Assembly: GCA_001189165.1 (NCBI GenBank)
Contig: LFCO01000001.1
Span: 10,987-74,986 of the forward strand
DNA: 64,000 bases
From: Parcubacteria bacterium C7867-005
GTDB lineage: Bacteria > Patescibacteriota > Minisyncoccia > Phycocordibacterales > Zambryskibacteraceae
Direction of reading: 5' to 3'
A program made the translations under genes and the position numbers. The notes under the pieces are model-generated. The model saw nothing but the letters and a program-made list of their open reading frames with translations, made no database searches and was not told the DNA's origin. How positions within the stretch are numbered: the first letter of the stretch is position 1; each line of letters starts with the position of its first letter. Below, in pieces: positions 1-64,000 of the stretch.

Positions 1-16
1 ATCTGTTATAAAAAAG

Positions 17-442
17 GTGAAAAGCCGCGGTGGCAATGGGGGTCGGGAGATAAGTACAAAGATAAATAATATGAGCGCACAAAATGAGAAAAATAACATA
101 ATGCGAGATTTGGGGGTTGTGGCTTTGAGTATTGTCATCGCCATCATTCTGGCAAAAACTGGGGCTTTGGCCGGAATTCTGACGAGCACGCAGGAGTGGA
201 CAATCTTGGGAAGCTTAGTTGCTGGAATATTTTTTGTATCTATTTTTACTGCCGCACCAGCTGGCGTAGTGCTCTTTGAACTAGCGGCCGCCAATCCAAT
301 ATGGGAAGTTGCATTGTTTGGCGGAATCGGCGCACTCATCGGCGATCTGCTTATCTTCCGCTTCATCAAAGACAGTATTTCGGCAGACATTCCAGAAGAG
401 GAGCGTATCGAAATCTCTCAAGTAGTATTTGTTTTGGAATGA
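17..442 (+). CDS. hypothetical membrane protein (2-3 TM helices); true start may be an internal Met
   Basis: ORF track; hydrophobic segments VVALSIVIAIILA and ILGSLVAGIFFVSIF; no recognisable motif. Confidence 0.35.
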   Translation: MKSRGGNGGREISTKINNMSAQNEKNNIMRDLGVVALSIVIAIILAKTGALAGILTSTQEWTILGSLVAGIFFVSIFTAAPAGVVLFELAAANPIWEVALFGGIGALIGDLLIFRFIKDSISADIPEEERIEISQVVFVLE

Positions 443-842
443 GCGGGGCTTGATTGCTCAAGTTGTCTATATTTTAACGGCCCTGCATTTCATAGTCAAC
501 ACAGAAACCAGTATCATTTTTATTTCCTACAACGCAACGAGTTTACATAAAAAGCAAATGGCACACGCTTTTCAAAGTGTGTCATTCATCCGCATCACGA
601 ATCCATCCTTGTGGTGCTTGGTCATTTCAAAATCGATATCTCAAAAACAGCCCTTTTGAAACACCCCCTTTCCGTGTGCTAAGTGTGCCAATTGCGAAAA
701 GAGACCCCTATGCGGGTGCATCGTTTGGGGACTTGGAAAATCTCTCAAGAAGCCTTACACTGCTTGGTATCACCCCGTCCGAGACCTATCGGGGGCACCA
801 GAAGATCGTTGAAATACCGATATATTTTGCTATAATCCTCTG

Positions 843-1088
843 ATGAGTCCTGAAGAAAAAGAGCTTTTAAGGCGTACTCTGAAGTTATCCGAAGACAACA
901 ACAGGATACTTTTGAGGTTACAAAGCTCGGCCCGCTGGCAGGCCTTCTGGAGTCTCATCAAGATTCTTTTCATTGTGTTACCGCTCGTTGTCGGGTATAT
1001 TTTGCTCCAACCTTATTTCGGTTCAGCAAAAGACACCCTTGAACAGGCCAAATCGCTCTTAGATAGTGATCTGATATTGCCGAGATAG
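843..1088 (+). CDS. small hypothetical membrane protein (1 TM)
   Basis: ORF track; TATAAT directly upstream of ATG; TM segment ILFIVLPLVVGYILL. Confidence 0.35.
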   Translation: MSPEEKELLRRTLKLSEDNNRILLRLQSSARWQAFWSLIKILFIVLPLVVGYILLQPYFGSAKDTLEQAKSLLDSDLILPR

Positions 1089-1154
1089 CTCAGTTGGTAG
1101 AGCATTCCCCTGAAGAGGGAAGGGTCCCCAGTTCGAACCTGGGTCTCGGCACCA
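1079..1154 (+). tRNA. tRNA-Phe (anticodon GAA)
   Basis: Hand-folded cloverleaf: acceptor GCCGAGA/TCTCGGC, anticodon stem TTCCC/GGGAA, loop CTGAAGA, T-arm GGGTCCCCAGTTCGAACCTGGG, 3' ACCA encoded. Confidence 0.9.
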
Positions 1155-1158
1155 ATTA

Positions 1159-1190
1159 AAAAACCGTCCTAAATTTAGGACGGTTTTTTA
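1159..1190. terminator. bidirectional rho-independent terminator (aaaaaaccgtcctaaatttaggacggtttttt)
   Basis: Perfect 9-bp stem flanked by A-run and T-run, between tRNA-Phe (+) and hsp20 (-). Confidence 0.6.
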
Positions 1191-1191
1191 A

Positions 1192-1650
1192 TTACTGGCC
1201 TTTGACTTTGAGTTTCGTTAGGCGATGTTTGTCTATCTTTGGTAAGCGGAGTATGAGTAATCCATATTTTTCTACAGCCTCTGATTCCTCGACATCTATT
1301 TCCTCAGGCAAAGGTATAACTCTGGAGAATGATCCCCAGTATAGTTCTCTATGGATATAATCATCTCCGACCAGGGTTCTGTCCTCTTCCCTTTTGCCTC
1401 TTATGGTGACTGAATCTCTGGTGATGGTCACATCGAGGTCTTCTGGTTTAACACCCGCGACCATAGTCTTGATCACGATTTCACTTGGAGTCTGATATAC
1501 ATCAACGGTGAGTTGCCCCTCCTCTTCTTCCTCAAATGCACCTAAACGTGAAGAAGTTTGGCTACTTGGTGTAGGTTCTTCTGTTATTTGTTCATCCTCT
1601 AATCTCACTGCGCCTGTTAGGCGTTCAAAAAAAGATCTTTTGTTGTGCAT
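1192..1650 (-). CDS. small heat-shock protein, Hsp20/alpha-crystallin family
   Basis: 152 aa; alpha-crystallin domain pattern (VDVYQTPSEIVIKTMVAGVKPEDLDVTI...GLLILRLPK). Confidence 0.8.
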   Translation of the reverse strand: MHNKRSFFERLTGAVRLEDEQITEEPTPSSQTSSRLGAFEEEEEGQLTVDVYQTPSEIVIKTMVAGVKPEDLDVTITRDSVTIRGKREEDRTLVGDDYIHRELYWGSFSRVIPLPEEIDVEESEAVEKYGLLILRLPKIDKHRLTKLKVKGQ

Positions 1651-1683
1651 AATGTACTTTTAGACTTTTATTATATCACGCAC

Positions 1684-2436
1684 CTAGATGGTTGTTGAAG
1701 TATTGCCGGTGGATATCGTGTCGCCACTAGCTTGGGGGGACTTGATAGTTTTTACCTTCTCAAATATAAGCAATAATATCGTTATCCCTGCCCACACTGT
1801 GCCGAAAGTGAGGAAAATCCCCACATCTTTTTGGTTGATTATAAACAGATTGAAAACCGTATGGATGATAACTGCCAAAAGGAAAGAGAAGATGCCCCAG
1901 GAGATCTTTTTAAGTTTAGTTTTGTAAAAATTTAAAGAGAGCGCTACTCCGATCGTCGCAGAAGACACTATGTGGAGCAGTGAAGCTCCAATAAATCTCA
2001 TATTGCCCGTGAGCAGGCCCTCCAGGATGTGTTCTCTGACGATCATGTCTTCCTGAAGCAGGGGGTTCATTATAAAGAGCACATTTTCAACAGCCACAAA
2101 CCCAAGTGCCACTACGATCATATACATCATTGGGTCGAGTGGCTCATTATCCTCTCTGCCTCGAATCGCCACATAATATGCTGCCAAGAATTTGAATGCT
2201 TCTTCTGAAAATGCCCAAAAGGTGAAAGCCATCACTCCCATGCCGGGAAATATTCGATCGACCAGTACTTGTACTGGTAGTACTAAAACAACTACCGCGC
2301 CACCAGCTACGAACGTTTTTATTATGAGCCCTATCGGTTCTGGGTTTTGAGCATCCTCACGTAGCCAGAACACAAGCCAAATAATTGCAGGTAGTATCCC
2401 TATAGATAGCGCCAGAAAGATAATAGAGAAATCCAT
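1684..2436 (-). CDS. PrsW-family intramembrane metalloprotease
   Basis: Polytopic membrane protein with EExxK (FSEEAFKF), VENxLF, HxxxxATIG and HTVFN motifs characteristic of PrsW/CAAX-type proteases; start overlaps valS stop (TAATG). Confidence 0.65.
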   Translation of the reverse strand: MDFSIIFLALSIGILPAIIWLVFWLREDAQNPEPIGLIIKTFVAGGAVVVLVLPVQVLVDRIFPGMGVMAFTFWAFSEEAFKFLAAYYVAIRGREDNEPLDPMMYMIVVALGFVAVENVLFIMNPLLQEDMIVREHILEGLLTGNMRFIGASLLHIVSSATIGVALSLNFYKTKLKKISWGIFSFLLAVIIHTVFNLFIINQKDVGIFLTFGTVWAGITILLLIFEKVKTIKSPQASGDTISTGNTSTTI

Positions 2437-4610
2437 TAGTTTTCAAATTTGGGCCAGGACTCAACCATCAACAAGGGCCTATCCTTGGGGTGTGGCATGT
2501 TCTGCCATATTTCTTCGGTCACAAATGGCATGAATGGATGGAGCATCTTTAGGGATGTGCTTAGTATGAAATACAACTTACGCTTCGTTTCCTCATTTGC
2601 TATGTCGCCCTTACTTTCCTCTATGATTTTATCTGCAAATGTATGCCACACATAATGGTAGATTCTCTCAGAGGCATTGTGGATTCTAAAGTTATCAAGT
2701 TCATTTGTTGCTGTAGAGAATTCTTTGTACATCTCCTGTATATCTTCATCTTGGACTTCTGGTGTTTCAAATGAACTGGGTTGATTCGAGAGCACGAATC
2801 GGGTTATGTTCCAAAGCTTGTTGGCAAAATTTTTATAGCCCCGTATCTTGTCTTTGGAGATACTACTGTCTGTGCCCGCAGCTGTCCCAGATATGAGTGC
2901 CATACGACCTGCGTCTGTGCCAAACTCTTTGGCGACATCTATGGGGTCTATGCCGTTTCCCAAGCTCTTTGACATCTTTTGACCCTTGGCATCTCTGACT
3001 GTGCCGTGTAGATAGACAGTGCTGAAGGGAATTTGGCCGAGAACATATCCAGACATGAGCACCATCCGCGCCACCCAGAAAAACAAAATTTCATAACCAG
3101 TCTCAAGCAGGTTTGTTGGGTGATAATCCAGGAGGTCCTTGGTTTTATCTGGCCAACCTAAAGTTGAGAACGTCCAAAGTGCTGAAGAGAACCATGTGTC
3201 CAGAGTATCTGGATCTTGCGTCCAACCATCTTTTTCCCAAGTCTCTGATGGGGGATTTGTATCTACATGAGTTTCTCCGTCTCTATACCATACGGGTATC
3301 CTATGGCCGTACCAGATTTGTCTTGAAATACACCAGTCTCTGAGGTTGTCTATCCAGTGAAAATAAGTTTTATCAAAGTAATCTGGGATTATTTTTATCT
3401 GACCCTGGGACACAGCTTTCTGCATTATTTCTTTTAGGGTTGTTTCGGTTCCTGACTTTATCCCATTTATTTCTGAATGGGGGAGAATGAATGGTTTGTT
3501 CACTGCTACGAACCACTGAGTCATGATCTGTGGTTCTATGATCCCCCCTGTTCTCTCTGCGGTGGCTATGTTGTGGGTATAGTCTTCTGTCTTTACCAAC
3601 AAGCCTTTGGCATCCAGTTTCTCTATGATTTTCTCCCTGGCATCTTTGATCTTCATCATGGCGAATTCACCCGCGATTGGTAGTAATTTGCCGTACTGAT
3701 CGATGATTTTCTCTCTGTCCAACTTGTGTGTTTCTGCGATATCAAAATCTATTTGTGAATGAGCAGGGGTTATGGTCATCACTCCGGTGCCGAATTCCAT
3801 ATCAATCCTCTCATCTTTGATCACCGTTGCTTCGATCGGTCCATTTATCCACTCAACCATCAGTTTTTGTCCGTGGGTATATTCCTTGAACCTACTGTCT
3901 TCTGGATGCATCACTACATACTTGTCTCCGAATTTTGTTTCTGGCCGGGCTGTCCCTATAGTGAATGGCCCATATTTGAGATAATAAAATTTGGTTTTTT
4001 CTTCTACATAGACAACCTCATCGTCTGCGATTGTTGTCTGGCCCTTGGTGTCCCAGTTGACCATCCTCTCTCCACGATAAATTAACCCATCCTCATACAT
4101 CTTCTTGAAGACCGTTTTAACTGCCAAGTTTCTTTTTTCATCTAAGGTAAAGGCTTCTCTGCCCCAGTCACAGCTTGCGCCCATCACTTTTATTTGGGAG
4201 ACGATAGTGTCGTGGCTTTGCTTTGCAAAACTGTCGATCCTTTTTAGGAGTTCTTCACGTCCGATATCGTGCCTGCTTTTCTTTTCTTCTTTTTGAATCT
4301 CTTTCTCGACTTTGGATTGGGTGGCTATGGCCGCATGATCAGTCCCTGGAAGCCACAGGGTGCGTTTGCCGAGCATTCGGTTATACCTTACGAAGATATC
4401 TTCTACGGTGAGCATTAGTGCGTGCCCCATATGTAAAACCCCAGTCACGTTTGGTGGAGGCATGATAACCGTGTAGGTTGGGGCATCCTCTCTTGTAAAC
4501 CCTGATTCTATGGCTTTATTGGGGTTGAAAAATCCACCTTCTTCCCACAGAGAATAGATCCTTGCTTCGGTTTCAGTCGGATTATATGGCTTAAGAAACC
4601 TCTCATTCAT
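2436..4610 (-). CDS. valS: valyl-tRNA synthetase (short form lacking C-terminal coiled coil)
   Basis: Class I aaRS motifs PPPNVTGVLHMGHAL (HIGH variant typical of ValRS) and KMSKSLGNGIDP. Confidence 0.8.
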   Translation of the reverse strand: MNERFLKPYNPTETEARIYSLWEEGGFFNPNKAIESGFTREDAPTYTVIMPPPNVTGVLHMGHALMLTVEDIFVRYNRMLGKRTLWLPGTDHAAIATQSKVEKEIQKEEKKSRHDIGREELLKRIDSFAKQSHDTIVSQIKVMGASCDWGREAFTLDEKRNLAVKTVFKKMYEDGLIYRGERMVNWDTKGQTTIADDEVVYVEEKTKFYYLKYGPFTIGTARPETKFGDKYVVMHPEDSRFKEYTHGQKLMVEWINGPIEATVIKDERIDMEFGTGVMTITPAHSQIDFDIAETHKLDREKIIDQYGKLLPIAGEFAMMKIKDAREKIIEKLDAKGLLVKTEDYTHNIATAERTGGIIEPQIMTQWFVAVNKPFILPHSEINGIKSGTETTLKEIMQKAVSQGQIKIIPDYFDKTYFHWIDNLRDWCISRQIWYGHRIPVWYRDGETHVDTNPPSETWEKDGWTQDPDTLDTWFSSALWTFSTLGWPDKTKDLLDYHPTNLLETGYEILFFWVARMVLMSGYVLGQIPFSTVYLHGTVRDAKGQKMSKSLGNGIDPIDVAKEFGTDAGRMALISGTAAGTDSSISKDKIRGYKNFANKLWNITRFVLSNQPSSFETPEVQDEDIQEMYKEFSTATNELDNFRIHNASERIYHYVWHTFADKIIEESKGDIANEETKRKLYFILSTSLKMLHPFMPFVTEEIWQNMPHPKDRPLLMVESWPKFEN

Positions 4611-4887
4611 GTATTTCTATATTAACACAAGATATTTGGTGATAATTTGTGTTTGTATAGGACAAAATTTACACAGCCGATGCTCTGTTTCTGAGTAAAA
4701 AACAGAACCAGCGAACAGCCCTTATTCTATAGACATTTTTATCAGAATTAAAAATCCATTTAAGAGCATCTTCACCATAAAGGACAAATATGTATTATGT
4801 GTTGATAACAAAGGGTATTATTGCAGTTCTAGATACAAGCGCAACTATTGACAATTTTCTAAAAAAACGTAGGGTAGTGATGCCTGT

Positions 4888-7116
4888 ATGATAAAAGCTT
4901 TGAGACAAAAAACTCTCGTCAAAATCACCACATTTTATATGTTGGTGGCCTTATCTTTAGGAAGTTTCCCCTTTGATGTGTTCGCCGATACCCCTACGAT
5001 CACACTCCTTGCGAATGGACAGAGTTCTCTGACCCTATCTGGTCCAACCGAATCCTTTACGATCACCCTAAGCACTGCGAATCCTGCAGATATTTGTACT
5101 CAAACATCTCCTATAAATTCAGGAATTTCTTCCTCTTCTAGTGAAAACATAGATCCAAGTCATCCATTTTATCCACCTGCTGGTGGCAGTACCACCTTTT
5201 CTGTCACCTGTGATGATGGGGCCGGACTCACTGCTTCTGCGAGTGTCACCGTCTCTCTGCCACCAGCACCGGCTCCACTACCCACAGTAGACCTGACCGT
5301 AAATGGCTCAAATGGACCTGTCACCCTTAACTCTGGAGACACCTATACATATTCTTGGAATTCAACAAACTCCACCTCCTGTGAACAGACTTCACCGGCC
5401 ACTTCCGGCATTGCTCTTTCAGGATCTAGTGCAACGATCGATTCCAGTAATCCTTTCTATCCATCAACCACCACTCCGGTAACTCTCACCATGACCTGTA
5501 CAGATGGCACTAACACAGCGAGCGACTCTGTGACAGTAAACCTCTCAAGCGGAGGAGGCTCTACGCCGACTTCTCCTACAATAGACCTGACCGTAAATGG
5601 CTCAAATGGACCCGTTGTTTTGAGCACCGGCAACACCTATACATATTCATGGAATTCATCTAACGCTACGTCCTGCCGAGAGACCTCTCCACTGTTCTCT
5701 GGAACCTCTCTATTTGGTACCAGTGCGGTTATAGATTCAAGCCACCCTTTCTATCCTTCTGTGGGTTCACCCGTCACCATCACTATCGAATGTACTGACG
5801 GAGCTGTTACTGTAAGTGACTCTGTCGTGGTTAGCCTCTCAAGCGGAGGTGGAAATCCAAATCCAACCACTCCTACTGTGGATATCAAGGCGAATGGTTC
5901 TGACGGTCCGGTCACCCTCAATTCTGGTGATACCTATACATATTCTTGGACATCGGCTAATGCTACTTCTTGTTTACAGACAGCTCCTATAAATGCGGGT
6001 GTTTCTGCTACAGGTACAAGTGCGGTTATAGACTCAAACAATACTGATCTTTATCCATTGGTAAACGCACCAGTCACCCTCACTATCACCTGTACAGATG
6101 GCACTAACACAGCGAGCGACTCTGTGACAGTAAACCTCTCAAGCGGAGGAGGGAATCCAAGTACCCCACCAGGGGATGATGACGACAATGGTGGTGGAGG
6201 AGGGGGAGGCAGACGCAGGTCAACACCCCCTGCGACAGACACACGCTCTTGCTTGTGGTTAAGGGATTATATGAGGATTGATTTTCAGAACGACCAGATA
6301 GAGGTTATGAAGCTCCAGACTTTCCTAAAGGACATGATGGGTTACAGTGGAGTCACCGTCACTGGTACCTTCGATCAGGGAACATTTGATGCTGTATCCG
6401 CTTTCCAGATGCAATATGAGGCAGATATCCTCACTCCATGGGGTCACACAGCTCCAACAGGTTATGTTTATATACTAACCCTCAAGAAGGTTAATGAGAT
6501 TTTCTGCCAGAGAGCCTTCCCTATAACAGACTCACAAGAATTAGAGATAATCGCCTTCAGAGCTCTGCTCCAGAGTCTCAGGGATAGGGGATTTGAGGTC
6601 GGAAATACGCCTGACGGCACGGTCCTCACGCCTCCAGAGGGAGCAACAACCACTCCGCCGGAGATACCGACCGTCGGTCAAGGACAAAATTTACGGAATC
6701 TGGCCTCAGCCATATTCACACTCCCAACAGATCTGGGCGACTTCATGCAGTGCCTATACGAGTGGTTACTCATAGTAATTGTCCTTTATATCTTGGGAAG
6801 TGTCCTTAAAGATGTCCTTTATAAGGATCTCCCAGAGAATAGTCGAAAGAGATTCTTTGTGAAGTGGATAACAATATTAGCTGGCCTCGTCATCTCTATC
6901 GTATTGGCTCTCATATTTGGCGAGCTATGTATTATCTTCCCACTCGCCCTGTCATTCCTAGTGGCACTTATGTGGATTCTCACCAGCAAGAATCATGACT
7001 CGATCAGAGTCTCAGTCAAATCTTGGTACATCGTCCTCATGGCAAGATCTAAGTCTTTCTTCAATAAGGCAAACAGACCAAAGGAGATAGAAGCACCAAA
7101 GATTCCTAAAAACTAA
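4888..7116 (+). CDS. large secreted/cell-surface protein: signal peptide, 4 tandem Ig-like repeats (~95 aa), Gly-rich linker, peptidoglycan-binding (PG_binding_1-like) domain, C-terminal 3-TM anchor
   Basis: Repeated motif TVNGSNGPVTLNSGDTYTYSWNS..SC..TSP x4; PGBD signature LQTFLKDMMGYSGVTVTGTFDQGTFDAVSAFQ; GGGGGGGRRR linker; hydrophobic C-terminus. Confidence 0.7.
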   Translation: MIKALRQKTLVKITTFYMLVALSLGSFPFDVFADTPTITLLANGQSSLTLSGPTESFTITLSTANPADICTQTSPINSGISSSSSENIDPSHPFYPPAGGSTTFSVTCDDGAGLTASASVTVSLPPAPAPLPTVDLTVNGSNGPVTLNSGDTYTYSWNSTNSTSCEQTSPATSGIALSGSSATIDSSNPFYPSTTTPVTLTMTCTDGTNTASDSVTVNLSSGGGSTPTSPTIDLTVNGSNGPVVLSTGNTYTYSWNSSNATSCRETSPLFSGTSLFGTSAVIDSSHPFYPSVGSPVTITIECTDGAVTVSDSVVVSLSSGGGNPNPTTPTVDIKANGSDGPVTLNSGDTYTYSWTSANATSCLQTAPINAGVSATGTSAVIDSNNTDLYPLVNAPVTLTITCTDGTNTASDSVTVNLSSGGGNPSTPPGDDDDNGGGGGGGRRRSTPPATDTRSCLWLRDYMRIDFQNDQIEVMKLQTFLKDMMGYSGVTVTGTFDQGTFDAVSAFQMQYEADILTPWGHTAPTGYVYILTLKKVNEIFCQRAFPITDSQELEIIAFRALLQSLRDRGFEVGNTPDGTVLTPPEGATTTPPEIPTVGQGQNLRNLASAIFTLPTDLGDFMQCLYEWLLIVIVLYILGSVLKDVLYKDLPENSRKRFFVKWITILAGLVISIVLALIFGELCIIFPLALSFLVALMWILTSKNHDSIRVSVKSWYIVLMARSKSFFNKANRPKEIEAPKIPKN
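5290..6170 (+). repeat. DNA-level tandem repeats (~290-bp period) inside the surface protein gene
   Basis: Near-identical stretches e.g. gtaaatggctcaaatggacc (5301, 5592) and gcgagcgactctgtgacagtaaacctctcaagcggagga (5518, 6112). Confidence 0.65.
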
Positions 7117-8272
7117 GATTTCCGTTCGCCTTTAGCCGTTCTGGATTACCTGTGGATAACTTGTTGATTACTTTACCGCCAGAAATCTGGATATAGGCTG
7201 AAATACCTATCATCACTGCATTGTCTGTTGTCAAGGATTTCTCTGGTAGAAGTAGGTCGAGCCCAGAGAATTTGTCCGCGAGCTTGTGTAGCTCTCTTTG
7301 TAGATGGATGTTTTGAGATACTCCACCAGCGACAATCAGAGTTTTAGTATCGTATTTTTCTAAGGCTTGTTCGGTTTTGCTAATAAGTACTTCTACGGCC
7401 GAGTCCTCGAATTCATGAGACATCTCTTCTCGGATGTTTTCATTCACACCAGTTTCTTTTAATTTATATAAAACAGAAGTTTTCAGTCCAGAAAAAGAAA
7501 AGTCCAGATCTTTTGAATTGATCATCGGACGGGGTAAGGAAAAGGTTGGGACGAGGTTCTTGGATCGATGAAGTTCTGCAAGGGCAGAGACCTTTGGTCC
7601 GCCTGGATAAGGGAGGTCCAGTAAGCGAGCGACCTTGTCGAAAGCTTCGCCTACTGCATCATCTCTGGTCTTGCCTACGATCTTATATTCACCAAAGTTT
7701 TTGATATATACGAGTTCGGTGTGTCCTCCGGAAACAAGCAATGCAAGGGCGGGGAATACGAGTTTTTCTTTCAGATTAAGTAATGGGGAATAGATGTGAC
7801 CCTCCATATGATTCACTGGGTATACGGGCAGATCCCACAAAACTCCGAGTGCTTCTGCAAAGACTATACCTACCCACAATGCTGGTTCGAGCCCGGGACC
7901 AGTGGTTACTGCGATAGAGTCTATGTTTGGTTTATCTATCTCTAATATTTCTTTGGAGAACAATTTATATAGATCAGGCTCTTTGGTCAGGATTTTCTCT
8001 ATTTTCTCGATCATCTCTTGTGTTGGTTTTAAGCCGTATTTGGATTCGCCAAAGGCTTGTCTGAGGGTGGTGAGAAGAATGGGGACGAGGTTCTTGGCAT
8101 GTTCCCTGCGAGCGAGATTTGGATAGACCCCACCGAATTCTTTGTGGAGGTCTATCTGAGAGACAAGGGTGTTGCCAAGCACCTTGAATTCAGGGGATTT
8201 TAGCCCTCCTTCGGCCTCAAGTATGGCTATGGCTGTCTCATCACAGCTAGTTTCTATGGCTAAAATTTTCAT
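7106..8272 (-). CDS. tsaD: tRNA N6-adenosine threonylcarbamoyltransferase TsaD (Kae1/Gcp)
   Basis: MKILAIETSCDETAIAIL N-terminus, HMEGH metal-binding motif, GGVSQN. Confidence 0.85.
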   Translation of the reverse strand: MKILAIETSCDETAIAILEAEGGLKSPEFKVLGNTLVSQIDLHKEFGGVYPNLARREHAKNLVPILLTTLRQAFGESKYGLKPTQEMIEKIEKILTKEPDLYKLFSKEILEIDKPNIDSIAVTTGPGLEPALWVGIVFAEALGVLWDLPVYPVNHMEGHIYSPLLNLKEKLVFPALALLVSGGHTELVYIKNFGEYKIVGKTRDDAVGEAFDKVARLLDLPYPGGPKVSALAELHRSKNLVPTFSLPRPMINSKDLDFSFSGLKTSVLYKLKETGVNENIREEMSHEFEDSAVEVLISKTEQALEKYDTKTLIVAGGVSQNIHLQRELHKLADKFSGLDLLLPEKSLTTDNAVMIGISAYIQISGGKVINKLSTGNPERLKANGNLSF

Positions 8273-8364
8273 TTGGCAATTATAGCTTATTTGTTGTATT
8301 AAATTTTTGAATTCATATAAAAGCGAAGCCCCCTTTCCAACCGAAGTTGAATTGGGGGCATGGT

Positions 8365-8562
8365 CTAGGTGTCGCTATTTTCTTCGAGTTCGAGCATATA
8401 GCAGACGCAGTTCTGTTCGAGCTGATCGCATTTGTCACAGACATATGCGCCTGGGTCTAGCCTGATAGCACAATTGCGACAAATTGGTTCGCTGCCGATC
8501 CAGCCGTGCTTCGTCGTGGAATTAATTTCCTTCTCGCAGATATCGCAGATCACCTTAGACAT
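8365..8562 (-). CDS. small zinc-ribbon protein (8 Cys in CxxC pairs)
   Basis: 65 aa; CDIC...CRNC...CDKC...CVC; strong RBS AAGGAGATGTAATG. Confidence 0.5.
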   Translation of the reverse strand: MSKVICDICEKEINSTTKHGWIGSEPICRNCAIRLDPGAYVCDKCDQLEQNCVCYMLELEENSDT

Positions 8563-8728
8563 TACATCTCCTTGTGGGGGTTAGCCTACAAAGAGTTCTC
8601 GCATCCGCTTGCTCCCGAAGGAGGGGTGAAGGAGGCGAAACCTTACTTGCCCTGTATCCCTGATTACCCGTAGGGGATTACAAGTCGACTTTCGTCATTC
8701 AGGTCTTCTACACGCAATATTAGCACAT

Positions 8729-9313
8729 TTAAATCCTTATGTCAAGTCTGATGGTTTTAAACCATTCGTAGGCTTCCAACTCTAATTGATTTAGAAATGC
8801 AGTCTTGGCTTCTCTGTATGCGGGATAATCATTTGGATAAAGTTCTACGTTTCTCTGCTTCAAGTCAGAGTAATCTCTGGCTTTTTCTGGATGAGTTCTT
8901 AGGTAATCCCTCATGATAATAAACTGACGAGCTTTAGCCGACTCTATTTCACAGACATGAATATTTTCTAGCTTTTCACCATCAGGACCTAATTTAAAGA
9001 AAAGAAGAGTGTTGGGTGCTATATAGTTTTCTCCCCATTCGTATCCGGCTTCAACTATAGCCTGTTTCTCTTTGTCAAAAGCTTCCACTTTCTCTACAGC
9101 CACTAAAACATCTATCAGTGGTTTTGCTTTCATCCCTTCAATCGAAGTACTCCCAACATGCTCGATTTTTGTTGCTTTATTTCCAAATATATTTGTAAGG
9201 AAGTTTTCGATAGAAGAAAATTGAGCTTTCCAATTTGGATCGTATTCTGAAAACGAATATTTTCTCTTTATATTTTTATCAAGTTCTTTCATGTGACGAA
9301 TATAATTATACAA
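8729..9313 (-). CDS. GrpB-family (UPF0157) nucleotidyltransferase-fold protein
   Basis: IEHVGSTSIEGMKAKPLIDVLVAV motif typical of GrpB. Confidence 0.7.
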   Translation of the reverse strand: MYNYIRHMKELDKNIKRKYSFSEYDPNWKAQFSSIENFLTNIFGNKATKIEHVGSTSIEGMKAKPLIDVLVAVEKVEAFDKEKQAIVEAGYEWGENYIAPNTLLFFKLGPDGEKLENIHVCEIESAKARQFIIMRDYLRTHPEKARDYSDLKQRNVELYPNDYPAYREAKTAFLNQLELEAYEWFKTIRLDIRI

Positions 9314-9407
9314 AATTAGAAGAGTGTTTGTGGGTATTTAACTTTTTTTCAAATATAAACAATGAACCCGCCTCCGACAGAGACGGGTGTCTTGTCGGGG
9401 CGGGCGG

Positions 9408-9731
9408 CTATTCATGCTTGAAGCAGATGGGGATATCGTCGTCGCGGAGGGCTCGGGCGATCGCGAGTCTTGCCCTGGGTACATTTGAGGCAAACACTCG
9501 CAGTTCTTGTACGGAGCGAGACTGACGAACCTTGAGGATTATGCCTCCTGCAAAGTCGCCAATCTTGACCTTCCGCATACCACCGGCGACGCCCTTGCCC
9601 TGCTGGATCAGACCCGGAGAGACTCCATCGACCTCAGCCAGTTTGCAGATGATGTCGGTGACATCAGCTGCAAGATCAGTGAAGGTGGTGTGAGTGCCAC
9701 GGATCTTCTTTCCATCTCGATGGTGTGGCAT
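9408..9731 (-). CDS. GC-rich ORF with weak resemblance to ribosomal protein bL27 (MPHHRDGKK..., ...GGIILKVRQ..., ...NVPRARLAIA...IPICF); alternative weak resemblance to the MazF/PemK C-terminal half
   Basis: 107 aa; ~60% GC versus ~38% for the flanks; similarity judged by eye only. Confidence 0.3.
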   Translation of the reverse strand: MPHHRDGKKIRGTHTTFTDLAADVTDIICKLAEVDGVSPGLIQQGKGVAGGMRKVKIGDFAGGIILKVRQSRSVQELRVFASNVPRARLAIARALRDDDIPICFKHE

Positions 9732-9801
9732 CGGTCACCTGGTTATGGAGTGGGGGTTCTACCTATAACAATAGCATGTTATCATAACAAAGTCAAATCT
9801 G

Positions 9802-9873
9802 TGACCCTACCGGGAGTCGAACCCGGCTTTAAAGCTTGAAAAGCTTTCGTCCTAACCGATAGACGATAGGGCC
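9802..9873 (-). tRNA. tRNA-Glu (anticodon TTC)
   Basis: Minus-strand cloverleaf: acceptor GGCCCTA/TAGGGTC (one GU), anticodon stem AAAGC/GCTTT, loop TTTTCAA, T-arm CCGGGTTCGACTCCCGG. Confidence 0.85.
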
Positions 9874-9944
9874 ATAAATGCCGAAATATAGTAACATTTT
9901 TGGCCAAAAAGGCAAAAAATGCTATAGTCCACCGAGGTTTGTAT

Positions 9945-10031
9945 GGAAGAGTGGCTGAGTGGTTGAAGGCACCGGTTTCGAAAACCGGCAGGCTCGTAAG
10001 GGTCTCGAGAGTTCAAATCTCTCCTCTTCCG
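9945..10031 (+). tRNA. tRNA-Ser (anticodon CGA), class II with long variable arm
   Basis: Acceptor GGAAGAG/CTCTTCC, anticodon stem-loop CCGGT-TTCGAAA-ACCGG, T-arm GAGAGTTCAAATCTCTC, discriminator G. Confidence 0.85.
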
Positions 10032-10033
10032 CA

Positions 10034-10160
10034 TTCAGAGAGATTTGAACTTGGAGGGGGTCGGGGAACCAAAAGGTTCTCCGTGGCGGGATCATTCAAA
10101 CCGAGGGGTTTGAAAGCGCAGGCGGAGCCGAGCAGTGAGGTTCTCTCCTCTTCCGCCAGG
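10034..10160 (+). other. tRNA-like remnant: duplicate of the tRNA-Ser 3' end (tctctcctcttccgc + CA) preceded by ~105 nt of hairpin-rich sequence; no full cloverleaf could be folded
   Basis: 15-nt identity between 10016-10030 and 10143-10157; hairpins GGAACCAAAAGGTTCC and CAAACCGAGGGGTTTG. Confidence 0.3.
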
Positions 10161-10188
10161 ATGTATTTTGTTATAAAGTAGCCGTATT

Positions 10189-10261
10189 GCGCGGTTAGCT
10201 CAGTTGGTAGAGCATCTCATTGACGTTGAGAGGGTCACAGGTTCGAATCCTGTATCGCGCA
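10189..10261 (+). tRNA. tRNA-Val (anticodon GAC)
   Basis: Acceptor GCGCGGT/ATCGCGC, anticodon stem TCTCA/TGAGA, loop TTGACGT, T-arm ACAGGTTCGAATCCTGT. Confidence 0.9.
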
Positions 10262-10302
10262 CAAATTTTGGAGGGTTTCGGTCGTCCTATATACTGTAGA
10301 TA

Positions 10303-11193
10303 ATGTTTTTTGTACGAAAGAATATTTGGTGGATTGTTTTACTTCTACTCGCATCTGGTGCGTATGTTTTGAGGCCCGAGCCTTGTACAGAACCGATCAG
10401 TTATCAGATAGGTAAGTTCGACCCGAAGTTCGGCATCAGTGAAGAAACATTTCTGAAAGTGATCGAAGAGGCGAGTCTGGTTTGGGAGAAGTCTATAAAC
10501 AAAGACTTGTTCGTGTATGACAGCGAGGGAGAAATAGTGGTGAACCTCATCTATGATGAAAGACAGGCCACGTCAGACAAGAATCAAGAGCTCGAGTCTC
10601 ATGTTGAAGAGAGTAAACAAACCGCAGAAGAAGTGAAGGCCAAATTTCTCGCTCTGGAAGACGAGTATCAAGAAGCAGATGAAGAGTATAAACAGATGCT
10701 TGAAAGTTTTCAAAAAGACCATGATCAGTACAACGCCGAAGTCGAATATTATAACCAGAGAGGCGGTGCTCCAAAGAACGAGTACGACAGATTAGTGCGT
10801 GAGAAAGCCCGCCTCGCAGTCATGAACAAAGAGATGGAGTCAAAGAGGCTCGAGGTTAATGCGCTGGCCGAGGAAGTGAATTCTTTTGTGGCTGAGTACA
10901 ACGACATCATCAGGAACGTAAATTCGAAAATCAACACCATAAATGAATCTGCAGGTAAAGAATTTAGTGAAGGGGAGTACGTGAGAGATAGGGATGGTAG
11001 GAGGATCAATATATATGAATTCGATTCGCTCGCGAAGCTCCGTAGGGTACTTGCCCATGAGTTCGGACACGCCCTCGACCTCGAACATAACCCAAACCCA
11101 GACTCGATCATGTACTACCTAAACAACAGTTTGAATATGGCCCCGACCACAGAAGAGAAAGGGGATCTGGCCAAGGTATGTAAGCTCTCCTAA
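10303..11193 (+). CDS. membrane-anchored metzincin/matrixin-like zinc metalloprotease with a ~130-aa coiled-coil insertion
   Basis: N-terminal TM; HEFGHALDLEH (HExxHxxxxxH) followed by Met-turn SIMYY; heptad-rich EESKQTAEEVKAKFLALEDEYQEADEEYKQ... segment. Confidence 0.65.
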   Translation: MFFVRKNIWWIVLLLLASGAYVLRPEPCTEPISYQIGKFDPKFGISEETFLKVIEEASLVWEKSINKDLFVYDSEGEIVVNLIYDERQATSDKNQELESHVEESKQTAEEVKAKFLALEDEYQEADEEYKQMLESFQKDHDQYNAEVEYYNQRGGAPKNEYDRLVREKARLAVMNKEMESKRLEVNALAEEVNSFVAEYNDIIRNVNSKINTINESAGKEFSEGEYVRDRDGRRINIYEFDSLAKLRRVLAHEFGHALDLEHNPNPDSIMYYLNNSLNMAPTTEEKGDLAKVCKLS

Positions 11194-11283
11194 GGTCCTT
11201 TACAGGATGGTTTTAATGTGATAGAATTTGTTCAGGCTCTTTTTTGATACACACACAACGCCACACAACGATAGGAGCTCCAC

Positions 11284-12003
11284 ATGCAGATCAGTTGGAA
11301 GTCAGTCCTCATCTACCTCGCGCTCTTCATGGGTCTCGGTGCCTCAGAGCTTGGGGCCCAGCAGATGCCCCAGAGCGCTCTCCAGCGTGGCCGGATGGCT
11401 GTGCCGAACAACGCGGAGATCGACAAGTATCCGCTCAAGGATACGGTCCTCACCCAAGCGGAGATGTCTTCGCTTGGGGTGCGCGCGGACACGCTCGAGG
11501 CCGACTGGACCGGATACAACTGGTTCAGGAACGTCAGGCGGTTCGCTTACGAGACGCTCCCCAAGGGGACCATCGTACTCGTGGACGGCGCCGGCAAGGT
11601 TCGGTACAAGGCAGACTGTGGTAACCGCCTCGTCGAGAAGGAGCAGATCCTGAACGCGATGGTGGCCACGAACACGATGCCGGATTCGTTGATCCGTCTC
11701 CTGCTCGCGAATAACTCGGCGCGGGTCACACCTGAGCTGATCAAGGAGATCATCCTTCGAGGCACAGTCACGTTGAACCACGAGTTCTCGGCGGAGTTCT
11801 TCCAGACTCTCGCTGCGGCCATCGTGGCTGCAGGGCAACCCGCACAGCCGGTACCACCGTTCCGTCCATCAGACGGTCGGAGCTACTGGTCCAAGCACAA
11901 GCCGGGGATCATCATCGGGGGCGTCCTGCTCGCTGGAGGTCTCGTCGCTCTGGCACAGAACGACTGGTGCTTGGTGTGCAACATCACGAACGTGTATCGA
12001 TAG
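11284..12003 (+). CDS. GC-rich secreted hypothetical protein (signal peptide and C-terminal TM)
   Basis: SP LIYLALFMGLGASELGAQ; C-terminal GIIIGGVLLAGGLVALA; GC-rich hairpin terminator gggcgggtgcatcactgcacccgccc downstream. Confidence 0.5.
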   Translation: MQISWKSVLIYLALFMGLGASELGAQQMPQSALQRGRMAVPNNAEIDKYPLKDTVLTQAEMSSLGVRADTLEADWTGYNWFRNVRRFAYETLPKGTIVLVDGAGKVRYKADCGNRLVEKEQILNAMVATNTMPDSLIRLLLANNSARVTPELIKEIILRGTVTLNHEFSAEFFQTLAAAIVAAGQPAQPVPPFRPSDGRSYWSKHKPGIIIGGVLLAGGLVALAQNDWCLVCNITNVYR

Positions 12004-12059
12004 TACCGATTCGTTCGGTACTCGGGCGGGTGCATCACTGCACCCGCCCTTCTTCATAT

Positions 12060-12992
12060 CTAATTTTTCTGATTGTGAACGTATAGATAAATATCTTCGA
12101 GTGCTTTGACCGCATCACCGGAAGCAATGTTGTTTTGGTGGAAGAGTCCATCAGTACAGTCTCCAGCGGCCCAAAGTCCATCAGTTTTTGTTCGTTGGTT
12201 TTTTGGATCTACTACGATTTGTTTATATGTATTCAGTTCGGTGACACCTTCGTCCACAAATCCAGTAGTAGGTACCAATCCGATTTCTACGAAGATACCA
12301 GTCGCCTTTAGTTCTTTATCTTCTCCGGTAGTTTGATCTGTATAGATGAGGGAAGTGACGAATTTATCTCCGATAACTTCTTTGGGTATAGCGTTTTTGA
12401 TAAGTTTGGCTTTTGGATTTTTTAATACACTCTCTACTGTCATCTCATCTGCTTTTAGGATATCTGATCTGTTCAAGATAGTGACCGAGTTTGCATAAGC
12501 GAGTAGCTGTGCAGCAGATTCAAACCCAGCATTGCCTCCGCCGATGACTACAACATCAGCTCCGGCGAAGAGCGGTCCATCACAAGACGCGCAGTAAGTG
12601 ATACCCTTGTTCTCGAATTCTTTGGCGCCTGGTATCTCCAATTTCCTACGTGTTGAACCAGTGGCGACGAGGACTGTCTTGGCTTCATAAGTTTCTTTTG
12701 GGGTTTCTACTACGAACAACCCATCTTTTTTTGAAAGCTTGGTTACTCTGTATCCGAGCTTTATGTCTACTGTGTTTTCTGCATACGCCCTCAGATGCTG
12801 TTCGAGGGTTTTACTCAGATCTATGCCGGATATCTTGATCGTACCAATCCAGTTTTCTACACCAGCGGATTCAGTAGATTGTCCGCCAACAGACTCGGCG
12901 ACGAGCACTGTCCTCAGTCTTTTCCTTGCAGCATAGACTCCTGCAGAAATACCTGCAGGTCCGCCACCGATAATCGCAAGGTCATAAATCAT
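12060..12992 (-). CDS. trxB: thioredoxin-disulfide reductase
   Basis: MIYDLAIIGGGPAG FAD motif, redox-active CASCDG, second GxGxxG for NADPH; the ORF-track start at 13034 is probably an upstream extension. Confidence 0.85.
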   Translation of the reverse strand: MIYDLAIIGGGPAGISAGVYAARKRLRTVLVAESVGGQSTESAGVENWIGTIKISGIDLSKTLEQHLRAYAENTVDIKLGYRVTKLSKKDGLFVVETPKETYEAKTVLVATGSTRRKLEIPGAKEFENKGITYCASCDGPLFAGADVVVIGGGNAGFESAAQLLAYANSVTILNRSDILKADEMTVESVLKNPKAKLIKNAIPKEVIGDKFVTSLIYTDQTTGEDKELKATGIFVEIGLVPTTGFVDEGVTELNTYKQIVVDPKNQRTKTDGLWAAGDCTDGLFHQNNIASGDAVKALEDIYLYVHNQKN

Positions 12993-13058
12993 GTTTGATA
13001 AGAATATCAGAAAATTTCGGAGATACAAAACCACCCGATCGCTCGGGTGGTTTATGTT

Positions 13059-14222
13059 TTATTTTAATTTTGAACGGCGGAGGAAAGCGGGTACAGCACC
13101 CCAATCATCATCAGGATCATCCAGATGTTTGTCCGGAGTTTCCTTTTTTTCTTCCGCTGGTTTCTCTACAGGTTTAGGGAAGACGGGCATGCTGTTAAAT
13201 ATTTTGTCCTTGGTTATGTCCTCTCCAGGAGTTGATTGAAATAGGGAAGTGGCCTTGCGTTGAACACTCTCAGGGAAGCTTGAGGCGATAACAGTGATCT
13301 TGACCTCGCCCTTCTTAAGCTTCTCGTCTCTGACCGTACCGAAGATGATCTTGGCATTTGGATCCACAGATTCGGTGATAACTTTGGCTGCGTCTTGGAT
13401 CTCGAACATGGTGAGGTCGTCTCCACCAGCGATAGAGAAGAGCACACCCTTGGCACCGTTGATAGAGACTTCGAGGAGTGGTGAAGAGATAGCAAGTCGT
13501 GCTGCTTCTTCTGCACGTTTTTCACCAGAAGCATGTCCGATACCCATGAGGGCCGCGCCAGCATTTTCCATCACTGCGCGAATGTCTGCGAAGTCGATGT
13601 TGATGATACCCGGGGTAGTGATGAGGTCAGAGATACCTTCTACGGCTTGTTTCAATATATTGTCGCAGGTAGCAAAGGCATTCTTGGCAGTAGTATCTTT
13701 ATCTATAGTAGCGAGCAATCTGTCGTTAGGGATGATGATGATGGCGTCTACTGCCTGTTTGAGCTCTTCTATGGCCGCTTCTGCGATCTTCATACGTTGT
13801 GTTCCTTCAAAAAAGAAAGGTTTGGTGACCACTCCGACAGTCAGACAACCGGCTTCTTTGGCTGTACGAGCGAGCACCGGGGCTGCTCCAGAACCAGTAC
13901 CACCACCCATACCACAAGCGATGAACACCATATCTGCTCCCTTGATCGCTTCTTGGATTTCTTCTTTTGTTTCTTCAACCGCACGTTTGCCGAGGTCGGG
14001 GTTCATGCCTGTACCCAAACCACGAGTGAGGTTTTTGCCTATATGAATTTTTCTTTTGGCGAGTGAGTGGTGGAGGTCTTGTGCGTCAGTGTTTACAGAA
14101 ATAAAGTCCACTCCCTTAACTTTAGAGTTGATCATATGATTCACTGCATTTTTTCCTGAACCACCAACACCGATCACTTTGATCCGGGCGAATGCTTCTA
14201 CTTCTGGTTTGATTTGTGGCAT
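13059..14222 (-). CDS. ftsZ: cell division GTPase FtsZ
   Basis: IKVIGVGGSGKNAVNHM and tubulin signature GGGTGSGAAPV. Confidence 0.95.
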   Translation of the reverse strand: MPQIKPEVEAFARIKVIGVGGSGKNAVNHMINSKVKGVDFISVNTDAQDLHHSLAKRKIHIGKNLTRGLGTGMNPDLGKRAVEETKEEIQEAIKGADMVFIACGMGGGTGSGAAPVLARTAKEAGCLTVGVVTKPFFFEGTQRMKIAEAAIEELKQAVDAIIIIPNDRLLATIDKDTTAKNAFATCDNILKQAVEGISDLITTPGIINIDFADIRAVMENAGAALMGIGHASGEKRAEEAARLAISSPLLEVSINGAKGVLFSIAGGDDLTMFEIQDAAKVITESVDPNAKIIFGTVRDEKLKKGEVKITVIASSFPESVQRKATSLFQSTPGEDITKDKIFNSMPVFPKPVEKPAEEKKETPDKHLDDPDDDWGAVPAFLRRSKLK

Positions 14223-14345
14223 GTTTTTCTGTTTTGGCCGGCCCGTCCTCTGTAGGCTAGTCTTTGACTGTTAATGATGGCCATATACTACAGAAAGCCA
14301 CTATAAAAGAAAACCCGTTGACATTTATCTTTAAAGTTTTATTAT

Positions 14346-14942
14346 TTGCGAGGATTTCTGAACAAAAACCTGAGCCATGAGGCTACCTTGAAATACTTCG
14401 CGATCGTGAGAAACGGTGTCGTGCGAGCCGGTCCGAACGGCGGACCTCCTCGCCTCATCAGTCCGGATGGAGAGGGTCAGATGAGGCGAATCGGTCGGAT
14501 TCTCCAGCCACTCCTTACGGGGATCGACCACATCGCCCTTTCACTCTGCGCTGGCTCGGAGAGCTACCTCAGCCTTTCGGCCCAGAAGCTCCGAGAGGGC
14601 ATCCATTGGCCAGACAAGGTCAGATCGGAGACGCATACGTGCCTCGACCGATCGGATGACGGTCCGACTGTGGTGGCGGAGTGTCTGCGCCTGTTCAGTC
14701 GTATGAACCGGTGGTGTGACAAGGGTACGATCATCTTCGTCACCGGGGAGAAGCTCTCGATGGCCATCCCCAATGCGTACCTTGAGCGGATCGGTGTCAG
14801 GAACGAAGGTTTCAGCATGCCGCTCGAATACGCTTCGGCCCTCGTCATCGACGCGACCAAGCTCCACCGCTTCAGGGTCTTCGACCACCAGGAGCCGGAC
14901 AACGCAGTGTCGAAGTGGCTTGCCACGCCACTGGAGAAATAA
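14346..14942 (+). CDS. GC-rich hypothetical protein, opposite strand between ftsZ and ftsA; faint histidine-phosphatase-fold resemblance (RNG in place of RHG)
   Basis: 198 aa; GC-rich with overlapping antisense ORFs (14541-14950) that I regard as compositional artefacts. Confidence 0.35.
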   Translation: MRGFLNKNLSHEATLKYFAIVRNGVVRAGPNGGPPRLISPDGEGQMRRIGRILQPLLTGIDHIALSLCAGSESYLSLSAQKLREGIHWPDKVRSETHTCLDRSDDGPTVVAECLRLFSRMNRWCDKGTIIFVTGEKLSMAIPNAYLERIGVRNEGFSMPLEYASALVIDATKLHRFRVFDHQEPDNAVSKWLATPLEK

Positions 14943-14988
14943 CCGCTCATCGAGCGGTTATCTTATTATCAAAAATTAAACACAGTTA

Positions 14989-16191
14989 CTACGGGAGGAA
15001 TTGTCCAAACCATTTACCCAGAGAGTTTAATCCAGGCTTGAGGGCACTTGATATGGCTTTCATTGGACTTGGTCCGGTGATGTTTTGTTCACCGTCTACA
15101 TTGAAACCGAAAATCGAGAGCCCATAAGCCACTGCCCAAGCCTGGTCCCTAGTCTTTGTTTTCAGTTCTTCACCGAAATGTATCTCGGCTATTTTGGACG
15201 GAAGCTTTAGAGTATTTTCGGCCAATGTTTTTATGTTTACGATACTTGACCCTCCACCGGTGATCACTATCCCAGCTGGCAACAATGCATTTCGACCGAT
15301 CCTTTTAAGATGGGTTTCAATGAGTTCGAACATGTCTGTCAATCGAGCCGTCACTATCTCTTCCAGTTTTTTCTTTGAGATATTTGAGCTGGTTACTGAT
15401 CCAAGTTTTATAGACTCGGCTTCTTCGAGTGACACCTTTAATCCGAGGGCGATGTCGTTTGTTATGTCGTTCCCGCCGATGGGGAATACTTCGAGTGATA
15501 CAGGATTCGAATTCTCGAAGACGACTATTGAAAGAGTCTCTGCGCCGATGTTTGCAAGTACGCACCCAGCCTTTTTCTGATTTTTGGAAAGGGTAGAGAA
15601 ACTCGCAGCTATGGGTGCGGCTACGACGTCGATCACTTCTATGTCTGCTGATTCAACTGCCTGGATCAGGTCTTGGATATGATGTTCTAAGCACATGATG
15701 AAGAGGACCTTGGCATCGACTTTTTGTGCCTTCAGTCCCAGTACTCGACCCCACGCTACCTTACCATCGGTCTTGTATTCGATCGGTATGGTGTTGATTA
15801 TTTTTTTATTCAAAGCAACTGCGTGGGGGATAGCAGTCTCTGCACCTTCCTGTGCTTTTTCCAAATCAAGTTTAGTGATCTCCAAATCTGCACGAGAGAC
15901 GATCGCAGAGCCGGTGGTGGTTACCCCAGATAATCCGATCCCTCCGACAGAGATGAATGCACGTTTGACATAAATCTTGGCGAACTTCTCTGCTTCCTTG
16001 ACAGCGCTCATAATACTGCGAGTCGCCTCGTGTTGATTGGTGATATAGCCGTGGTGGAGACCCTTGGATTCTGCAGAACCCATCCCTATGATCTTGTGGA
16101 CAGATTTTCCTCCTTCAAGAGTTTCTTCTGCGATAACCACCCGCACTTCCCGCGTGCCTATATCAATGCCGGTTATGATCTGGCGTGCCAT
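14989..16191 (-). CDS. ftsA: cell division protein FtsA
   Basis: MARQIITGIDIGTREVRVVIAEE actin-fold N-terminus; SHS2 insert; full length 400 aa. Confidence 0.9.
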   Translation of the reverse strand: MARQIITGIDIGTREVRVVIAEETLEGGKSVHKIIGMGSAESKGLHHGYITNQHEATRSIMSAVKEAEKFAKIYVKRAFISVGGIGLSGVTTTGSAIVSRADLEITKLDLEKAQEGAETAIPHAVALNKKIINTIPIEYKTDGKVAWGRVLGLKAQKVDAKVLFIMCLEHHIQDLIQAVESADIEVIDVVAAPIAASFSTLSKNQKKAGCVLANIGAETLSIVVFENSNPVSLEVFPIGGNDITNDIALGLKVSLEEAESIKLGSVTSSNISKKKLEEIVTARLTDMFELIETHLKRIGRNALLPAGIVITGGGSSIVNIKTLAENTLKLPSKIAEIHFGEELKTKTRDQAWAVAYGLSIFGFNVDGEQNITGPSPMKAISSALKPGLNSLGKWFGQFLP

Positions 16192-16216
16192 GAAAATTTA
16201 TAATAAAGAAAAAGTA

Positions 16217-16606
16217 CTAGATCCCGAATTTCTTGCGTAAGAAACTTTCCCTTTTCTCCATTGTATCCCCATGGTCGAATCCTTTCAAATGAAAAAGGCC
16301 GTGGATAAAGAGAAATCCTATGAAGTTGTCGAATTTCCTATCGAAATTTTTCGCTTGTTTTTTGGAGAGTCGTAGGTTGATGAAAATCTCACCGCTTGAT
16401 TTAGAAAGTGAAAACGAAAGTATATTTGTTGGTTTGTTTTTATCTCTGTACGTTCGATTCAGGTTTTGTGATTTTTTGTCACCGATGAAAACCAAAGAAA
16501 GTTCGTATTTTTTGCCGAGCACAGCATCTTTCATCTTCTGATATGGCAAAGAAGGGAATCTTCCCTTGGTGGTGTTAGATATGGATAGTTCTAGAGATTC
16601 AGACAC
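16217..16606 (-). CDS. ybeY: rRNA maturation endoribonuclease YbeY
   Basis: IHGLFHLKGFDHGDTME = HxxxHxxGxxH zinc motif of YbeY. Confidence 0.85.
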   Translation of the reverse strand: MSESLELSISNTTKGRFPSLPYQKMKDAVLGKKYELSLVFIGDKKSQNLNRTYRDKNKPTNILSFSLSKSSGEIFINLRLSKKQAKNFDRKFDNFIGFLFIHGLFHLKGFDHGDTMEKRESFLRKKFGI

Positions 16607-16654
16607 TAGAGTTTTTGGCGTTTAATCCCTTGGTTTATCGCTTGCGTCTTTTTC

Positions 16655-16906
16655 CTATCGCTTGCGCTTTGTGAACTTAGAAACTTCCTGCATTTTGCCG
16701 AGTTTGATCAATTCTGTAGTAACTTCTTTCTTTTTGAGGTAAGCAAGGGTCTTCGCGCGTTTGACGTTCTCTGACTTCACTCGTTCGTGGTATCTCTTTG
16801 AGCGAACTCGTGGTAGGAGGCCTGCACCCTGAACACGCTTCTGGAATCTGCGTAGGACAGAAAGGTTATTTTCACTAGAGCCTTTGGTGACTTCGATATT
16901 TATCAT
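16655..16906 (-). CDS. rpsU: 30S ribosomal protein S21
   Basis: LRRFQKRVQGAGLLPRVRSKRYHERVKSENVKRAK matches bS21 pattern (LRRFKR..AG...RR..YEKP...RKR). Confidence 0.8.
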   Translation of the reverse strand: MINIEVTKGSSENNLSVLRRFQKRVQGAGLLPRVRSKRYHERVKSENVKRAKTLAYLKKKEVTTELIKLGKMQEVSKFTKRKR

Positions 16907-17009
16907 GTGGGGGTTACTTTAGCACACCAACGGAGCCTCGGCAAGCATGAAGAAACCCCCGCCACCAGATACTTTGGTGTGCGGGGGGGGGTGGCTGAGG
17001 ACCGAGTCC

Positions 17010-17324
17010 TCAGCAGAGTAGGATCGGCGTGGCTCGGGTGGTGAGGGCCTGCATGACCGAGAGCCTGATCAGGGAGTTGACCCCGTTGAGGCTGGACTCG
17101 GACGATGAGAGCTCGATGGCGGAGAGGAACGCATCCTTCTCCGACCGTTCGATTCGACCCTCCTCGGCGAGCGCCATGACGAGTCCCTTCGCGACCTCGA
17201 GGGAGCCGAAGCCGTGCCTCGAGAGGTCGCTGAGCTGGACATGGCCTTCCTGGCCACAGAACTTGCAGATATGCAGACTTGCCTTGCGACGCATGCGAAT
17301 CTCCCCGGAAAGACGGTGAACCAT
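17010..17324 (-). CDS. GC-rich hypothetical protein with an incomplete CCHC knuckle (CKFCGQEGH)
   Basis: 104 aa; GC-rich; followed on the minus strand by tandem hairpins (16925-17008); frame uncertain because 17029..17319(+) overlaps. Confidence 0.25.
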   Translation of the reverse strand: MVHRLSGEIRMRRKASLHICKFCGQEGHVQLSDLSRHGFGSLEVAKGLVMALAEEGRIERSEKDAFLSAIELSSSESSLNGVNSLIRLSVMQALTTRATPILLC

Positions 17325-17376
17325 CGGTGTACATCAGACCCTACTATAGCACACGTATTATTTAAAAGTCAAGTGG

Positions 17377-18576
17377 CTACAGGGCGATGTTTTTGAGGTA
17401 GTCAGGGAGGATAGTTATCTTGATCGTGTCTTGCGCTCGGGTACTCATATTCCTGACTGTCACTGTGTGGTCTAAGGCTTCTTTCTGGCCGACTATTAAT
17501 AAGTATGGGACACGCAGTTTCTCTGCATTTTCGAGCTGTATGGTCAGCTTATCTTTACCCAGGAAGCTGTAGACAGGGATTCGGTTTACACGTAGCAGTT
17601 CGATCAAAGATAGTGACTGCATTTTGGCTTCTTGGCCGAGCTGGATCAAATAAAACTTTGGCTTAGGCAAATCTTTATAAACTTTTTTCGAGACATCTTT
17701 TTGTTCTTCGATTTCTCTGGCGAAGATAGTGGCAGAAACTGCCGGCATTTCTTTTTTGAAACCAATGCGTTTTGAGAGCCTAGAATATCTTGATCCCAAG
17801 GCCAATAGACGTTCATCTTGTTTGTTTCTGATAGCAAAGATAGTCTGTGATGAGTAGTGTTTATTGCCCACCAGTTTATGAGAAAGTCTGAACTCTACAT
17901 TTAGGTGTTCGACGCATTCGAGCATTTCTTTAAAGTGGTTTCTCGCAGGTGCAGATAGAGAAGCGATCGAAGGAGGTAGCCCCATAGATATATTTTCTGG
18001 TAGTTCAATACGAAGCAACTCAAAGATATCGTCTTTTAATCTTTTTTTATATTCAGGAGATATGTCGCAAGAGATTTTCTTGGCGTAGTGGTGCAGCTCT
18101 CTTTCATAAGAGCTTATAGAATCTTTATCTCCAATACTGTTCAGTTCTACCACAGTATTCTCAAATCCATGTTCAGAGAGTACAGAGAGTGCTGTACGGA
18201 TGAGGATAGCTTCAGCCATAGCAGAAGGGAATCCTAAAATATGCATACAATAGTCGTGGCTCTTTTTGCTTGGCTCTGGTCTCTTGTACACAACCTGGAG
18301 TGGATGAGAAAGGTTATTAAGCTCTTGTTCCAGATAGTGTCTTAGAAAAGAAGCTTTTTCTGCGGCGTCGTGTATTGCTCTCAGGCTCTTCTTGTCATTT
18401 GGATCTTCGAAGACCCTATATTCCTCTGTTAGCTTTAAATCCTTGTCGTTTATTTTTGGGCACTCTATCGGGGTAAATCCAAAATGTGTTGCGAGGTATA
18501 TTGGTTTATCGAACTCGCGGAGCAGATATGATGGGCGGTTGCTAATTTGTTTTGACATTGTCGGTAACTTCATCAT
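17377..18576 (-). CDS. hisS: class II aminoacyl-tRNA synthetase, HisRS-like (catalytic core and HGTP anticodon-binding domain)
   Basis: C-terminal VPYLLIVGQKEALDHTVTVRNM anticodon-binding pattern; N-terminal HFGFTPIECP (motif-1-like); canonical HisRS motif 2 not obvious. Confidence 0.55.
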   Translation of the reverse strand: MMKLPTMSKQISNRPSYLLREFDKPIYLATHFGFTPIECPKINDKDLKLTEEYRVFEDPNDKKSLRAIHDAAEKASFLRHYLEQELNNLSHPLQVVYKRPEPSKKSHDYCMHILGFPSAMAEAILIRTALSVLSEHGFENTVVELNSIGDKDSISSYERELHHYAKKISCDISPEYKKRLKDDIFELLRIELPENISMGLPPSIASLSAPARNHFKEMLECVEHLNVEFRLSHKLVGNKHYSSQTIFAIRNKQDERLLALGSRYSRLSKRIGFKKEMPAVSATIFAREIEEQKDVSKKVYKDLPKPKFYLIQLGQEAKMQSLSLIELLRVNRIPVYSFLGKDKLTIQLENAEKLRVPYLLIVGQKEALDHTVTVRNMSTRAQDTIKITILPDYLKNIAL

Positions 18577-19159
18577 TTAAGAAAGTTTCCTTGCCGGGCC
18601 AGAGGGTTGGTGGCCAGAACCTCACTATTGGTCGTCCGATGATGTTTGCTTCTGGTACCGGTCCCCAGATACGTGAGTCAGCACTGCCGAGTCTGTTGTC
18701 GCCCATGACAAAGTATTCTCCGGCGCCGAGTGTATAGCTCATGTTGTCAGATTTTTCGAACTGTATGTATGGCTCGTCCAAGACGAAACCCTCTTTATCT
18801 TTAGGGCTAGTGATTGTAACCTCTCCATTCTTGATCGACACTGTTTCCAAAGGTAGTCCGATCACTCTTTTTATAAAGTATTTAGAAGGGTTTTTGGGGT
18901 ATTTGAATATCATGACAGAGCCCCGGAGAGGCGTAGTGAACTTATAAGAGAGTTCATCTACGATCAGATACTGTCCTGTATAAAAAGTTGGGTCCATGGA
19001 CGCTCCATCCACTATGAACGGTTGAGCAACAAACATCCTGAAGGGGATTACTACAAATACTGCGATCAAAAGCAGCTTGCCGAGTTCGAACCAGAAGGTG
19101 AACTTGCTCTCTTCTCTTTCCGGTGTGATGTTTGGTGGCAAAATGTTCATGATTTTCAA
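18542..19159 (-). CDS. lepB: signal peptidase I
   Basis: Catalytic GASMDPT (Ser), KRVIGLP (Lys), GDNRLGSADSR box. Confidence 0.85.
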   Translation of the reverse strand: MKIMNILPPNITPEREESKFTFWFELGKLLLIAVFVVIPFRMFVAQPFIVDGASMDPTFYTGQYLIVDELSYKFTTPLRGSVMIFKYPKNPSKYFIKRVIGLPLETVSIKNGEVTITSPKDKEGFVLDEPYIQFEKSDNMSYTLGAGEYFVMGDNRLGSADSRIWGPVPEANIIGRPIVRFWPPTLWPGKETFLNDEVTDNVKTN

Positions 19160-19198
19160 TGCATTGTATTATCTAAGTTCGTTTGACACAATAGTCAT

Positions 19199-19729
19199 AT
19201 GTATATTGTTGTAGGTTTAGGAAACCCAGGAGAAGAATACAAAGAGACACGTCACAATACAGGACGTATGGTGATGGATTTTCTTACAAAAAAAGACATT
19301 TTGAACACGAAATTTGTTCATCTGGATACTTTTATGAACAAGTCCGGAGCCGGAGTAGCCAAAGTAGTCAAATCCAAAAAATCTGCAGAAAAACTGGTGG
19401 TTGTTTATGACGATTTGGATTTACCTATCGGTACCATGAAAGTTTCTTATGATCGGAGTTCGGGTGGTCACCGCGGAGTAGAGTCCATCATAAGGGCTCT
19501 AAAGACACAAGCCTTCATCCGCATCAGGGTTGGTATTTCTCCAAGTACCCCATCAGGTAAGCTTAAAAAACCACAGGGTGAAAAAGATGTTGAGAAGTTT
19601 ATCATGGGCAAGTTTGGCCCCAAAGAAAAAGAAATGCTAAAAAAGGTTTTTAAGCACATACCAGAGACACTAGAGGCGCTCGCCACAGACGGTCTACAGA
19701 GGGCGATGACAGTCGGTAATACCAAATAA
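19199..19729 (+). CDS. pth: peptidyl-tRNA hydrolase
   Basis: MYIVVGLGNPGEEYKETRHNTG and DDLDLPIGTMKV signatures. Confidence 0.9.
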   Translation: MYIVVGLGNPGEEYKETRHNTGRMVMDFLTKKDILNTKFVHLDTFMNKSGAGVAKVVKSKKSAEKLVVVYDDLDLPIGTMKVSYDRSSGGHRGVESIIRALKTQAFIRIRVGISPSTPSGKLKKPQGEKDVEKFIMGKFGPKEKEMLKKVFKHIPETLEALATDGLQRAMTVGNTK

Positions 19730-19765
19730 CAAAAACCCCGAGGGTCGCTCGGGGTTTTTGTTATT

Positions 19766-21013
19766 TTATTTCTTTTCTTTGTCGATGAACGAGAGTGCCA
19801 TCTTCTGTTCTTTTGGATCGAAGAGACTTATCTTGAAGCTATAGGTTTTGCCCATCTCCAACTTTTCGCGGAGCTTGTCTTCACCACCGAATTCACTAAC
19901 ATGGACGAGTCCAGCGACTCCTTCTTCTATAGAAGCCAATGCACCGTGTTTATTGAATTTGATGATCACTCCTTCGACTACATCATCTTTCTTATATTTC
20001 TTCTCTGCTTCTTTCCAAGGATTTTCCTTGAGTGCTTTGATAGAGAGTGAGATCTTGTCATCCTTTATCTCTATGATCTTGACCTTGACCTTTTCGCCGA
20101 TTTTGAACATCGCTTTTGGATTTTCTACTAGACCCCAGTCTATTTCAGAAATATGTACCAGTCCTTCGAGTCCTTCTTCGAGCTTCACGAAGACACCAAA
20201 GTCTACGAGGCCAGTGACTTCACCCTTGAGCTCGTCTCCGAGAGTGTAGTGAGCGATGATGGATTCTTTGTTTTTATTTTCTGGAGATTTCTCAGAGAAG
20301 ATGAGTTTACCTTCTTTTGGATTCGCACCGATGATAGTGACAGAAAGTTTTGTGCCGATAAGCTTCTTCAGTTCTTCGAGGATTTTATCTTTATCTCCAT
20401 CAGATACGCGTGGATAGTGTTCAGGTTTGAGTTGTGATGCGGGGAGGAACCCAGAGAGACCTTGCCAGTTTATGATAAGCCCACCCTTGTTTGCTTCTGT
20501 GATAGGGAGTTCATAAACACGCTTCTCGTTGATAGCTGTTTCTGCTTCGCTCCATATAAGCGCTTGTCTAGCTTCTTTGAGAGAGATTTCTATATAACCT
20601 TCTTTACCTCCGATACCCACAACCTTACCAGCAACAGTGTCGCCGATGTTGATCTTCTTTATGATATCGCGGGCATTTATAAACTCGCGTCCGTAGATGA
20701 TACCAGTACCGAATGGGTGGAGGTCTATATATACAGCACCTTTGTCTATGTTGATCACCGGACCTTCTATGACGTCATCTATAGAAGGGGGAGTAGCAGT
20801 CGCCGAGACGATCTGACCCATGAGCGAAGTGTCTTCGACCACAGGAACTTTCTCTTTCTTTATTTTTTCTTTTTTCAAATTATTGTGGCCAACCGCGGTC
20901 CTTGGCTCTCTCGAGTGTTTGCCTAGAGACAAGGGGATAACGAAGTTGGGGACTAATAAACTACCTCTGTAGTTGGACATCAAAATAGCAGAAAAACCAA
21001 ATTTTGTAAACAA
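19766..21013 (-). CDS. rpsA: 30S ribosomal protein S1 (short, 4 S1 domains)
   Basis: Repeated S1 OB-fold motifs (GDTVAGKVVGI, GEVTGLVDFGVFVKL, GVIIKFNKHGALASI); real start possibly internal. Confidence 0.8.
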   Translation of the reverse strand: MFTKFGFSAILMSNYRGSLLVPNFVIPLSLGKHSREPRTAVGHNNLKKEKIKKEKVPVVEDTSLMGQIVSATATPPSIDDVIEGPVINIDKGAVYIDLHPFGTGIIYGREFINARDIIKKINIGDTVAGKVVGIGGKEGYIEISLKEARQALIWSEAETAINEKRVYELPITEANKGGLIINWQGLSGFLPASQLKPEHYPRVSDGDKDKILEELKKLIGTKLSVTIIGANPKEGKLIFSEKSPENKNKESIIAHYTLGDELKGEVTGLVDFGVFVKLEEGLEGLVHISEIDWGLVENPKAMFKIGEKVKVKIIEIKDDKISLSIKALKENPWKEAEKKYKKDDVVEGVIIKFNKHGALASIEEGVAGLVHVSEFGGEDKLREKLEMGKTYSFKISLFDPKEQKMALSFIDKEKK

Positions 21014-21473
21014 AAAGGCAGTCCGAGTTGGACTGCATCGCTTTGGTAAGTGCTATTGCTTGAGGGTAACCGGCAGTCCCGACTGGCGTAGTCGTCCGGG
21101 ACTGCCGGCCCCATTTGGTGGCATCTCGAGAAGTGTCTTAGCCCAGTTTTCGACCGGGACATTAACACTTACGCGTGCGAGAAGGTGGCTTTGGTTACCA
21201 CGACCCCACCTATGCTTTACCTTCGGAGCATTCGTCGTCCTCCATGACGGTGGCTGGGCCTGGGCAACGATGCCGGTGGAGACCCATGTTCATGATGCGC
21301 GATTCGTTCGCGCGGGATCGGCCGCGGGCTTCGGACCGCGGCGACGTATAGCGGACTTGATACTCAGCAACAGCTTGTATATGTACTGCAAGGAGGGAAA
21401 ACTCACTCCCGAATATTCTGTCTTAATCATATCATACCCAAATCTTTTGTCAAGCGGTTTGGGTTTACCGCTT

Positions 21474-21508
21474 CCCCCCGTGTCAACCTGCCAGGTTGAC
21501 ACGGGGGG
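21474..21508. repeat. 35-bp perfect palindrome ccccccgtgtcaacctg-c-caggttgacacgggggg (copy 1)
   Basis: Arms exactly reverse-complementary; core gtgtcaacctgScaggttgacac shared with the copy at 42911-42947. Confidence 0.75.
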
Positions 21509-21543
21509 ATGAAGACAGCCCCCAAAGCGCGGGGCTTTGGGGG

Positions 21544-21819
21544 CTAGGGGTGGATCTCGACGCTGTCCTGGAGGAACTCGGGGTCGCTCTTGCAGAAGGG
21601 ATGATCCTTCGGTAGAGGGCACCCGAGTTGGACATCTTGCGGGGCGATGGGGGATATCAGACCCAATTCCTCGATCTCCTCTGGGGTCATGCTGCGGTAT
21701 CCTCTGGTCTCATCTGGCCATAGGCTTGGCATCTGTATAGCATCTGCAACCGCTGATGCTAGGACGAGAGCAACCAACACCATGAAAGCTTTCAGCGCCT
21801 TGCGTACTGAGATGGGCAC
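21544..21819 (-). CDS. GC-rich small secreted protein (signal peptide MVLVALVLASAVADA)
   Basis: 91 aa; GC-rich; GC hairpin cccccaaagcgcggggctttggggg immediately downstream. Confidence 0.4.
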   Translation of the reverse strand: MPISVRKALKAFMVLVALVLASAVADAIQMPSLWPDETRGYRSMTPEEIEELGLISPIAPQDVQLGCPLPKDHPFCKSDPEFLQDSVEIHP

Positions 21820-21927
21820 GAGTCATTCCCCGGAGATTGGATCGTGATACAGCGTGAACTTCTAGAGATGATTATACTGGTTATAGAGCTTTTGTCAATA
21901 TATGGCTATGGCAAGCGTGTGTCGAAT

Positions 21928-22578
21928 ATGGTAAAATACCCACATATGGTTATCAGCTACCAAGGCATCGAGTCATTCAAAGTCACACAAGGTGACCTCA
22001 CTATCGCTCTTAACCCTGTTTCTAAGAGCTCTAAACACAAATCTATAAATTTCGGATCGGATATCACTATCATCAGCGCCAACCATCCAGATCTGAATGG
22101 CCAAGACAACACCTCGCGCGGCGAGAAGGAATCTTTTGTTATATCTGGCCCAGGTGAATACGAAGTCAAAGACGTTGTTATCAAAGGTTTCCTCTCAGAA
22201 AGTGAATACGGTGGTAAAAAGTTCAATACCGTCTATCAGCTGTCTCTTGAAGGTATGAACCTTTGTTTCCTTGGGGCATTATCGAATCCAGTTTTATCTC
22301 CAGAAACATTAGAATCTTTGGAGGACATAGACATTCTATTCGTTCCCATCGGTGGAGATGGAGTTCTCGATCCAGCATCTGCATATAAACTTGCGGTGTC
22401 ACTTGAACCAGGGATCATTATCCCCATGCATTTTGGCGAAGTTGGAGAAAAGAAAGCCTTAGAGGTTTTCCTCAAAGAAGGAGGTGAAGACAAATCAGAG
22501 TCCATAGATAAATTGGTGATCAAGAAAAAGGACTTAGAAGGCAAAGAAGGAGAAATTGTCGTACTAAAAGAAGAATAA
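21928..22578 (+). CDS. MBL-fold metal-dependent hydrolase (UPF0173-like)
   Basis: IISANHPDLNG...DILFVPIGGDGVLD...IIPMHF pattern; likely start MVKYPH at 21928 (the ORF track begins at 21844). Confidence 0.6.
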   Translation: MVKYPHMVISYQGIESFKVTQGDLTIALNPVSKSSKHKSINFGSDITIISANHPDLNGQDNTSRGEKESFVISGPGEYEVKDVVIKGFLSESEYGGKKFNTVYQLSLEGMNLCFLGALSNPVLSPETLESLEDIDILFVPIGGDGVLDPASAYKLAVSLEPGIIIPMHFGEVGEKKALEVFLKEGGEDKSESIDKLVIKKKDLEGKEGEIVVLKEE

Positions 22579-22579
22579 T

Positions 22580-22945
22580 ATGAGGCAATACTTGAAAACT
22601 ATTCATACGAGGTCAACAGAACACAAAAGACGCTTTGCTTTTGTCGTCTCTGCGTCACTCACTCTACTTATATTCGGAGTCTGGTCTTTTGTGACATTCC
22701 CAACATTTAAGGACTCCGGCATTGTGGTGAATCAAAACAAGATTATCTTGAATGCGGATGATAGCATTGCGTCAAAGCAAAATGTTGCTCCTTTCGATAA
22801 CCTCAAATCCGGTCTCGCTTCTTCTTTTCAAGCATTGAAAGGTCAATTCGTTAATTTAAAAGAAGGTGTTGAGAAAATTGAAGAAACAAATGAATATGAG
22901 AAGATAAAGGACCAAGCCCTCTTTACCGACACCAATGGCCAATAA
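22580..22945 (+). CDS. hypothetical membrane-anchored protein
   Basis: N-terminal [22 protein letters not shown]; overlaps gyrA start by 11 nt. Confidence 0.35.
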
Positions 22946-25403
22946 AGACGACCAGAATAAAATTGTAGAAAATAACGTCCGCGAAAGTGCGGTCGTTTCT
23001 CGCTCCATAGTCACAGAGATGAAAGAGTCATTCATCGACTATGCGATGTCGGTGATCACTGACCGTGCCCTACCAGATGTCAGAGACGGATTGAAGCCAG
23101 TACACAGACGCATTCTGTTCTCTATGAACGAGAAGGGTCTGACCGCTAGTGCCAAGAGTCGTAAATCCGCGACAGTAGTCGGAGATGTGCTCGGATCGTA
23201 TCACCCACATGGCGACGCGTCTGTTTATGATGCGATGGTCAAACTCGCTCAAGATTTCTCTACCAGGTACCCACTCATTATCGGACAAGGTAACTTCGGT
23301 TCTATAGACGGAGACGGTGCTGCTGCTTATAGATATACAGAGGCCAAGATGAGTCGTGTTGCTTCGGAGCTACTGAATGACATAGACAAAAACACCGTAG
23401 ATTTTAAGGCGAACTATGACGGTACCAAGAAAGAGCCAGTAGTCCTCCCCGCCGGTCTGCCAAACTTGTTGTTGAATGGAACACTCGGTATCGCAGTGGG
23501 TATGGCAACCAACATCCCTCCGCACAACCTGACCGAAGTAGCAGATGCGGTGATCAAGCTCATAGACAATCCAGAATCAACAACTGAGGACCTGCTCGAA
23601 TCAGTCAAGGGTCCAGACTTTCCAACTGGAGGAATAATTTTTAATCAAAAAGAAATACACCACGCTTATGCCACTGGACGTGGAGGCATCGTCGCTCGTG
23701 GAGTGGCTGACATCGTGGAGAATAAAGCGGGGAATTTCCAAATCATCATCACCGAGATACCTTATCGTGTAAACAAGTCAGCTCTGATAGAAAAAATAGC
23801 AGATCTAGTCAGAGAAAAGAAATTAGAAGGTATAAAAGGTTTGAGAGACGAATCTACAAAAGACATCCGTATCGCTATAGACCTCAAGGCTGGTTCTCAG
23901 CCACAGAAAATACTTAACTCACTCTACAAACACACTCAACTCGAGGATACTTTCCATGTGAACATGGTCGCACTCGTAGACGGAGTACCACAGACGCTCT
24001 CTCTCAAGTCGATGCTCCAGGAGTTTATTAAACACAGACAGATTGTCGTTAAACGTAGAGCAGAATTCGATCTAGACAAGGCGCTTGCTCGTGAACATAT
24101 CCTACTCGGTTTATCCAAAGCCCTCGACCACATCGAAGCGATTATCAAAACTATCCGAGCATCAAAGACAGTAGAGGAAGCCAAGGTCAACCTGATGAAA
24201 GAATTCAAATTCTCTGATCTACAAGCCTCTGCGATCCTCGAGATGCGTCTGCAGAAACTCGCAGGATTAGAGAGAAAGAAGATAGAAGAAGAGTTGAAGG
24301 AAGTTCAGAGCCTCATCAAATTCCTCAAAGACTTGCTTTCATCTGCAAAGAAAATGCTCGCTGTGGTCAAGGACGAACTTATCGCTGCGCGAGACAAGTA
24401 TGGAGACGATCGCCGCACTAAAGTGATCAAGGGTGGTGCCAAGATTCTGTCTGTCGAAGACATGATAGCTGAAGAAGAAAATGCGCTCGTCCTCACTTCT
24501 GGTGGATATATCAAGCGCACCAATCCAGACGAATACAAAAAACAGAAACGAGGAGGAGTTGGTGTGGTTGACCTTGATACCAAAGAAGAAGACTTTGTCA
24601 CCCATTTCCTCACTGCTTCTACTCACTCAGATCTACTTTTCTTTACGGATAAAGGCAAGGCCTATCAGATCAAGATGTATGACATCCCAGAAGGTAAGCG
24701 GGCGACAAGAGGCAAGTCAATTATGAATTTCATCTCTCTTTCAGATGATGAAAAGATCACATCCATACTCCCTATGTCCAAGGAATCCAAGAACATCAAG
24801 GGGGCACTCCTTATGGTCACTGAAGATGGTACTGCGAAGACAGTTGATGCCAAATCATTCTTCGATGTTCGTTCATCAGGCATTATTGCTATCAAACTTG
24901 CACCTGGCGACAGACTAGTATCTGTATCACTGGTTTACGAGGATGATGATGCGACTATCGTCACCAAAGAGGGTCAGTCAATCAGATTTAAGGCCAAGGA
25001 TATAAGAGAGATGGGTCGAGGAGCCGCTGGCGTAAGGGGTATTAAATTGGCTAAGGGAGATAAAGTAATCGGTGCCCATGAGATCAAAAAATCTTGGAAA
25101 TCTGCCCATCTTTTGGTTATCTCTGCGAATGGTTATGGCAAGAGAACAGATCTATCCGAATACAAATGCCAAGGTCGCGGTGGATCAGGCATCCTCACAT
25201 CCAAGGTCACAGATAAAACCGGTAAAGTCATGGCTTCGCAGATTGTGACCGAAGAAAGCGAAGAGGTGGTGGCTATATCAAAGAAAAGTCAGGTAGTCCG
25301 TGTAGACATAAAAGAAATTCCTGTACTCGGCAGACAAACTCAAGGCGTCCGTATCATGAAGCTCCGAGACGGTGACTCCCTCGCATCTCTCATCTGTTTG
25401 TAG
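22935..25403 (+). CDS. gyrA: DNA gyrase subunit A
   Basis: [17 protein letters not shown], active-site Tyr region [11 protein letters not shown]-terminal beta-pinwheel repeats; ends with TAG. Confidence 0.95.
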
Positions 25404-25472
25404 AATATTTTAAATATAAAAAGATAGGCCCCGGCAGTACTACTGCTAGGGCCTGAGTCGGCGCCTCGCCGA

Positions 25473-25916
25473 CTACCGGCGCGTGATGACCATGTTCTGC
25501 GTGACGAGCTCGTCCCTCCCGCCGTTGCAGGAGATGACGATCCTCGTCTGCTTGCTCGCGGCCGAGGGGTACCACCGATGCGACGGACCGATCTCGATCG
25601 GCTTCATGTCGGTCGGGACCTTGAAGGTGTCGCCGCCGGCGTTGATCCAGCATTCGTACGCGTACTCGGTCACGAGACCGATCACGAAGGTCTTGCCCTC
25701 CGCGACCTTGTAGAACTTCTCCTCGTTGCCCATCTCGTCCCGGACCGCGTTCGGCGCGATCGGATTCGCATCGGTGTCGATGGTGAGACCCTCGGAGGTC
25801 ACGGTCATCTTGAGGATGGTGACGCTCTCCGTCTGCGCGGCGACCGTGTTCATGATCGGCGCGAAGAGGAAGGTCGCGAGGAGGACGAGGAACTGTCCGA
25901 ACCGGCGGGTGTGCAT
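25473..25916 (-). CDS. GC-rich secreted hypothetical protein (signal peptide)
   Basis: MHTRRFGQFLVLLATFLFAPIMNTVAAQ SP; balanced composition, unlike the overlapping Arg/Asp-rich ORFs in other frames. Confidence 0.5.
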   Translation of the reverse strand: MHTRRFGQFLVLLATFLFAPIMNTVAAQTESVTILKMTVTSEGLTIDTDANPIAPNAVRDEMGNEEKFYKVAEGKTFVIGLVTEYAYECWINAGGDTFKVPTDMKPIEIGPSHRWYPSAASKQTRIVISCNGGRDELVTQNMVITRR

Positions 25917-26050
25917 GGAGCCTCCGTTCTGGTGGGTGGGAGCAGGAGTCTGCCGAGGAGTTCAGCAAACTTCTGGTAAGTAAATTACAAAAATATTAAA
26001 GATTTGTCAAACACCATAATTCGTTGTCTTTATTTTGCTATACTTAGTAC

Positions 26051-26584
26051 ATGATAAGTTCTCCAGAGAAGAATGTTTCTGAGTTTGGTTTTATGCCCGG
26101 TCAGAAAGTTGCTGATTTTGGTTCGGGTGCCGGCCACTATGTCTTTGTATTATCCAAAGTACTTGGGCCAACTGGCAGGGTCTATGCAGTAGATTTAAAC
26201 GAAGATTTATTAGTTCGCCTGGTCAAGGAAGCAGACAGTATGAGCGCAGACAATGTCCGGGTTATAGAAGGGGATGTTGAAACTGTGCGTGGCACTGAAT
26301 TGAAAGATGAGATACTAGATGGGGTTCTGTTCTCGAATATGCTCTCGAGCCTCTCATCTATAGATGCTGCGCTCACGGAGGCAGTGAGGATACTAAAGAA
26401 AGGGGGGAGGGTGTGTGTGGTGGATTGGAAAGACTCGGGTTTGTTTGAGGCCGAACAGTCCAAAACTAAACGCAAGATGGTCACAGAGTCAGATGCCAGA
26501 AACCTCTTAGCCAAAGCCGGTCTTATGTTTGTAAAATCTTTTGATACTGGGGATCACCACTACGGTCTTATTTTTAAAAAATAG
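26051..26584 (+). CDS. class I SAM-dependent methyltransferase
   Basis: VADFGSGAGHY glycine-rich SAM motif I; YAVDLNEDLL motif II. Confidence 0.75.
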   Translation: MISSPEKNVSEFGFMPGQKVADFGSGAGHYVFVLSKVLGPTGRVYAVDLNEDLLVRLVKEADSMSADNVRVIEGDVETVRGTELKDEILDGVLFSNMLSSLSSIDAALTEAVRILKKGGRVCVVDWKDSGLFEAEQSKTKRKMVTESDARNLLAKAGLMFVKSFDTGDHHYGLIFKK

Positions 26585-26598
26585 TATACTTTATACAA

Positions 26599-27882
26599 AT
26601 GTCTAAATTCCAAATCATCCTGCTCTCCGTTTTCGGAATTTTTATAGTAGCCGCGGTACTTCTGTTTTCTCTATCCAGAGGTTCTGACCAAACAAATGCC
26701 AAAATAGTTGTTTGGGGCAGTATCCCCACATACGATTTTGATAATTTCTTGAATACGTCAGGGATCACAGAGAACAAAACAATCTCCATAGATTATGTAG
26801 AGAAGTCCAAGGATTCTTTTGATACACAACTTACAGAGGCGCTTGCGGTCGGCGGCGGTCCGGATCTAGTCATCTTGCCTGTATCCAAAATTTGGAAAAA
26901 CAGAAATAAACTAATCCTCATACCTAAAGAGAGTGTCAGCCCACAAGTATTCACTCAGACATTTATAGAAGAAGGGGAATTGTTGATGACCGATGCGGGT
27001 GCCTATGCTCTCCCCATCCTGGTCGACCCACTTGTTTTGTATTGGAACAGAGATATTTTTTCTGGAGAAGCTTTGGTTGCTCCGCCAGTGTATTGGGATG
27101 AGATCTACTCCTATGCAGAGAGGTTTTTGAAAAAAGATAATGCAGGGAATATCCAGCAAAGCGCGATTGCTTTAGGAGAAACCAAAAATATCCCTAATGC
27201 CAAAAGTATTTTGTCTCTGCTGTTGCTCCAGGCAGGTACAGATATAACTGGATTTGTCGGCGGAGAACTGCGTTCAGTGCTCGGGCAAGGGTTTAATCTA
27301 CCCCTCGTACCCTCACATGCAGCTTTGGACTTCTATACTCAGTTCTCTAATCCCGCCAAACCATTCTATTCATGGAATCAATCTTTGCTTTCTGCACAGA
27401 CAACCTTCACCTCTGGGGATAGTGCGATGTACCTCGGTTTCGCAAGCGAACTCCCATTGATAAAAGCTAAAAGTCCAACTCTAAATCTGGGTATCTCTAA
27501 AGTTTTGCAGTCCAGGGTATCTGGTAAGACGATCACTTTTGGTGACATGTATGCGGTTGCTATAGTTAGAAATACTAGAAATCCACAAGCGTCGCTCGCA
27601 GGCGCCTTCTCTCTTATATCCAAAGAAAATGCCTTAGAGCTCTCAAAGATCATGGGCCTTGCCCCCGCTCGAAGAGATCTGCTCGCAGAGAAACCAACAG
27701 ACGAAAGTTTATCTGTGTTTTATGACGCAGCGATACAATCGAGAGGGTGGGTCGATCCAGATGACAGGCGTTCTAGTGAGATTTTTATTGATATGATAGA
27801 AGCAGTAACTTCTGGTAGGGCGAGGACGCAAGAGGCAGTAAATAAGGCAAACGACGAACTCGAGGCTCTAATAAATCAATGA
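26599..27882 (+). CDS. membrane-anchored extracellular solute-binding-protein-like protein
   Basis: N-terminal TM then a ~400-aa periplasmic-type domain with a GGGPDLV-type motif; resemblance to ABC SBP family 1 judged by eye. Confidence 0.45.
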   Translation: MSKFQIILLSVFGIFIVAAVLLFSLSRGSDQTNAKIVVWGSIPTYDFDNFLNTSGITENKTISIDYVEKSKDSFDTQLTEALAVGGGPDLVILPVSKIWKNRNKLILIPKESVSPQVFTQTFIEEGELLMTDAGAYALPILVDPLVLYWNRDIFSGEALVAPPVYWDEIYSYAERFLKKDNAGNIQQSAIALGETKNIPNAKSILSLLLLQAGTDITGFVGGELRSVLGQGFNLPLVPSHAALDFYTQFSNPAKPFYSWNQSLLSAQTTFTSGDSAMYLGFASELPLIKAKSPTLNLGISKVLQSRVSGKTITFGDMYAVAIVRNTRNPQASLAGAFSLISKENALELSKIMGLAPARRDLLAEKPTDESLSVFYDAAIQSRGWVDPDDRRSSEIFIDMIEAVTSGRARTQEAVNKANDELEALINQ

Positions 27883-28271
27883 AAAAACTCAGTACGCACA
27901 TACTAGCTTTGTTTTTGATCCTCAGTGTTTTTGCTATCCCCGCTGTCTCATTCGCACAGAATGACTTGGTCCCATGTGGGAATCCAGGACAGGCTGAATG
28001 TGGATTCAATGATCTGATCAAGTTGGTGATAAATATTATCAACACATTGATCACTTACTCTACTTATATTGCTGTAGCTGTCTTCTGTTATGCGGGGATT
28101 ATGCTCATGACCGCTGGAGGAGACAAGGGCGCCTTGGACAAGGCCAAGAAGATACTGGGCAGTGTGGTCAAGGGGTATGTGTGGATACTCATCGCTTGGG
28201 TAGTGGTTTATACTATTATGAACACCCTCATAGACGGTGAAGGGTTCTCCCTACTTGGGGATCCTCAATAA
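27879..28271 (+). CDS. TrbC/VirB2-like 'pilin' family protein (SP + 2 TM), paralog 1
   Basis: SP with AQ cleavage site, two hydrophobic helices flanking GGDKGALDKAKK; architecture shared with the five downstream genes. Confidence 0.55.
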   Translation: MKKLSTHILALFLILSVFAIPAVSFAQNDLVPCGNPGQAECGFNDLIKLVINIINTLITYSTYIAVAVFCYAGIMLMTAGGDKGALDKAKKILGSVVKGYVWILIAWVVVYTIMNTLIDGEGFSLLGDPQ

Positions 28272-28272
28272 A

Positions 28273-28749
28273 ATGAAAAAAATATTCACAAACTCTCTTT
28301 CTATAGTATTTCTTGCAGTAATCGTTTTTGCACCAACTTATTTAGCCTTAGCCCAAGCCACGGCACCAACCAACACCACGACTGCCCCTGCACCCACAAA
28401 CACAACAACAGCACCAAGACCAACCAACACTACCACCGTGCCACCACGACCTACTAGCGCTACCGGGGGAGAGATTAATATACCCAACCCATTTGGCAGA
28501 AGTGGGGGATCACTCACTGAACTTTTTGAAACTATAGTTAACAGCATTATCTTACCTATCGGTGGGGTGCTCGCTGTGCTGGCTTTCGTTTATTCTGGTT
28601 TTCTGTATGTCACCGCCCAAGGTAATCCGGGCAAGATTGAGGAAGCAAACAGAGCCCTACTCTATTCGGCCATAGGTACCGCAGTGCTCCTGGGCTCGTG
28701 GGTGATAGCCAATGTGATCGGAGGCACGATCGATCAGCTGAAATCCTAA
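28273..28749 (+). CDS. TrbC/VirB2-like pilin family protein, paralog 2, with Thr-rich APTNTTTAP x3 spacer
   Basis: Same SP + 2-TM architecture; low-complexity T/P repeat; start MKKIF at 28273. Confidence 0.55.
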   Translation: MKKIFTNSLSIVFLAVIVFAPTYLALAQATAPTNTTTAPAPTNTTTAPRPTNTTTVPPRPTSATGGEINIPNPFGRSGGSLTELFETIVNSIILPIGGVLAVLAFVYSGFLYVTAQGNPGKIEEANRALLYSAIGTAVLLGSWVIANVIGGTIDQLKS

Positions 28750-28758
28750 AACAAACCA

Positions 28759-29040
28759 ATGCCAGAAAATTTTGCAGAACTTGTAGCCATTTTCATAAAT
28801 CTAATTCTGACTGCCATACCAGTACTCATCGCTCTGGCATTCATGGTGTTTCTTTATGGTCTGGTTCAGTTTATTTCGAAGGCCGGTGATGAAAAAAGTC
28901 ATGGTGAGGGTAAAAATATCATGAAACTCGGGCTGATAGGGTTATTCGTGATGATGTCTTTCTTCGGGATAGTTGAATTCTTTGTAAGGGATTTCGGTGC
29001 CACGAGTTTTGGTATTCCATTGTTACCACCAGAAAGATAG
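28759..29040 (+). CDS. TrbC/VirB2-like pilin family protein, paralog 3
   Basis: 2 TM; motif FISKAGDEKSHGEGKNIMKLGLIGLFVMMSF shared with paralog 4. Confidence 0.55.
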   Translation: MPENFAELVAIFINLILTAIPVLIALAFMVFLYGLVQFISKAGDEKSHGEGKNIMKLGLIGLFVMMSFFGIVEFFVRDFGATSFGIPLLPPER

Positions 29041-29058
29041 GATAAAATAAATATAAAT

Positions 29059-29460
29059 ATGAAAAAATATAAACAATTCGTACTCATTTCCCTTATCCTC
29101 CTATCACCATCAATCGCCCTTGCTCAGTTTGACGGAGTGAATGGTTTGATCAGGGGTGTCGGAGGGATCATAGAGAGCCTCACCCTCTTGGCTTCGGGCC
29201 TCGCTCTACTCTATTTCTTCTTTGGTCTGGCCAAATTTATCTCCAAGTCGGGTGATGAAAAGAGTCATAGTGAGGGCAAAAATATCATGCAATGGGGTCT
29301 ACTTGCTCTGTTTGTGATGATGTCTGTATGGGGTATCATCGCTTTCTTTCAAAGAGATCTAGGACTACCAGTAACGGTTCCCAATAATACCGCAAATCAA
29401 GAGCCAATCGTTATTACTCCAGAAATGATGAACGCTTTTAGAGATCCGGCTTTCAGATAA
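29059..29460 (+). CDS. TrbC/VirB2-like pilin family protein, paralog 4
   Basis: SP ...SIALAQ; FISKSGDEKSHSEGKNIMQWGLLALFVMMSVWG. Confidence 0.55.
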   Translation: MKKYKQFVLISLILLSPSIALAQFDGVNGLIRGVGGIIESLTLLASGLALLYFFFGLAKFISKSGDEKSHSEGKNIMQWGLLALFVMMSVWGIIAFFQRDLGLPVTVPNNTANQEPIVITPEMMNAFRDPAFR

Positions 29461-29565
29461 GCACAAGATTCAACAACCCCTATACACTATTGTTTTCCTC
29501 TGTGGTCGGGTATTATTAATATGTACCAACCATAGGTATATTAAAATTAACGCTTACAAAGTTAA

Positions 29566-29913
29566 ATGAAAAAGTTAATACTTTTAGCAGTCGCTTTTGT
29601 TCCTTCTTTTGCATTCGCACAGTCTCTAGGTAACGTAGAGACATTTATCCGTTCGATCGGTAGATTGGTTAACCTAGCATTGCCTATCGTCGTGGCACTT
29701 GCTCTCCTCGGTTTCTTCTACGGTTTGATGAAGTTCATATTCGCAGCTGACGATGAAGATGCTCGCAAATCTGCCAAGGACATCATGATCTACGGCGTCA
29801 TCGCTCTATTCGTGATGGTGTCTGTTTGGGGTTTGGTAGGATTCGTCGGGAACGCACTCGGTATCCAGCAAGGCCAGAACAGTGGAAACATCCCTCGGGT
29901 TCAGGGCCTATAA
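29566..29913 (+). CDS. TrbC/VirB2-like pilin family protein, paralog 5
   Basis: SP ...AFAQS; FIFAADDEDARKSAKDIMIYGVIALFVMVSVWG. Confidence 0.55.
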   Translation: MKKLILLAVAFVPSFAFAQSLGNVETFIRSIGRLVNLALPIVVALALLGFFYGLMKFIFAADDEDARKSAKDIMIYGVIALFVMVSVWGLVGFVGNALGIQQGQNSGNIPRVQGL

Positions 29914-29930
29914 TCTCGGTCTAGTCTCTG

Positions 29931-30197
29931 ATGATTACCGAATTTCTCGACAAGATAAATCAGTTCGTACTTAACCCGATCATCACACTTCTGTTCGCTG
30001 TTGCTTTCATCGTCTTTCTGTTCGGAGTGTTTCAGTTCGTCAAGGATGCCAAAGATGGTGATACAAAGGGTGAGGGCAAAAAAAAGATTATGTACGGATT
30101 ATTTGGTATGTTCATCATGTTCAGTGCCTATGGTCTCATTAGAATTGTCTTAGATACTTTTGGGATAGATAACCCACAAGATTACATCTCTCTCTAG
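29931..30197 (+). CDS. TrbC/VirB2-like pilin family protein, paralog 6
   Basis: 2 TM; FVKDAKDGDTKGEGKKKIMYGLFGMFIMFSAYG. Confidence 0.5.
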   Translation: MITEFLDKINQFVLNPIITLLFAVAFIVFLFGVFQFVKDAKDGDTKGEGKKKIMYGLFGMFIMFSAYGLIRIVLDTFGIDNPQDYISL

Positions 30198-30290
30198 ATA
30201 AAAAGAAAATCACTCCGAGCAAATGCGAGGGGTGACTTTTTTGTACAAGAAAGGGCGAGAGGGGATACCTCTCGCCCTGTCCACCAAAGC

Positions 30291-31214
30291 TCACTTCACC
30301 TCGAAGAGGTGGAGCTTGAGTGGAGCACTTTCCACACCTTCTCTGGTCTTGAACGACAGGAGCTTGCCCCGGTGATTCTCCACCGAGTCGATCGTGACCT
30401 TTGCGGTGTCGAACCACTGTTCGAGAGAGTACCCGTGTGGAACCTGCACCACCTTCGGACTGCCTGTCCTTAGGGTGCCGGTGCTGGTGAATTCCTCCAC
30501 GACCGGTTCGCGGTGAGCAACGACGGACGCGGTGGTACTTACACCAAAACCCCCGATGAGCTTCACCCACGGTCTCCAGAGGAAGGAGAAGAAGAAGAGT
30601 ACGAAGGTGAGCCACATCAGGTTTCTCGCCTTCTTGAACGACGGGCTCAGGTTGCTGTTCACGACCACCGTGAAGGCGATGAGCACGTGCCCGACCCAGA
30701 ACAGGGTGTTGCCCCGGAGCCACTTGTAGGCTTCCGGACTGCCCCAGCTCGCGATCCAGTGGAACGCAATCACGAATCCGAGGACGATCAGGTACACGGT
30801 CCATTGGGGCTTCCAGGTGAGTCCACCCGTGCCCCTCTTGTCCCATACCTTCTTGATTCCCCAGGTGATGAGTGCCAACCCAGCGAGTCCTGCAAGAACT
30901 GAGAGGCTGATCCAGAGCCACTTGAATGAGCCGAGGCTGATGCCCTCGCCGATCGCAGAGCTCATCATCCATGCGATGATGATCACTGCGAGTACGAGCA
31001 AGGCCAGGAAGACCCTGACCCTGCCCTTGGTCCAGCGAACCTTCTTCGGGGAAGCGCTCGTTGTCGGAGCACTGCCTGCGGCAGCGCGATTCCTGAATTT
31101 GTTCACAGTCCATTCGACCATGAGCTTCACTTCTGCATACCTGTTCCCGAACCACTGTCCGACCTTCGTCGAACCGGTGTTTCTGTTGGTGTACCACTGT
31201 CCGATCTTTCCCAT
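30291..31214 (-). CDS. GC-rich hypothetical polytopic membrane protein (4-5 TM)
   Basis: 307 aa; GC-rich; Trp-rich TM helices; no motif recognised. Confidence 0.4.
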   Translation of the reverse strand: MGKIGQWYTNRNTGSTKVGQWFGNRYAEVKLMVEWTVNKFRNRAAAGSAPTTSASPKKVRWTKGRVRVFLALLVLAVIIIAWMMSSAIGEGISLGSFKWLWISLSVLAGLAGLALITWGIKKVWDKRGTGGLTWKPQWTVYLIVLGFVIAFHWIASWGSPEAYKWLRGNTLFWVGHVLIAFTVVVNSNLSPSFKKARNLMWLTFVLFFFSFLWRPWVKLIGGFGVSTTASVVAHREPVVEEFTSTGTLRTGSPKVVQVPHGYSLEQWFDTAKVTIDSVENHRGKLLSFKTREGVESAPLKLHLFEVK

Positions 31215-31343
31215 GGGTATAACCTCGGTGGTGTGTGTTCAAATCAATGTGCAGGTTTGTCTTATTATATCATATAAATATCACTTTTGTCAAGTATAAA
31301 AATAGGGCCAAGCGACTTGTCGTTTGGCCCTTCCCACAATGCA

Positions 31344-32387
31344 TTACTTCGTACCACCGACCACCGGGAGCGCACCACTGCCGTAGACGACGGTGGTTGC
31401 CACTCCGTTCTTCTCGTGTGCGGTTGCCCACCTGTTGGCAGGCTCGTTCGCGAGCTTCATGGTTGGCTCAGTCACACGAGTGTACAGATCAGCCGCTGCG
31501 TCGTTCAGGAGCATCTTCTCCTTCTTCTCAGCTTCAGCGTTGGTGATTCTGACCCTCGCCTGCGCCTCGGCTTGCACCTGCAGTTCGAGGATCGCTTCTT
31601 GCTTCGGATCCATCGTTGGTGACAGCATGCTCATCGACTTGATCTTGAGACCCAGCTGTTCAAGGGCCTCTGCGTGGAAAGCATCATTCTTCATGATTGC
31701 ATCCACAAGGTCCTGCTTGAGCTTGCCAGAGTTGGCACCACCACGATAGTCTGCGGCGTTGTTCCCACCGACGATGTTACTCACGATGCTCTCGATCATC
31801 CCCTCGAGGTACGCGAGTGGGTTTGACACCCGCAACACAGATCGAATGGGGAAGACCCGCTCGAAGATCAAGTTGAACCTGAATCCGAGCTTGAGCTGGT
31901 CCTTGGTCTCGAGGCCTTCAAGATTGGCGACGAGATCCCCGGAGTAGTAGATGAACTTCGGGAGTTGGTCGCTGTTCTCGACAACCCGGTTCCCGTCCGC
32001 ATCCCTTTTGTTGCTGAAGCGGAGGTGAACGTCCGAGTTAGTCCGCACGCTGGGGAACAAACTGATCCACTCGACGCCGAGCAGTTTATACAGAAGCTTG
32101 TCGTGTCTAGGATCGACCTCCATCCCATCGGGCAGATCCTTAACCTCCCAGTTCATCGGATCTGGGTCAGTCTTGTCGATGAACTTGCCGGGGATGGCAT
32201 GTCGGAGGTCGACAATGGCACCACCACCCTGGGTGGTCTTGCCGTCCTCCTTGTCGTCACTGACGATCAGAGCCAAGGCGTTGGCCGAGGTGATCAGCCA
32301 GAGACGGCCGATCCTGCCGAACGACCTGATACCCACGGCAATGCCGAGGATGATCAGGAAGAGGATGAAAATGATGGCGCCGAACAT
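31344..32387 (-). CDS. SPFH/band-7 (prohibitin/flotillin-like) membrane protein
   Basis: N-terminal TM and SPFH core; C-terminal Ala/Glu-rich coiled coil ILELQVQAEAQARVRITNAEAEKKEK; start at MFGAIIF (32387) supported by RBS AAGGAG 7 nt upstream. Confidence 0.65.
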   Translation of the reverse strand: MFGAIIFILFLIILGIAVGIRSFGRIGRLWLITSANALALIVSDDKEDGKTTQGGGAIVDLRHAIPGKFIDKTDPDPMNWEVKDLPDGMEVDPRHDKLLYKLLGVEWISLFPSVRTNSDVHLRFSNKRDADGNRVVENSDQLPKFIYYSGDLVANLEGLETKDQLKLGFRFNLIFERVFPIRSVLRVSNPLAYLEGMIESIVSNIVGGNNAADYRGGANSGKLKQDLVDAIMKNDAFHAEALEQLGLKIKSMSMLSPTMDPKQEAILELQVQAEAQARVRITNAEAEKKEKMLLNDAAADLYTRVTEPTMKLANEPANRWATAHEKNGVATTVVYGSGALPVVGGTK

Positions 32388-32503
32388 CCGATGTCTCCTT
32401 GTGGCAAAGCCACGAGAGTAGTAATGCAATCAACGAGCATCTAGTTCTGGCGGAATTTTATCACAAAACGACACAGAAGTCAAGTTGGAATTGAGCTTAG
32501 TTT

Positions 32504-32587
32504 TGGTGCCGGGGAGAGGACTTGAACCTCCATGAGTTGCCTCGCTAGTTCCTAAAACTAGTGCGTCTACCATTTCGCCACCCCGGC
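32504..32587 (-). tRNA. tRNA-Leu (anticodon TAG), class II
   Basis: Minus-strand fold: acceptor GCCGGGG/CCCCGGC, anticodon stem-loop CTAGT-TTTAGGA-ACTAG, long variable arm, T-arm GGAGGTTCAAGTCCTCT, ACCA encoded. Confidence 0.85.
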
Positions 32588-32615
32588 ATATATTTATTAT
32601 AACCTCGCAAACCTG

Positions 32616-32688
32616 TGCGCCCAGTAGGAGTCGAACCTACGACCATCTCCTTAAGAGGGAGCTGCTCTACCAGCTGAGCTATGGGCGC
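32616..32688 (-). tRNA. tRNA-Lys (anticodon CTT)
   Basis: Acceptor GCGCCCA/TGGGCGC, anticodon loop CTCTTAA, T-arm GTAGGTTCGACTCCTAC. Confidence 0.8.
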
Positions 32689-32813
32689 GTGTTCCTCTAT
32701 TGTTTAATGCGGAGGAGGACGCAAGGTACAGTATTCCAAAGAAAAGCTTCTTTTTCAATCTTTTAGAGTGGCGTATACTTAAATAAGCACTTTTTAAACA
32801 TTCAAAACTTTTT

Positions 32814-34409
32814 ATGAGAAAAAAGCTTTTCATGAAAGTCGTGGTTCTTTCGGTCGTTTATTTTTCTACTGCTTGGGCAGGACTTCAGCTTGGGGCTGTG
32901 AGTGGTTTTGCTACATTCGTTTGGCCACCTACGGGGATCGCTCTTGCTGCTCTTTTGATCTTTGGCTATCGTCTATGGCCGGGCATTTTCCTTGCCGCCT
33001 TTCTTGTGAACCTGGTGACAGGTGCTCCGGTATTTGTCGCTCTAGCTATCGGTGCGGGTAACACGCTAGAGGCAGTTTTTGGAAAATTCATATTGCACAA
33101 GGTTGGTTTTGATGTCAGCCTCGAACACCGAAGAGATGTTCTTGCTTATATCATCTACGGTGCACTGCTGAGTACTATCGTAAGCGCTTCGATCGGCAGC
33201 GGTGTACTTTGGTCGAGTAGCATTGTCTCATCAGTGGATCTACTCCCAACATGGATTGCTTGGTGGGTGGGGGATATTCTGGGTGCACTGATTATAGGGA
33301 GCTTCATCCTCTCTTTTAGGAAGATGTTTGTCTCCAGGCAGATAATATTTCCAAGCAGAAGGAGGGTCATCGAAGCGGTTCTCCTTTGTGTTGCTCTGAT
33401 CATCTTTAACTCTTTTGTGTTTTTCAATGACGGAACCTTTTCTCAATCAAATGCGTCTCTTGTCTATCTTATATTTCCACTACTCATTTGGGCGGCTTTG
33501 AGGTTCGAGGTCGCTGGTGCCACTATCGCTGTTTTTATCACTTCGGCTCTGGCCATCTGGGGGACGGTGTCGGGCACTGGTCCGTTTGTGACCGATTCGA
33601 TCAGCAGCAGCCTTTTCTCTTTACAGGTATTCATGGGTTCGGTGAGTGTGACTATCCTGGTGTTGTCAGCGATTGTGGAAGAGAGTGCCAGAGCTTACAG
33701 AGCTCTGGAGAAAGCAGATAAATCCAAATCAGAGTTTGTCTCCATTGCATCACACCAGCTCCGTACGCCACTCTCTACCGTGAAGTGGTATGTCCGAACC
33801 TTGCTTGATAGTAAGTTGGGCAAGGTTTCTGATAAACAAAATGAGTATCTTTCTGAACTTAATAATGCTAACGAACGCATGATCAAGCTAGTGAACACTC
33901 TTTTGGATGTTTCCAAAATAGAGCTGGGTATGTTCAAGGTCAAACCAATGTTTTCTGTCGTAGTTAGGAAAATAGTGGATGAAGTTGTCGATGAATTTCA
34001 ACCACAAATCACCAAGAAAAAACTACGGCTGGAAAAAGCATACCCCCCAGAAACCTTTTTTGTTAATGCAGATCCATCATTGGTAAAAATTATCTTTCAG
34101 AACTTATTTTCAAACGCCGTAAAGTACTCTTATAAAGGTGGAACCATAAAAGTAACTTTGAAAAACAATACCAAGGAGTGGTTCCTAGAGGTCTCTGACC
34201 AGGGTTGTGGTGTGCCGCAGAGTGATCAGGACAAGATTTTTAATAAATTATTTAGAGGGGAAAATGCTCGCAGTATGGATCCCGAAGGCGGCGGCCTGGG
34301 GTTGTATTTGGTCAGATCGATCACCAAGCAGGTTAACGGGAGGATTTGGTTTGAGTCTGAACTAAACAAAGGTAGCACCTTCCATGTGGCCTTTCATATA
34401 CGCGGGTAG
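32814..34409 (+). CDS. sensor histidine kinase with N-terminal MASE1-like membrane sensor domain
   Basis: ~8 TM N-terminus; HisKA H-box SIASHQLRTPLSTV; HATPase N/G boxes (NLFSNAVKYS, DQGCGVP, GGGLGLYLV). Confidence 0.8.
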   Translation: MRKKLFMKVVVLSVVYFSTAWAGLQLGAVSGFATFVWPPTGIALAALLIFGYRLWPGIFLAAFLVNLVTGAPVFVALAIGAGNTLEAVFGKFILHKVGFDVSLEHRRDVLAYIIYGALLSTIVSASIGSGVLWSSSIVSSVDLLPTWIAWWVGDILGALIIGSFILSFRKMFVSRQIIFPSRRRVIEAVLLCVALIIFNSFVFFNDGTFSQSNASLVYLIFPLLIWAALRFEVAGATIAVFITSALAIWGTVSGTGPFVTDSISSSLFSLQVFMGSVSVTILVLSAIVEESARAYRALEKADKSKSEFVSIASHQLRTPLSTVKWYVRTLLDSKLGKVSDKQNEYLSELNNANERMIKLVNTLLDVSKIELGMFKVKPMFSVVVRKIVDEVVDEFQPQITKKKLRLEKAYPPETFFVNADPSLVKIIFQNLFSNAVKYSYKGGTIKVTLKNNTKEWFLEVSDQGCGVPQSDQDKIFNKLFRGENARSMDPEGGGLGLYLVRSITKQVNGRIWFESELNKGSTFHVAFHIRG

Positions 34410-34428
34410 TATAATTTATATTAATTAC

Positions 34429-34833
34429 ATGCAAGAACCAAAAAAGAAAATTTTGATTATTGAAGACGAGGCGCCCATGCTCCGTGCTCTAGAAGAAGGT
34501 TTTCGCAGAGATGGTTTTGAGACGATATCAGCAGATGAGGGTGGGGCGGGGTTCTCTCTTGCCATAGAAAACAAGCCAGATTTAATTATTTTAGATATTC
34601 TACTTCCGGGCATAGATGGTTTGGCGATGATCAAGAAACTAAGGAGGGACGGAGGTTCTTATGGCAGAGGAGTGCCTGTTATTATCCTGACGAACCTAAG
34701 TCCAGACAGTGAAGAGGTGAATCAGACTATTGCAGCCACTTCTCCCACTTTTTATTTAGTAAAGGCCGATTGGACCGTCGAGGATGTTATCGAAAAGGTA
34801 AAAGCCAGACTCAATCAACCCGCCATACTTTAG
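34429..34833 (+). CDS. single-domain response regulator (CheY-like receiver)
   Basis: KKILIIEDE...DLIILDILLPGIDG (phospho-acceptor Asp)...K; start MQEPKKK at 34429. Confidence 0.75.
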   Translation: MQEPKKKILIIEDEAPMLRALEEGFRRDGFETISADEGGAGFSLAIENKPDLIILDILLPGIDGLAMIKKLRRDGGSYGRGVPVIILTNLSPDSEEVNQTIAATSPTFYLVKADWTVEDVIEKVKARLNQPAIL

Positions 34834-34904
34834 TTATAGATGATAATTTCTATTATGCCGTAGATGCGTTTTTGGCTTCGGGTATGATAAGGTAGACACT
34901 GTTC

Positions 34905-34975
34905 GGCCTAGTAGCCAAGTGGTAAGGCGCGGCTCTGCAAAAGCTTCATCGGCGGTTCGATTCCGCCCTAGGCCT
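34905..34975 (+). tRNA. tRNA-Cys (anticodon GCA); weak anticodon stem
   Basis: Acceptor GGCCTAG/CTAGGCC, loop CTGCAAA, T-arm GGCGGTTCGATTCCGCC, discriminator U (typical of Cys). Confidence 0.7.
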
Positions 34976-35013
34976 CACTAAAAGTTTTTTGTAATATAAT
35001 TTCTTTTAGTTAT

Positions 35014-35099
35014 GCCCGGGTGGTGGAATGGTATACACGGAGGACTTAAAATCCTCTGGTCGCAAGACCTTGTGGGTTCGAGTCCCACCCCGGGCACCA
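35014..35099 (+). tRNA. tRNA-Leu (anticodon TAA), class II
   Basis: Acceptor GCCCGGG/CCCGGGC, anticodon stem-loop GAGGA-CTTAAAA-TCCTC, long variable arm, ACCA encoded. Confidence 0.85.
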
Positions 35100-35132
35100 A
35101 GTCCTCCTTTGCCAATGCTTCGGATGGACGAA

Positions 35133-35203
35133 GCGAGATTAGTTTAGTGGTAGAACTGGTGCTTCCCAAGCATCGGGCGCCGGTTCGATTCCGGCATCTC
35201 GCA
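35133..35203 (+). tRNA. tRNA-Gly (anticodon CCC)
   Basis: Acceptor GCGAGAT/ATCTCGC, anticodon loop TTCCCAA, T-arm GCCGGTTCGATTCCGGC. Confidence 0.85.
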
Positions 35204-35210
35204 CACTGAG

Positions 35211-35549
35211 CTACTTAGACTCTTCCATTTCTTGAGTGATCTCATCAAGTCTCTGTCGGTTTCTCTCTCCGTAGTCGATTCTCCATGTGAGGTGTGGGAC
35301 AATGCCGATTTTGGATTTCTTTTTTACAAAATCATTTAGTTCTCCACCTTTACGCATCAGAAACTTGAGTGCAGTGTCTTCCTGGTTCTCTGGCAGGGTA
35401 GTGAAGAAAAGCTGTGCAGCTTTTCCGGTCTCAGATAATTCCACTCGAGTGACAGTGATGAGTGATGCAGGCGTTGCCTCTCTTAGTACAAAATCAGCGG
35501 TTAGTTTGCGGAGTATTTCTTCTGTCTTTTCTTTTTTTAATGCTTGCAT
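35211..35549 (-). CDS. rbfA: ribosome-binding factor A
   Basis: KH-like RbfA pattern (VTRVELSETGKAAQLFFT ... IGIVPHLTWRIDYG). Confidence 0.8.
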   Translation of the reverse strand: MQALKKEKTEEILRKLTADFVLREATPASLITVTRVELSETGKAAQLFFTTLPENQEDTALKFLMRKGGELNDFVKKKSKIGIVPHLTWRIDYGERNRQRLDEITQEMEESK

Positions 35550-35550
35550 G

Positions 35551-37056
35551 TTATTTGGTTACTCTGGTTACTGCTTCGAAAATATCTCCAGGCGCTATCT
35601 CCACTTTGGATTCGATCATCGCACCAAACTCTCCACCTTCATTTACTTTATCGGCAGCGATTTTATTTTGTTGAAGTTCTTTTATCTTACCCTTACCGAT
35701 TTCCGCTTCTCTGCGGAGGATTCTTACTTGTGACCCAACTTCGATAATCCCAGAGATTGCTCGTGCTCCTAATACTTGTTTATCTTTGGTGGCACCAAAC
35801 ACTCGAAGAACCTTGGCTTGTCCCGTCACTTCATCAACCTCTACTTTTGGTTCTCTTTCTTTTAGGATCTCCATCACTCTTTCAGTCAGTTTGTATATGA
35901 CATCGAAGCTTTCTATTGTTATCCCTGATCTTTCGGCTAAGGGTCCGGCCTGGGGATCTATTTTTGTATTGAAAGAAAAGATCAGAGTTCCAGGTGTCGC
36001 AAGGGATGATTTGACGTCATTCTCACTAACCGTCCCTATACCAGAGAGAACAACTTTTATTTGTATTCTTTCTCTTGGAAGTTTGTTTAATTCATACACT
36101 ATAGCCTCGAGGCTCCCAGTGGTATCTGCTTTGATGATGATCGGCAAGGCCAGGACATTCTCGTTGATGACACTCTCGCTTTTTTTCTTTTTATTTTTTA
36201 CCGCTTCGCTTTCTGCATAGAATTCCGCCGCTTTCTTATCATCAAAAAGTTCGAACACATCACCAACAGGGGGCATATCATCCCAACCTACGAGCTGTAT
36301 GGGGCTCGAGAAGGAAAGCTTGTCTATCTGCTTACCATCCATGTCGAGGATATAGCGTAGTGGCGCCGTTGTTCCAGTAGATGCGACGGTCATACCCTTT
36401 TTCACCGTACCATCTTTGATGATACCCACAGCAGTAATGCCAACCTTCGCGTCGAGTCTGGATTCGATGATGATGCCGGTGCCCCACTTGGATTTGTCTC
36501 CAGTAAAGTTCTCGAGTTCTGCCATGAGGAAGATCATATCTAAGAGTTCCTTCACACCCTCACCAGTTTTAGAGGAGATAGGCACTACGGGTACACTACC
36601 GCCATAGCCCTCTACATATACATCACTCTCTGCGAGGCTTTGCTTTGCACGGTCTATGTTTGCGCTGGGCTTATCTATCTTAGTGATGGCGACGATGAAG
36701 GGAAGTTTGCATTCTTTTATACGTGCATAAGCTTCGAGGGTCTGTGGCTTCACTCCATCTTCAGCAGAAACCACGAGTATTCCTATGTCAGCACACGTAG
36801 CTCCTCTCGCACGAATACCAGCGAAGGCTTCGTGGCCGGGGGTGTCTAGGAAAGTTATTTTGCCCATCTCTCCATTTTCTTTTTGATGAGTGACCTCATA
36901 GGCACTGACATGTTGGGTGATACCTCCAGCCTCTTTATCTGTGGTGTTTGACTTTCTGATGTAGTCCAAAAGAGTCGACTTGCCGTGGTCTATATGGCCC
37001 ATGACCGCCACCACTGGTGGACGCTTGACTCTTGTTTGTGTTTCTAGTATTCCCAT
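35551..37056 (-). CDS. infB: translation initiation factor IF-2 (short form, G domain to C-terminus)
   Basis: [18 protein letters not shown]-loop, [13 protein letters not shown]; probable start MGILETQ at 37056 with GAGG RBS (the ORF track extends to 37224). Confidence 0.9.
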
Positions 37057-37116
37057 AATGAGCCTCAGATTAGCATATTGTTGTCCTAAAAACACGGTCC
37101 ATACTACAATATCTCT

Positions 37117-38289
37117 ATGAAGATATTTGGGCCCAAAAGAATATATTTGGATTATGCGTCCACTACTCCAGTATTGCCTGCTGTGAAAAAGGAGATGGAT
37201 CGATTTTTTATTGATAGTTTTCATAATCCATCTTCGATTTATAAAGAGGGAGTAGAGGCCAAAAAATTTTTAGAGAACTTTCGTACAAAGGTCGCACGGA
37301 TTATCGGTGTGAGTCAAAGAGACATAGTTTTCACCGCGAGTGGCACTGAGTCGATCAACCTCGCGCTACTCGGTATATTCGAGGAATCAAAAAAAACGAT
37401 AAACAAACCACACATCATCATCTCTGCCATAGAACATCCCGCGGTCAAAGAGTCAGCCAAAGAAGCTGTCCGAAGAGGAGCAGAAGTTAGTATCGTCCCA
37501 GTTGATGCGAGTGGTCTGGTCTCCATAGATGAGATAAGCAAAATTATCAGACCAGAGACCGTCCTCGTCTCGGTCATGCTTGCGAATAACGAGATAGGGG
37601 TTATCGAACCTGTCTCCAGGATTTCTCGTATGGTTCATGAATACAGAAAGAAAAATAATTCCAAATTTCCTTATATTCACACAGATGCGAGTCAGGCAGG
37701 TAATTATATAAAGATTAATCTACCTGCACTCGGCGTTGACCTTTTAACCTTGGATGGATCCAAGATTTATGGACCAAAGGGAGTGGGAGTACTTGTAGTC
37801 AGACCAGATGTTTCTTTGTCACCCATTGTTTTTGGTGGTGGCCAAGAAAGAGGATTAAGATCAGGCACAGAGAACCTAGCTGTTATCGCTGGTTTTACCA
37901 AAGCCTTTGAACTTGCTGATCTAGACAGAGGTAAAGAAGTAGAGAGGTTGAATAAAATTAAGCTTTATTTCATTGATCGTATAAAATCGAGTCTGCCGAA
38001 AGCAACCGTCAACACACCAGAAGAAAATAGTTTGCCAAACATAGTCAGTGTTTCTATGGTGGGCATGCTCGCAGAATTTGTGGCTATCAAACTCGATCTT
38101 ATGGGGATTATGGTCTCAACCGGGAGTTCTTGCGGTAACGTCAAGGGCTCTGGGGGCACAGAGACCGTGGTGGCCCTAGGTCAAGGTGAGCTAAGAGACT
38201 CCACTATTCGTTTTTCTTTTGGAAGAAGTACCACTAAAGCTCTTGTTGAAAAAGCCTTAACTAGCTTCATAAAAATAGTAGAGAAATAA
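37117..38289 (+). CDS. cysteine desulfurase (IscS/NifS-like class V aminotransferase)
   Basis: LDYASTTP, SAIEHPAV, PLP-Lys region TLDGSKIYGPKGVGVL, active-site loop SSGSSCG. Confidence 0.85.
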   Translation: MKIFGPKRIYLDYASTTPVLPAVKKEMDRFFIDSFHNPSSIYKEGVEAKKFLENFRTKVARIIGVSQRDIVFTASGTESINLALLGIFEESKKTINKPHIIISAIEHPAVKESAKEAVRRGAEVSIVPVDASGLVSIDEISKIIRPETVLVSVMLANNEIGVIEPVSRISRMVHEYRKKNNSKFPYIHTDASQAGNYIKINLPALGVDLLTLDGSKIYGPKGVGVLVVRPDVSLSPIVFGGGQERGLRSGTENLAVIAGFTKAFELADLDRGKEVERLNKIKLYFIDRIKSSLPKATVNTPEENSLPNIVSVSMVGMLAEFVAIKLDLMGIMVSTGSSCGNVKGSGGTETVVALGQGELRDSTIRFSFGRSTTKALVEKALTSFIKIVEK

Positions 38290-38313
38290 TATTTTTGTGT
38301 TATAATACCCTCC

Positions 38314-39132
38314 ATGGCGAACATGGAAGACCTCACAAAAACGCAGATGGTCCTTCTCACGCTTCTCGTGAGTTTTGTTACCTCTATTGCGACGGGGATA
38401 ATCACCGTGTCACTTCTGGCCGAGGCACCCGCGAGTGTTACTCAGACCATTAATCGTGTTGTAGAGAGGACTATAGAAAAGGTTACTCCAACTAATCCAA
38501 CCAGTTCAGGGGTTAAGGAGGTAACCATAGTCAAAGAAGAAGACGCGATAATCAGCGCCATAGACAAATCAGTCAGAGCGATAGTTCGCATCAAGACACC
38601 AGTTGATCCATACGGTACTCAGAACTTTTATGCCCTGGGCGTTGTGGTGTCCAAAGATGGTCTGGTCCTCTCAGACAAAAGAACACTGGTCTTAAATGGC
38701 ATTTACGATATCGTCTTGGCGGATGGCACGGTTTTGCAAGCAAACATCGTTCGTATGAGCGAAGAAGATAACCTCGCGCTCTTTAGGATAACTCCAGATA
38801 TTGCTCATACGAATAATTTTGACTTCATTTCTGTTTCAGATAGCGAACTCAAGTTAGGTCAAACAGCGATCGCTATACAGGGTATGGAAAAGAATACAAT
38901 CGGCATCGGACGCATTATGTCTGTCAACTATAGAAACGAAGCGGACACAAAAACTCTCTACAGTGTCGATACGGATATCAGTTCTATAAATGAAATCCAG
39001 GGCAGTCCATTGTTTAATCTCTCTGGTGAACTGGTAGGCATCAAGACATCCTACGATGATCTCAGTGTGCCTAGGGGTGCATACACCACATCAGTACCGA
39101 TGTCGGCGATAGTGGAGTTAGCACAACAGTAG
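38314..39132 (+). CDS. membrane-anchored trypsin-like (S1C/HtrA-like) peptidase-domain protein with degenerate GSPL in place of the GNSGGPL catalytic motif
   Basis: N-terminal TM; IQGSPLFNLSGELVGI aligns with the HtrA catalytic Ser region. Confidence 0.45.
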   Translation: MANMEDLTKTQMVLLTLLVSFVTSIATGIITVSLLAEAPASVTQTINRVVERTIEKVTPTNPTSSGVKEVTIVKEEDAIISAIDKSVRAIVRIKTPVDPYGTQNFYALGVVVSKDGLVLSDKRTLVLNGIYDIVLADGTVLQANIVRMSEEDNLALFRITPDIAHTNNFDFISVSDSELKLGQTAIAIQGMEKNTIGIGRIMSVNYRNEADTKTLYSVDTDISSINEIQGSPLFNLSGELVGIKTSYDDLSVPRGAYTTSVPMSAIVELAQQ

Positions 39133-39164
39133 GGGAGGTTTAGAAATTTGTTTTAAGAAATACC

Positions 39165-41840
39165 ATGCCACCAAATCATTTCACTACTAAAGCCAAAGAA
39201 GCGATACGTAAAGCTCACGAGCTGGCAATTGAGCGTGGACAAAATCACGTTAACCCGATGCATCTTTTGACATCACTGGTGGTTCAAGAAGAGAGCATTG
39301 TCATCTCAATCCTGGAGAAAATGGAGATCGACACACTTTTACTAACTGATTCTGTTTTAGAAGCCATAGAGAATGTCGAAACTTCACAAACACTTGCGCC
39401 TTCGTATCAGATATACCTAACTCCGGAGCTTGCTCATACAATAGAATCTAGCACCAAGGTCGCACAGTCACTCGGAGACGAATTTGTTTCTACAGAACAC
39501 TTATTCCTATCCATCCTAGATGTTCCTGGGGAAGCTAGGGATTTATTACAAAAATTCAAAATCGATCGCAATACTGTTGTGAAGGTTATCGAAGAGTTAA
39601 AAAAATCTAGCGCAGTTGAGCCCAAGACAGAAAAGAAATTTAAATCATTGTCCAAGTACACACGCTCGCTTACAAAGCTCGCTAAACTGAATAAACTTGA
39701 CCCAGTCATAGGGAGGGATGAAGAGATCTCTCGCATGGTTCAGATTCTCTCTAGGCGTACCAAGAACAATCCGATTCTTATTGGTGAAGCCGGAGTAGGC
39801 AAGACAGCGATTGCAGAGGGTTTGGCTATCAAGATGGCGAACGGTAACGTACCAGAATCATTGAAGGACAAAGAACTCGTCTCACTTGACCTCGGTTTGC
39901 TTATCGCAGGGACAAAGTACAGAGGGGAATTCGAAGAACGTCTAAAAAACATAATCAAAGAGATAGAAAAATCCGAAGGCAAAATAATCTTGTTTATAGA
40001 CGAGATCCACACTATCGTCGGTGCTGGTGCTGCAGAGGGTTCTATGGATGCATCTAATATGCTCAAGCCACCACTTGCCAGGGGGGAACTCCGAGCCATA
40101 GGTGCTACGACACTCAGAGAATATCAAAAGCACATCGAAAAAGATCCTGCCCTGACACGCAGGTTTCAGCCGGTCTATGTTAATGAACCGTCGGTCGAAG
40201 ATGCCATCACTATATTGCGTGGTCTCAAGGAGCGCTACGAGCTTTACCACGGTGTTCATATAACAGATGATGCTATTCGTTCTGCTGTCACCCTCTCATC
40301 TCGTTACATCACCGACAGATTCCTCCCAGATAAAGCAGTCGACCTCATCGACGAGGCCAGTTCTTATCTGAAAATCTCACTCGAAAATATGCCTCCAATT
40401 TTGGAAGAAACTCATTCTAAGATCATGAAGCTTGAGATAGAAAAAGAAGCATTAAAAAAAGAAACCAAGAATACGAAGGCCAAGGCCCGTATCAAGGTTA
40501 TAGAAAGAGAGATCGCTGATTTCAGAGAGAAAACTTCTGAGATTGAACTCAAATGGAAGAATGAGAAGGAGACCGTCCAGGGGATAAAAGAAATAAAGAA
40601 AAATTTGGAGATATTCCGTCTGGAGGCAGAAGCCGCAGAGGCTCGTGCAGATCTTTCTCGTGCAGCAGAATTACGCTACGGTAAAATACCAACCCTTGAA
40701 AAAGATCTTGATGCCAAGGCCAAGAGACTAAAAAAACTACAAAGTTCGAGGAGGATATTGAAAGAAGAAATAACCGAGGCAGACATCGCAGAGATAGTTA
40801 GCCGTTGGACATCTATCCCTGTTTCCAGAATGCTTGAAGAAGAAGTAGAAAAACTTACTCGAATGGAAGAGTTTTTGAAGAAGCGAATTGTTGGACAGGA
40901 TGAGGCGGTCAAGAAAATATCTGACACCGTGAAGAGGTCTCGTGCGGGTATATCCGATCCGAATAGACCGATCGGGTCCTTCATGTTCCTTGGCCCAACC
41001 GGCGTTGGTAAAACCGAGCTCACTAAGGCACTCGCTGAATTTATGTTTGATGATGAGAAGGCTCTGATCAGAGTTGATATGTCCGAGTACATGGAAAAGC
41101 ATTCAGTCTCTAAACTCATCGGAGCACCTCCGGGTTATGTTGGGTATGACGAAGGTTCACAGTTTACAGAGACAGTCAGACACAGACCATATTCAGTCAT
41201 ATTGTTTGATGAAATAGAAAAGGCTCACCCAGAAGTTTTCAACATCTTACTGCAGGTTCTTGATAACGGTCGACTGACAGATACCAAGGGACGAGTAGTG
41301 AATTTCAAGAACACCATTATCATCCTCACTTCAAATGTCGGCGCAGAACACATAGATAAAATGCAGTCTATCGGTTTTTCTAAGGGCGGCGAAAAAGAAA
41401 ATTATGAGAGTATCAAAGAGAAACTTCTGGACACTTTGAAAAATCACTTCAGGCCAGAATTCTTGAACAGACTCGATGACATTGTGGTCTTCGACGTCCT
41501 CACTAGGGAGACAATAAAATCGATCGTCTCTATCCAGATTGATGAGATAAAGAAGCGTCTCCAAGAGAAAGAAATCGAACTGGTAGTGGCAGATGATGTT
41601 TTCGAGCTACTGGCCGAAGAGGGGTACAACCCACAATACGGTGCGAGACCTCTGAAGCGTCTAATCCAAACCAAGATTTTGAACACGGTTGCTACCATGA
41701 TGATAGGGAACAAGGTTTTGACCGGAGGCACAGTGATGGTCGGAAGATCAGGCGACGAACTGACTTTTGAAGTGGTCAAAGGTAAAAGGTCGGGGAGTGT
41801 CAGCACCCTTACATCCAAGCCGGTGAAGTCTTCAAAGTGA
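39165..41840 (+). CDS. clpB: ATP-dependent chaperone ClpB
   Basis: Two AAA+ modules ([15 protein letters not shown]; [15 protein letters not shown]), long coiled-coil middle domain, 891 aa; ends TGA. Confidence 0.9.
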
Positions 41841-41879
41841 ATTGACGAATAAGGGAAAACCGATACAATACCATCTATC

Positions 41880-41965
41880 GCGTCGGTGGCGGAGTGGTCA
41901 ATCGCACTAGACTGTAAATCTGGCGCCTTCGGGCTTCGAAGGTTCGAATCCTTCCCGGCGCACCA
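41880..41965 (+). tRNA. tRNA-Tyr (anticodon GTA), long variable arm
   Basis: Acceptor GCGTCGG/CCGGCGC (one GU), anticodon stem-loop CTAGA-CTGTAAA-TCTGG, T-arm GAAGGTTCGAATCCTTC, ACCA encoded. Confidence 0.85.
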
Positions 41966-41970
41966 AATAT

Positions 41971-42267
41971 ATGAAACATGAGCAAACTCCTGGTCTAAGT
42001 GGAGGAGAAAGATTCTTGGCCTACAAAGATAAATTCACTTCGGTAGTTTTGAGTGATACTGTAGACCACGATAAACTCGAGCAATTAATGAAGGATATTC
42101 AGACTAGGGTGAGTCGTCTGCGAGTAAAATATGGTGACCTTATCTATGAAAACGCTTGGTACCATATGATTGTAGGAAGTTCGCCTATTCCTGGAAGAGC
42201 TTTAACTTATGAAGATTTTCCTGAAGAAGACTCCATAGCAGGTTTTATAGACAGCTTGCAAGTTTAG
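41971..42267 (+). CDS. hypothetical protein
   Basis: 98-aa ORF starting 6 nt after tRNA-Tyr; no motif recognised. Confidence 0.35.
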   Translation: MKHEQTPGLSGGERFLAYKDKFTSVVLSDTVDHDKLEQLMKDIQTRVSRLRVKYGDLIYENAWYHMIVGSSPIPGRALTYEDFPEEDSIAGFIDSLQV

Positions 42268-42292
42268 GGGTTTTTCGGTAATCTAATAACCT

Positions 42293-42466
42293 ATGTCACA
42301 GGATCATCTTATAAAACTTGTCTCCGTCGGAGATGAAAAGGGGGTAGGCAAGGGCCACACCTATTATTCGACCAAGAACAAGAAGTCAGTCGAGCGCAAA
42401 ATCGAGGTCAAGAAATACAATCCATTAGCCAAAAAGCATACGGTTTATAAGGAAAAGAAAGCCTAA
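42293..42466 (+). CDS. rpmG: 50S ribosomal protein L33 (57 aa; below the ORF-track length cutoff)
   Basis: Manual translation MSQDHLIKLVSVGDEKGVGKGHTYYSTKNKKSVERKIEVKKYNPLAKKHTVYKEKKA matches bL33 (KLVSSAGTGHFYTTTKNKR...KFDP...H..YKE). Confidence 0.8.
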   Translation: MSQDHLIKLVSVGDEKGVGKGHTYYSTKNKKSVERKIEVKKYNPLAKKHTVYKEKKA

Positions 42467-42470
42467 CAAA

Positions 42471-42498
42471 AACTCCGCCTCTGGCGGAGTTTTCATTT
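42471..42498. terminator. bidirectional rho-independent terminator (aaaactccgcctctggcggagttttcattt)
   Basis: 8-bp stem ctccgcc/ggcggag flanked by A4 and T4; lies between rpmG (+) and tRNA-Trp (-). Confidence 0.65.
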
Positions 42499-42500
42499 GG

Positions 42501-42571
42501 CGGGCCCACGAGGATTCGAACCTCGGTCAATCGTTTTGGAGACGATTATTCTACCACTGAACTATAGGCCC
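42501..42571 (-). tRNA. tRNA-Trp (anticodon CCA)
   Basis: Acceptor GGGCCTA/TGGGCCC, anticodon stem-loop ATCGT-CTCCAAA-ACGAT, T-arm CGAGGTTCGAATCCTCG. Confidence 0.85.
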
Positions 42572-43459
42572 TTAGAGGGCTATCCTAACATATTTCTCTA
42601 TTTCTTTGGATGCCCCAGATTCAAACCATTTTATGGACTTGTTCCTTTTAAACCAAGTCATTTGGCGTTTTGAATACTGTTTTATTTCTGTATAGAGTCT
42701 CTCTCTCATCTCCTGTCTGTCGATCTTATCCTGGAGAAACATAGCGATATATTTATATTCTAGTCCTAGGCTCTGCATACGCTTCCAAGTAAGTCCACGA
42801 TCATGCAACCTCTTACCCTCCTTAATCATCGGTTCCATGCGTTTGAGCAATCGTCTGTATATTTTTTCTTCAAGGTCTTTTTGCTCGGGTCTGATACCGA
42901 TGAATACGGTCTCCCACTGTGTCAACCTGGCAGGTTGACACAGTGGGACATGACCCAAGGCAGATACTATTTCAAGTGCTCGGATTAGGCGAACCTTGTT
43001 TTTAGAATCTATAGATTTCGCTCGAACAGGATCTTTCTTTTGAAGCATCATATACAACTCGTGAGCATCTTTTCTCTCCAGTCTTTCCCTCAGCACTTTA
43101 TTTGGTGGGACTTCAGGTAGATTAGTTTCTCCTATGAGGATGTCTATGTAAAACCCCGTACCACCGACGATAATCGGTGTTTTATTCCTTTCGAGGATAT
43201 CTATCAATATTTTTTCTCCGAGCACCTTGTAGTCAGAAGCAGAGAATGATTTCTTTGGATCTGCCACATCAAGCATGTGGTGAGGTATGTTGAGCATCTC
43301 TTTCTTGGTGATTTTTCCTGCACCTATGTTCAAACCTTTATAGACCTGTCTAGAATCAGCAGAAATAATCTCGCCATTAAATTTCTTGGCGAGGGAAACC
43401 GCAAGGGAACTTTTGCCCGATGCTGTTGGGCCGACTATGATTAAAACCTTGGGCTTCAT
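42572..43459 (-). CDS. miaA: tRNA dimethylallyltransferase
   Basis: VLIIVGPTASGKSSLAVSLA P-loop, ISADSRQVYKGLNIGAGK. Confidence 0.9.
   Translation of the reverse strand: MKPKVLIIVGPTASGKSSLAVSLAKKFNGEIISADSRQVYKGLNIGAGKITKKEMLNIPHHMLDVADPKKSFSASDYKVLGEKILIDILERNKTPIIVGGTGFYIDILIGETNLPEVPPNKVLRERLERKDAHELYMMLQKKDPVRAKSIDSKNKVRLIRALEIVSALGHVPLCQPARLTQWETVFIGIRPEQKDLEEKIYRRLLKRMEPMIKEGKRLHDRGLTWKRMQSLGLEYKYIAMFLQDKIDRQEMRERLYTEIKQYSKRQMTWFKRNKSIKWFESGASKEIEKYVRIAL
42911..42947. repeat. 37-bp perfect palindrome tcccactgtgtcaacctg-g-caggttgacacagtggga inside miaA (copy 2, encodes ...PLCQPARLTQWE...)
   Basis: Exact inverted arms; 23-bp core identical to the 21474-21508 copy except for the complementary centre base (the same element in the opposite orientation). 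Confidence 0.75.
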
Positions 43460-43463
43460 TTTG

Positions 43464-43544
43464 TGCCGGAGAAAGGACTCGAACCTTCACCCCTTGCGAG
43501 ACACGATTTTGAGTCGTGCGCGTCTACCATTCCGCCACTCCGGC
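43464..43544 (-). tRNA. tRNA-Leu (anticodon CAA), class II
   Basis: Acceptor GCCGGAG/TCTCCGGC, anticodon stem-loop CACGA-CTCAAAA-TCGTG, long variable arm, T-arm AAGGTTCGAGTCCTT. Confidence 0.85.
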
Positions 43545-43588
43545 ATTAACCCATACAACTTACAATAAACTCATGCTAAAATCTACTT

Positions 43589-44602
43589 ATGTCACAGTTT
43601 TATAACGACTCCATTTTCTGGATAGAGGTAGAGAAGATTCACCCAAACCCATATCAACCAAGAAAAGAATTTGATCAGGCGCATCTACAGAGTTTAGCCG
43701 ATTCTATGCGCCAGTATGGGGTTTTGCAGGCTTTGGTGGTTACTAGGACTGAAGTAGAGAAGCCGGATGGAGGCCTCGCTGTCGAATACGAACTCATCGC
43801 CGGAGAGCGTCGTTTACGTGCTGCTAAGCTTGCTGGCCTTACGCAAGTGCCAGTGCTTATTCGTACTGGAGCAGAAAACGATTTGACCAAACTTGAATTA
43901 GCGATTATCGAAAATATTCAGCGTGAGGATTTGAATCCAGTCGATAGGGCCAAAGCATTTGACCGACTCGCCAAAGAGTTTGGATTCAAGCATGCAGAAA
44001 TTGCCAAGAAAGTCGGCAAGAGTAGAGAGTACGTTTCTAATACCATGAGGTTGCTGATGCTCCCAGATCACATCCTTCAAGCACTTGCAGAAGGCAAAAT
44101 CACCGAAGGTCACACTCGTCCACTGATGATGCTCACAGATCGTAAAGAAGAGCAGGAAACGTTGTTTAAAGAAATTGTTTACAAAAAACTGAACGTACGT
44201 GAAGCAGAAGGCATTGCCAGGAGGATTGCCTTTGAGCGAGCAAGAAAATTAGTAGACCCAGAGTTGATAGATATAGAGGAAAAGCTCAAAGAATCATTAG
44301 GCACGAGGGTGCGTATAGAAAAGAAAGAGGAGGGAGGCAAGATCACTATAGACTTCTTTTCAAACGAAGATTTGCGTACGCTCTTTGACATACTGACCGC
44401 CCAAAAAGGGAATAAAGACGGGGATGCGATGCTCAAGAGATATATCGCCACCAAAGAAGCCGAAGGCTTGTCCGTAGAAAAAGCAGAACCACTGACTGTA
44501 GAAGAAAAACTAGAGCTCGATGACGAAGGCGATAAAGTGATGGAAAAACCCTTGGATGATGACGAAGAAGATCTCTATTCGATAAAAGATTTTACTGTTT
44601 AG
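43589..44602 (+). CDS. parB: ParB/Spo0J-family partition protein with a C-terminal acidic extension
   Basis: ParB box ELIAGERRLRAAKLAGLTQVPVLIR, HTH region, KITIDFFSNEDLRTL dimerisation-like C-terminus. Confidence 0.8.
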   Translation: MSQFYNDSIFWIEVEKIHPNPYQPRKEFDQAHLQSLADSMRQYGVLQALVVTRTEVEKPDGGLAVEYELIAGERRLRAAKLAGLTQVPVLIRTGAENDLTKLELAIIENIQREDLNPVDRAKAFDRLAKEFGFKHAEIAKKVGKSREYVSNTMRLLMLPDHILQALAEGKITEGHTRPLMMLTDRKEEQETLFKEIVYKKLNVREAEGIARRIAFERARKLVDPELIDIEEKLKESLGTRVRIEKKEEGGKITIDFFSNEDLRTLFDILTAQKGNKDGDAMLKRYIATKEAEGLSVEKAEPLTVEEKLELDDEGDKVMEKPLDDDEEDLYSIKDFTV

Positions 44603-46106
44603 TTTTTTGTCTCTTGGATAGTTCAATACGGATATGTCTTTTGGCTGTTGATGTTTTGCACATGTCTATCCACTTTTGATTAGCCTTGGCAGACGGACGG
44701 GTCATGATATCCACGATATCCCCGTTCTGTAGTTTTGTATCAAGGGAAGCGAGTTTGCCGTTCACCTTGGCCCCTAACATATGATTCCCTATGTCTGAGT
44801 GAATCGTATAAGCAAAATCAATCGGAGTTGAATCTATAGGGAGATCAACCACATCACCCTTTGGTGAGAAGGCGAATATTCTCTTACTAAAGAAGTCATT
44901 CTTTAGATGATCATCAAAGCTTGTCGCTTCACTCGAGTTTTCTTGGTACGTTACTAACTCCTGGATGAAACTAGGAATATCTTTGGAAGCGTTTAGAGTT
45001 GTGCGTATACCCTCTGTGTTTTTATTTTTAGGTAGTAGAGATCTGATCCAGCCTATAGTCTCTTCATCCTTACCAACCTTATCTTTTTTATAAGATATAT
45101 GGGATGCCACTCCATATTCTGAGTATGTGTGCATCTCATTGGTTTTAATTTGAACCTCTACAATATTGCCGTCTCCTGTAAAGATAGTCGTGTGTATTCC
45201 TTGGTAGCCATTTAATTTGGGGAAGGCTATGTAGTCCTTGATTCGTCCTGGTAAGGGCCTCCAGGTTGCATGAACAACACCCAGGGCCCTGTAGCAATCC
45301 TGAGTTGTTTCTACTATCATCCTGACCGCATTGATGTCATAGATCTTCTCTATATCTTTTTTCTGTAGAAGTTTTTTGTATAAGCTGTAGAGACCCTTAA
45401 CCCGATAATCAGTTTTTACTTTTATCAGACCTTCTTTGGCCAGAGCTTTTTTCACAGATTGGATAAATTTCTCCAGAGAATCATGTCTTTCTCTTTGCCC
45501 TTCTTTCATCAAATTTTTTAAATCCTCGTATTCCTTAGGATAAACATAAGGGAAGGCGAGATCTTCTAATTCTCTGTTGAGTTTTCTTATGCCCAACCTA
45601 TATGCGATAGGAGCGTAAATCTCCAGTGTCTCTGTTGCTATGCGTAGTTGTTTTTCTTTGGGCACATACGAAAGAGTTCTCATATTGTGTAAACGATCAG
45701 ACAGCTTGATCATAAGTACCCTGATATCTTCAGACATGGCCACAAAGAGTTTGCGCAAACTTTCATTATGCCTATCAGCACCACGGTACTTTACATTACC
45801 CAGTTTGGTTACTCCGTCTACCAGGAAAGCTATTTCTTTGCCAAACTCTTTTTCAATAGTCTCCAGACTCACACCACAATCTTCTACTACATCGTGCAAG
45901 AGTCCTGCAGAAACTGTGACAGCCCCCATACCCAGCTCTGCGAGAATTTTGGCCGTCTCAAAAACGTGTAGAAAATATTTTTCACCAGAGTGTCTTTTTT
46001 GCCCCTCGTGGGATTTTTCTGCGAACAAATAGGATTTATTGATGAGCGCCACTTCATCATTCGTTACTCCATCTATGAGCCGTATGATGTCTTGTGGATT
46101 GGTCAT
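44592..46106 (-). CDS. rel: RelA/SpoT-family (p)ppGpp synthetase/hydrolase (short: HD + synthetase + TGS)
   Basis: HD motif GLLHDVVED, synthetase region RIKDYIAFPKLNGYQGIHTT, C-terminal TGS IFAFSPKGDVVDLP. Confidence 0.85.
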   Translation of the reverse strand: MTNPQDIIRLIDGVTNDEVALINKSYLFAEKSHEGQKRHSGEKYFLHVFETAKILAELGMGAVTVSAGLLHDVVEDCGVSLETIEKEFGKEIAFLVDGVTKLGNVKYRGADRHNESLRKLFVAMSEDIRVLMIKLSDRLHNMRTLSYVPKEKQLRIATETLEIYAPIAYRLGIRKLNRELEDLAFPYVYPKEYEDLKNLMKEGQRERHDSLEKFIQSVKKALAKEGLIKVKTDYRVKGLYSLYKKLLQKKDIEKIYDINAVRMIVETTQDCYRALGVVHATWRPLPGRIKDYIAFPKLNGYQGIHTTIFTGDGNIVEVQIKTNEMHTYSEYGVASHISYKKDKVGKDEETIGWIRSLLPKNKNTEGIRTTLNASKDIPSFIQELVTYQENSSEATSFDDHLKNDFFSKRIFAFSPKGDVVDLPIDSTPIDFAYTIHSDIGNHMLGAKVNGKLASLDTKLQNGDIVDIMTRPSAKANQKWIDMCKTSTAKRHIRIELSKRQKTKQ

Positions 46107-46108
46107 GT

Positions 46109-48280
46109 TTATTCTGGTTTATTGAGTTTGTGGGGGTTGTGGTTTGGGCAAGCTTTGTCTGAACATCTTTCTGGTATGGTCTTTGTACCTTCCATCATAA
46201 GGGATCCACACATTTTGCAAATATTACCTGTTGGTTTGGCTTTGATCGCATATTTGCAGTCAGGGTAATTTTGGCACGAATAGAAAACTCCGAATCGGCC
46301 ACGACGTTCTGCCATGTATCCTGTTTTGCAGACTGGGCACTGTATACCTGTAGAATTGGCCTTTTCTTGCTCTGGGTCTTTCTCTATATACTTACATTTT
46401 GGAAATCTGGCACAGGCAGTGAACATCCCAAACTTACCCTCACGGGTTACCAGATTACCCTTGTTACACTTTGGGCATGGTCTGCCTGTATCTTTGGGCC
46501 CCTCCAGTGCTTTACCTTCTATAGTTCGAGCACCGTTACAGTCGGGGAACTTGGCACAAGAAAGGAATTTACCCCCTTTGCCTAATTTGATGATCATCTC
46601 ACCGTTGCATATTGGGCAGAGTACACCATCCGGTCCTTTGCCTAGGTTGGTGATTTTCTCTATTTTGTCTTTGGCTTTCACATCTTTCTGAAACGGTCCG
46701 TAGAAGTCAGTGAGAACTTTTTTATATGTATGCTTGCCACCAGCGATGTCATCCAATTTGTTTTCCATATCTGCGGTGAATGAGTCACTGATGTAGTTCT
46801 CGAAATTGCCTTCTAGGAAAGTAGATACTACTTCTCCTGTATCTGTGGGGTGAAGGGCTTTTTGGATTTTTTCTACATAGCCACGCTCGTCGAGTGTTTT
46901 GATGATGGATGCATATGTGGATGGTCTGCCTATACCTCTTTTTTCGAGCTCTTTGATAAGACCGGCTTCAGAGTATCTGGCTGGTGGTTCTGTTTGTTTT
47001 TCTTCTGAACCCATGGCTAGTAGTTTAAGATCATCGCCAACTTTTATTTGCGGGAGGATGACATCTTCACCCTGTGCTGCTGGATCTGCTTTGGTCCAAC
47101 CATCAAAAAGTATTCGAGAACCGTTGAGCCAGAAATCAGGCACTGAAGGTCCAGAGATATTCGATACTACTTTAGTACGCATGACTTTGGCATCTCTCAT
47201 TTGGCTGGCTATTGTCCTCTGCCAGATCAGTCTGTAAAGTTTTTTCTGTTCATCATTACCACCTGCAATCTCTGTATCCATATGTGTCGGTCTGATTGCT
47301 TCGTGAGCCTCTTGAGCATTTTTGGATTTTTTGGCAAAGGAATGGGCCTCAAAATAAGTTGCTCCATAATTTTTTTCTATCACTCTTTTTATTTCAGCCT
47401 TGGCTTGTACTCCTAGGTTAGTAGAGTCAGTACGCATATAAGTGATGTGTCCGGCTTCGTATAATCTCTGTGCGACCTGCATAGTACGAGAGGGGGCAAA
47501 GCCGAGCCTCGATGATGCGGTTTGTTGGAGTGTAGAGGTGATGAATGGGGCCTTTGGTGCTCTTGAGACTTCGGTTTCTTTTATGTCTGTTACCTTCCAA
47601 GAACCTTTTTTACCTTCGGCTAGTATCCTGTCTACTTCTTTTTTGTCTGTAGGTTCTTCTGAGCAAGCAAAATTTAATTCGTTCTTTTTGTTGTCTTGTA
47701 GCAGTGCATTGATGGTCCAGAAGGTTACCGGGTTAAAGGCACGTATCTCTCGCTCTCTTTCCATGATTATCCTCAGTGCGGGGGATTGGACTCTGCCTGC
47801 AGAGAGGCCATATCTGACTTTTTTCCAAATCAAACCAGATAGATCGTAACCAACCAAGCGGTCCAGGACTCTACGGGCCTCCTGCGCCTCCTTAAGGTCT
47901 TCATCGATTTTTCTTGGATGTTTGATGGCTTCTTCGACTGCTTCTTTGGTGATTTCGTGAAAGACAATACGTTTTGGATTTTTTAAACCGACAGCCTCCT
48001 TGATGTGCCAAGCGATAGCTTCTCCCTCACGGTCGGGGTCTGTGGCCAACAACACTTCGTCCGCCTTCTTAGCGAGTTTTTTGATATCGGCAATTATATT
48101 TTCTTTACCCTTCACAACTTCGTAGTGCGGTATAAAGCCACCAGCTACATCTATGGCTACCTTGTTGGATTTTGGTAAATCTCTAATATGGCCCACACTT
48201 GCGACCACACGATAATCTTTACCGAGATATTTCTCGATTGTTTTTGCTTTGGACGGGGACTCGACGATTAGTAGTCTCAT
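46109..48280 (-). CDS. topA: DNA topoisomerase I
   Basis: TOPRIM MRLLIVESPSKAKTIEKYLG; active-site Tyr region; C-terminal multiple C4 zinc ribbons. Confidence 0.95.
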   Translation of the reverse strand: MRLLIVESPSKAKTIEKYLGKDYRVVASVGHIRDLPKSNKVAIDVAGGFIPHYEVVKGKENIIADIKKLAKKADEVLLATDPDREGEAIAWHIKEAVGLKNPKRIVFHEITKEAVEEAIKHPRKIDEDLKEAQEARRVLDRLVGYDLSGLIWKKVRYGLSAGRVQSPALRIIMEREREIRAFNPVTFWTINALLQDNKKNELNFACSEEPTDKKEVDRILAEGKKGSWKVTDIKETEVSRAPKAPFITSTLQQTASSRLGFAPSRTMQVAQRLYEAGHITYMRTDSTNLGVQAKAEIKRVIEKNYGATYFEAHSFAKKSKNAQEAHEAIRPTHMDTEIAGGNDEQKKLYRLIWQRTIASQMRDAKVMRTKVVSNISGPSVPDFWLNGSRILFDGWTKADPAAQGEDVILPQIKVGDDLKLLAMGSEEKQTEPPARYSEAGLIKELEKRGIGRPSTYASIIKTLDERGYVEKIQKALHPTDTGEVVSTFLEGNFENYISDSFTADMENKLDDIAGGKHTYKKVLTDFYGPFQKDVKAKDKIEKITNLGKGPDGVLCPICNGEMIIKLGKGGKFLSCAKFPDCNGARTIEGKALEGPKDTGRPCPKCNKGNLVTREGKFGMFTACARFPKCKYIEKDPEQEKANSTGIQCPVCKTGYMAERRGRFGVFYSCQNYPDCKYAIKAKPTGNICKMCGSLMMEGTKTIPERCSDKACPNHNPHKLNKPE

Positions 48281-48327
48281 GGCCTAACAAATACTATAGA
48301 TACGTTTTTTGTGCAAATTATGTCTCG

Positions 48328-49188
48328 TCAGAAAGCTTTCCTTACTTCACCAAGCTCTTCAAAGATTAATCCCTTTATTTCAAGTAATGAGAGTACTGCA
48401 TTCGCTTTACCGATATCCAGTTTTGATTTTCTGATGAGTTCATCTCTACCTCTGGGGATATCGAGTAGTTCTATAAAAAGTTTTTCCTCAGTACCCAAAT
48501 CATTCATATCAAAAAGTGTTTGACCTTCGTCTTTTCGTTTTATACCGAGTAGCTCGAGCACATCGTTCGCATCTCTGATGAGGGCAGACCCTAACCTGAT
48601 GAGCATGTGGGGACCATCTGAAGTGGGCGAGGTAGTTGGACCAGGGACTGCCCCTACTTCGCGGTTGTATTCTGTGGCCAGGCGAGAAGTTATGAGAGTA
48701 CCAGATTTTTTCTCTGCTTCTATGACAAGGGTCGCATGACACATCCCTGCCATGATTCTGTTTCTTTGGGGGAATGTATAGTATTGGGCTTTCATATCAT
48801 CATCAAACTCAGACAATAATCCACCGCCGGATTCTATGATCTCATTTGCTAGGCCTACATGTGCTTGCGGATGCAGAATTTTTCTGGACAATCCAGAGCC
48901 GGGGACAGCGATAGTTTGTAACCCAGCGTTGATAGCAGCGCGATGCGCGATCGAATCTATGCCCAGTGCGAGTCCGGAGACAATGGTGATCGGATAACCA
49001 GAGAGTCCAGCGATGATCGACTCACAAATTTCTCTACCATAGGCTGAGTACTTCCTCGAACCAACAACTGCTAGGAGCTTGTTGTTTTCTCTGGGCAACT
49101 CTCCCTCATACCTCAGGTTTTTGGCTTTGTCGTTGATCTCCTTTAATAGAATGGGGAATTCCCCAGGTAGGAGATCTCTAATGGTCAT
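48328..49188 (-). CDS. dprA: DNA-processing protein DprA/Smf
   Basis: Rossmann-like core LLAVVGSRKYSAYGREI...TIVSGLALGIDSIAHRAAINAGLQTIAV. Confidence 0.8.
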   Translation of the reverse strand: MTIRDLLPGEFPILLKEINDKAKNLRYEGELPRENNKLLAVVGSRKYSAYGREICESIIAGLSGYPITIVSGLALGIDSIAHRAAINAGLQTIAVPGSGLSRKILHPQAHVGLANEIIESGGGLLSEFDDDMKAQYYTFPQRNRIMAGMCHATLVIEAEKKSGTLITSRLATEYNREVGAVPGPTTSPTSDGPHMLIRLGSALIRDANDVLELLGIKRKDEGQTLFDMNDLGTEEKLFIELLDIPRGRDELIRKSKLDIGKANAVLSLLEIKGLIFEELGEVRKAF

Positions 49189-49224
49189 TTTATCTATAGT
49201 AGCACTTCTGCTATCATGTTTTAT

Positions 49225-50490
49225 ATGCTTGATATCAAATTTATAAGAGAAAATAAGGATTTAGTGGCCAAGGCTGCAGAGATCAAACGTATAAAATTTG
49301 ATGTAAACGCCCTCCTTGAGGTAGATGATCAGCGAAGAGTTTTACAGGCACAGATTGAAGAAAAGCGCTCCGAACAAAACAAAGCTTCTATAGAGATAGT
49401 CAAAGTGCTCGGTCCAGAGAAGGCAAACATCCTGGAAAAGATGAAGTTTCTCAAAGAAGAGTTGGGTGGCTTCGAAGAAAAACAAAAGGAAGTGATGCAT
49501 ACATGGCAGAAGCTGATGCTTGAAGTGCCGAATATTCCTGATATCTCTGTCCCTCAGGGTGAAAGTGATCAGGATAATAAAGAAGTAAAGAAATGGGGCG
49601 AGATGCCAAAGTTTGATTTCCAACCAAAAACTCATATAGAGATAATGGAAAATTTAGGAATGCTCGATTTGGAACGAGGAACCAAGGTTTCTGGTTTTCG
49701 TGGATATTTCTTGAAAGGTGGTGGTGCGAGACTTTCTTTCGCTATCTGGAATTATGCGATGGATTTTTTTACCAAGAAAGATTTTGTGCCCTACATCGTT
49801 CCCTCGCTCGTTCGCAAAGAATCACTCATAGGCACAGGGATGCTCCCACAAAGTGAAGAAGATTTGTACAAGACTCAGGACGGGGATTACCTCGCCGGTA
49901 CAGCAGAAGTGGCTACCATGGGGTATCATCAGGATGAAGTTCTGACCAAAGAAGAATTACCAAAAAAGTTTCTTTCTTTTTCTCCATGTTTTAGAAGAGA
50001 GGCAGGTAGCCACTCCAAGGATATAAAAGGCCTGATTCGAGTTCATGAATTTTATAAAGTTGAACAGGTTGTCTTATGTGAGGCTTCGCACGAAGAATCT
50101 GTCAGACAGCATGAGGCCATAAACAGGAATACAGAAGAATTCATAGAGTCGATGAATATTCCTTACCATACAGTGTTGAACTGCGGTGCTGACCTCGGAC
50201 TCGGTCAGGTAAAGAAATACGATATAGAACTCTGGGTACCGCTCGAAGACACATATAGAGAGATCAGCTCCGCATCATACTTCCACGACTTCCAAACTCG
50301 CAGATTGAATATCAAATATAAGGATACAGACGGTAAAACCAAATACGTGCACTCACTCAACTCTACAGCGATTCCTACACCACGTATCCTTGTGTCATTA
50401 GTAGAGAATTTTCAACAGGCTGATGGTTCGATCAGAATCCCAGACGTGCTCGTGCCATATATGGGCGGTAAAACCGTTATAGCCAAATAA
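49225..50490 (+). CDS. serS: seryl-tRNA synthetase
   Basis: MLDIKFIREN N-terminal coiled-coil arm; class II motifs (FRRE..GS.SKDIKGLIRVHEF; GLGQ). Confidence 0.9.
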   Translation: MLDIKFIRENKDLVAKAAEIKRIKFDVNALLEVDDQRRVLQAQIEEKRSEQNKASIEIVKVLGPEKANILEKMKFLKEELGGFEEKQKEVMHTWQKLMLEVPNIPDISVPQGESDQDNKEVKKWGEMPKFDFQPKTHIEIMENLGMLDLERGTKVSGFRGYFLKGGGARLSFAIWNYAMDFFTKKDFVPYIVPSLVRKESLIGTGMLPQSEEDLYKTQDGDYLAGTAEVATMGYHQDEVLTKEELPKKFLSFSPCFRREAGSHSKDIKGLIRVHEFYKVEQVVLCEASHEESVRQHEAINRNTEEFIESMNIPYHTVLNCGADLGLGQVKKYDIELWVPLEDTYREISSASYFHDFQTRRLNIKYKDTDGKTKYVHSLNSTAIPTPRILVSLVENFQQADGSIRIPDVLVPYMGGKTVIAK

Positions 50491-50494
50491 ACCC

Positions 50495-51331
50495 ATGCTC
50501 ATAGGCAAGGATAGGGGAATACGTACTCCAGAATTCCACAAGAAAAAAGAGCGAGAGAAATGGATTCGTACTGCTTGGTATATCATCTTGTCCGTTATTA
50601 TCATCGGCTCACCTATATATATATTTAGGCACGAGTACATCCAAGTAGAGGACATCTTGGTATCTGGAAATTCGATTACCACGAATAAAGAAGTAGAGGA
50701 AATAGTGTCTCGTCATCTATCTGGTAAGTATCTTTGGGTTATACCAAAATCAAATGCATTGTTTTATCCAAATGATTCTATAGAAGAGGATTTGCTTCTG
50801 GCTGTACCTCGACTGAGTTTGGTCAAAGCCGAATTAACAGACTCGAGGACACTACAAGTTTCTATTGTGGAAAGAGAGCCTTCTGCTCTGTACTGCACCG
50901 ATACATCAACCGTTTCTTCACCAAAAAATTGTTATTTTATGGACGAGGACGGATATATTTATTCTGAAGCACCTACATTCTCTGGTGGTGTTTATGTGGT
51001 CTACTCTTCGTTACCTGTGTTGAGTGAACCACTGCGGAAGGTGTTTTTGGACAAGAATCTTTTTTCATTGACGATGGCGTTTGTAAAGAGCTTGGAGAGT
51101 TTTGGTTTTGAACCAAAAGTTTTTATCAAAAAAGATGAGGAGTACCAAGTCATTTTGGAAAATGGTGGTTCTATCATGTGGAAAGTCGATGCAGATCTAG
51201 ACAGGGTTGCTTCTAGTGTAGAATCTCTGGTTTCTGATTCAGTTTTCAAAAAAGAAAAGAACGTGTTTGGGAGGATACTATACATCGACCTACGTTTTGG
51301 AAACAAAATTTTCTATAAATTTCAAGATTAA
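50495..51331 (+). CDS. ftsQ: cell division protein FtsQ/DivIB (TM and POTRA)
   Basis: Single TM then POTRA-like IEDILVSGNSITTNKEVEEI...LQVSIVEREPSALY. Confidence 0.6.
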   Translation: MLIGKDRGIRTPEFHKKKEREKWIRTAWYIILSVIIIGSPIYIFRHEYIQVEDILVSGNSITTNKEVEEIVSRHLSGKYLWVIPKSNALFYPNDSIEEDLLLAVPRLSLVKAELTDSRTLQVSIVEREPSALYCTDTSTVSSPKNCYFMDEDGYIYSEAPTFSGGVYVVYSSLPVLSEPLRKVFLDKNLFSLTMAFVKSLESFGFEPKVFIKKDEEYQVILENGGSIMWKVDADLDRVASSVESLVSDSVFKKEKNVFGRILYIDLRFGNKIFYKFQD

Positions 51332-51664
51332 ACAGGAATTGCACAAGACTTGACTTATTCTTCTGAGGGTGTATAGTGTGTGCAGATTCAGTACAAAGGC
51401 TGATCAGAGTGACTTACAGGAAGATTCGTAAGGGCAACTCTGGTGGCAGGGGAATACACCAGCGTAAGAGCAGGTGCACCGAACGCGTAGTATCCCACGT
51501 TCCGCGTCGCGCCGGTTGGCTGTATTCTTGGGAGACACTCTGCACCACTTGGAGTCTATACCCCTTCACCTGCTGTGGATTTACAAATCCCCAGCCCCGC
51601 CCTACGCGCCCCCACACTTCTGTGTGCGGGCGCGGTTTCATTTAGATTTTTATACAATACTCTT

Positions 51665-52621
51665 ATGAGTCAAGGTTTCTGGAACAAATTAAAAAAACCA
51701 ATCATGGTTCTCGCGCCGATGGCAGATGTCACTGATCCGGCCTTTCGACGTATTATCGCTCGGCATGGTAAACCAGACGTCACTTGGACCGAGTTCGTTT
51801 CTGCTGATGGTCTTGTCCTCGCACCAGAAGAGGGTAGGAAGAAACTCTTGAAAGATTTGGAATACTCTGAATCCGAGCGTCCAATCGTCGCTCAATTCTT
51901 CACCTCATCTCCAGAAAATATGGAGAAGGCAGCTAGACTCGCACGTGAGCTTGGGTTTGATGGCATAGATATAAATATGGGTTGTCCAGACAAGAGCATA
52001 GAGAAGCAGTGTGCTGGTGCTGCGCTCATCAAGAATCCAAAGCTCGCTCGGGAGTTAATTCGTTCTGCTAAACTCGGTGCGGGGGATCTGCCTGTATCTG
52101 TGAAAACCCGTGTTGGGTACAACAAAGAAGAACTCGATATATGGATAAAAGAGATACTCAGTGAATCCCCAGCCGTGCTCACGGTCCATGCGCGTACGAG
52201 GAAGGAGATGTCCAAAGTCCCCGCACGTTGGGAGCTAGTGAAGAGAGTGGTAGAGATGAGGGATGAGCTCGGTGTAGACACTTTGATACTGGGGAATGGT
52301 GATGTAGTAGATATTGATGATGGCAGGAGGAAATGCGAAGAGACTGGCGCAGATGGGGTGATGCTCGGCAGGGCGATATTTGGTAACCCGTGGTTATTTG
52401 CAGAACATATACCCACCACTAGAGAGAAATTATTAGTGATGGTAGAGCATACAAAACTATTTGAAAAATTACTCGGCGAATACAAAAATTTCGCCATTAT
52501 GAAGAAACACTATAAGGCGTATGTGAACGGGTTTGAAGGAGCAGGGGAGCTTCGTGGTCAACTGATGCTGGCTGTAGATGCAAGGGGGGTCGAAGAAGTA
52601 GTCCACAACTATCTGAAATAG
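51665..52621 (+). CDS. dus: tRNA-dihydrouridine synthase
   Basis: MVLAPMADVTDPAFRRI, DGIDINMGCP (catalytic Cys), TVHART; start MSQGF at 51665 (the ORF track extends to 51575 into a GC-rich leader). Confidence 0.85.
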   Translation: MSQGFWNKLKKPIMVLAPMADVTDPAFRRIIARHGKPDVTWTEFVSADGLVLAPEEGRKKLLKDLEYSESERPIVAQFFTSSPENMEKAARLARELGFDGIDINMGCPDKSIEKQCAGAALIKNPKLARELIRSAKLGAGDLPVSVKTRVGYNKEELDIWIKEILSESPAVLTVHARTRKEMSKVPARWELVKRVVEMRDELGVDTLILGNGDVVDIDDGRRKCEETGADGVMLGRAIFGNPWLFAEHIPTTREKLLVMVEHTKLFEKLLGEYKNFAIMKKHYKAYVNGFEGAGELRGQLMLAVDARGVEEVVHNYLK

Positions 52622-53157
52622 TGTTTTGACAGTCATCTTGCATATAGTATATTTAGATTTCTGGTGCTAAGCGGTAGCGGACAGACGTGTCTCTACGGAG
52701 CCCAGATCCTGCACCCTCAGTTCCATTCACCCCAGGAGGTTCACGGTGCCCCGACGTAACGCCCCGTCGTTCCACCTGAAGATCGCCCAGACCGCGTACC
52801 AGCAGGCGAAGGCCGGGATCCTCACCGGCAAGAGCGCGACCGATCCGCAGTACACCGACGGCGATTCCGCCGCGGCCATCCGCGCCTAGCACAAGGCGAA
52901 GAGCGCAACGCGCGGACACGAGGTACACCGACGCAAGACACACATCAGCGCCGGTGCGACCCAGATCGTCTTCCTGAAGTGAACACAACCGTCCGCAAGG
53001 ACACCTACCCGCACCGATTTCCATCGGTGCGAATCTTTTTATATAGGCTATTGACTTTATTTTGTATATATGCTAGGGTTAACTTGTTGAGGTCGAGCGA
53101 CAGGGAATCACCCTGTGAGGCCACAACAAGCACACTCCACTCGTTCGGAGGATCCAC

Positions 53158-53313
53158 ATGATCAGCCGCTCCCTCGCTCCGCCGTCCGTCGCGCTCCTCT
53201 CGGCCACCCACACGGGGGCCCGTATGAACACCATGGTCCATCGCGGCGCGAACATCGTCGGCATCGGCATCCACGGCTCGGGCGCGTCGCCCGCCGCCGG
53301 CTCCCGCGACTAG
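53158..53313 (+). CDS. candidate GC-rich mini-ORF (51 aa, MISRSLAPPSVALLSATHTGARMNTMVHRGANIVGIGIHGSGASPAAGSRD) with RBS GGAGG; coding status uncertain
   Basis: AT-rich promoter-like block (TTGACT..TATATA) at 53045-53075, GGAGG 6 nt before ATG, two downstream hairpins; ends at TAG. Confidence 0.25.
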   Translation: MISRSLAPPSVALLSATHTGARMNTMVHRGANIVGIGIHGSGASPAAGSRD

Positions 53314-53613
53314 CACGGCCGCGGCGCCGATCACTGTCATTCGACAGAAGGCATCAGCCCTTCGGTTGAACTGACGGCAACCTCTCGTGCTTCTCTGTAC
53401 GAGTAGGACTTCGTTCGAGTACGACTCGGGAGTGCCGACGGGGTGGATCGTTTGAATCCATCGCCGTCGGCACGACCCGACCCCCCGCGCACCCTAACCC
53501 GGTGCGTTTAACTTTTATAAAATTTCCCTGTGCGTGTATAATAAGATTCTGGTTGGGGATGCAGTTTGCAAACTCTAACCAGATGTTCTCACATCCTTCC
53601 ACGGAGTCCTGCC

Positions 53614-53736
53614 ATGAAAGACCGGCACTCGAGCACCAGACACCCGCGTATGGGAGTCACTCTCGAGACCAAGGGCCAGATGCGAAGCAAGACCGGCGGA
53701 TCCATCCGCTACATGTGGCCAACCCCAGGAGGCTGA
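53614..53736 (+). CDS. candidate GC-rich mini-ORF (40 aa) in the second promoter-terminator unit; may instead be an sRNA
   Basis: Extended -10-like gtgTATAAT at ~53540, GGAG 7 nt before ATG, hairpin gagcgactcatgtgagtcgctc + T-rich at 53766-53795. Confidence 0.2.
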   Translation: MKDRHSSTRHPRMGVTLETKGQMRSKTGGSIRYMWPTPGG

Positions 53737-53799
53737 TCCATGGAATACGGTGCGTGAACACCCCCGAGCGACTCATGTGAGTCGCTCTCTTTAATACAG

Positions 53800-53828
53800 T
53801 TGACAAAAATACGTATTGGGTTTATAAT
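53800..53828 (+). promoter_or_regulatory. consensus sigma70-type promoter TTGACA-17-TATAAT driving a ~150-nt GC-rich transcript that ends at hairpin 53979-54000
   Basis: Exact TTGACA (53800-53805), 17-nt spacer, exact TATAAT (53823-53828); downstream hairpin cggaccc-ttcg-gggtcc + tttgtg. Confidence 0.5.
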
Positions 53829-54136
53829 GGTCGTTAGAGAAGTGAACAGTATGGCAGAGAATAGATGGAAGCCGGGGCGCGATCCGTGGTGAGTCGTCGG
53901 GGCCCGGAATCCCCGCCGTTCCACTCGGGTCCGCCTCGGCCCCGTCTGCCCATCCTTCGTTTACTCGTTCCATTTACACGGACCCTTCGGGGTCCTTTGT
54001 GCTATATAAATTTTCAAAACAAACACCCCTTTACAAACCAAATTTTTTATGATAAGAAGATGTAAGAGGAAAGTGGTACCAAACTACTTTCGACTCAATC
54101 CGCCCTTTCAGTCTTCACGTTTCTCTAGGAGATCCC

Positions 54137-55009
54137 ATGCATCGCGCTCGGCTGTATCTCTTGCTTGCGGTGGGGATATTCCTCACCGCCTGCAGGAATG
54201 AGACCAACGTCTTCGGCCCCGGCAACGGTCCGAACGGACCGAATAACGGACCAGACGGTGGACGATCGGCGTTCGCATCGGCAGGCTTCAGGCCCGCTGA
54301 CACGACCATCGTGGTGAGCACCCGCTACCACGCTCTGGGCCAGATCTTCGTCGAGCAGGGTCGGTCACCGAACCTGCTCATCCGTACGAGGCAGTGCGTC
54401 CAGTACGTGGGCTCACCGCTCATCACCTGGACCGGCCAGTCTGGCTGGTACAACGTGGACGTCACCCTCCAGGGTGTGGCTACGTGCAGGGATTCGATCG
54501 TGTTCAAGTTCGCGCACGATACGACCATCACCACGTTCATCCGTGCGACGGTCGTCTCCGCTCCTGGTGGCCCCGGCATCCCCACGATGACGGTGACACC
54601 TCCGGGCGGTAGTGGTCCGGTCGGTACTGGTTCGCAGTCGAATTGCATCATCACTGGTGTCACTGACACGCGGTGCTGGGCATACTCGACGGATCCTTCA
54701 CGGATCGCTGTGGTTCAGAAGGATACAACCTTCGCAACCGCGACGAACCCGTGGACGGCCGGATCACATCTGTCCGGTGAGATCCGATTCATGTTCGCAG
54801 GTTCGGCGAATATCTGCAGGTACTGGGTCGTTGACCCACGAGTGGCACAGTGCCATCAGTGGAATGCGACGGTCCCGAGCCTGCAGTCGTCCGACATGAT
54901 GTCGGCGAGCTACGGACTTCGTGATGCGAAGCTGTCCGAAGAGGGCGGCCGTCTTTACGAGGTCGTCCTCGATCGGATGAAGCAGAACGGGGAGAAAATC
55001 CACCGGTAG
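54137..55009 (+). CDS. GC-rich lipoprotein (lipobox LTAC), hypothetical
   Basis: MHRARLYLLLAVGIFLTAC signal and lipobox; RBS TAGGAGATCCCATG; GC-rich. Confidence 0.5.
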   Translation: MHRARLYLLLAVGIFLTACRNETNVFGPGNGPNGPNNGPDGGRSAFASAGFRPADTTIVVSTRYHALGQIFVEQGRSPNLLIRTRQCVQYVGSPLITWTGQSGWYNVDVTLQGVATCRDSIVFKFAHDTTITTFIRATVVSAPGGPGIPTMTVTPPGGSGPVGTGSQSNCIITGVTDTRCWAYSTDPSRIAVVQKDTTFATATNPWTAGSHLSGEIRFMFAGSANICRYWVVDPRVAQCHQWNATVPSLQSSDMMSASYGLRDAKLSEEGGRLYEVVLDRMKQNGEKIHR

Positions 55010-55096
55010 CAAAAGACCCCAAAGGGGCGCCCAGCGATTAAGTTCGCTGGGCTTCTTATTTATATGAGTCTACAAATCGTTTGCTATACTAGACCC

Positions 55097-56140
55097 ATGA
55101 AAAAAGTAGAGAAACAGGAACAAGTTTTTTACAGAAAATATCGTCCACAGATTTTCAAAGAGGTGATCGGCGAAGATCATATAGTCAAAGTATTGGAGGG
55201 AGCGATCAAGCTTGGTAACATTTCTCATGCATATCTTTTCTCTGGTGCGCGAGGTACAGGTAAAACTTCTGTGGCGAGGATCCTCTCGCGTGAGTTGGGT
55301 ACGAATGCTTCAGATCTATACGAGATGGACGCCGCCTCTAACAGGGGGATAGATGATATCCGCAGTATCCGAGAATCTGTCTCCACACTTCCTTTTGAAT
55401 CCAAGTTCAAAGTTTATATCATCGACGAAGTTCACATGCTCACCAAAGATGCGTGGAATGCATTTTTGAAAACCCTTGAGGAACCACCAGCACACGTTGT
55501 CTTTATACTTGCGACTACAGAGATAGAGAAAGTTCCGGAGACGGTCGTCTCTCGTTGTCAGACATTTGTATTCAGAGCTCCGAATCAAAAAGTGTTGAAA
55601 GAATTTGTAGTTAATATCGCCAAGAAAGAAGGGTTCGTCCTGGCACCAGATGCTGTAGAACTCGTCGCCATACTCGGGGATGGGTCGTTCAGAGATACTC
55701 ATGGGATACTCGAGAAGGTTCTATCTTCGACAACAGATAAAAAGATCACTAGAGAAGAAGTAGAAGCGGTCACCGGTGCACCAAAGTCCAAACTTGTGAA
55801 GGATATCTTGGAGTCGGTGGTACTGCAAGATTTGCCCAAGGGTCTCTCTGCGGTGGGGCAGGCGAGTACATCGAATGCAGATATGAAGCTCTTTACCAAA
55901 CTTATCCTCGAGCGTTTGCGGTTTCTTTTTCTTCTGCGTCTGAAGACAGGTATGGATGAACATATCAAAGAAGAAGTGTCTGAGGATGATTTTGAATTCC
56001 TCACAGACCTCGCAAGTAAAGCTGGTCAGAGTATGACTGGTTCGGTGCTCCTCCGTTTTATTCAAGCATACGAAGATACAGGTCGAACAACTATCCCCGA
56101 ACTTGCCCTCGAGCTCGCACTAACTGATGTCATTAAATAA
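55097..56140 (+). CDS. dnaX: DNA polymerase III subunit gamma/tau (short form)
   Basis: AAA+ clamp-loader motifs LFSGARGTGKTSVARIL, DEVHMLT, SRC motif VSRCQTF; start MKKVEK at 55097. Confidence 0.85.
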   Translation: MKKVEKQEQVFYRKYRPQIFKEVIGEDHIVKVLEGAIKLGNISHAYLFSGARGTGKTSVARILSRELGTNASDLYEMDAASNRGIDDIRSIRESVSTLPFESKFKVYIIDEVHMLTKDAWNAFLKTLEEPPAHVVFILATTEIEKVPETVVSRCQTFVFRAPNQKVLKEFVVNIAKKEGFVLAPDAVELVAILGDGSFRDTHGILEKVLSSTTDKKITREEVEAVTGAPKSKLVKDILESVVLQDLPKGLSAVGQASTSNADMKLFTKLILERLRFLFLLRLKTGMDEHIKEEVSEDDFEFLTDLASKAGQSMTGSVLLRFIQAYEDTGRTTIPELALELALTDVIK

Positions 56141-56155
56141 TTAAAGAAGCCACCT

Positions 56156-56662
56156 CTACGAGGTGGCCTGCTTGGTGGGGGATCCAGTCCACCAAGAACG
56201 GATCTGTTCCACGAACCCGATGAAGTAGCCGATGATACAGAAGATGATCATCACGGCGACGGCCACTGGTCCGAGGATGAAGGACACAGTTTCCATAATC
56301 CAGAAATGGAAGTGCCCTCTGTTCATCTCGAAGTACACTTCTTCGTGGAGACCCTTCTCTCGGATCTCTTTGAAGGAGTAGTTCCGCTTGCTTCCGCCGA
56401 AGAACCCATCATCCCACACGGCCATCATGATCTCGATGTCGTTGAAACGATGTACCTTGCCACCCGGGAGGTGGCAGAGCATGTCATCGGTAAAGCACTT
56501 CAGGATGTCTGTCCAGGAATCGACCTCTCCGCCGTTCACGACGAAGGAGAGGAAGCTCAGGATGTACCATCCGAAGAGCGAGACGCCGAGCCAGCCGAGC
56601 ACGAAGAGGATCTGGAGCCAGAGCGACCAGCTGACGAAGGTGTCGAGCATGTTCGAGAGCAC
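56156..56662 (-). CDS. GC-rich hypothetical membrane protein (3 TM)
   Basis: 168 aa; N-terminal and C-terminal hydrophobic helices. Confidence 0.4.
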   Translation of the reverse strand: MLSNMLDTFVSWSLWLQILFVLGWLGVSLFGWYILSFLSFVVNGGEVDSWTDILKCFTDDMLCHLPGGKVHRFNDIEIMMAVWDDGFFGGSKRNYSFKEIREKGLHEEVYFEMNRGHFHFWIMETVSFILGPVAVAVMIIFCIIGYFIGFVEQIRSWWTGSPTKQATS

Positions 56663-56794
56663 GGGGTCTCCGTTTGTGGAGGGAGGGGGAACTCAAGTCC
56701 TATCTGAAATTACCTTATATATAACAAGTGGTCAATATTAAATAACTTAGTCAAGTTTATTGACTATTCAAGACGGAGGAGTAATATACTCGAC

Positions 56795-57142
56795 TAGGCA
56801 GTACGTTTGGGGTAACTGGTCATACTTGCCGCTAAGAGAGAGGCTGGAGCTAAGCTTAACGAGGGCACTTCCCAGTTAACCCTAGTTGAGCTAACTCGAT
56901 TCCCAGAAGGGGGAAATTCCGGAGAATGCTCCTACGGACCCCGACGCAAGTTAAGGTGGTTGTGAACTGAGGCTTTACCACCGAAGACGACGCGAGCGAT
57001 GTTCTATCGCTCAGGGACAAGTCACCAAAAGCTGGATGACGCCATCGCAAGTGGCAAACATCAATGAGGGGTAGCGCCCTTACCAGCATAGACTAAAAGC
57101 GACCAGACCCACCTGGGGCACACCGAAACATTGGTGTGCCCC
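56795..57142 (+). ncRNA. candidate structured ncRNA (~350 nt), class unknown; partial resemblance to the RNase P RNA P4/P5 region (GGGGAAATTCCGGAGAATGCTCCTACGG vs GGAAAGUCCauGCUCgcACGG)
   Basis: No ORF >77 aa; promoter TTGACT-17-AATATA (56760-56788) overlapped by inverted repeat tagtcaa-gttta-ttgacta; several internal hairpins; strong terminator ggggcacacc-gaaacat-tggtgtgcccc + T-rich (57105-57142). Confidence 0.35.
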
Positions 57143-57229
57143 TTGAACTTTTATATAAGTCCATCTTTTGTTGTTTTTGGAATAATACGTGATTGAATTG
57201 AGGCCAGAATTAAAGTATTCTGGCTACAT

Positions 57230-57300
57230 TGGGGGATCGTCTAATGGTAGGACAGAAGCCTTTGAAGCTTCTAATCTTGGTTCGATTCCAAGTCCCCCAG
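57230..57300 (+). tRNA. tRNA-Gln (anticodon TTG)
   Basis: U1-A72 acceptor TGGGGGA/TCCCCCA typical of bacterial tRNA-Gln, anticodon stem-loop GAAGC-CTTTGAA-GCTTC, T-arm CTTGGTTCGATTCCAAG. Confidence 0.85.
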
Positions 57301-57347
57301 CCAGTTTGAGGTAGGTTCAGAGTTCGAGGAGCATATAAATAACTAAT

Positions 57348-58064
57348 ATGAAAGAGATCCAAGAAGATATAAATAAATTTAAAGAATTTGAATCAAAGGA
57401 AGTTAATGCTGCCATTAAGGAATTAGAAGGCATTACAACTGAATCAAACAGGAAACATTTGCAAAGACTTGTTTATGTTAACTTGGTTAACCGCTTCGAT
57501 GCTCTTGTTGATAATTTGTTGCTTAAGTTTTCAATACTTGACGGCCTATTTAAAGTAAAGGTCTTGCAAGAGACAAAGGGTGAAGAAGTATTTCTCAAGG
57601 ATATTTATGAAATTTTGCTATCTGAAAATCCAAAAAATGCCGTACAACAACGAGTAGAAAATGTAGCTAGAGGTAAATTTTTAAGCCAAAGACACTCTTT
57701 AAAACTAAGAACCCTTTTATTTTTTTGCTTTTCTTGGCCAGAGACTGATCTTGATAGGCCGAGAGTTTTCACTAATAATGGATCAATCTTTGTCGACAAT
57801 AAAAGATTAAAACCTTATCAAATACCAGACACTGTAATTGGGTATGCTGATTGGTTGTATGCTAGACGTAACGCACTTGTGCATGGCGATGGAAAAAAAC
57901 TAGCTTCAAAAGATCTGGGATTTATGCAACAAAAGTTTGGTGCGAAACCCGCCTCTACGATAAGTTTGAAAATATCTTCAATTAAATCTGCTGTTCGGTT
58001 TTATAATGATCTATGCGAAGCTCTTTCAGTGCCCCAAGACTTAGTCCGAGGTGCATTAGAATGA
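57348..58064 (+). CDS. hypothetical protein with HEPN-like Rx4H motif (LYARRNALVHGDG); possible HEPN-family RNase / Abi-like protein
   Basis: 238 aa; AT-rich; all-alpha-like composition; RNxxxH motif near the C-terminus; 48 nt downstream of tRNA-Gln. Confidence 0.4.
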   Translation: MKEIQEDINKFKEFESKEVNAAIKELEGITTESNRKHLQRLVYVNLVNRFDALVDNLLLKFSILDGLFKVKVLQETKGEEVFLKDIYEILLSENPKNAVQQRVENVARGKFLSQRHSLKLRTLLFFCFSWPETDLDRPRVFTNNGSIFVDNKRLKPYQIPDTVIGYADWLYARRNALVHGDGKKLASKDLGFMQQKFGAKPASTISLKISSIKSAVRFYNDLCEALSVPQDLVRGALE

Positions 58065-58156
58065 TTAAATATTTAATTGATAAAAGCCTTATAGGGTCTC
58101 ATTGGAAAATTAACGAACCCGAGGAGGCAGCCAAGTTTTGATCTATAATTGATTCT

Positions 58157-58696
58157 ATGAACTTTTATGTGGCAATTGAGATTATTGGTTCTCTTGTTTA
58201 CTTAACACAAAAGATTCTTCTAAGTTTTAGTAAGAGAGTTGGCTGGGTATTGGGGATCATGGGTTCTGCTGCTTTTGCGACTGTAACTTTCCATAAAGGT
58301 TCTTATGCATACGGAATACTTGAAGTTACAAGTGGTATAATTTTTTTCTTTGGATTGATTTTATGGGGTAAGTCTGGCGCGAAAGAAAAATGGATGACGT
58401 TTGCAATGAGTACTGTAGCCATACTCGGTATTATTTTGGTGTCAGTTCTCAATCTTGGATCTCCAAATTGGATACTTGAGACTTTAGTGGTGATACTTTT
58501 TGCAATTGGGGCGATTTTTCTTGTTCTCAAAAAACCAATAGGTTGGTTCCTATATGGACTAGGACATCTAGTACTAACCATATACGCTTACCAACTTGGG
58601 ACTTACTACATTATGATCTTGCAGGTAGTGTCTTTACCCTTTGCTTTTATCGGTTATAGGAGGTTTGGGTTGGTTAATCTGGTCCGATATTATTAG
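58157..58696 (+). CDS. PnuC-like nicotinamide riboside transporter family membrane protein (6-7 TM)
   Basis: 179 aa polytopic protein; N-terminal IEIIGSLVYLTQKILLSFSKRVGWVLGI resembles the PnuC helix-1/2 pattern (IEAVGTIAGLL..WLAS.EKISNYFFGLI); by-eye only. Confidence 0.4.
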   Translation: MNFYVAIEIIGSLVYLTQKILLSFSKRVGWVLGIMGSAAFATVTFHKGSYAYGILEVTSGIIFFFGLILWGKSGAKEKWMTFAMSTVAILGIILVSVLNLGSPNWILETLVVILFAIGAIFLVLKKPIGWFLYGLGHLVLTIYAYQLGTYYIMILQVVSLPFAFIGYRRFGLVNLVRYY

Positions 58697-58711
58697 TGTT
58701 AATATGACGAC

Positions 58712-58951
58712 ATGAGCGATATTGAAATTTGTCCAATTTGTAGGAAGTCGTACTCTTCCAGAAACCCAAGAGTTCAGTATCATCTCCAATACAAACCAAC
58801 CGGAGAATGGATTTATGCATGTAGGCTATGTAATTATGCTGAGCATCTTTCTAGACCGAGAAATTGGAAAGGGTGGTATAAACCATGGATCTGGTCTCGT
58901 ATAAAATTGACTAGAGAGTTCGCTAAAGCCAGTCCACATTTAACTTATTAG
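58712..58951 (+). CDS. small zinc-ribbon protein (CPIC...CRLC)
   Basis: 79 aa; two CxxC pairs; Trp/Lys-rich C-terminus. Confidence 0.35.
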   Translation: MSDIEICPICRKSYSSRNPRVQYHLQYKPTGEWIYACRLCNYAEHLSRPRNWKGWYKPWIWSRIKLTREFAKASPHLTY

Positions 58952-59086
58952 ATAGACGCATTAGATATGTGGCTTAAGGTGCTGAAATTTAGCTAGTCCC
59001 GTCAAGTGGGGCTTGGTCCACTGGGGGTTCTAGCTCGAGACGGCTAGCAAATACTTGAAGTTTTAACTTTTGGTATAGTTAGTCAC

Positions 59087-59557
59087 ATGGCAAAAGTATG
59101 TGACCATACAAGTGTTGGAATGCTCGTTTGGAAAGAGGGGAAACTCCTTCTCATCGAAAGGAGGAAGTTTCCCTTTGGTTTTGCTATACCTGCAGGCCAC
59201 GTTGATGAAGACACAAGCTTTGAAAATGCAGCGATACGAGAGCTCAAAGAAGAAGTTGGGCTTGATGCAATAGATCTAGAACTAGTCATAGAAGGCAGAA
59301 AAGAAAATTTATGCAGGCGAGAAGACGGCTCTTGGCATTTCTGGAAAATATATAAAGTTGATAACAAAGGAGAACTAGAGCCAAGTTCTGAGGAGACAAA
59401 AAGAACGGGTTGGTACTCAAGTGAAGAGATCCAGAAATTAGGAGAGCGTACAGAAAAGTATCTGGCCGGGGAGATTTCTGATGAAGAGTGGGAGGGTGAT
59501 CCAGGGCTCGAACCAGTGATGTATAATTGGTTTAAAGAACTAAACATAATACGATGA
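59087..59557 (+). CDS. Nudix hydrolase
   Basis: Nudix box AGHVDEDTSFENAAIRELKEEVGL (REUxEExGU). Confidence 0.8.
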   Translation: MAKVCDHTSVGMLVWKEGKLLLIERRKFPFGFAIPAGHVDEDTSFENAAIRELKEEVGLDAIDLELVIEGRKENLCRREDGSWHFWKIYKVDNKGELEPSSEETKRTGWYSSEEIQKLGERTEKYLAGEISDEEWEGDPGLEPVMYNWFKELNIIR

Positions 59558-59964
59558 TGAAAATAACAATTTGTGGATCCATGAAATTTAATGACAAGTT
59601 CCTTGAACTAAAGAGCGAGCTGGAAGCTGTTGGCCACGAAGTCCTCATGCCGGTGGCCGTGAGCGGTCTAGATTATTGGGAGGATGATGGTACGAAACGT
59701 ATTGAGGCGAAGAAGGGTCTCGGACTCGTCGGGAAACATTTAGACAAAATTACCGAATCTGAAGCTATTCTGGTGGCAAATTATACTAAGGGAGACATTG
59801 AAAACTATATTGGGGCCAATACTTTTCTTGAGATGGGTTATGCAAAATATAAAGATAAAAAGATCTTTACTATCAATCCTTTACCTAACCAAAAATATAT
59901 TGATGATGAGTTGTTATCTTTTGAACCTGTTGTTTTGAATGGAGATATTTCTAAGATTGTATAA
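59554..59964 (+). CDS. nucleoside 2-deoxyribosyltransferase-like (Rcl/NDT family) protein
   Basis: MKITICGSMKF Rossmann-like start and GANTFLEMGYAKYKDKKIF matching the NDT catalytic-Glu region (G.AFE.GYA...KP); 4-nt overlap with the Nudix gene. Confidence 0.55.
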   Translation: MMKITICGSMKFNDKFLELKSELEAVGHEVLMPVAVSGLDYWEDDGTKRIEAKKGLGLVGKHLDKITESEAILVANYTKGDIENYIGANTFLEMGYAKYKDKKIFTINPLPNQKYIDDELLSFEPVVLNGDISKIV

Positions 59965-60058
59965 CCTAAATTAGCATGTCATCAATTGGGGGCTATCTGA
60001 CTGGCTAAATAAGTTAATTTAAAAAATCCAACTTCTGCATTGACTAATTATTTTATAA

Positions 60059-60622
60059 TTGTATAGTCGGAGGTGTAGCGAGCTCATCCTGAGAGAGCTA
60101 CAAAACCTTAAGGAGGGTGACCCTATGGGGAGCCTTGTCAGTGAGACACCTTTCTCTGAAGTTTCCGCGACCATGGAGCTCCTTGCCAAGCATGGAGTCG
60201 AGAGGGAGGATCTGGTGTTCTTTCGTAGGTACCACAATGGGTTCGCGCCCAGCGTGGCGAATATGATCAAGAGCGGTCGAATGCTGTTCGCCCAGGCCAT
60301 GGGTCCTAACGAAGAAGCGGGGCTGTCTGCTGTCGCTCAAATAGTGGATCGTCGAATTCTCTACGACATCGCGATGTATCCCGACAGTCTCACTTCTGTA
60401 AGGATCGCTGCTGTGGGCAAACTTCCGCAGTCCGAGCTCTACGACGTGGCCCGGATCACCTGGGAAGCAGAAGTTGCAGAAGCGGCAATGCTCCACCTCG
60501 ATGCCGGATACCTCAGTATGTTGTGGGGGTGCGACTCGATCGGAGCTGGGCTCAATCGAGGTGTGATCCACAGGCGATGGGAGGAGCTAGAAAATCAGCG
60601 TCTTCAGAAAGGTCGTCGCTGA
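60059..60622 (+). CDS. GC-rich hypothetical protein
   Basis: 187 aa; no motif; followed by terminator agtccggatc...gatccggact + tttt (60641-60700). Confidence 0.35.
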   Translation: MYSRRCSELILRELQNLKEGDPMGSLVSETPFSEVSATMELLAKHGVEREDLVFFRRYHNGFAPSVANMIKSGRMLFAQAMGPNEEAGLSAVAQIVDRRILYDIAMYPDSLTSVRIAAVGKLPQSELYDVARITWEAEVAEAAMLHLDAGYLSMLWGCDSIGAGLNRGVIHRRWEELENQRLQKGRR

Positions 60623-60815
60623 GTAGGTTCCATGTAGTCGGTTGTTATCTCAGTCCGGATCCCACATAACACTTGTGGTGATCCGGACTTTTTGTATAAA
60701 CATATAAGCCTATATCACAGTAGGGCGGGCAACTTGACTTTTACAATTCGACGAGACATAATAAAAAAGTTCCTTTCAATTCATTATTCACATTCATTAT
60801 TTAATTTAGTTCACA

Positions 60816-61130
60816 ATGCCACACAAATCTAGCGATAAAATAATCGGTATTTGGAAATTTTCCCACAAAGTCAGCCCAGAGACTCTGGCTGAAGTAGCAG
60901 AAAAATGGGCAACAGAGGATTCTAGGTACGAACACCTGTATGTCAGACAGGTATCCAAGGATCAGCACGGTATAGGTTTCGAATATCGAGCATACGAAGG
61001 GATAGATTCTGAGAATCACAAACAGAGTTACGACGAGTACTTCGAAAAAACAACAGACAAACTTAAGAGAGAATTCGGTAATGATTTGGCTGGTTGGGAC
61101 ATCTCTTCCAGCTCATACGTTATCAAGTAG
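60816..61130 (+). CDS. hypothetical protein
   Basis: 104 aa; promoter TTGACT-17-CATAAT upstream (~60745-60775); terminator aaataccccgcaaggggtatttt downstream. Confidence 0.4.
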   Translation: MPHKSSDKIIGIWKFSHKVSPETLAEVAEKWATEDSRYEHLYVRQVSKDQHGIGFEYRAYEGIDSENHKQSYDEYFEKTTDKLKREFGNDLAGWDISSSSYVIK

Positions 61131-61249
61131 TAGTTTAAATAATTGAAAGGAATCAAAATACCCCGCAAGGGGTATTTTGTTTTGGTTGTTTTATTTGCTA
61201 CAGCATTCATTTCCTAGCAATAAAATAAATTTGACTCAGTGGCATATTC

Positions 61250-61588
61250 GTGATTTTATTGCGAAAGAAGTATAAACCCACCGCGACGAGGTGTCGGATG
61301 CCGGACAGTAAGCAGGACATCAAGACGTTCGTGAATCATAGCGGGACGTGGTCGCACGACGGTCCCTTCTCGGTGGAGCTCACCCCAGATGCAAACAAGC
61401 TCATCGCTCCACCCGGAGCACGGATCGAGGGAGACACCCTCCACTTCCGTAGTGGGCGAGTGAGTCAGTCCGTTGGTGGTATCCAATTCTTCTCAAGCGG
61501 GAAGCACTTCTACTGGGGGTACAAGTTCCTCAAGGTCATCCGGGACGGGGCCGGCAACCTCCTTTGGGTGAACGATAATTACCGGTGA
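61250..61588 (+). CDS. GC-rich hypothetical protein
   Basis: 112 aa; likely start MPDSKQ at 61298; followed by repeat-terminator copy 1. Confidence 0.3.
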   Translation: MILLRKKYKPTATRCRMPDSKQDIKTFVNHSGTWSHDGPFSVELTPDANKLIAPPGARIEGDTLHFRSGRVSQSVGGIQFFSSGKHFYWGYKFLKVIRDGAGNLLWVNDNYR

Positions 61589-61605
61589 CCTCGATTCGAA
61601 GTGTC

Positions 61606-61638
61606 TAAGCCGATCCTAACAGATCGGCTTTCTTGTAT
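61606..61638 (+). repeat. terminator-hairpin repeat, copy 1 (taagccgatcctaacagatcggctttcttgtat)
   Basis: 31/33 identical to the 62510-62541 copy; 9-bp stem aagccgatc/gatcggctt + T-rich. Confidence 0.7.
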
Positions 61639-61755
61639 ATAAATCCAACGGATATTCATGAGATGTGAGTAATTGACAATGTATCTTAAGCATGTTATTT
61701 TTTTGAATAGACGTAGTTATCTTGATACAACACCACTTCACCCGAGGACCGCTCC

Positions 61756-62508
61756 ATGCTTTCCGTATTGGTCGTTCTCCTGTTTGGTTGGCTCGTCTCT
61801 GCGGTGGCCGTCAAGCAGGCCAGCTACATCCTCATCCACGGTTCGATCTTCGAATCGCTGAGGAACTGGATCGAAGATGGCATGCACAGAGAGTGGTTCG
61901 GGTTCGAAAAGCTCAGAGAGCTTTTCACCTGCCAACTCTGCATGACCACGCAGGTGAGCATCTGGTTGGTGGCGATACCGCTCCTACTCTCGGGGAGGGT
62001 CCCAGCTGTCGGATTCGTCGAGACTGTCGCCGGTTTCGCCGTGACGGTTTTCGCGGTCTCTGGACTTGCGATCTGGTTCTGGAATCTGTCCGAGTCCGGG
62101 CCCAAGAGGCTCGAGGCTGATCGTAAACGCTACGACCAGATCATCATCTCGCTACGTAAGGAGATCTCCTCTGGCGCCCCGCCCGAGCAGACATCGGCCC
62201 CGTCGAGTTACATGGATCGAGAGATGTTCGGTCGTTTGCTCGACCACATCGAATCAGCATGCAAGGGGCATGGGTGTGGCTATAGCCGAAGGGATTGCCG
62301 ACGCGAAGAAGCACGCCAATTCACTGTCAACCAGATGCGCTTGGGCATGCTCGCTCAACGCTTCGGAGTTGAAGTGCTTCTCGGCGCCCTCGACGAGACG
62401 CTCCCGGAGTACTTCAGGTTGAGGTGGCGCAACAAGAGCAGTTCGTCCCACCTGAATTCATTCAGGGATAAGGTCTTCGCCAGACTCACCGCGATCACCA
62501 CCCCATAA
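61756..62508 (+). CDS. GC-rich membrane protein with N-terminal DUF1360-like domain (FTCQLCMTTQVSIW) and Cys-rich cytoplasmic tail
   Basis: 3 TM; CxxC between TM helices resembling DUF1360 SCPFCxGxW; bracketed by near-identical terminator hairpins. Confidence 0.45.
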   Translation: MLSVLVVLLFGWLVSAVAVKQASYILIHGSIFESLRNWIEDGMHREWFGFEKLRELFTCQLCMTTQVSIWLVAIPLLLSGRVPAVGFVETVAGFAVTVFAVSGLAIWFWNLSESGPKRLEADRKRYDQIIISLRKEISSGAPPEQTSAPSSYMDREMFGRLLDHIESACKGHGCGYSRRDCRREEARQFTVNQMRLGMLAQRFGVEVLLGALDETLPEYFRLRWRNKSSSSHLNSFRDKVFARLTAITTP

Positions 62509-62509
62509 C

Positions 62510-62541
62510 AAGCCGATCCTAACCGATCGGCTTTCTTGTAT
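62510..62541 (+). repeat. terminator-hairpin repeat, copy 2 (aagccgatcctaaccgatcggctttcttgtat)
   Basis: See copy 1. Confidence 0.7.
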
Positions 62542-62575
62542 GGAAATTTAAACACGCTAGTGCTAGTGTGTTTAT

Positions 62576-63520
62576 GTGAAATTTGACCCCAACCTATTCA
62601 TTAAGACGACCTGCACTAGCCTACAGGAGTTCAAGGGGGGAACAGTTTTGGTGACTGTTTCTGGTGGTGTGGACTCTTCCACTTCAGCAGCCCTAATTCA
62701 AGAGGCGGGGATAGATAGTAAATTAGTTTTTATCGATACAGGATTTTTAAGAACTAATGAAGCTGAATCAGTAAAAAGATATTTTGGAAGCAAGTTAATC
62801 GTCCTTAATAAAAGTAAGCTCTTCTATAAGGCACTTAAAAATTGTCATAATTCTGAAGAAAAAAGAGAAGTATTCAGACATCTATATTTTAAGATCATTA
62901 AGGAGTACGTGTTGAAAAATAATATTCCTGCGATTGTTCAGGGCACACAATTTCATAAAACAAGCACCAAGCGCTATCACAACTCGCCAACGAAAGATTT
63001 TTTAACTCTTCCAATAAAAGTTATAGAACCAGTGAGGGGATTATCCAAACCTCAGATAAGGCTCTTAGCAAAGAAGTTAGGACTGCCTGATGAAGTAGTG
63101 AACAGACGCCCCTTCCCGGGTCCGGGTTTACTTATAAGGTTCGGTGGTAATTACACTCCTAGAAAATTAGACTTAATTAGAAAAGCTACGGGTATTATCG
63201 ATAAGTTGATAGAAAAAGATAAAAATAAATACAAAAGATGCTACCAGATATTTCCTTATATTTGTGAGGAGCTGGCCCCATATGTAAACAAAGAATCCAG
63301 AGGGGCAAAAGGACACATCGTATTGATTAGAGCCTTAGAAGCAAAAGATTTAGATGGGGAAATTATTTACACACCTTTTATACTACCTGGGTCTACACAA
63401 GAGGAAATTGTAGGTTTACTGATGAAGATAGATGGTATAAGTAGGGTGTGTTTCGACATGACGCCTAAACTTGGTTCAGGTAAAAAAGTAAAACCCGGTG
63501 GTACCATTGAATATGCATAG
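62576..63520 (+). CDS. PP-loop ATP pyrophosphatase, GMP-synthase-C-terminal-domain-like (GuaA subunit-B-type)
   Basis: SGGVDSS PP-loop; C-terminus ...KPGGTIEYA resembles the GMP synthase dimerisation tail (...PGTIEWE); AT-rich. Confidence 0.55.
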   Translation: MKFDPNLFIKTTCTSLQEFKGGTVLVTVSGGVDSSTSAALIQEAGIDSKLVFIDTGFLRTNEAESVKRYFGSKLIVLNKSKLFYKALKNCHNSEEKREVFRHLYFKIIKEYVLKNNIPAIVQGTQFHKTSTKRYHNSPTKDFLTLPIKVIEPVRGLSKPQIRLLAKKLGLPDEVVNRRPFPGPGLLIRFGGNYTPRKLDLIRKATGIIDKLIEKDKNKYKRCYQIFPYICEELAPYVNKESRGAKGHIVLIRALEAKDLDGEIIYTPFILPGSTQEEIVGLLMKIDGISRVCFDMTPKLGSGKKVKPGGTIEYA

Positions 63521-63536
63521 CTCTTCAAACGTTTTA

Positions 63537-64000
63537 TGGTTATTTCAAGTGATATACAAGAAAAGTTTATACAATGGGCCAAAACAACTCTTGGGAGTGA
63601 AATTGTTGTGTTGAAAGAACCCCACGGCTATGAGGGTGTTGTTTATGAATTAAAGACAAATACCGAAAATTATTTTTTAAAAATGGGTTCAGGTTTTGCA
63701 AGAGAACGAGCTCGTCTTGGCTGGTTTCAAGATAAGGTACCTGTTCCTAAGGTTGTTGATTTTTTAATTGAAGGAGACAAGGAGGCCATGATTCTCACCG
63801 CTGTTAAAGGAAAGAATCTAAAGGTTTATAGTCAAGAGTGGTCAGTAGAAAAAATGACAGATAAATTAGCTGACGTTCTTCACCAGTTTCATTCAGTCAG
63901 CACGATTGGTTGGCCGTTCGATGCGCCTGATGCGGGTAAGGTACTTGTCCATGGAGATGCTTGCCTGCCCAACTTTATTTTTTCAGAGGACTCATTCTCT
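63537..64000 (+). CDS. aminoglycoside phosphotransferase (APH)-family kinase, partial (runs off window)
   Basis: Manual translation MVISSDIQEKF...VLVHGDACLPNFIF: the HGDxxxxN catalytic loop typical of APH/streptomycin phosphotransferases; no stop before the window end. Confidence 0.55.

What the first reader, a model, noticed from the sequence alone, without database searches (positions are those of the whole stretch)
27879..30197. Tandem array of six TrbC/VirB2-like 'pilin' paralogs downstream of a membrane-anchored solute-binding-like protein
Six consecutive same-strand genes (88-170 aa) share one architecture: Sec signal ending A-x-A/Q, a hydrophobic helix, a short charged loop (GDEKSH.EGKNIM or variants) and a second helix. 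Paralogs 3 and 4 share a near-identical loop, and paralog 2 carries an APTNTTTAP x3 Thr/Pro spacer (an O-glycosylation-like linker). This matches the T4SS-pilin-like family expanded in Patescibacteria and implicated in cell-surface and host-interaction structures. Six tandem, diversified copies suggest antigenic or functional diversification. The upstream gene 26599-27882 (TM + ~400-aa extracytoplasmic domain) may belong to the same module.
Basis: partly seen in the sequence, partly recalled or inferred. Interest (0 to 1): 0.55.

Follow-up and report, generated by a model that had tools for sequence, protein, structure and literature searches.

The report
Conserved six-gene T4SS pilin operon
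Six small neighbouring genes in this ultra-small (Patescibacteria) bacterium encode VirB2-like type IV secretion "pilin" proteins, a kind of array already described in this phylum; here it is a fixed, anciently conserved set of six joined to a sugar-binding-like surface protein, not a fast-changing family.

Summary
Six same-strand ORFs (27879-30197) are paralogous two-helix hairpin proteins, and all six match Pfam PF18895 (T4SS_pilin): three above the curated cut-off, two within 1 bit of it, and one at 19 bits whose 32 orthologs all match. One correction: only four of the six have a Sec-type signal peptide; p3 and p6 have none.

The window comes from Parcubacteria bacterium C7867-005 (class Paceibacteria). 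Arrays of 2-11 VirB2-like pilins in Patescibacteria are published (Quiñonero-Coronel 2025), including an essential six-pilin array in Southlakia epibionticum (Wang 2023). The kind is therefore known.

New detail:
- The order p1-p6 and the upstream MalE-fold, membrane-anchored SBP-like gene are conserved in every related locus examined (47/47 close, 5/5 distant, SBP identity down to about 35%).
- Spacing from the SBP gene through p3 is near zero.
- A conserved gap of about 100 nt, promoter-like, precedes p5.
- Orthologs are under purifying selection (median dN/dS 0.11-0.26).

This argues against antigenic diversification and for six non-redundant subunits. No virB4 lies within about 84 kb, although the published survey records VirB4 in this genome. 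The whole gyrA-to-clpB neighbourhood is also syntenic, so the SBP's functional link remains an inference.

The parts
26599..27882 (+). Membrane-anchored MalE-fold solute-binding-like protein (427 aa); the first gene of the conserved SBP-pilin block
   Evidence: PF13416 at 48.9 bits. AF2 pLDDT 88.5 with a TM helix at residues 3-24. Foldseek top hits are oligosaccharide SBPs, TM 0.65-0.82 at 15-18% identity. The stop codon overlaps the p1 start by 4 nt. A pilin array follows it in 47/47 close and 5/5 distant loci. The FQ motif in the TM helix is 90% conserved over 147 cluster representatives.
27879..28271 (+). p1: pilin-like paralog with a signal peptide and an invariant Cys-x(n)-Cys loop before helix 1
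   Evidence: PF18895 19.2 bits and PF04956 19.9 bits, both below cut-off. All 33 orthologs match PF18895 at E<=0.01, best 3.8e-9. C33 and C41 are invariant and the loop between them varies in length.
28273..28749 (+). p2: pilin-like paralog with a signal peptide and a Thr/Pro-rich repeat linker (27-nt x 2.5 repeat at 28364-28430)
   Evidence: PF18895 40.6 bits, above cut-off; PF04956 25.9 bits. TRF. The linker is low-complexity and varies in length in orthologs.
28759..29040 (+). p3: pilin-like paralog without a signal peptide in this clade
   Evidence: PF18895 25.6 bits against a cut-off of 26.6. There is no room for an upstream start. Counterparts in distant lineages do carry a signal peptide.
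29059..29460 (+). p4: pilin-like paralog with a signal peptide and a long C-terminal tail
   Evidence: PF18895 27.1 bits, above cut-off.
29461..29565 (+). Conserved gap of about 100 nt before p5, with a promoter-like element (TTGTTT 29490-29495; TATTAT 29511-29516) and an inverted repeat GTACC-N7-GGTAT
   Evidence: The gap is at least 74 nt in 46/46 six-gene loci, while the other gaps have medians of 1-13 nt. Motif enrichment against random windows: promoter-like 39/45 versus 7%; TACC-N-GGTA 35/45 versus 1.2%. In the window the -35 is weak and the consensus scan did not call it. The hairpin is not thermodynamically unusual (z -0.69).
29566..29913 (+). p5: the window copy that best matches the family model; candidate major subunit
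   Evidence: PF18895 47.9 bits. Its 120 best homologs are 60-79% identical. AF2 model is a helical hairpin, H21-59 and H64-97.
29931..30197 (+). p6: the shortest paralog, without a signal peptide in all lineages examined; always the last gene
   Evidence: PF18895 25.9 bits. It is the last gene in 44 of 47 close loci and in all four distant loci whose array is complete; in those four it lacks a signal peptide. A crude signal-peptide rule scored 12% of its close-locus orthologs as positive. It has the lowest dN/dS of the six, 0.11.
30211..30247 (+). Terminator-like hairpin followed by a T run, ending the operon (read by eye)
   Evidence: Sequence CACTCC-N13-GGGGTG followed by ACTTTTTT. The scan did not list it. 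The adjacent hairpin at 30252-30278, which the scan did call, serves the convergent minus-strand gene.

Best explanation
The six genes encode VirB2/TrbC-type type IV secretion system pilin-like proteins of the Patescibacteria-enriched family PF18895.

Anatomy. Each mature protein is a hairpin of about 65-130 residues: two hydrophobic helices joined by a short charged loop. The loop should face the cytoplasm and both ends the outside. Four are exported with a cleavable Sec signal peptide. p3 and p6 would insert directly.

The six are not interchangeable variants. They are a fixed, ordered, anciently diverged set, and each is kept by purifying selection. That implies a structure of defined mixed composition, or six distinct roles.

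Most likely mechanism (inferred). The proteins form a membrane pool. The VirB4-powered, monoderm-type (MPF-FATA-like) T4SS encoded elsewhere in the genome assembles from this pool a wall-spanning filament or conduit towards a host cell.
- p5, with p6, is the candidate bulk subunit. p5 is among the two most conserved of the six and is preceded by its own promoter-like gap.
- p1 (disulfide loop of variable length) and p2 (variable Thr/Pro/Gly linker) would display variable N-terminal elements on the surface.
- The upstream membrane-anchored MalE-fold protein is co-transcribed and probably translationally coupled. It most likely acts at the same surface structure as a glycan-binding receptor or anchor, rather than feeding a conventional ABC importer.

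Shown here: homology, architecture, operon layout, conservation and mode of selection. Inferred: pilus formation, dependence on VirB4, and the role of the SBP.
For: - Family. PF18895 is the top or joint-top Pfam hit for all six: 47.9, 40.6 and 27.1 bits are above the 26.6 cut-off; 25.9, 25.6 and 19.2 are below it. 33/33 p1 orthologs match PF18895.
- Fold. The AF2 model of p5 is a two-helix hairpin.
- Source. Parcubacteria C7867-005. The published survey lists this genome as VirB4-positive (PMC12102498 Table S1).
- Precedent. 441 arrays of 2-11 VirB2-like pilins have been reported, with mean identity 25%. The six PF18895 pilins SEML1_0014-0019 of S. epibionticum are all essential and lie inside its T4SS cluster.
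- Fixed composition. The order p1-p6 holds in 34/47 loci; the other 13 differ only in p4/p5-like copies (9 carry a seventh gene, 4 have position 4 scoring as p5-like). Positions 1, 2, 5 and 6 are reciprocal best matches between genomes. Median dN/dS is 0.11-0.26, maximum below 0.6.
- Operon. Median gaps are 1, 2, 1, 12, 100 and 13 nt. The conserved gap before p5 is promoter-like. A terminator-like hairpin follows p6.
- SBP. It has a MalE-like fold, is adjacent to the array in 52/52 loci, and has a sequence-conserved TM helix.
Against: - No VirB4, VirB6, VirD4 or PrgI gene lies in the 64-kb window or in 10-kb extensions. Linkage to a T4SS therefore rests on family homology and a published table, not on my own scan.
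- Three of the six score below Pfam's cut-off. All PF04956 and NF045849 hits are below cut-off.
- The profile search against PDB sequences gave no significant hit; the pKM101 pilin TraM scored E 0.63. The fold search was non-specific.
- The whole neighbourhood, from Lactamase_B_3 and gyrA to rbfA, infB and clpB, is syntenic in all distant loci. SBP adjacency could therefore be inherited gene order rather than function.
- No pilus has been seen in any Patescibacterium as far as the papers I read report.
Confidence: 0.72

Rival explanations
1. The tandem copies are a diversifying family, by antigenic or host-range variation as proposed for the VirB2 paralogs of Bartonella and Anaplasma, with copies turning over quickly under positive selection.
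For: Within-array identity is low, 17-49%. p1 has a Cys-Cys loop of variable length and p2 a variable low-complexity linker. 9 of 47 loci carry a seventh p4/p5-like copy. The published survey offers this idea for Patescibacteria.
Against: Order and identity of the positions are conserved between genomes whose SBPs are only about 35% identical. Each orthogroup has median dN/dS of 0.11-0.26 and mean pairwise identity of 52-67%, similar to the SBP at 62%. No near-identical recent duplicates occur in the window. In S. epibionticum all six are individually essential.
Confidence: 0.08
2. The six hairpin proteins never form an extracellular pilus. They are integral-membrane parts of a complex, either the channel of the monoderm-type T4SS or, together with the SBP-like protein, a T4SS-independent surface uptake or adhesion module.
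For: The array is unlinked to virB4 over at least 36 kb on one side and at least 44 kb on the other. The best NCBIfam hits are to the Mycoplasma ICE family NF045849, from a wall-less monoderm, though below cut-off. Gram-positive T4SSs generally lack pili. The SBP's TM helix is conserved in sequence, as expected for contacts inside the membrane. Six proteins with two helices each give 12 TM helices, the number found in an ABC importer's permease pair; this is arithmetic, not evidence.
Against: The homology is to pilin families. No ATPase or permease gene sits in the operon. Four members carry cleavable signal peptides and extracellular tails or linkers, which suit a surface-exposed polymer better than a buried channel.
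Confidence: 0.15
3. The SBP-like gene is functionally independent of the pilins. It is an ordinary substrate-binding protein of a sugar ABC importer encoded elsewhere, and it sits next to the array only because gene order in this chromosomal region is conserved in Paceibacteria.
For: The fold and the closest structures are canonical oligosaccharide SBPs. Sources annotate relatives as sugar or glycerol-3-phosphate SBPs. gyrA, a methyltransferase, rbfA, infB and clpB are just as syntenic.
Against: There is a 4-nt overlap or a gap of 0-26 nt to p1 in 46 loci. No insertion ever separates the SBP from p1, whereas the gyrA-SBP interval and the region after p6 are repeatedly broken. No ABC permease or ATPase partner lies in about 84 kb. 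The TM anchor carries a conserved FQ motif.
Confidence: 0.3

Closest known systems
Essential six-pilin array SEML1_0014-0019 of Southlakia epibionticum ML1 (Saccharimonadia), Wang et al. 2023, PMC10633639
   Same: Both have six tandem, same-strand, sequence-divergent PF18895 proteins of about 100-185 aa in a Patescibacterium. In S. epibionticum all six are essential, which fits the non-redundancy inferred here from conservation.
   Different: The S. epibionticum array lies inside the T4SS cluster, next to a VirB6-like gene, VirB4 and PrgI, and no SBP is listed there. Here no T4SS core gene lies within about 84 kb, and an SBP-like gene heads the operon. I could not test whether the two sets of six are orthologous.
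VirB2-like pilin arrays of Patescibacteria catalogued by Quiñonero-Coronel et al. 2025, PMC12102498
   Same: The survey used the same Pfam models (PF18895, PF04956), found the same size range (2-11 genes) and the same low within-array identity (mean 25%, maximum 54%). Its dataset includes this very genome, GCA_001189165.1.
   Different: The survey describes arrays as most abundant in Microgenomatia and Saccharimonadia, and proposes adaptation to different hosts. The text and the supplementary tables held do not mention an SBP, the gyrA-linked locus, positional orthology or the internal promoter-like gap.
VirB2/TrbC/TraA conjugative pilins of diderm T4SSs (PF04956; T-pilus, F-pilus, pKM101 TraM)
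   Same: All are small proteins with a signal peptide, two hydrophobic helices and a short charged loop. PF04956 gives weak hits to p1, p2 and p6.
   Different: All PF04956 scores are below cut-off. Two members lack signal peptides. The host is a monoderm. There are six distinct conserved paralogs instead of one major pilin. The genes are not adjacent to virB3 or virB4.
Mbov_0395 family pilin-like conjugal transfer protein of Mycoplasma ICEs (NCBIfam NF045849)
   Same: It is the best NCBIfam match for all six, with E down to 4.8e-8, covering nearly the whole 80-position model. It is also a two-helix protein from a monoderm T4SS.
   Different: Scores are 9-33 bits against a cut-off of 40, so these are not members. 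The Mycoplasma gene is single-copy and lies in a mobile element.

Membership tests
Pfam PF18895 T4SS_pilin | Whole-protein score at or above the gathering cut-off (26.6 bits) | tested here: met
   p5 47.9, p2 40.6 and p4 27.1 bits meet it. p6 25.9, p3 25.6 and p1 19.2 fall short. All 33 p1 orthologs match at E<=0.01. Precomputed hits for the same genes appear.
Pfam PF18895 T4SS_pilin | Two hydrophobic helices joined by a short polar loop, about 70 residues | tested here: met
   Alignment of the six. AF2 hairpin H21-59/H64-97 with core pLDDT of 83-89.
VirB2/TrbC conjugative pilin (PF04956) | Score at or above the gathering cut-off (27.9 bits) | tested here: not met
   The best is p2 at 25.9 bits; p1 19.9 and p6 19.5; there are no hits for p3-p5.
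VirB2/TrbC conjugative pilin (PF04956) | Cleavable N-terminal signal peptide | tested here: inconclusive
   Read from the sequence, p1, p2, p4 and p5 have MKK + hydrophobic stretch + AxA|Q; p3 and p6 do not. No SignalP was available, only a crude rule.
VirB2/TrbC conjugative pilin (PF04956) | Encoded within or next to a T4SS core cluster (virB3/virB4/virB6) | tested here: not met
   No such Pfam domain was found in the ORFs scanned, or among the called genes of the 10-kb extensions. VirB4 is reported elsewhere in the genome, but only in a published table.
VirB2/TrbC conjugative pilin (PF04956) | Polymerises into an extracellular pilus | not testable with these tools
   Needs EM, cryo-ET or surface proteomics.
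Patescibacterial VirB2-like pilin array (Quiñonero-Coronel 2025; Wang 2023) | At least 2 PF18895/PF04956 genes in tandem in a Patescibacteria genome that also encodes VirB4 | tested here: met
   Six in tandem. Genome identity. VirB4 = Yes in Table S1; this rests on the literature, not my own scan.
Type IV pilus (T4P) pilins | Class III signal peptide (G|F/M-T-L-I/L-E) and a PilB/PilT ATPase nearby | tested here: not met
   None of the six N-termini carries the motif (sequences). No T4P ATPase was found in the ORFs scanned; the PilM_2 hit belongs to FtsA.
ABC-transporter substrate-binding protein, family 1 (PF13416/PF01547) | Two-lobed periplasmic-binding-protein type II fold | tested here: met
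   PF13416 48.9 bits. Foldseek E 5e-22 and TM 0.74/0.82 to 2zyo.
ABC-transporter substrate-binding protein, family 1 (PF13416/PF01547) | Cognate permease and ATPase genes in the same operon or genome | tested here: inconclusive
   None was seen in about 84 kb around the gene or in the +-8-10 kb flanks of the related loci whose called genes were read. The rest of the genome could not be scanned.

The most novel reading that the evidence does not exclude
The SBP-like protein is an integral partner of the pilin-based apparatus. On this reading, the operon conserved across the Paceibacteria lineages sampled encodes a receptor-plus-conduit module. A membrane-anchored oligosaccharide-binding protein recognises a host envelope glycan, or captures a host-derived solute, and hands it to a T4SS-pilin structure made of six distinct subunits. 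That would be an SBP-dependent import or attachment device that works without an ABC permease.
Probability: 0.12. Interest if true: 0.8.

Novelty: new member of a known kind. Interest (0 to 1): 0.35.

Why it matters
The function of the Patescibacterial T4SS is an open question. It is essential in the one species tested, it lacks a relaxase, and reviewers speculate that it takes up host molecules.

This locus does not change the picture of what the arrays are. It adds three testable points for the largest class, Paceibacteria:
- The six pilins are a fixed set of orthologs rather than variable copies.
- They are transcriptionally organised as 4+2, with a separate promoter-like element before the penultimate, well-conserved pilin (p5).
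- They are always headed by a sugar-binding-type surface protein.

If that protein really works with the pilins, it would give a first handle on what the apparatus recognises or transports.

Tried and rejected
- Sequence profile of p5 orthologs against PDB: nothing significant. The pKM101 pilin TraM ranked second at E 0.63.
- Foldseek of the p5 model against PDB: only generic helical hairpins, none at E<=0.001. The A. pernix conjugation pilus ranked 30th. This neither supports nor refutes the assignment.
- Table S3 of PMC12102498, which would give pilin-VirB4 proximity for this genome: it is truncated in the held copy.
- RNA folding of the p4-p5 gap: not more stable than shuffles (z -0.69), so I do not claim a structured RNA.
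- The consensus promoter scan did not call the conserved gap element in the window, because its -35 matches only 3 of 6 positions.
- Rfam found only tRNAs.
I used orthologs instead.
- A type IV pilus reading: rejected, since there is no class III signal motif and no PilB/PilT.


Full report
**1. What is in the sequence**

Region 27879-30197 holds six consecutive + strand ORFs: p1 27879-28271 (130 aa), p2, p3 28759-29040 (93), p4 29059-29460 (133), p5 29566-29913 (115) and p6 29931-30197 (88).

The mechanical ORF list gives p2 as 28237-28749 (170 aa, GTG start, overlapping p1 by 35 nt). An ATG at 28273 lies one base after the p1 stop and gives MKKIF... (158 aa). Independent gene calls on the source contig use that start.

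The six align as N-terminal segment, hydrophobic helix, short charged loop, hydrophobic helix, variable tail. Pairwise identity is 17-49%. They fall into two subgroups: p1/p2 (33%) and p3-p6 (23-49%).

An HMM built from the six finds nothing else among 780 ORFs of at least 40 aa in the window; the next hit has E 0.68. The array is therefore real, local and not a chance pattern.

The near-identical p3/p4 loops and the three APTNTTTAP-like repeats of p2 are confirmed. The repeats are a 27-nt x 2.5 tandem repeat at 28364-28430.

One stated feature is wrong for two members. p3 and p6 have no signal peptide. Their reading frames open immediately after the preceding stop codon, so no longer N-terminus is possible.

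**2. Family**

Pfam gives PF18895 (T4SS_pilin) as the top or joint-top hit for all six. The scores are 47.9 (p5), 40.6 (p2), 27.1 (p4), 25.9 (p6), 25.6 (p3) and 19.2 bits (p1), against a cut-off of 26.6. PF04956 (TrbC/VirB2) gives weaker hits, all below its cut-off.

p1 is the weakest case, but all 33 members of its orthogroup match PF18895 at E<=0.01, the best at 3.8e-9.

NCBIfam's best match for all six is the Mycoplasma ICE 'Mbov_0395 pilin-like conjugal transfer protein' (E down to 4.8e-8). These are again below cut-off.

AlphaFold2 models p5 as a helical hairpin (H21-59, H64-97; mean pLDDT 76). Structure and sequence searches against the PDB were uninformative, as expected for a hairpin.

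None of the six has a type IV pilin class III leader.

**3. Source and genomic setting**

The SBP-like protein and p5 are identical to proteins of Parcubacteria bacterium C7867-005. The window lies on a 288-kb contig of GCA_002396705.1.

The window is ordinary chromosome. It carries gyrA, ftsZ/ftsA, topA, dprA, serS, infB, clpB, relA/spoT and 13 tRNAs.

No VirB4, VirB6, VirD4, PrgI or type IV pilus ATPase domain was found in any ORF scanned in the window. None was found in 10-kb extensions past either end. The ORFs at 57.3-63.5 kb were checked only through the precomputed annotation.

The published survey of 3,035 Patescibacteria genomes lists GCA_001189165.1 (C7867-005, Paceibacteria, 563,550 bp) as VirB4-positive (PMC12102498 Table S1). 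This rests on that table, not on a scan of mine.

**4. Comparison across genomes**

I fetched 80 metagenomic loci with an SBP alignment (SBP identity 49-61%), plus a Zambryskibacteria locus and one GTDB locus.

Every one of the 47 loci with at least 2.6 kb of downstream sequence has six (38 loci) or seven (9 loci) pilin ORFs directly after the SBP gene. No pilin hit lies anywhere else in the flanks.

Classifying each ORF by its best match to the window copies gives the order p1-p2-p3-p4-p5-p6 in 34 of 47 loci. The other 13 differ only in p4/p5-like copies: 9 carry a seventh gene and 4 have position 4 scoring as p5-like. Between genomes, positions 1, 2, 5 and 6 are each other's best matches.

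To go further out, I searched the 50%-identity representative library with the SBP profile. That gave 1570 clusters at E<=1e-30; the best 150 are full-length, 34-40% identical to the window protein, and the N-termini I read have a TM helix.

I took one representative at 35% identity as a new query and looked up five of its relatives on long contigs. Their source labels include Campbellbacteria, Wolfebacteria, 'Pacebacteria' and Parcubacteria.

All five show Lactamase_B_3, a small gene, gyrA, a methyltransferase, the SBP gene and then pilin genes. Four hold complete arrays of six or seven, each with a gap of about 90-145 nt before the penultimate pilin. The fifth (L092) runs off its contig end after three pilin genes. 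In the four complete arrays, positions 1, 2, penultimate and last again match p1, p2, p5 and p6.

In these distant lineages p1 and the third pilin carry signal peptides. The loss in p3 here, and in p1 of many Zambryskibacteria-like relatives, is therefore secondary. p6 lacks one everywhere.

**5. Selection**

I computed Nei-Gojobori dN/dS for orthologous pairs with dS of 0.1-1.5. Medians are 0.21 (p1), 0.21 (p2), 0.14 (p3), 0.26 (p4), 0.18 (p5), 0.11 (p6) and 0.09 (SBP). No pair exceeds 0.6.

Mean pairwise identity within the orthogroups is 52-67%, comparable to the SBP at 62%.

With the fixed order, this contradicts rapid or antigenic diversification. It fits the finding that all six pilins of S. 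epibionticum are individually essential.

Variation is concentrated in two places:
- the loop between the two invariant cysteines of p1, which varies widely in length;
- the low-complexity linker of p2.

**6. Operon anatomy**

The SBP stop overlaps the p1 start (ATGA). Across 46 six-gene loci the median gaps are:

| Junction | Median gap (nt) |
|---|---|
| SBP to p1 | 1 |
| p1 to p2 | 2 |
| p2 to p3 | 1 |
| p3 to p4 | 12.5 |
| p4 to p5 | 100 (never below 74) |
| p5 to p6 | 13 |

The p4-p5 gap carries three conserved elements: a TTG...N...GTATnAT element, an ATACC-N-GGTAT inverted repeat, and further upstream a G.GGATA[AG] motif. All are far commoner there than in random 115-nt windows of the same loci: 39/45 versus 7%, 35/45 versus 1.2%, and 36/45 versus 3.7%.

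In the window the corresponding elements are TTGTTT (29490-29495), TATTAT (29511-29516) and GTACC-N7-GGTAT. The upstream motif is not preserved in the window.

The simplest reading is an internal promoter serving p5-p6. It is not shown to be active.

A hairpin followed by a T run comes after p6 at about 30211-30247. The stronger hairpin at 30252-30278 belongs to the convergent gene.

**7. The SBP-like protein**

It matches PF13416. It is a distant relative of oligosaccharide-binding proteins by sequence (best 4r9f, E 6e-13).

Its AF2 model (pLDDT 88.5) superposes on cyclo/maltodextrin-, sucrose-, trehalose/maltose- and sophoro-oligosaccharide-binding proteins, with TM-scores of 0.65-0.82 at 15-18% identity.

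It has an N-terminal TM helix rather than a lipobox. That helix is as conserved as the globular part, with F4 and Q5 at 90% and F23 at 88% over 147 cluster representatives. This suggests specific contacts within the membrane; that is an inference.

No ABC permease or ATPase partner was seen in the operon, in about 84 kb around it, or in the flanks of the related loci whose gene calls I read.

Against a functional link, the whole neighbourhood is syntenic across these lineages: upstream gyrA, and downstream rbfA, infB, an aminotransferase, a trypsin-like protease and clpB. Adjacency alone is therefore weak evidence.

The stronger points are the near-zero spacing and the absence of any insertion between the SBP gene and p1. 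By contrast, the gyrA-SBP interval is repeatedly broken: methyltransferase present or absent, a Y1 transposase in L003, and a 650-nt GC-rich insert here. So is the region after p6.

**8. Relation to what is known**

Wang et al. 2023 described a series of essential predicted pilins inside the T4SS cluster of S. epibionticum. Their tables show six PF18895 proteins, SEML1_0014-0019.

Quiñonero-Coronel et al. 2025 catalogued 441 arrays of 2-11 VirB2-like pilins in 383 assemblies, with mean identity 25% and maximum 54%. They suggested host-range versatility. Their dataset includes this genome.

A 2025 review calls the possible pilus of these monoderm T4SSs an exciting open issue.

The finding as written is therefore a further example of a published kind.

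I did not find the following in the paper or its held supplements, or in full-text searches:
- the SBP gene at the head of the operon;
- the gyrA-linked locus conserved across the Paceibacteria lineages sampled;
- the positional orthology and purifying selection;
- the 4+2 transcriptional layout.

**9. Verdict**

- The family assignment is supported.
- 'Antigenic diversification' is not supported.
- Membership of the SBP in the module is supported at the level of the operon but unproven functionally.
- Interest is modest, because the class of feature is known. The SBP link is the part worth following.

Noticed in passing
Related loci, p4-p5 gap: L088:13194-13339, L090:13027-13186, L003 about 9868-10006; window 29461-29489: Just upstream of the promoter-like element before p5, most relatives carry G.GGATA[AG] (for example GTGGATAA). 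This is the complement of the DnaA-box consensus TTATCCACA. L088 has a perfect TTATCCACA and L090 has TAATCCACA. The motif occurs in 36/45 gaps against 3.7% of control windows. It is not preserved in the window itself. Regulation by DnaA is a guess on my part. The published survey notes that T4SS genes often sit near dnaA.
   Followed up: partly
window 25404-26050: There is an interval of about 650 nt between gyrA and the methyltransferase. GC is 0.49 in the surrounding 2-kb window, against about 0.44 typical. It is absent from relatives, where this gap is about 80-170 nt. It holds a minus-strand ORF, 25473-25916 (147 aa), with a signal-peptide-like N-terminus and no Pfam match.
   Followed up: partly
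window 30291-32429 (minus strand): This segment has GC 0.54 against about 0.44 typical. It holds a 307-aa multi-TM protein with no Pfam match and an SPFH/Band 7 protein, convergent on the pilin operon. The SPFH gene recurs downstream in 15/27 relatives. The 307-aa gene did not appear among the 25 most widely shared flank clusters.
   Followed up: partly
window 26051-26584: A class I SAM methyltransferase (177 aa) ends 14 nt before the SBP start. It sits at the same place in all five distant Paceibacteria loci but in only 7 of 27 close ones, where gyrA directly precedes the SBP gene. Whether it belongs to the operon is unknown.
   Followed up: partly
window 26599-27882, residues about 292 and 303: The window's SBP has Ser and Leu at two positions where 98% of 147 family representatives have Asn and Pro. 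This could be lineage-specific change in an otherwise strongly conserved stretch.
   Followed up: no
window 27879-30197 (all six pilins): The best NCBIfam match for all six is a Mycoplasma ICE pilin-like protein family, NF045849, with E down to 4.8e-8 but below cut-off. This hints that PF18895-like proteins have relatives in monoderm (MPF-FATA) elements. The published survey states that such systems lack VirB2 homologs.
   Followed up: no
window 32814-34833: A MASE1 histidine kinase and a response regulator lie about 2.6 kb downstream of the array, beyond two tRNA genes. They were not among the flank clusters conserved in relatives.
   Followed up: no
window 4888-7116: A 742-aa protein has a weak peptidoglycan-binding domain and sub-threshold StcE beta-sandwich and PKD-like hits. 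It may be a large surface protein.
   Followed up: no

Follow-up and report, generated by a model that had tools for sequence, protein, structure and literature searches.

Dispersed perfect palindromes in Patescibacteria as candidate REP-like copies with a cognate RAYT/IS200-type transposase

Two long perfect palindromes, found in a 64-kb stretch of Patescibacteria DNA (hereafter the window), are likely to be non-autonomous, REP-like hairpin copies, the cognate enzyme of which, an apparently single-copy and vertically inherited Y1 HUH transposase of the RAYT/IS200 type, is encoded elsewhere in the genome. Taken as a whole, the palindromes and the gene would represent a REP/RAYT-type system (REPtron), albeit an atypical one, as its hairpins are perfect and untagged, its copy number is low, and some of its copies lie in frame within housekeeping genes. 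A preliminary description of the same DNA, made from the sequence of the window, had listed several candidate functions for the palindromes. The candidate of a REP-like repeat with a cognate, hairpin-binding TnpA of the IS200/IS605 type is favored by: (i) the bracketing of a transposase gene by palindromes; (ii) the motifs and the predicted fold of the encoded protein; and (iii) the match between the subtypes of the window copies and those of the transposase flanks. The other candidates, namely a dif-like site, a restriction-modification (R-M) target and a nucleoid-protein site, gained no support.

The palindromes of the window and their core

Both window copies are perfect palindromes of 18+1+18 bp, in agreement with the initial report of perfect palindromes at two loci (Table 1). 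Copy 1, TCCCCCCGTGTCAACCTG-c-CAGGTTGACACGGGGGGA, is centered on a C, and copy 2, TCCCACTGTGTCAACCTG-g-CAGGTTGACACAGTGGGA, is centered on a G. The two have in common a 23-bp core, GTGTCAACCTG-S-CAGGTTGACAC, and, as was stated at the outset, the center base is the only position of this core at which they differ. The limits given initially require correction, since 21474-21508 misses the outer T/A pair of copy 1 and 42911-42947 is off by one base for copy 2. When up to 3 mismatches are allowed, the whole window contains 2 matches, which are copies 1 and 2, and none of 100 dinucleotide-preserving shuffles of the window gave any match. A chance origin of the two palindromes is excluded, and the earlier estimate that their chance occurrence is negligible is thereby borne out. 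Beyond the core, the outer arms read CCCCCC in copy 1 and CCCACT in copy 2, and every difference is mirrored in the opposite arm. For each copy, the fold predicted for single-stranded DNA is a hairpin in which 17 bp of stem close a loop of 3 nt, with an energy of about -22 kcal/mol and a z of about -7. The hexamer TTGACA is present on both strands of the 21-bp core. The half-site GTCAACCTG shows no enrichment above chance in the window outside the two palindromes.

Table 1. Positions of the palindromes and of the genes associated with them.
Feature	Position or locus	Strand	Remarks
Candidate REP-like palindrome, copy 1	21473..21509	none	Intergenic; outer arms CCCCCCG/CGGGGGG
21-bp core TGTCAACCTG-S-CAGGTTGACA in copy 1	21481..21501	none	Conserved clade-wide
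Candidate REP-like palindrome, copy 2	42912..42948	none	In frame in miaA; outer arms CCCACTG/CAGTGGG
21-bp core TGTCAACCTG-S-CAGGTTGACA in copy 2	42920..42940	none	Same core as copy 1
rpsA	19766-21013	-	Neighbor of copy 1
Small GC-rich ORF	21544-21819	-	Neighbor of copy 1
miaA (tRNA dimethylallyltransferase)	42572-43459	-	PF01715 at 2.6e-58; host gene of copy 2
Asparagine synthase (asnB)	L004		Intragenic copy
ArgRS (argS)	L014		Intragenic copy
CysRS (cysS)	L041		Intragenic copy
P-type ATPase	L028		Intragenic copy
TypA	L044		Intragenic copy
Reverse transcriptase	L022		Intragenic copy
Probable reverse transcriptase	L030		Intragenic copy; named by similarity to the L022 protein

Copy 1 lies in a GC-rich stretch upstream of rpsA, between this gene and a small GC-rich ORF. 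According to blastn, its similarity to other loci is limited to the palindrome (48 nt at most). A longer MITE surrounding copy 1 can be dismissed, because the similarity to all loci ends at the palindrome. Searches of the surrounding DNA against Rfam, at both the gathering and the E<=10 thresholds, returned only spurious miRNA-like hairpin matches. Two further long palindromes of the window, likewise perfect (1154-1193 and 19724-19766), are unrelated in sequence to copies 1 and 2 and look like ordinary bidirectional terminators.

Through a scan of one genome per species, the exact core TGTCAACCTGSCAGGTTGACA has been detected at 45 loci, where about 1 match is expected by chance. Nearly all of these loci belong to metagenome-assembled genomes (MAGs) of Patescibacteria, including Zambryskibacteria, Nomurabacteria, Kaiserbacteria, and 'Parcubacteria'/Paceibacterota, and a 23-mer scan of metagenome contigs added 46 further loci. 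Viral contigs gave 0 matches to the core, and a phage origin was rejected on this ground. The suggestion that the palindromes represent a dispersed element is supported by this distribution, and the copies are not restricted to the two in the window, as at least 3 more are present in the source genome. The copy number is nevertheless low in comparison with classical REPs, with 2 copies in the 64-kb window and 1-8 exact cores per MAG. Several of the copies are located at or close to contig ends. The units are single hairpins, and clusters have been seen only beside the transposase gene (L045 and L016).

The arms that surround the core vary from copy to copy and remain complementary within each. 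Across 86 distinct copies, none of the ten inner pairs varies, but this was imposed by the search pattern. Arm position 11 is paired in 97% of the copies (GC 53, AU 15, UA 14, CG 1) and arm position 12 in 90% (CG 32, GC 30, UA 10, and five others), and further out pairing falls, nearing background at about position 18. For the arms, the covariation score is 0.256, compared with 0.093 in shuffles, none of 500 of which reached the observed value, and with 0.06-0.12 when the partners are slid. Degenerate copies include compensatory CGTCAA...TTGACG variants. Judging from these sequence patterns, variable yet complementary arms are a better fit to a stem that is recognized in hairpin or cruciform form than to a fixed duplex protein site. 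When the copies were oriented by their center base, no asymmetric tag (GTAG or CGTC) was found to be conserved within +/-30 nt; CGTC occurs solely as a paired variant of the stem. Likewise, no conserved motif for cleavage or target choice was found beyond the arms, and no asymmetry of the flanks relative to the center base. The center base itself is the sole mark of orientation, and G and C are split ~50/50 among the copies.

A Y1 transposase gene between palindromes

By tblastn, an ORF of ~221 aa was located beside the palindrome in 11 of the 45 loci from genomes, and an independent count gave 11 of the 46 loci from metagenomes. Where both ends are in view, the ORF lies between two palindromes 690-696 bp apart, of which the 5' palindrome is 25-32 nt upstream of the start codon and the 3' palindrome overlaps the stop. 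Two flanks are found in genomes at L010, L035, L026, L012, L016, L025, L029, L045, and L050, and in metagenomes at L064, L069, L071, L074, L079, and L092. Pairs of palindromes 497-542 bp apart enclose truncated remnants of the ORF, and palindrome-flanked remnants of the transposase are present at L075, L078, and L096. The palindromes also contribute to the gene itself. An A/T-rich hexamer lies 15-18 nt past the TTGACA of the 5' copy (in the source genome, TTGACA-N17-TAGAAT), and it is probably this 5' flank copy that provides the transposase promoter with its -35 box. At the other end, the third reading frame of the core, VNL(A/P)G-TGA, supplies the transposase stop codon.

Two motifs of the ~221-aa protein are invariant: (i) NH[FY]H[LI]L, the HUH motif; and (ii) Y-I-x-x-N(P), which we take to be the counterpart of the YIxxNP tyrosine motif of RAYTs such as E. 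coli RayT. All 10 family members examined match both the NCBIfam model REP_Tyr_transpos (NF047646, best 1.6e-10) and the Pfam model Y1_Tnp (PF01797, best 5.9e-7), in each case below the curated cut-off; these matches, weak but consistent among the members, point to a Y1 transposase of the REP-associated tyrosine type. A profile search of the PDB with the family retrieved ISDra2 TnpA (E 7e-4). In addition, an AlphaFold model of the family (pLDDT 78, pTM 0.80) has as its top Foldseek match in the PDB the structure 4ER8, which is the E. coli RAYT with a REP hairpin (probability 0.99, with modest TM-scores of 0.38/0.49), and the next matches are the IS608 and ISDra2 TnpA structures. The family has at least 7,287 database matches, which may also include other Y1 transposases, and the majority of the best matches listed are unnamed or 'hypothetical'. 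The enzymes of the clade share just 45-50% identity, while the core stays conserved across the class-level clade. Among the loci retrieved, there is one transposase locus per genome. In four genomes, the gene is found in the order smc-RAYT-rnr; in several further ones, among them the source genome, efp or recA is near it.

The source genome, GCA_002396705.1, encodes both the MiaA of the window (P0001) and a transposase of this family (P0220), the tyrosine motif of which reads Y-I-D-I-N-P. The window was matched to contig DGYO01000004.1 of this assembly, which is a contig other than that of P0220 (DGYO01000002.1, locus L050). In the 64-kb window, tblastn detected neither the transposase nor its usual neighbors smc, rnr, recA, and efp; the transposase or R-M gene that the preliminary description proposed to look for near the palindromes is not in the window. 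The flanks of the P0220 gene are informative as to the two window copies. The 5' flank (L050 position 9949) reads ttCCCCCG-core-CGGGGGcc, which is the outer-arm type of copy 1, and the 3' flank (L050 position 10629) reads ccaACTG-core-CAGTGGGGA, which is the outer-arm type of the miaA copy and overlaps the P0220 C-terminus (...STWQVDTVGNGN*). The window copies carry the subtypes of the 5' and 3' transposase flanks, and they are therefore two outer-arm subtypes rather than, as was first thought, simply a single element that occurs in both orientations. A third copy in L050 is located 2.2 kb downstream of the transposase gene, and an IS1595 transposase is also found nearby.

By analogy with IS200/IS605 and with E. 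coli TnpA-REP, the Y1 enzyme would bind the hairpin of the palindrome on single-stranded DNA, for instance on the lagging-strand template, and would then cut and rejoin the DNA beside the hairpin. Such cutting and rejoining could seed new copies, keep old copies matched to the resident enzyme, or both. Among the loci retrieved, no transposition event was observed and no pair of filled and empty sites was found.

Copies within genes and the history of the miaA copy

Recognizable protein genes harbor at least 8 of about 57 copies, and a further copy, at L033, lies within a 1,642-aa ORF with no assigned function. The core is open in two of the three frames on either strand, in which it encodes CQPxRLT or STW/CQVD, and copies can therefore survive in frame within protein loops such as that of MiaA. 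Copy 2 encodes PLCQPARLTQWE in MiaA, at a loop that follows the conserved RALEI(V/I) helix and is hypervariable and probably exposed at the surface. This loop has 20 aa, compared with 18-19 in most of 120 orthologues, and is shorter than the corresponding loop of Bacillus MiaA. A [CR]QPx[RT][LS]T peptide has been retained where the palindrome lies in about 27 of the 120 orthologues, which are 60-66% identical. The idea that the segment PLCQPARLTQW is an insertion was not upheld by the alignment, which shows a related peptide in these orthologues and no net insertion; with a net gain of at most 1-2 aa, simple in-frame insertion into MiaA was rejected. In TypA (L044), the loop that contains the palindrome has 29 positions as opposed to the canonical 26, i.e., 3 additional amino acids. 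On the basis of these alignments, the MiaA and TypA copies look like cases of stasis or overwriting rather than of simple insertion.

In four of the MiaA orthologues with the related peptide, the DNA at the corresponding codons is a decayed version of the palindrome, with 1-4 mismatches in the core. These decayed copies indicate that the miaA copy is old and positionally conserved. Despite its age, the copy is still perfect in the source genome, and it matches the 3' flank subtype of the resident transposase. Both properties may be due to repeated refreshment by the enzyme, to symmetrization of the hairpin arms, or to selection on the stem.

The same properties of the miaA copy are relevant to a second reading of the system, in which the Y1 protein has been domesticated and the palindromes are not selfish passengers but sites maintained on the chromosome. 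We regard this reading as possible but unlikely. According to it, the enzyme would repeatedly re-symmetrize and 're-type' the existing hairpins through an arm conversion templated by the hairpin, with no net insertion. This would explain why the old miaA copy is still a perfect 37-bp palindrome, why it has the flank subtype of the resident enzyme, and why the 21-bp core is invariant throughout the class. A domesticated enzyme would imply a host role, for example in replication-coupled DNA processing or in chromosome organization, or through the provision of portable -35 promoter boxes.

Related systems and significance

Several properties of the palindrome-flanked gene are shared with elements of the IS200/IS605 family (e.g., IS608 and ISDra2) and their PATE/MITE derivatives, including the Y1 HUH fold and motifs, a unit of ~0.7 kb, and hairpins at both ends of the gene, which by analogy are likely to be the recognition elements. 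The ~720-bp unit of palindrome, transposase, and palindrome could accordingly be taken for an autonomous IS200-like insertion sequence, and the solo palindromes for scars or single ends of copies that have been excised or have decayed. The truncated, palindrome-flanked remnants and the IS1595 transposase in L050 are compatible with such an origin, as is the IS200-like size of the unit. However, solo palindromes outnumber transposase loci by ~4:1, and the similarity around them ends at the palindrome, with no remnants of a transposase. Several solos also lie inside intact housekeeping genes, where a 700-bp insertion sequence could not have resided, and the single transposase locus seen per genome, together with the conserved smc-RAYT-rnr order, likewise speaks against an autonomous element, which we consider quite improbable. 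There are also differences in detail. At their ends, IS200/IS605 elements have subterminal hairpins that are imperfect, differ from each other, and come with guide and cleavage tetranucleotides, whereas here the same perfect palindrome is found at both ends. In IS200/IS605, the whole insertion sequence is multicopy and mobile, whereas here the syntenic gene is single-copy as far as seen and the hairpin alone is dispersed. Finally, IS200/IS605 elements insert 3' of a specific tetra- or pentanucleotide, whereas no conserved target motif flanks the solos.

The palindrome can also be compared with the duplex sites of dimeric host proteins. Like parS, the site of ParB, and like KorB OB and matS-type palindromes, it is a conserved palindrome that is present in few copies, inside genes, and near parB. 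Copy 2 is 640 bp from parB (43589-44602), and the adjacency of miaA and parB is found again in L047. Some other observations also recall a lineage-specific, parS-like centromere for the ParB encoded next to copy 2, or the operator of a global regulator, with the link to the transposase being secondary: the 21-bp core is exactly conserved over a class-level clade, several of the few copies per genome are on one contig or in regions syntenic with the window, and half-site arrays occur beside some copies. No canonical parS is present in the window, as its 16-bp consensus TGTTNCACGTGNAACA has no match there at up to 3 mismatches. On the other hand, the palindrome is unrelated in sequence to TGTTTCACGTGAAACA, and its arms vary in a compensating manner and exceed the length that a protein site needs. 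A duplex site leaves two things unexplained: the divergence of the arms among copies of the same genome despite their complementarity within each copy, and the systematic bracketing of a Y1 gene with its matching of subtypes. A bidirectional -35 module, which the TTGACA on both strands of the core might suggest, is not borne out by copy 1, where both strands lack a -10 box at the distance expected of a promoter. A duplex site for a host protein is, overall, very unlikely.

That the hairpins act chiefly as RNA, i.e., as terminators, mRNA-stabilizing stem-loops, or RNase targets, as has been proposed for described REPs (PMC3733652), is highly improbable: the predicted stems are very stable and many copies are just 3' of ORFs or between convergent genes (e.g., L039 and L043, near rpsA and pth), but a T-run is absent after both window copies, other copies are in the middle of essential ORFs, where termination would be harmful, and both the invariant core of the clade and its link to a transposase would be left unexplained.

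The preferred reading, that of REP-like copies with a cognate RAYT/IS200-type enzyme, is best assessed against the REP/RAYT systems of Proteobacteria, such as E. coli TnpA-REP (4ER8) and the REPIN-RAYT systems of Pseudomonas. As in those systems, a short palindrome that is dispersed over the chromosome also flanks a Y1 HUH gene, the transposase gene appears, among the loci retrieved, to be single-copy and syntenic, and the subtype of the repeat matches the resident enzyme. Some copies overlap the ends of ORFs and provide stop codons, and 4ER8 is the closest structural match of the modeled protein. There are nevertheless clear differences. Classical REPs are imperfect palindromes with an unpaired GTAG or CGTC tag at one end, whereas the Patescibacteria hairpins are perfect and untagged, with an invariant inner stem of 10 bp. 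The units are single, unlike REPIN doublets and BIME clusters. Classical REPs are extragenic, high in copy number, and specific to a species or genus, whereas the Patescibacteria copies are few and partly intragenic, and their core is identical across a class-level clade. The Patescibacteria protein, of ~221 aa, differs from described RAYTs in having an extra C-terminal helical region and in scoring below the RAYT and Y1_Tnp cut-offs. The host, too, is unlike Proteobacteria, as it has an ultra-small CPR genome.

Precedents exist both for REPs inside genes, in some species, and for REPs that furnish a stop codon (PMC3733652). The copies in housekeeping genes resemble both the intragenic REPs of Opitutus terrae and the Rickettsia palindromic elements (RPE) in that they are in frame, are tolerated in loops, and are vertically inherited (PMC3733652). 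In contrast to RPE-1, which is 100-150 bp in length, adds 30-50 aa, and has no known dedicated transposase, the Patescibacteria palindromes are 23-37 bp in length, add a net 1-3 aa, and have a cognate Y1 gene.

The genomes of CPR/Patescibacteria are among the smallest and most streamlined, and are thought to be poor in repetitive and mobile DNA. A full-text literature search found no earlier description of RAYT, REP, REPIN, tyrosine transposase, or IS200 in Patescibacteria or CPR, although a RAYT in a Pacearchaeales archaeon is mentioned in one preprint. The system is of a known kind, in a group for which no earlier description was found. It puts a name on a large protein family, most members of which are unnamed or hypothetical among the best matches listed, with the proviso that the family count may include other Y1 transposases. 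If the preferred reading is true, the repeat would be a practical marker, and a likely cause of contig breaks, in CPR metagenome assemblies, and it would offer a simple, perfectly symmetric substrate with which to study the recognition of hairpins by Y1 HUH enzymes. Copies of the repeat sit in essential genes (miaA, argS, cysS, typA, and asnB), and the REP/RAYT-type partnership appears to persist over a class-level clade with an unchanged 21-bp core. These data, if correctly interpreted, would extend the idea of a long-lived, vertically inherited replicator, as put forward for REPIN-RAYT, to a very different lineage.

GC-rich surroundings of the intergenic palindrome and the region upstream of rpsA

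The intergenic copy of the REP-like palindrome in the window (copy 1) lies in GC-rich surroundings, as does the third copy at L050, the source-genome locus with the RAYT-like gene. The GC-rich islands of the window may be horizontally acquired; according to Pfam, their ORFs are unmatched, save for one SPFH/Band 7 match. The 91-a.a. ORF near copy 1 is likewise without a Pfam match, and its stop codon overlaps a hairpin (21517-21545; 12-bp stem) that adjoins the palindrome.

Upstream of rpsA, approximately 400 nt following a near-consensus promoter have a GC content of 57-60%, vs. a genome average of 43%, and are strongly structured (MFE -157 kcal/mol, z -3.6). Rfam returned no match to the region, even with the threshold relaxed to E<=10, and nothing similar was found in syntenic loci. 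The region is a candidate for an ncRNA not yet annotated or for the leader of rpsA.

Features of the window and of retrieved loci holding the palindrome core
Feature	Locus	Position	Strand	Remarks
GC-rich islands	window	11.0-12.0, 21.0-21.8, 25.4-26.0, 30.1-32.4, 52.6-55.0 kb		GC 53-58% vs. ~43% genome
Small GC-rich ORF, 91 a.a.	window	21544-21819	minus	N-terminus signal-peptide-like
Near-consensus promoter, TTGACA-16-TATGAT	window	21453 to 21426	minus	precedes GC-rich stretch
Candidate ncRNA or rpsA leader	window	21010-21455	minus	promoter, structure, terminator-like end
Terminator-like hairpin and T-run	window	21036-21018	minus	closes GC-rich stretch, immediately upstream of rpsA
ParB, full-length	window	43589-44602		domains ParB_N, HTH_ParB, ParB_C
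Perfect palindrome, 20+20 bp	window	1154-1193		A-run/T-run flanks
Perfect palindrome, 19+5+19 bp	window	19724-19766		A-run/T-run flanks
IS1595-family DDE transposase gene	L050	14213-15088		~3.5 kb from RAYT-like gene, source genome
Palindrome region	L040	~950-1050		Rhabdonatronobacter sediminivivens; 9.1-kb contig, coverage 371
Palindrome, 19-bp arms	L009	3457		Anaerolineae MAG; upstream of long ORF
Tandem arm duplications	L013; L014; L027; L032	~7260; ~150; ~3775; ~5190		directly adjoining full palindrome
In-frame palindromes in reverse-transcriptase ORFs	L022; L030	3175; 2345
Close palindrome pairs	L075; L096; L078	9804-10301; 8222-8719; 6332-6874		spacing 497-542 bp

Other palindromes and parB

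Two further long palindromes occur in the window, one after tRNA-Phe and the other between pth and rpsA. Both hairpins look like ordinary bidirectional terminators and have no sequence relationship to the REP-like palindrome. The window also encodes ParB; parA is not adjacent to parB, and the canonical parS (TGTTTCACGTGAAACA) is absent across the 64 kb, allowing <=3 mismatches.

Outside Patescibacteria, the R. sediminivivens contig (L040) is probably a plasmid and carries one full palindrome amid several TGTCAACCTG half-sites, in an array both direct and inverted that resembles iterons or an operator. In the Anaerolineae MAG (L009), the long ORF downstream of the palindrome was taken, on visual inspection alone, to encode a MocR-like regulator. 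A RAYT-like gene was not detected in the retrieved stretch of either, and these palindromes may belong to unrelated systems.

Changes at the palindromes and decay of the transposase gene

In four genome loci, one arm of the palindrome is duplicated in tandem next to the full copy (units of 13-14 nt, e.g., AAGGTGTCAACCTG twice), a pattern that points to slippage at the hairpin or to its repeated processing. In two others, the palindromic repeat is nested within another retroelement-like gene: RVT_1 was confirmed in the L022 ORF, and the L030 ORF was assigned as a reverse transcriptase from its similarity to L022. Around the RAYT-like gene of L050, several small ORFs are unmatched in Pfam. The close palindrome pairs of the metagenome loci L075, L096, and L078 flank what is left of a truncated transposase gene (matches of 71-144 a.a.); in these loci, the transposase gene decays while the flanking hairpins remain intact.

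Follow-up and report, generated by a model that had tools for sequence, protein, structure and literature searches.

What fills the spacer between dus and the downstream lipoprotein gene of Parcubacteria bacterium C7867-005, an ultra-small member of the Paceibacteria (CPR/Patescibacteria), and where did its contents come from? The spacer lies within a 64,000-nt stretch of contig LFCO01000001.1 (the window) and measures 1,515 nt, against 292–821 nt in relatives, with contents that differ from genome to genome. Its surroundings are stable. The order serS, hypothetical gene, dus and, across the spacer, lipoprotein gene is kept in relatives, with holB next in most, and the boundary lipoprotein gene is syntenic with their Big_2-type lipoprotein genes. 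The neighbourhood here comprises parB, a relA/spoT-like gene, topA, dprA (3 kb upstream of the island), serS, dus, the lipoprotein gene, holB and a NUDIX gene. Within the island, GC reaches 0.63–0.68 in the unit bodies described below, compared with 0.456 for the whole window. The core genes of the window have a GC3 of 0.26–0.53, and all small ORFs in the corresponding spacers of relatives have a GC3 of 0.82–0.93. When the DNA of the island was compared with plasmids, phages and viral contigs, nothing matched, so neither a plasmid nor a phage is indicated as vector. The dus/Big_2-type lipoprotein spacer is a hypervariable spot in this clade that collects small, self-contained units, high in GC and foreign in composition. 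Elsewhere, the window holds about ten further high-GC3 orphan genes, mostly for secreted or membrane proteins.

Positions 52626–54005 consist of four tandem units, U1 to U4, each with a predicted sigma-70-type promoter, a GC-rich body and a predicted intrinsic terminator (Table 1). On balance we think it probable that these are four small units of foreign composition, in which U1–U3 would be small-protein mRNAs and U4 a small RNA with a core derived from Gemmatimonadota. Promoters and terminators were called as consensus matches. Between 52000 and 55200 there are five promoter-like sites where shuffled sequence leads one to expect 1.9 ± 1.4, and ten terminator-like sites against an expected 2.4 ± 1.5; the scan recovers the four unit terminators and the promoters of U1, U3 and U4. 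The promoter of U2 falls outside the scan calls and was placed by its conservation in loci L084 and L120. Every unit folds better than its shuffled sequence (z = −3.4 for U1, −6.1 for U2, −3.45 for U3 and −3.2 for U4), and the 3′ region of U2 contains a near-perfect hairpin at about 53432–53475 (hairpin z = −5.2). Public annotation overlays the units with spurious antisense ORFs, and both the small ORFs and the RNA are missing from it.

Table 1. Predicted features of the island and its downstream boundary (positions in the window)
Feature	Position	Strand	Details
U1 promoter, TTGACA-16-TATATT	52626–52653	+	11 of 12 consensus positions
U1 5′-terminal stem-loop	52660–52706	+	nt 1–47 of the minimum-free-energy fold; begins at the predicted transcript start
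U1 SD AGGAGG (52734–52739) and 47-codon ORF, GTG 52746 to TAG 52887–52889	52734–52889	+	
Hairpin over U1 start codon, GGUG-CCC-CGACG[UAACGCCC]CGUCG-UUC-CACC	52745–52776	+	
U1 frame beyond TAG, 30 codons to TGA 52980–52982	52890–52982	+	GC3 0.80, p = 0.02
U1 intrinsic terminator, 9-bp stem and T tail	53010–53040	+	
U2 promoter, TTGACT-17-TGcTAGGGT	53051–53079	+	promoter and leader conserved in L084 and L120
U2 5′ stem-loop	53083–53130	+	fold
U2 SD GGAGG (53147–53151) and 51-codon ORF, ATG 53158 to TAG	53147–53313	+	
U2 structured 3′ region	53314–53486	+	no codon periodicity; unit z = −6.1
U2 intrinsic terminator	53487–53517	+	
U3 promoter, TTTATA-17-TATAAT	53514–53542	+	
U3 5′ stem-loop	53548–53583	+	fold
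U3 SD GGAG (53603–53606) and 40-codon ORF, ATG 53614	53603–53736	+	
U3 intrinsic terminator	53766–53795	+	
U4 promoter, perfect TTGACA-17-TATAAT	53800–53828	+	TTGACAAA block invariant in five genomes
U4 non-coding RNA, about 165 nt, rod-like hairpin and own terminator	53835–54000	+	
U4 core hairpin	53868–53945	+	87.8 bits, E = 8e-17 with model R1, built from 16 sequences of both phyla, the window sequence among them; single copy in window
U4 apical loop CCCGGAAU	53903–53910	+	
U4 intrinsic terminator, GGACCC-UUCG-GGGUCC and UUUGUG	53980–54003	+	
GC-rich lipoprotein gene (downstream boundary)	54137–55009	+	GC3 0.74, lipobox LTAC

The initial annotation had recognized the organization into promoter, body and terminator, but counted three units, having overlooked the promoter of the unit with the TAG-interrupted frame. 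It also described the units as repeated; they are not sequence repeats of each other, and nothing is shared between them beyond 26 nt at the ends of the U1 and U2 ORFs. The promoters it had set at about 53540 and, as a perfect consensus, at 53800–53828 were both found by the scan, the first as TTTATA-17-TATAAT, and its terminators were found where it put them, at 53010–53031, 53487–53507, 53766–53787 and 53980–53995, all on the plus strand. For the promoter near 53045, the TTGACT element holds (53051–53056), but the TATATA proposed as its −10 is a less likely choice than TGcTAGGGT (53071–53079), which we prefer because the 17-nt arrangement is conserved in both L084 and L120.

A small ORF was accepted when a Shine–Dalgarno (SD) sequence stood 5–9 nt before a start codon and three-base periodicity was present in that frame. 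U1, U2 and U3 show all of these features and U4 does not. GC at the three codon positions is 0.64/0.55/0.91 in the U1 ORF (Fisher p = 7e-5) and 0.63/0.63/0.94 in the U2 ORF (Fisher p = 1e-5), each with an SD–start spacing of 6 nt; set against the core genes, these high GC3 values indicate that both ORFs are codon-structured. Periodicity is weaker in the U3 ORF (GC3 0.75, p = 0.046). Only frames with an SD in front of them are periodic; U4 and the 3′ part of U2 are not. The ORFs read earlier, from the GTG at 52746 to the TAG at 52887–52889, of 51 aa at 53158–53313 and of 40 aa at 53614–53736, are present as described. The accompanying scheme of one ribosome-binding site and one mini-ORF per unit fits U1, U2 and U3, but the last unit (53835–54000) contains no credible example of either. 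Of the two possibilities that had been left side by side, small-protein genes or sRNAs, the former suits U1 and U2, through GC3 periodicity in the claimed frames, and U3, through synteny, while the latter suits U4, a structured RNA whose supposed mini-ORF falls away. When the five peptides and five further proteins of high GC3 were compared with Pfam and NCBIfam, no family scored above threshold. U1–U3 would each run from the promoter through a 5′ stem-loop, probably protecting the transcript, to an SD 6–7 nt before the start, the ORF, a structured 3′ part and the terminator. That anatomy is observed, translation is predicted, and the three units are probably short mRNAs for small orphan proteins.

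The individual ORFs differ in what they resemble. At its 3′ end the U2 ORF shares 80% identity with a small ORF of L051, and a Gly/Ile-rich stretch occurs in the U2 peptide and in this relative. Among 1.84 billion representatives the U2 protein had a single match, a spurious one to a translated repeat array, and among viral contigs it had none; a homologue search with the 78-aa read-through product of U1 gave no candidate. With no U1 or U2 homologue in the databases searched, their periodicity could be the relic of a captured gene fragment. U3, by its position, matches a small basic ORF, MA(R/A)K.L..W...NKKG, that follows dus in L001, L002, L087 and L091. Identity between U3 and this family is 18–38%, and the case rests mainly on synteny and on the leader/SD sequence. 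The family has a conserved N-terminus in the four relatives, and L002 and L091 differ by a few synonymous changes over a small number of sites. Judged from these features, U3 is most likely a divergent, fast-evolving orthologue of the small basic post-dus protein.

The U1 frame raises the question of how its internal TAG is read. Both the U1 and U2 stops lie within ...CGCG(C/A)CTAGCAC, which bears out the shared ending pointed out earlier. Because its paralogue, the U2 ORF, stops in the same CGCGNCTAGCAC context, the U1 TAG may be an ordinary stop, and because dus itself ends in TAG, the standard code applies and TAG is a normal stop here. After the U2 TAG, in this same TAGCAC context, there is no downstream periodicity. 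The composition of the U1 frame beyond its TAG hints at a former coding extension, although it may be due to chance. U1 is possibly truncated by the TAG. The hairpin over the U1 start codon has an architecture like that of the U4 apical hairpin and a 14-mer, CCCCGTCGTTCCAC, in common with Gemmatimonadaceae variants; the evidence is weak, as model R1 gives this hairpin no score.

U4 has a different character. Its sole sizeable ORF (66 aa, 53865–54065) crosses the terminator, and GC at codon positions 1–3 is 0.73/0.65/0.65, without periodicity. The promoter and terminator are conserved in five genomes; the hairpin occurs once per locus, with no extra copy in the window, and the complement of its loop is found nowhere else in the window. 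In an alignment confined to the five Paceibacterial copies, 17 of the 44 predicted pairs carry changes on both sides, compared with 3–9 in slid controls and 8.5 ± 1.9 in 500 shuffles, none of which attained 17 (a test that does not amount to a probability). The bodies of U1–U3 are not alignable among relatives for a covariation analysis, and in U2-type loci the promoter and 5′ hairpin alone align. We searched Rfam 15 (4,227 families), taking as a match a covariance-model score at or above the family gathering threshold. The whole window gave 13 tRNAs only, and no family matched any of the units; at E ≤ 10 the island gave three chance-level matches of 12–16 bits, and a tmRNA/tRNA search found none in the island. 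From its substitution pattern, U4 qualifies as a conserved, structured non-coding RNA. Its apical module, which does not vary in either of the phyla discussed below, comprises the 8-nt loop CCCGGAAU, a pyrimidine–pyrimidine mismatch and a 3×3 internal loop, AGU/UUC. A partner, protein or RNA, may bind at this module, and U4 may act as a stable decoy or sponge-type sRNA.

The core of U4 has a close counterpart in another phylum. By blastn, positions 53874–53935 align over 62 nt, at 96.8% identity, with a conserved hairpin found after recA in Gemmatimonadaceae, and 60 of these 62 nt are identical in L099, L118 and L119. Of 72 positions, the window copy shares 64 with Gemmatimonadaceae, versus 37–51 of 72–73 with its own Paceibacterial relatives. 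An exact 23-mer scan of metagenomes recovered 24 loci, 23 of them contigs with 64–71% GC. The hairpin lies 3′ of recA in those contigs whose upstream sequence is long enough to tell, and the RecA of contig L103 is 90–100% identical to proteins named Gemmatimonadaceae or Gemmatimonadota. In CP130612.1, from a cultured organism, the hairpin is followed by CTCTTTTTTCGG, about 40 nt past the recA stop. The T-run behind the hairpin in Pseudogemmatithrix spongiicola marks it as the recA terminator there, and a U-tract follows the hairpin in several Gemmatimonadaceae lineages. A joint alignment of 16 sequences from both phyla contains 24 pairs, 12 of them compensatory, with 94.8% of cells paired versus 85.5% in shuffles (0 of 500). 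Rfam matched none of 12 Gemmatimonadaceae loci. The post-recA hairpin is thus an element that Rfam lacks although its conservation in Gemmatimonadaceae is strong, and the invariance of its loop and internal loop suggests that a specific partner binds it in the regulation of recA/recX. Our literature search found nothing on the motif, on a link between Paceibacteria and Gemmatimonadota, or on a recA–recX hairpin.

How did the hairpin come to stand in a Paceibacterial spacer? Neither the window nor any Paceibacterial locus examined contains recA, and the U4 element does not lie 3′ of it; in the window it sits between a small ORF and the lipoprotein gene, under its own promoter. Four of 89 other Paceibacterial loci carry the element, all of them in the closest relatives (Dus 76–77% identical to that of the window), and L125, which lies beyond the 89, repeats the U4 copy of L001. 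Element GC is 0.76 in the window, 0.55–0.64 in the Paceibacterial relatives and 0.65–0.73 in Gemmatimonadaceae, and the values in the relatives look like an amelioration series. The high-GC donor proposed in the initial annotation is upheld, directly for U4 only, with Gemmatimonadota in place of Actinobacteria. Most likely, the 75-nt core moved horizontally from Gemmatimonadota to the ancestor of a small Paceibacterial clade, where it would have come under a consensus promoter and gained a separate terminator. Selection on structure has since maintained it, as the compensatory changes show, and the copy in this genome would have hardly diverged or been refreshed from the donor.

Transfer from Gemmatimonadota has to be weighed against common descent or convergence. 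The metagenome scan was limited to exact 23-mers, so the hairpin may occur in further phyla, and a transfer specific to Gemmatimonadota would then be over-read. This limit, together with the invariance of the apical module in both phyla, could speak for an ancient, widespread motif that was inherited vertically or arose convergently in each. We regard that as quite improbable, given an element restricted to close relatives among the Paceibacterial dus loci, with GC far above that of the host genome, absent from Rfam, and nearer in its window copy to Gemmatimonadaceae than to sister genomes. Apart from rRNA and tRNA-like molecules, no sequences are known to keep 97% identity over 62 nt between phyla. 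The island might also be decaying junk, namely fragments of foreign DNA taken in by a naturally competent, nucleotide-scavenging cell and left in a permissive spacer, their signals incidental or inherited and none of them functional. Contents that change in almost every relative, the orphan status of U1 and U2, the codon-like sequence behind the U1 TAG and the proximity of dprA all agree with such decay. It is nevertheless unlikely in our view, since consensus or near-consensus promoters stand directly before each body and a terminator closes each, SD spacing is optimal in three ORFs, the N-terminus of the U3 family is kept across four relatives, and U4 shows compensatory substitutions with its promoter and terminator conserved in five genomes.

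Other explanations concern the nature of the units themselves. Structured RNAs often appear as GC-rich intergenic regions of AT-richer genomes. On those grounds, and with every unit folding better than shuffles and ORFs present on both strands, all four units could be non-coding structured RNAs whose short ORFs are accidents of stop-poor, GC-rich sequence. This seems very improbable to us: periodicity appears only in SD-preceded frames and in neither U4 nor the U2 3′ part, Rfam has no match beyond chance level even at E ≤ 10, and the unalignable bodies of U1–U3 lend no covariation support. The initial annotation had named RiPP-like precursors and small toxins among the possibilities, which several tandem small ORFs and the Gly/Ile-rich stretch of U2 and its L051 relative might recall. 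Gene context largely refutes a RiPP precursor cluster or type I toxin–antitoxin-like genes and makes them highly improbable: there are no modifying or maturation, export or immunity genes within ±10 kb, no match to Pfam, NCBIfam or other families, and no minus-strand promoter-like sites within 52650–54130, and the peptides are polar or basic, neither hydrophobic nor membrane-spanning. Finally, the sharp switches of GC at the 100–400-nt scale across the island could betray an assembly chimera or contamination with high-GC reads. This is scarcely credible, because AT-rich promoters and terminators are interleaved with the GC-rich bodies, the island sequence is identical in the public MAG GCA_002396705.1, a second deposit of this genome, and in a Logan assembly made independently from SRR2043728, and four independent MAGs, derived from other samples, carry syntenic, diverged copies of U3 and U4. 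We retain as probable the reading of the island as three small-protein mRNAs and one sRNA with a transferred core.

Read in this way, the island recalls several known systems without coinciding with any. Enterobacteria make sRNAs from 3′ UTRs and terminators, among them CpxQ, SroC and DapZ. The Gemmatimonadaceae element, a long hairpin at the recA 3′ end, is a typical source structure for such RNAs, whereas the Paceibacterial U4 is free-standing, with its own consensus promoter, a second, separate terminator and no known Hfq/ProQ context. U4 also resembles the rod-shaped housekeeping RNAs, 6S RNA and small SRP RNA, in its size of about 165 nt, the strength of its promoter, its long and imperfect helix and the conservation of its apical module. 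It differs from 6S RNA in lacking the central bubble and from SRP RNA in its loop CCCGGAAU, which is closed by G-C and differs from the GNRA tetraloop and symmetric-loop motif of SRP RNA; it matches neither in Rfam and is restricted to a handful of genomes. An SRP-like reading of GGCCCGGAAUCC was rejected, as no pairs would close its GGAA and Rfam offers no match. U1–U3 are built like other genes for small or orphan proteins, with an SD, a start, 40–51 codons and their own promoter and terminator, but their GC3 of 0.75–0.94 is unlike that of host core genes. As in integron cassette arrays, short variable units of foreign composition stand in tandem at one chromosomal spot; here, however, each unit has its own promoter, the 10-kb flanks on either side contain no integrase domain, and the units have no attC-like repeats in common. 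Horizontal acquisition by Patescibacteria has been described for protein-coding genes and genomic islands, with Omnitrophota, Bacteroidota and others as donors (PMC12455944); Gemmatimonadota is not mentioned there. Our case is likewise one of probable acquisition across phyla by an ultra-small bacterium that is likely a symbiont, and shared genes have served there as hints to partners, but what was most clearly transferred here is a non-coding RNA element of 75 nt.

Why would such a cell keep this hairpin? One doubtful, long-shot idea is that U4 is a host-mimic RNA. The clade would live on or with Gemmatimonadaceae, over-express the hairpin of its host and bind the host factor, disturbing recA/recX or an RNA-binding defence or repair protein; the hairpin would have been picked up, and perhaps re-acquired in this genome, from the host's post-recA site. 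A more modest version takes the shared element as a genomic fingerprint of a partnership between Paceibacteria and Gemmatimonadota. If that is true, the high-GC3 small ORFs and the roughly ten orphan genes would be more host-derived or host-directed cargo. The transfer, if true, would make U4 a rare documented sRNA gene fashioned from the terminator hairpin of another phylum. Scarcely any CPR bacterium from soil or fresh water has a known host, and a 97%-identical shared element would offer a concrete, testable pointer to a partner.

Reading of positions 52000–55000 together with consensus scans bore out the promoters, terminators and ORFs that the initial annotation had placed in the dus–lipoprotein spacer, here called the island. 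The scans returned 5 promoter-like sites, where 1.9 ± 1.4 would be expected, and 10 terminator-like sites, where the expectation is 2.4 ± 1.5, and those on the + strand line up as four units, U1 to U4. Only three had been counted, as the U1 promoter (TTGACA-16-TATATT) was overlooked, and a better U2 −10 element than the one first chosen is TGcTAGGGT at 17-nt spacing, an arrangement repeated in the relatives' loci L084 and L120. Unit bodies have a GC content of 0.63–0.68 (0.456 for the whole window), and comparison of U1–U4 with one another revealed no sequence repeats linking them. Every unit has a predicted fold more stable than those of its dinucleotide shuffles (z = −3.4, −6.1, −3.45 and −3.2 for U1 to U4), with a predicted 5′ stem-loop at the putative transcript start in each of U1–U3. 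The sequence suggests that U1–U4 are transcribed and U1–U3 translated.

Coordinates of the units and associated features (window positions unless a relative's or Gemmatimonadaceae locus is named)
Feature	Position	Strand	Remark
U1	52626–53040	+	promoter-to-terminator
U2	53051–53517	+	promoter-to-terminator
U3	53514–53795	+	promoter-to-terminator
U4	53800–54003	+	promoter-to-terminator
U1 start hairpin	52745–52776
U2 near-perfect hairpin	53432–53475
Antisense ORF across U1	52653–53024	−	123 aa
Antisense ORF across U2	53005–53340	−	111 aa
dprA	48328–49188	−
High-GC3 orphan gene	11284–12003	+	no Pfam/NCBIfam match
High-GC3 orphan gene	14346–14942	+
High-GC3 orphan gene	17010–17324	−
High-GC3 orphan gene	25473–25916	−	no Pfam/NCBIfam match
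High-GC3 orphan gene	30291–31214	−
High-GC3 orphan gene	31344–32429	−
High-GC3 orphan gene	56156–56662	−	no Pfam/NCBIfam match
High-GC3 orphan gene	61250–61588	+	flanked by promoter/terminator sites
High-GC3 orphan gene	61756–62508	+	no Pfam/NCBIfam match; flanked by promoter/terminator sites
GC-rich gene	60059–60622		flanked by promoter/terminator sites
24-nt terminator hairpin	61607–61630
24-nt terminator hairpin	62510–62533
Small ORF after dus	L051 10353–10529		59 aa
G-rich-loop hairpin after basic ORF	L001 11099–11148
G-rich-loop hairpin after basic ORF	L002 ~3117–3165
G-rich-loop hairpin after basic ORF	L091 ~9082–9130
RecX extended across hairpin	L118 4127–4204
RecX extended across hairpin	L119 4127–4204
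RecX extended across hairpin	L100
RecX extended across hairpin	L103

In relatives, serS, a hypothetical gene, dus, the spacer and the lipoprotein gene follow one another as they do here, in most of them with topA and dprA ahead of the block and holB after it. The lipoprotein and Dus proteins have exact copies on DGYO01000004.1 (GCA_002396705.1) and in the Logan assembly of SRR2043728, two assemblies that do not differ in island sequence; the next-closest Dus proteins are 74–79% identical, all from Paceibacteria/Patescibacteria MAGs. Spacer content differs among these relatives: L001, L002, L087 and L091 hold a basic ORF plus U4, and L084, L088, L120, L122 and L124 each hold other GC-rich units with small ORFs. 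A U2-type promoter and 5′ hairpin are common to the window, L084 and L120, the bodies being unalignable. Some 3 kb upstream of this hotspot lies dprA, encoding a natural-transformation DNA-processing protein; its proximity is consistent with foreign fragments entering by DNA uptake, and proves nothing. When tested for membership of known systems, the island did not class as a RiPP cluster or as a type I toxin–antitoxin locus, two readings offered initially, nor as an integron array, 6S RNA or SRP RNA.

The window's genes fall into two codon classes, the second comprising about ten orphans at GC3 0.73–0.95, most of which encode a signal peptide or membrane segments. Pfam and NCBIfam returned no match for the lipoprotein or for the orphans so marked in the table. 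This class could possibly stem from a foreign source, from biased gene conversion or from selection. A scan of 55000–62700 placed promoter/terminator sites around three GC-rich genes, and near-identical terminator hairpins, AAGCCGATCCTAAC(A/C)GATCGGCTT, each trail one of two neighbouring GC-rich orphans.

Short coding frames had been proposed within the units, and U1 and U2 show their codon structure in exactly those frames. GC at codon positions 1/2/3 is 0.64/0.55/0.91 in the U1 ORF (Fisher p = 7e-5), 0.63/0.63/0.94 in U2 (Fisher p = 1e-5) and 0.50/0.60/0.75 in U3 (p = 0.046); the U2 3′ region has no codon periodicity. SD sites (AGGAGG, GGAGG, GGAG) sit 6–7 nt ahead of GTG or ATG. Because the GC3 periodicity falls in SD-preceded frames, U1 and U2 are codon-structured and of the high-GC3 type; dus and other core genes lie at GC3 0.26–0.53. 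Neither peptide has a match in Pfam or NCBIfam or a detected homologue: no candidate shared enough words with U1, and U2, searched exhaustively with phmmer against 1.84 billion representatives, had a sole match, rejected as a translated repeat array. Over 56 nt, the 3′ end of the U2 ORF shares 80% identity with a post-dus small ORF of L051, a more distant Paceibacterium. That ORF carries a GIGIGIGIG stretch; the match of its 3′ end to U2 is at the DNA level and includes a 1-nt indel that alters the C-terminus, and the GC-rich region after it is broken by a run of N.

At the U3 position, L001, L002, L087 and L091 carry a basic ORF of 28–38 aa (MA(R/A)K.L..W...NKKG; GC3 0.82–0.93) that shares with U3 the leader TTCCACG(G)AG(G)TC(C)TGC(C)ATG. 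In L001, L002 and L091 a long, conserved hairpin whose loop is G-rich (GGGUUUGGGGGGGA) lies 3′ of the basic ORF and shows a few compensatory changes; a near-perfect hairpin in U2 (z = −5.2) is comparable. Public gene calls run ORFs antisense across U1 and U2; since these frames lack GC3 signal, the calls are probably spurious products of the high GC content. The small ORFs of the island, although orphans, are nothing out of the ordinary.

The U1 frame had been described as TAG-interrupted. It is indeed open for 30 codons past TAG 52887, up to TGA 52980, and this stretch has a GC3 of 0.80 (p = 0.02), but a 30-codon open frame is unremarkable in 62% GC DNA. The evidence gives no reason to assume recoding, and the TAG may recently have cut short a 78-codon ORF. 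The TAGCAC context reported at mini-frame ends recurs as CGCG(C/A)CTAGCAC in both the U1 and U2 ORFs, whose final 26 nt align in frame with 20 identities. Since dus also ends in TAG, the two ORF ends are alike and U2 shows no periodicity past its TAG, the codon may simply be a stop that two small, weakly paralogous ORFs have inherited.

U4 is of another kind. A blastn match of 32–54 nt revealed syntenic copies in L001 and L002, and later also in L087 and L091; L125 is almost identical to L001. Paceibacterial copies share a conserved promoter block, TTGACAAA, and a conserved terminator, and RNAalifold gives a long hairpin plus terminator. Among the few Paceibacterial copies, from five genomes, 17 of 44 pairs are changed on both sides; the figure for shuffles is 8.5 ± 1.9, with none of 500 attaining 17, and slid controls give 3–9. 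The mini-ORF assigned to this last unit falls away, as U4 has no codon periodicity and no ORF conserved among copies. A proposed Rfam scan gave no match for U4. The structure of U4 is conserved and, as judged from sequence, U4 is an RNA, so that the suggested sRNA option holds for this unit, with U1 and U2 instead codon-structured.

Scanning a metagenome collection for exact matches to the apical 23-mer GRGGCCCGGAATCCYCGYYGTTC returned 24 loci: L104, a near-copy of L001, and 23 contigs of 64–71% GC. On contigs reaching far enough upstream, a ~75-nt hairpin lies shortly 3′ of a gene ending ...MAEIEEKVKVVLG...EE*, which encodes RecA, and several contigs run on into recX. The L103 RecA is 90–100% identical to proteins named Gemmatimonadaceae/Gemmatimonadota, including that of the cultured Pseudogemmatithrix spongiicola. 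In the complete genome of P. spongiicola (CP130612.1), the hairpin begins ~40 nt past the recA stop, CTCTTTTTTCGG comes after it, and RecX begins 230 nt beyond. Because a T-run follows the hairpin here and in several other lineages, it presumably works there as, or within, the recA terminator. Across Gemmatimonadaceae lineages the hairpin is nearly invariant while its flanks differ freely, which argues for strong constraint. Rfam holds no model for it, and our literature search turned up nothing on the motif or on a comparable recA–recX hairpin.

RecX coding sequence was rejected as an explanation of the hairpin, although some MAG annotations carry RecX through it. On several Gemmatimonadota contigs, ORF finders too extend RecX upstream across the hairpin, giving MVSRRGPESP(P/S)FHSGPP...; in P. 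spongiicola the extended frame stops directly past the hairpin. The upstream-extended starts are probably mis-called.

When 5 Paceibacterial and 11 Gemmatimonadaceae sequences are aligned together, the 16 yield 24 pairs, 12 of them compensatory, with 94.8% paired cells versus 85.5% in shuffles (0 of 500) and a covariation score of 0.311 versus 0.04–0.10 in slid controls. The 8-nt loop CCCGGAAU and the 3x3 internal loop AGU/UUC are invariant in both phyla, as is a pyrimidine–pyrimidine mismatch that swaps between C.U and U.C from one lineage to the other. R1, a covariance model built on these sequences, the window copy among them, finds a single copy in the window (87.8 bits). Of 89 other Paceibacterial loci it recognises the hairpin in four (L001, L002, L087, L091), and in every Gemmatimonadaceae locus it detects one copy, on one strand only; L125, examined in addition, scores 57 bits, as does L001. 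The E-values of R1 are rough, the calibration having been shortened. The U1 start codon lies inside a small hairpin, GGUG-CCC-CGACG[8-nt loop]CGUCG-UUC-CACC, laid out as in the apical module of U4 and the Gemmatimonadaceae hairpin and sharing the 14-mer CCCCGTCGTTCCAC with the L093-type Gemmatimonadaceae variant. R1 gives it no score, and its kinship with the U4 apex is only a lead.

Window positions 53874–53935 are identical to the Gemmatimonadaceae contigs L099, L118 and L119 at 60 of 62 nt. Over 72–73 aligned positions, the window core has 55–64 matches to Gemmatimonadaceae and just 37–51 to its own relatives; the L002 and L091 cores are likewise slightly closer to Gemmatimonadaceae than to the window. 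The element has a GC content of 0.76 in the window, 0.55–0.64 in relatives and 0.65–0.73 in Gemmatimonadaceae. The high-GC donor first suspected thus finds a match for the U4 core, but not the actinobacterial source. The simplest reading is that the core passed from Gemmatimonadota to Paceibacteria, a transfer that would predate the split of the five genomes because the element's position is the same in all. Vertical inheritance, or an ancient hairpin without transfer, carries some weight. Under transfer, lineage-specific drift would have followed, held in check by structure, with the window copy either unusually conserved or refreshed from the donor.

U4 may act as a decoy or sponge, offering its invariant apical module for a partner to bind. 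The complement of the loop recurs nowhere else in the window, and no partner or target was found; we think it improbable that such a partner comes from a Gemmatimonadota host. Surveys of horizontal transfer in Patescibacteria cover protein genes, and Gemmatimonadota are absent from their listed donors (PMC12455944); U4, in contrast, is a predicted RNA element with a Gemmatimonadota match. The U4 RNA is an undescribed family with a probable, and unusual, cross-phylum origin that would carry a testable ecological implication.
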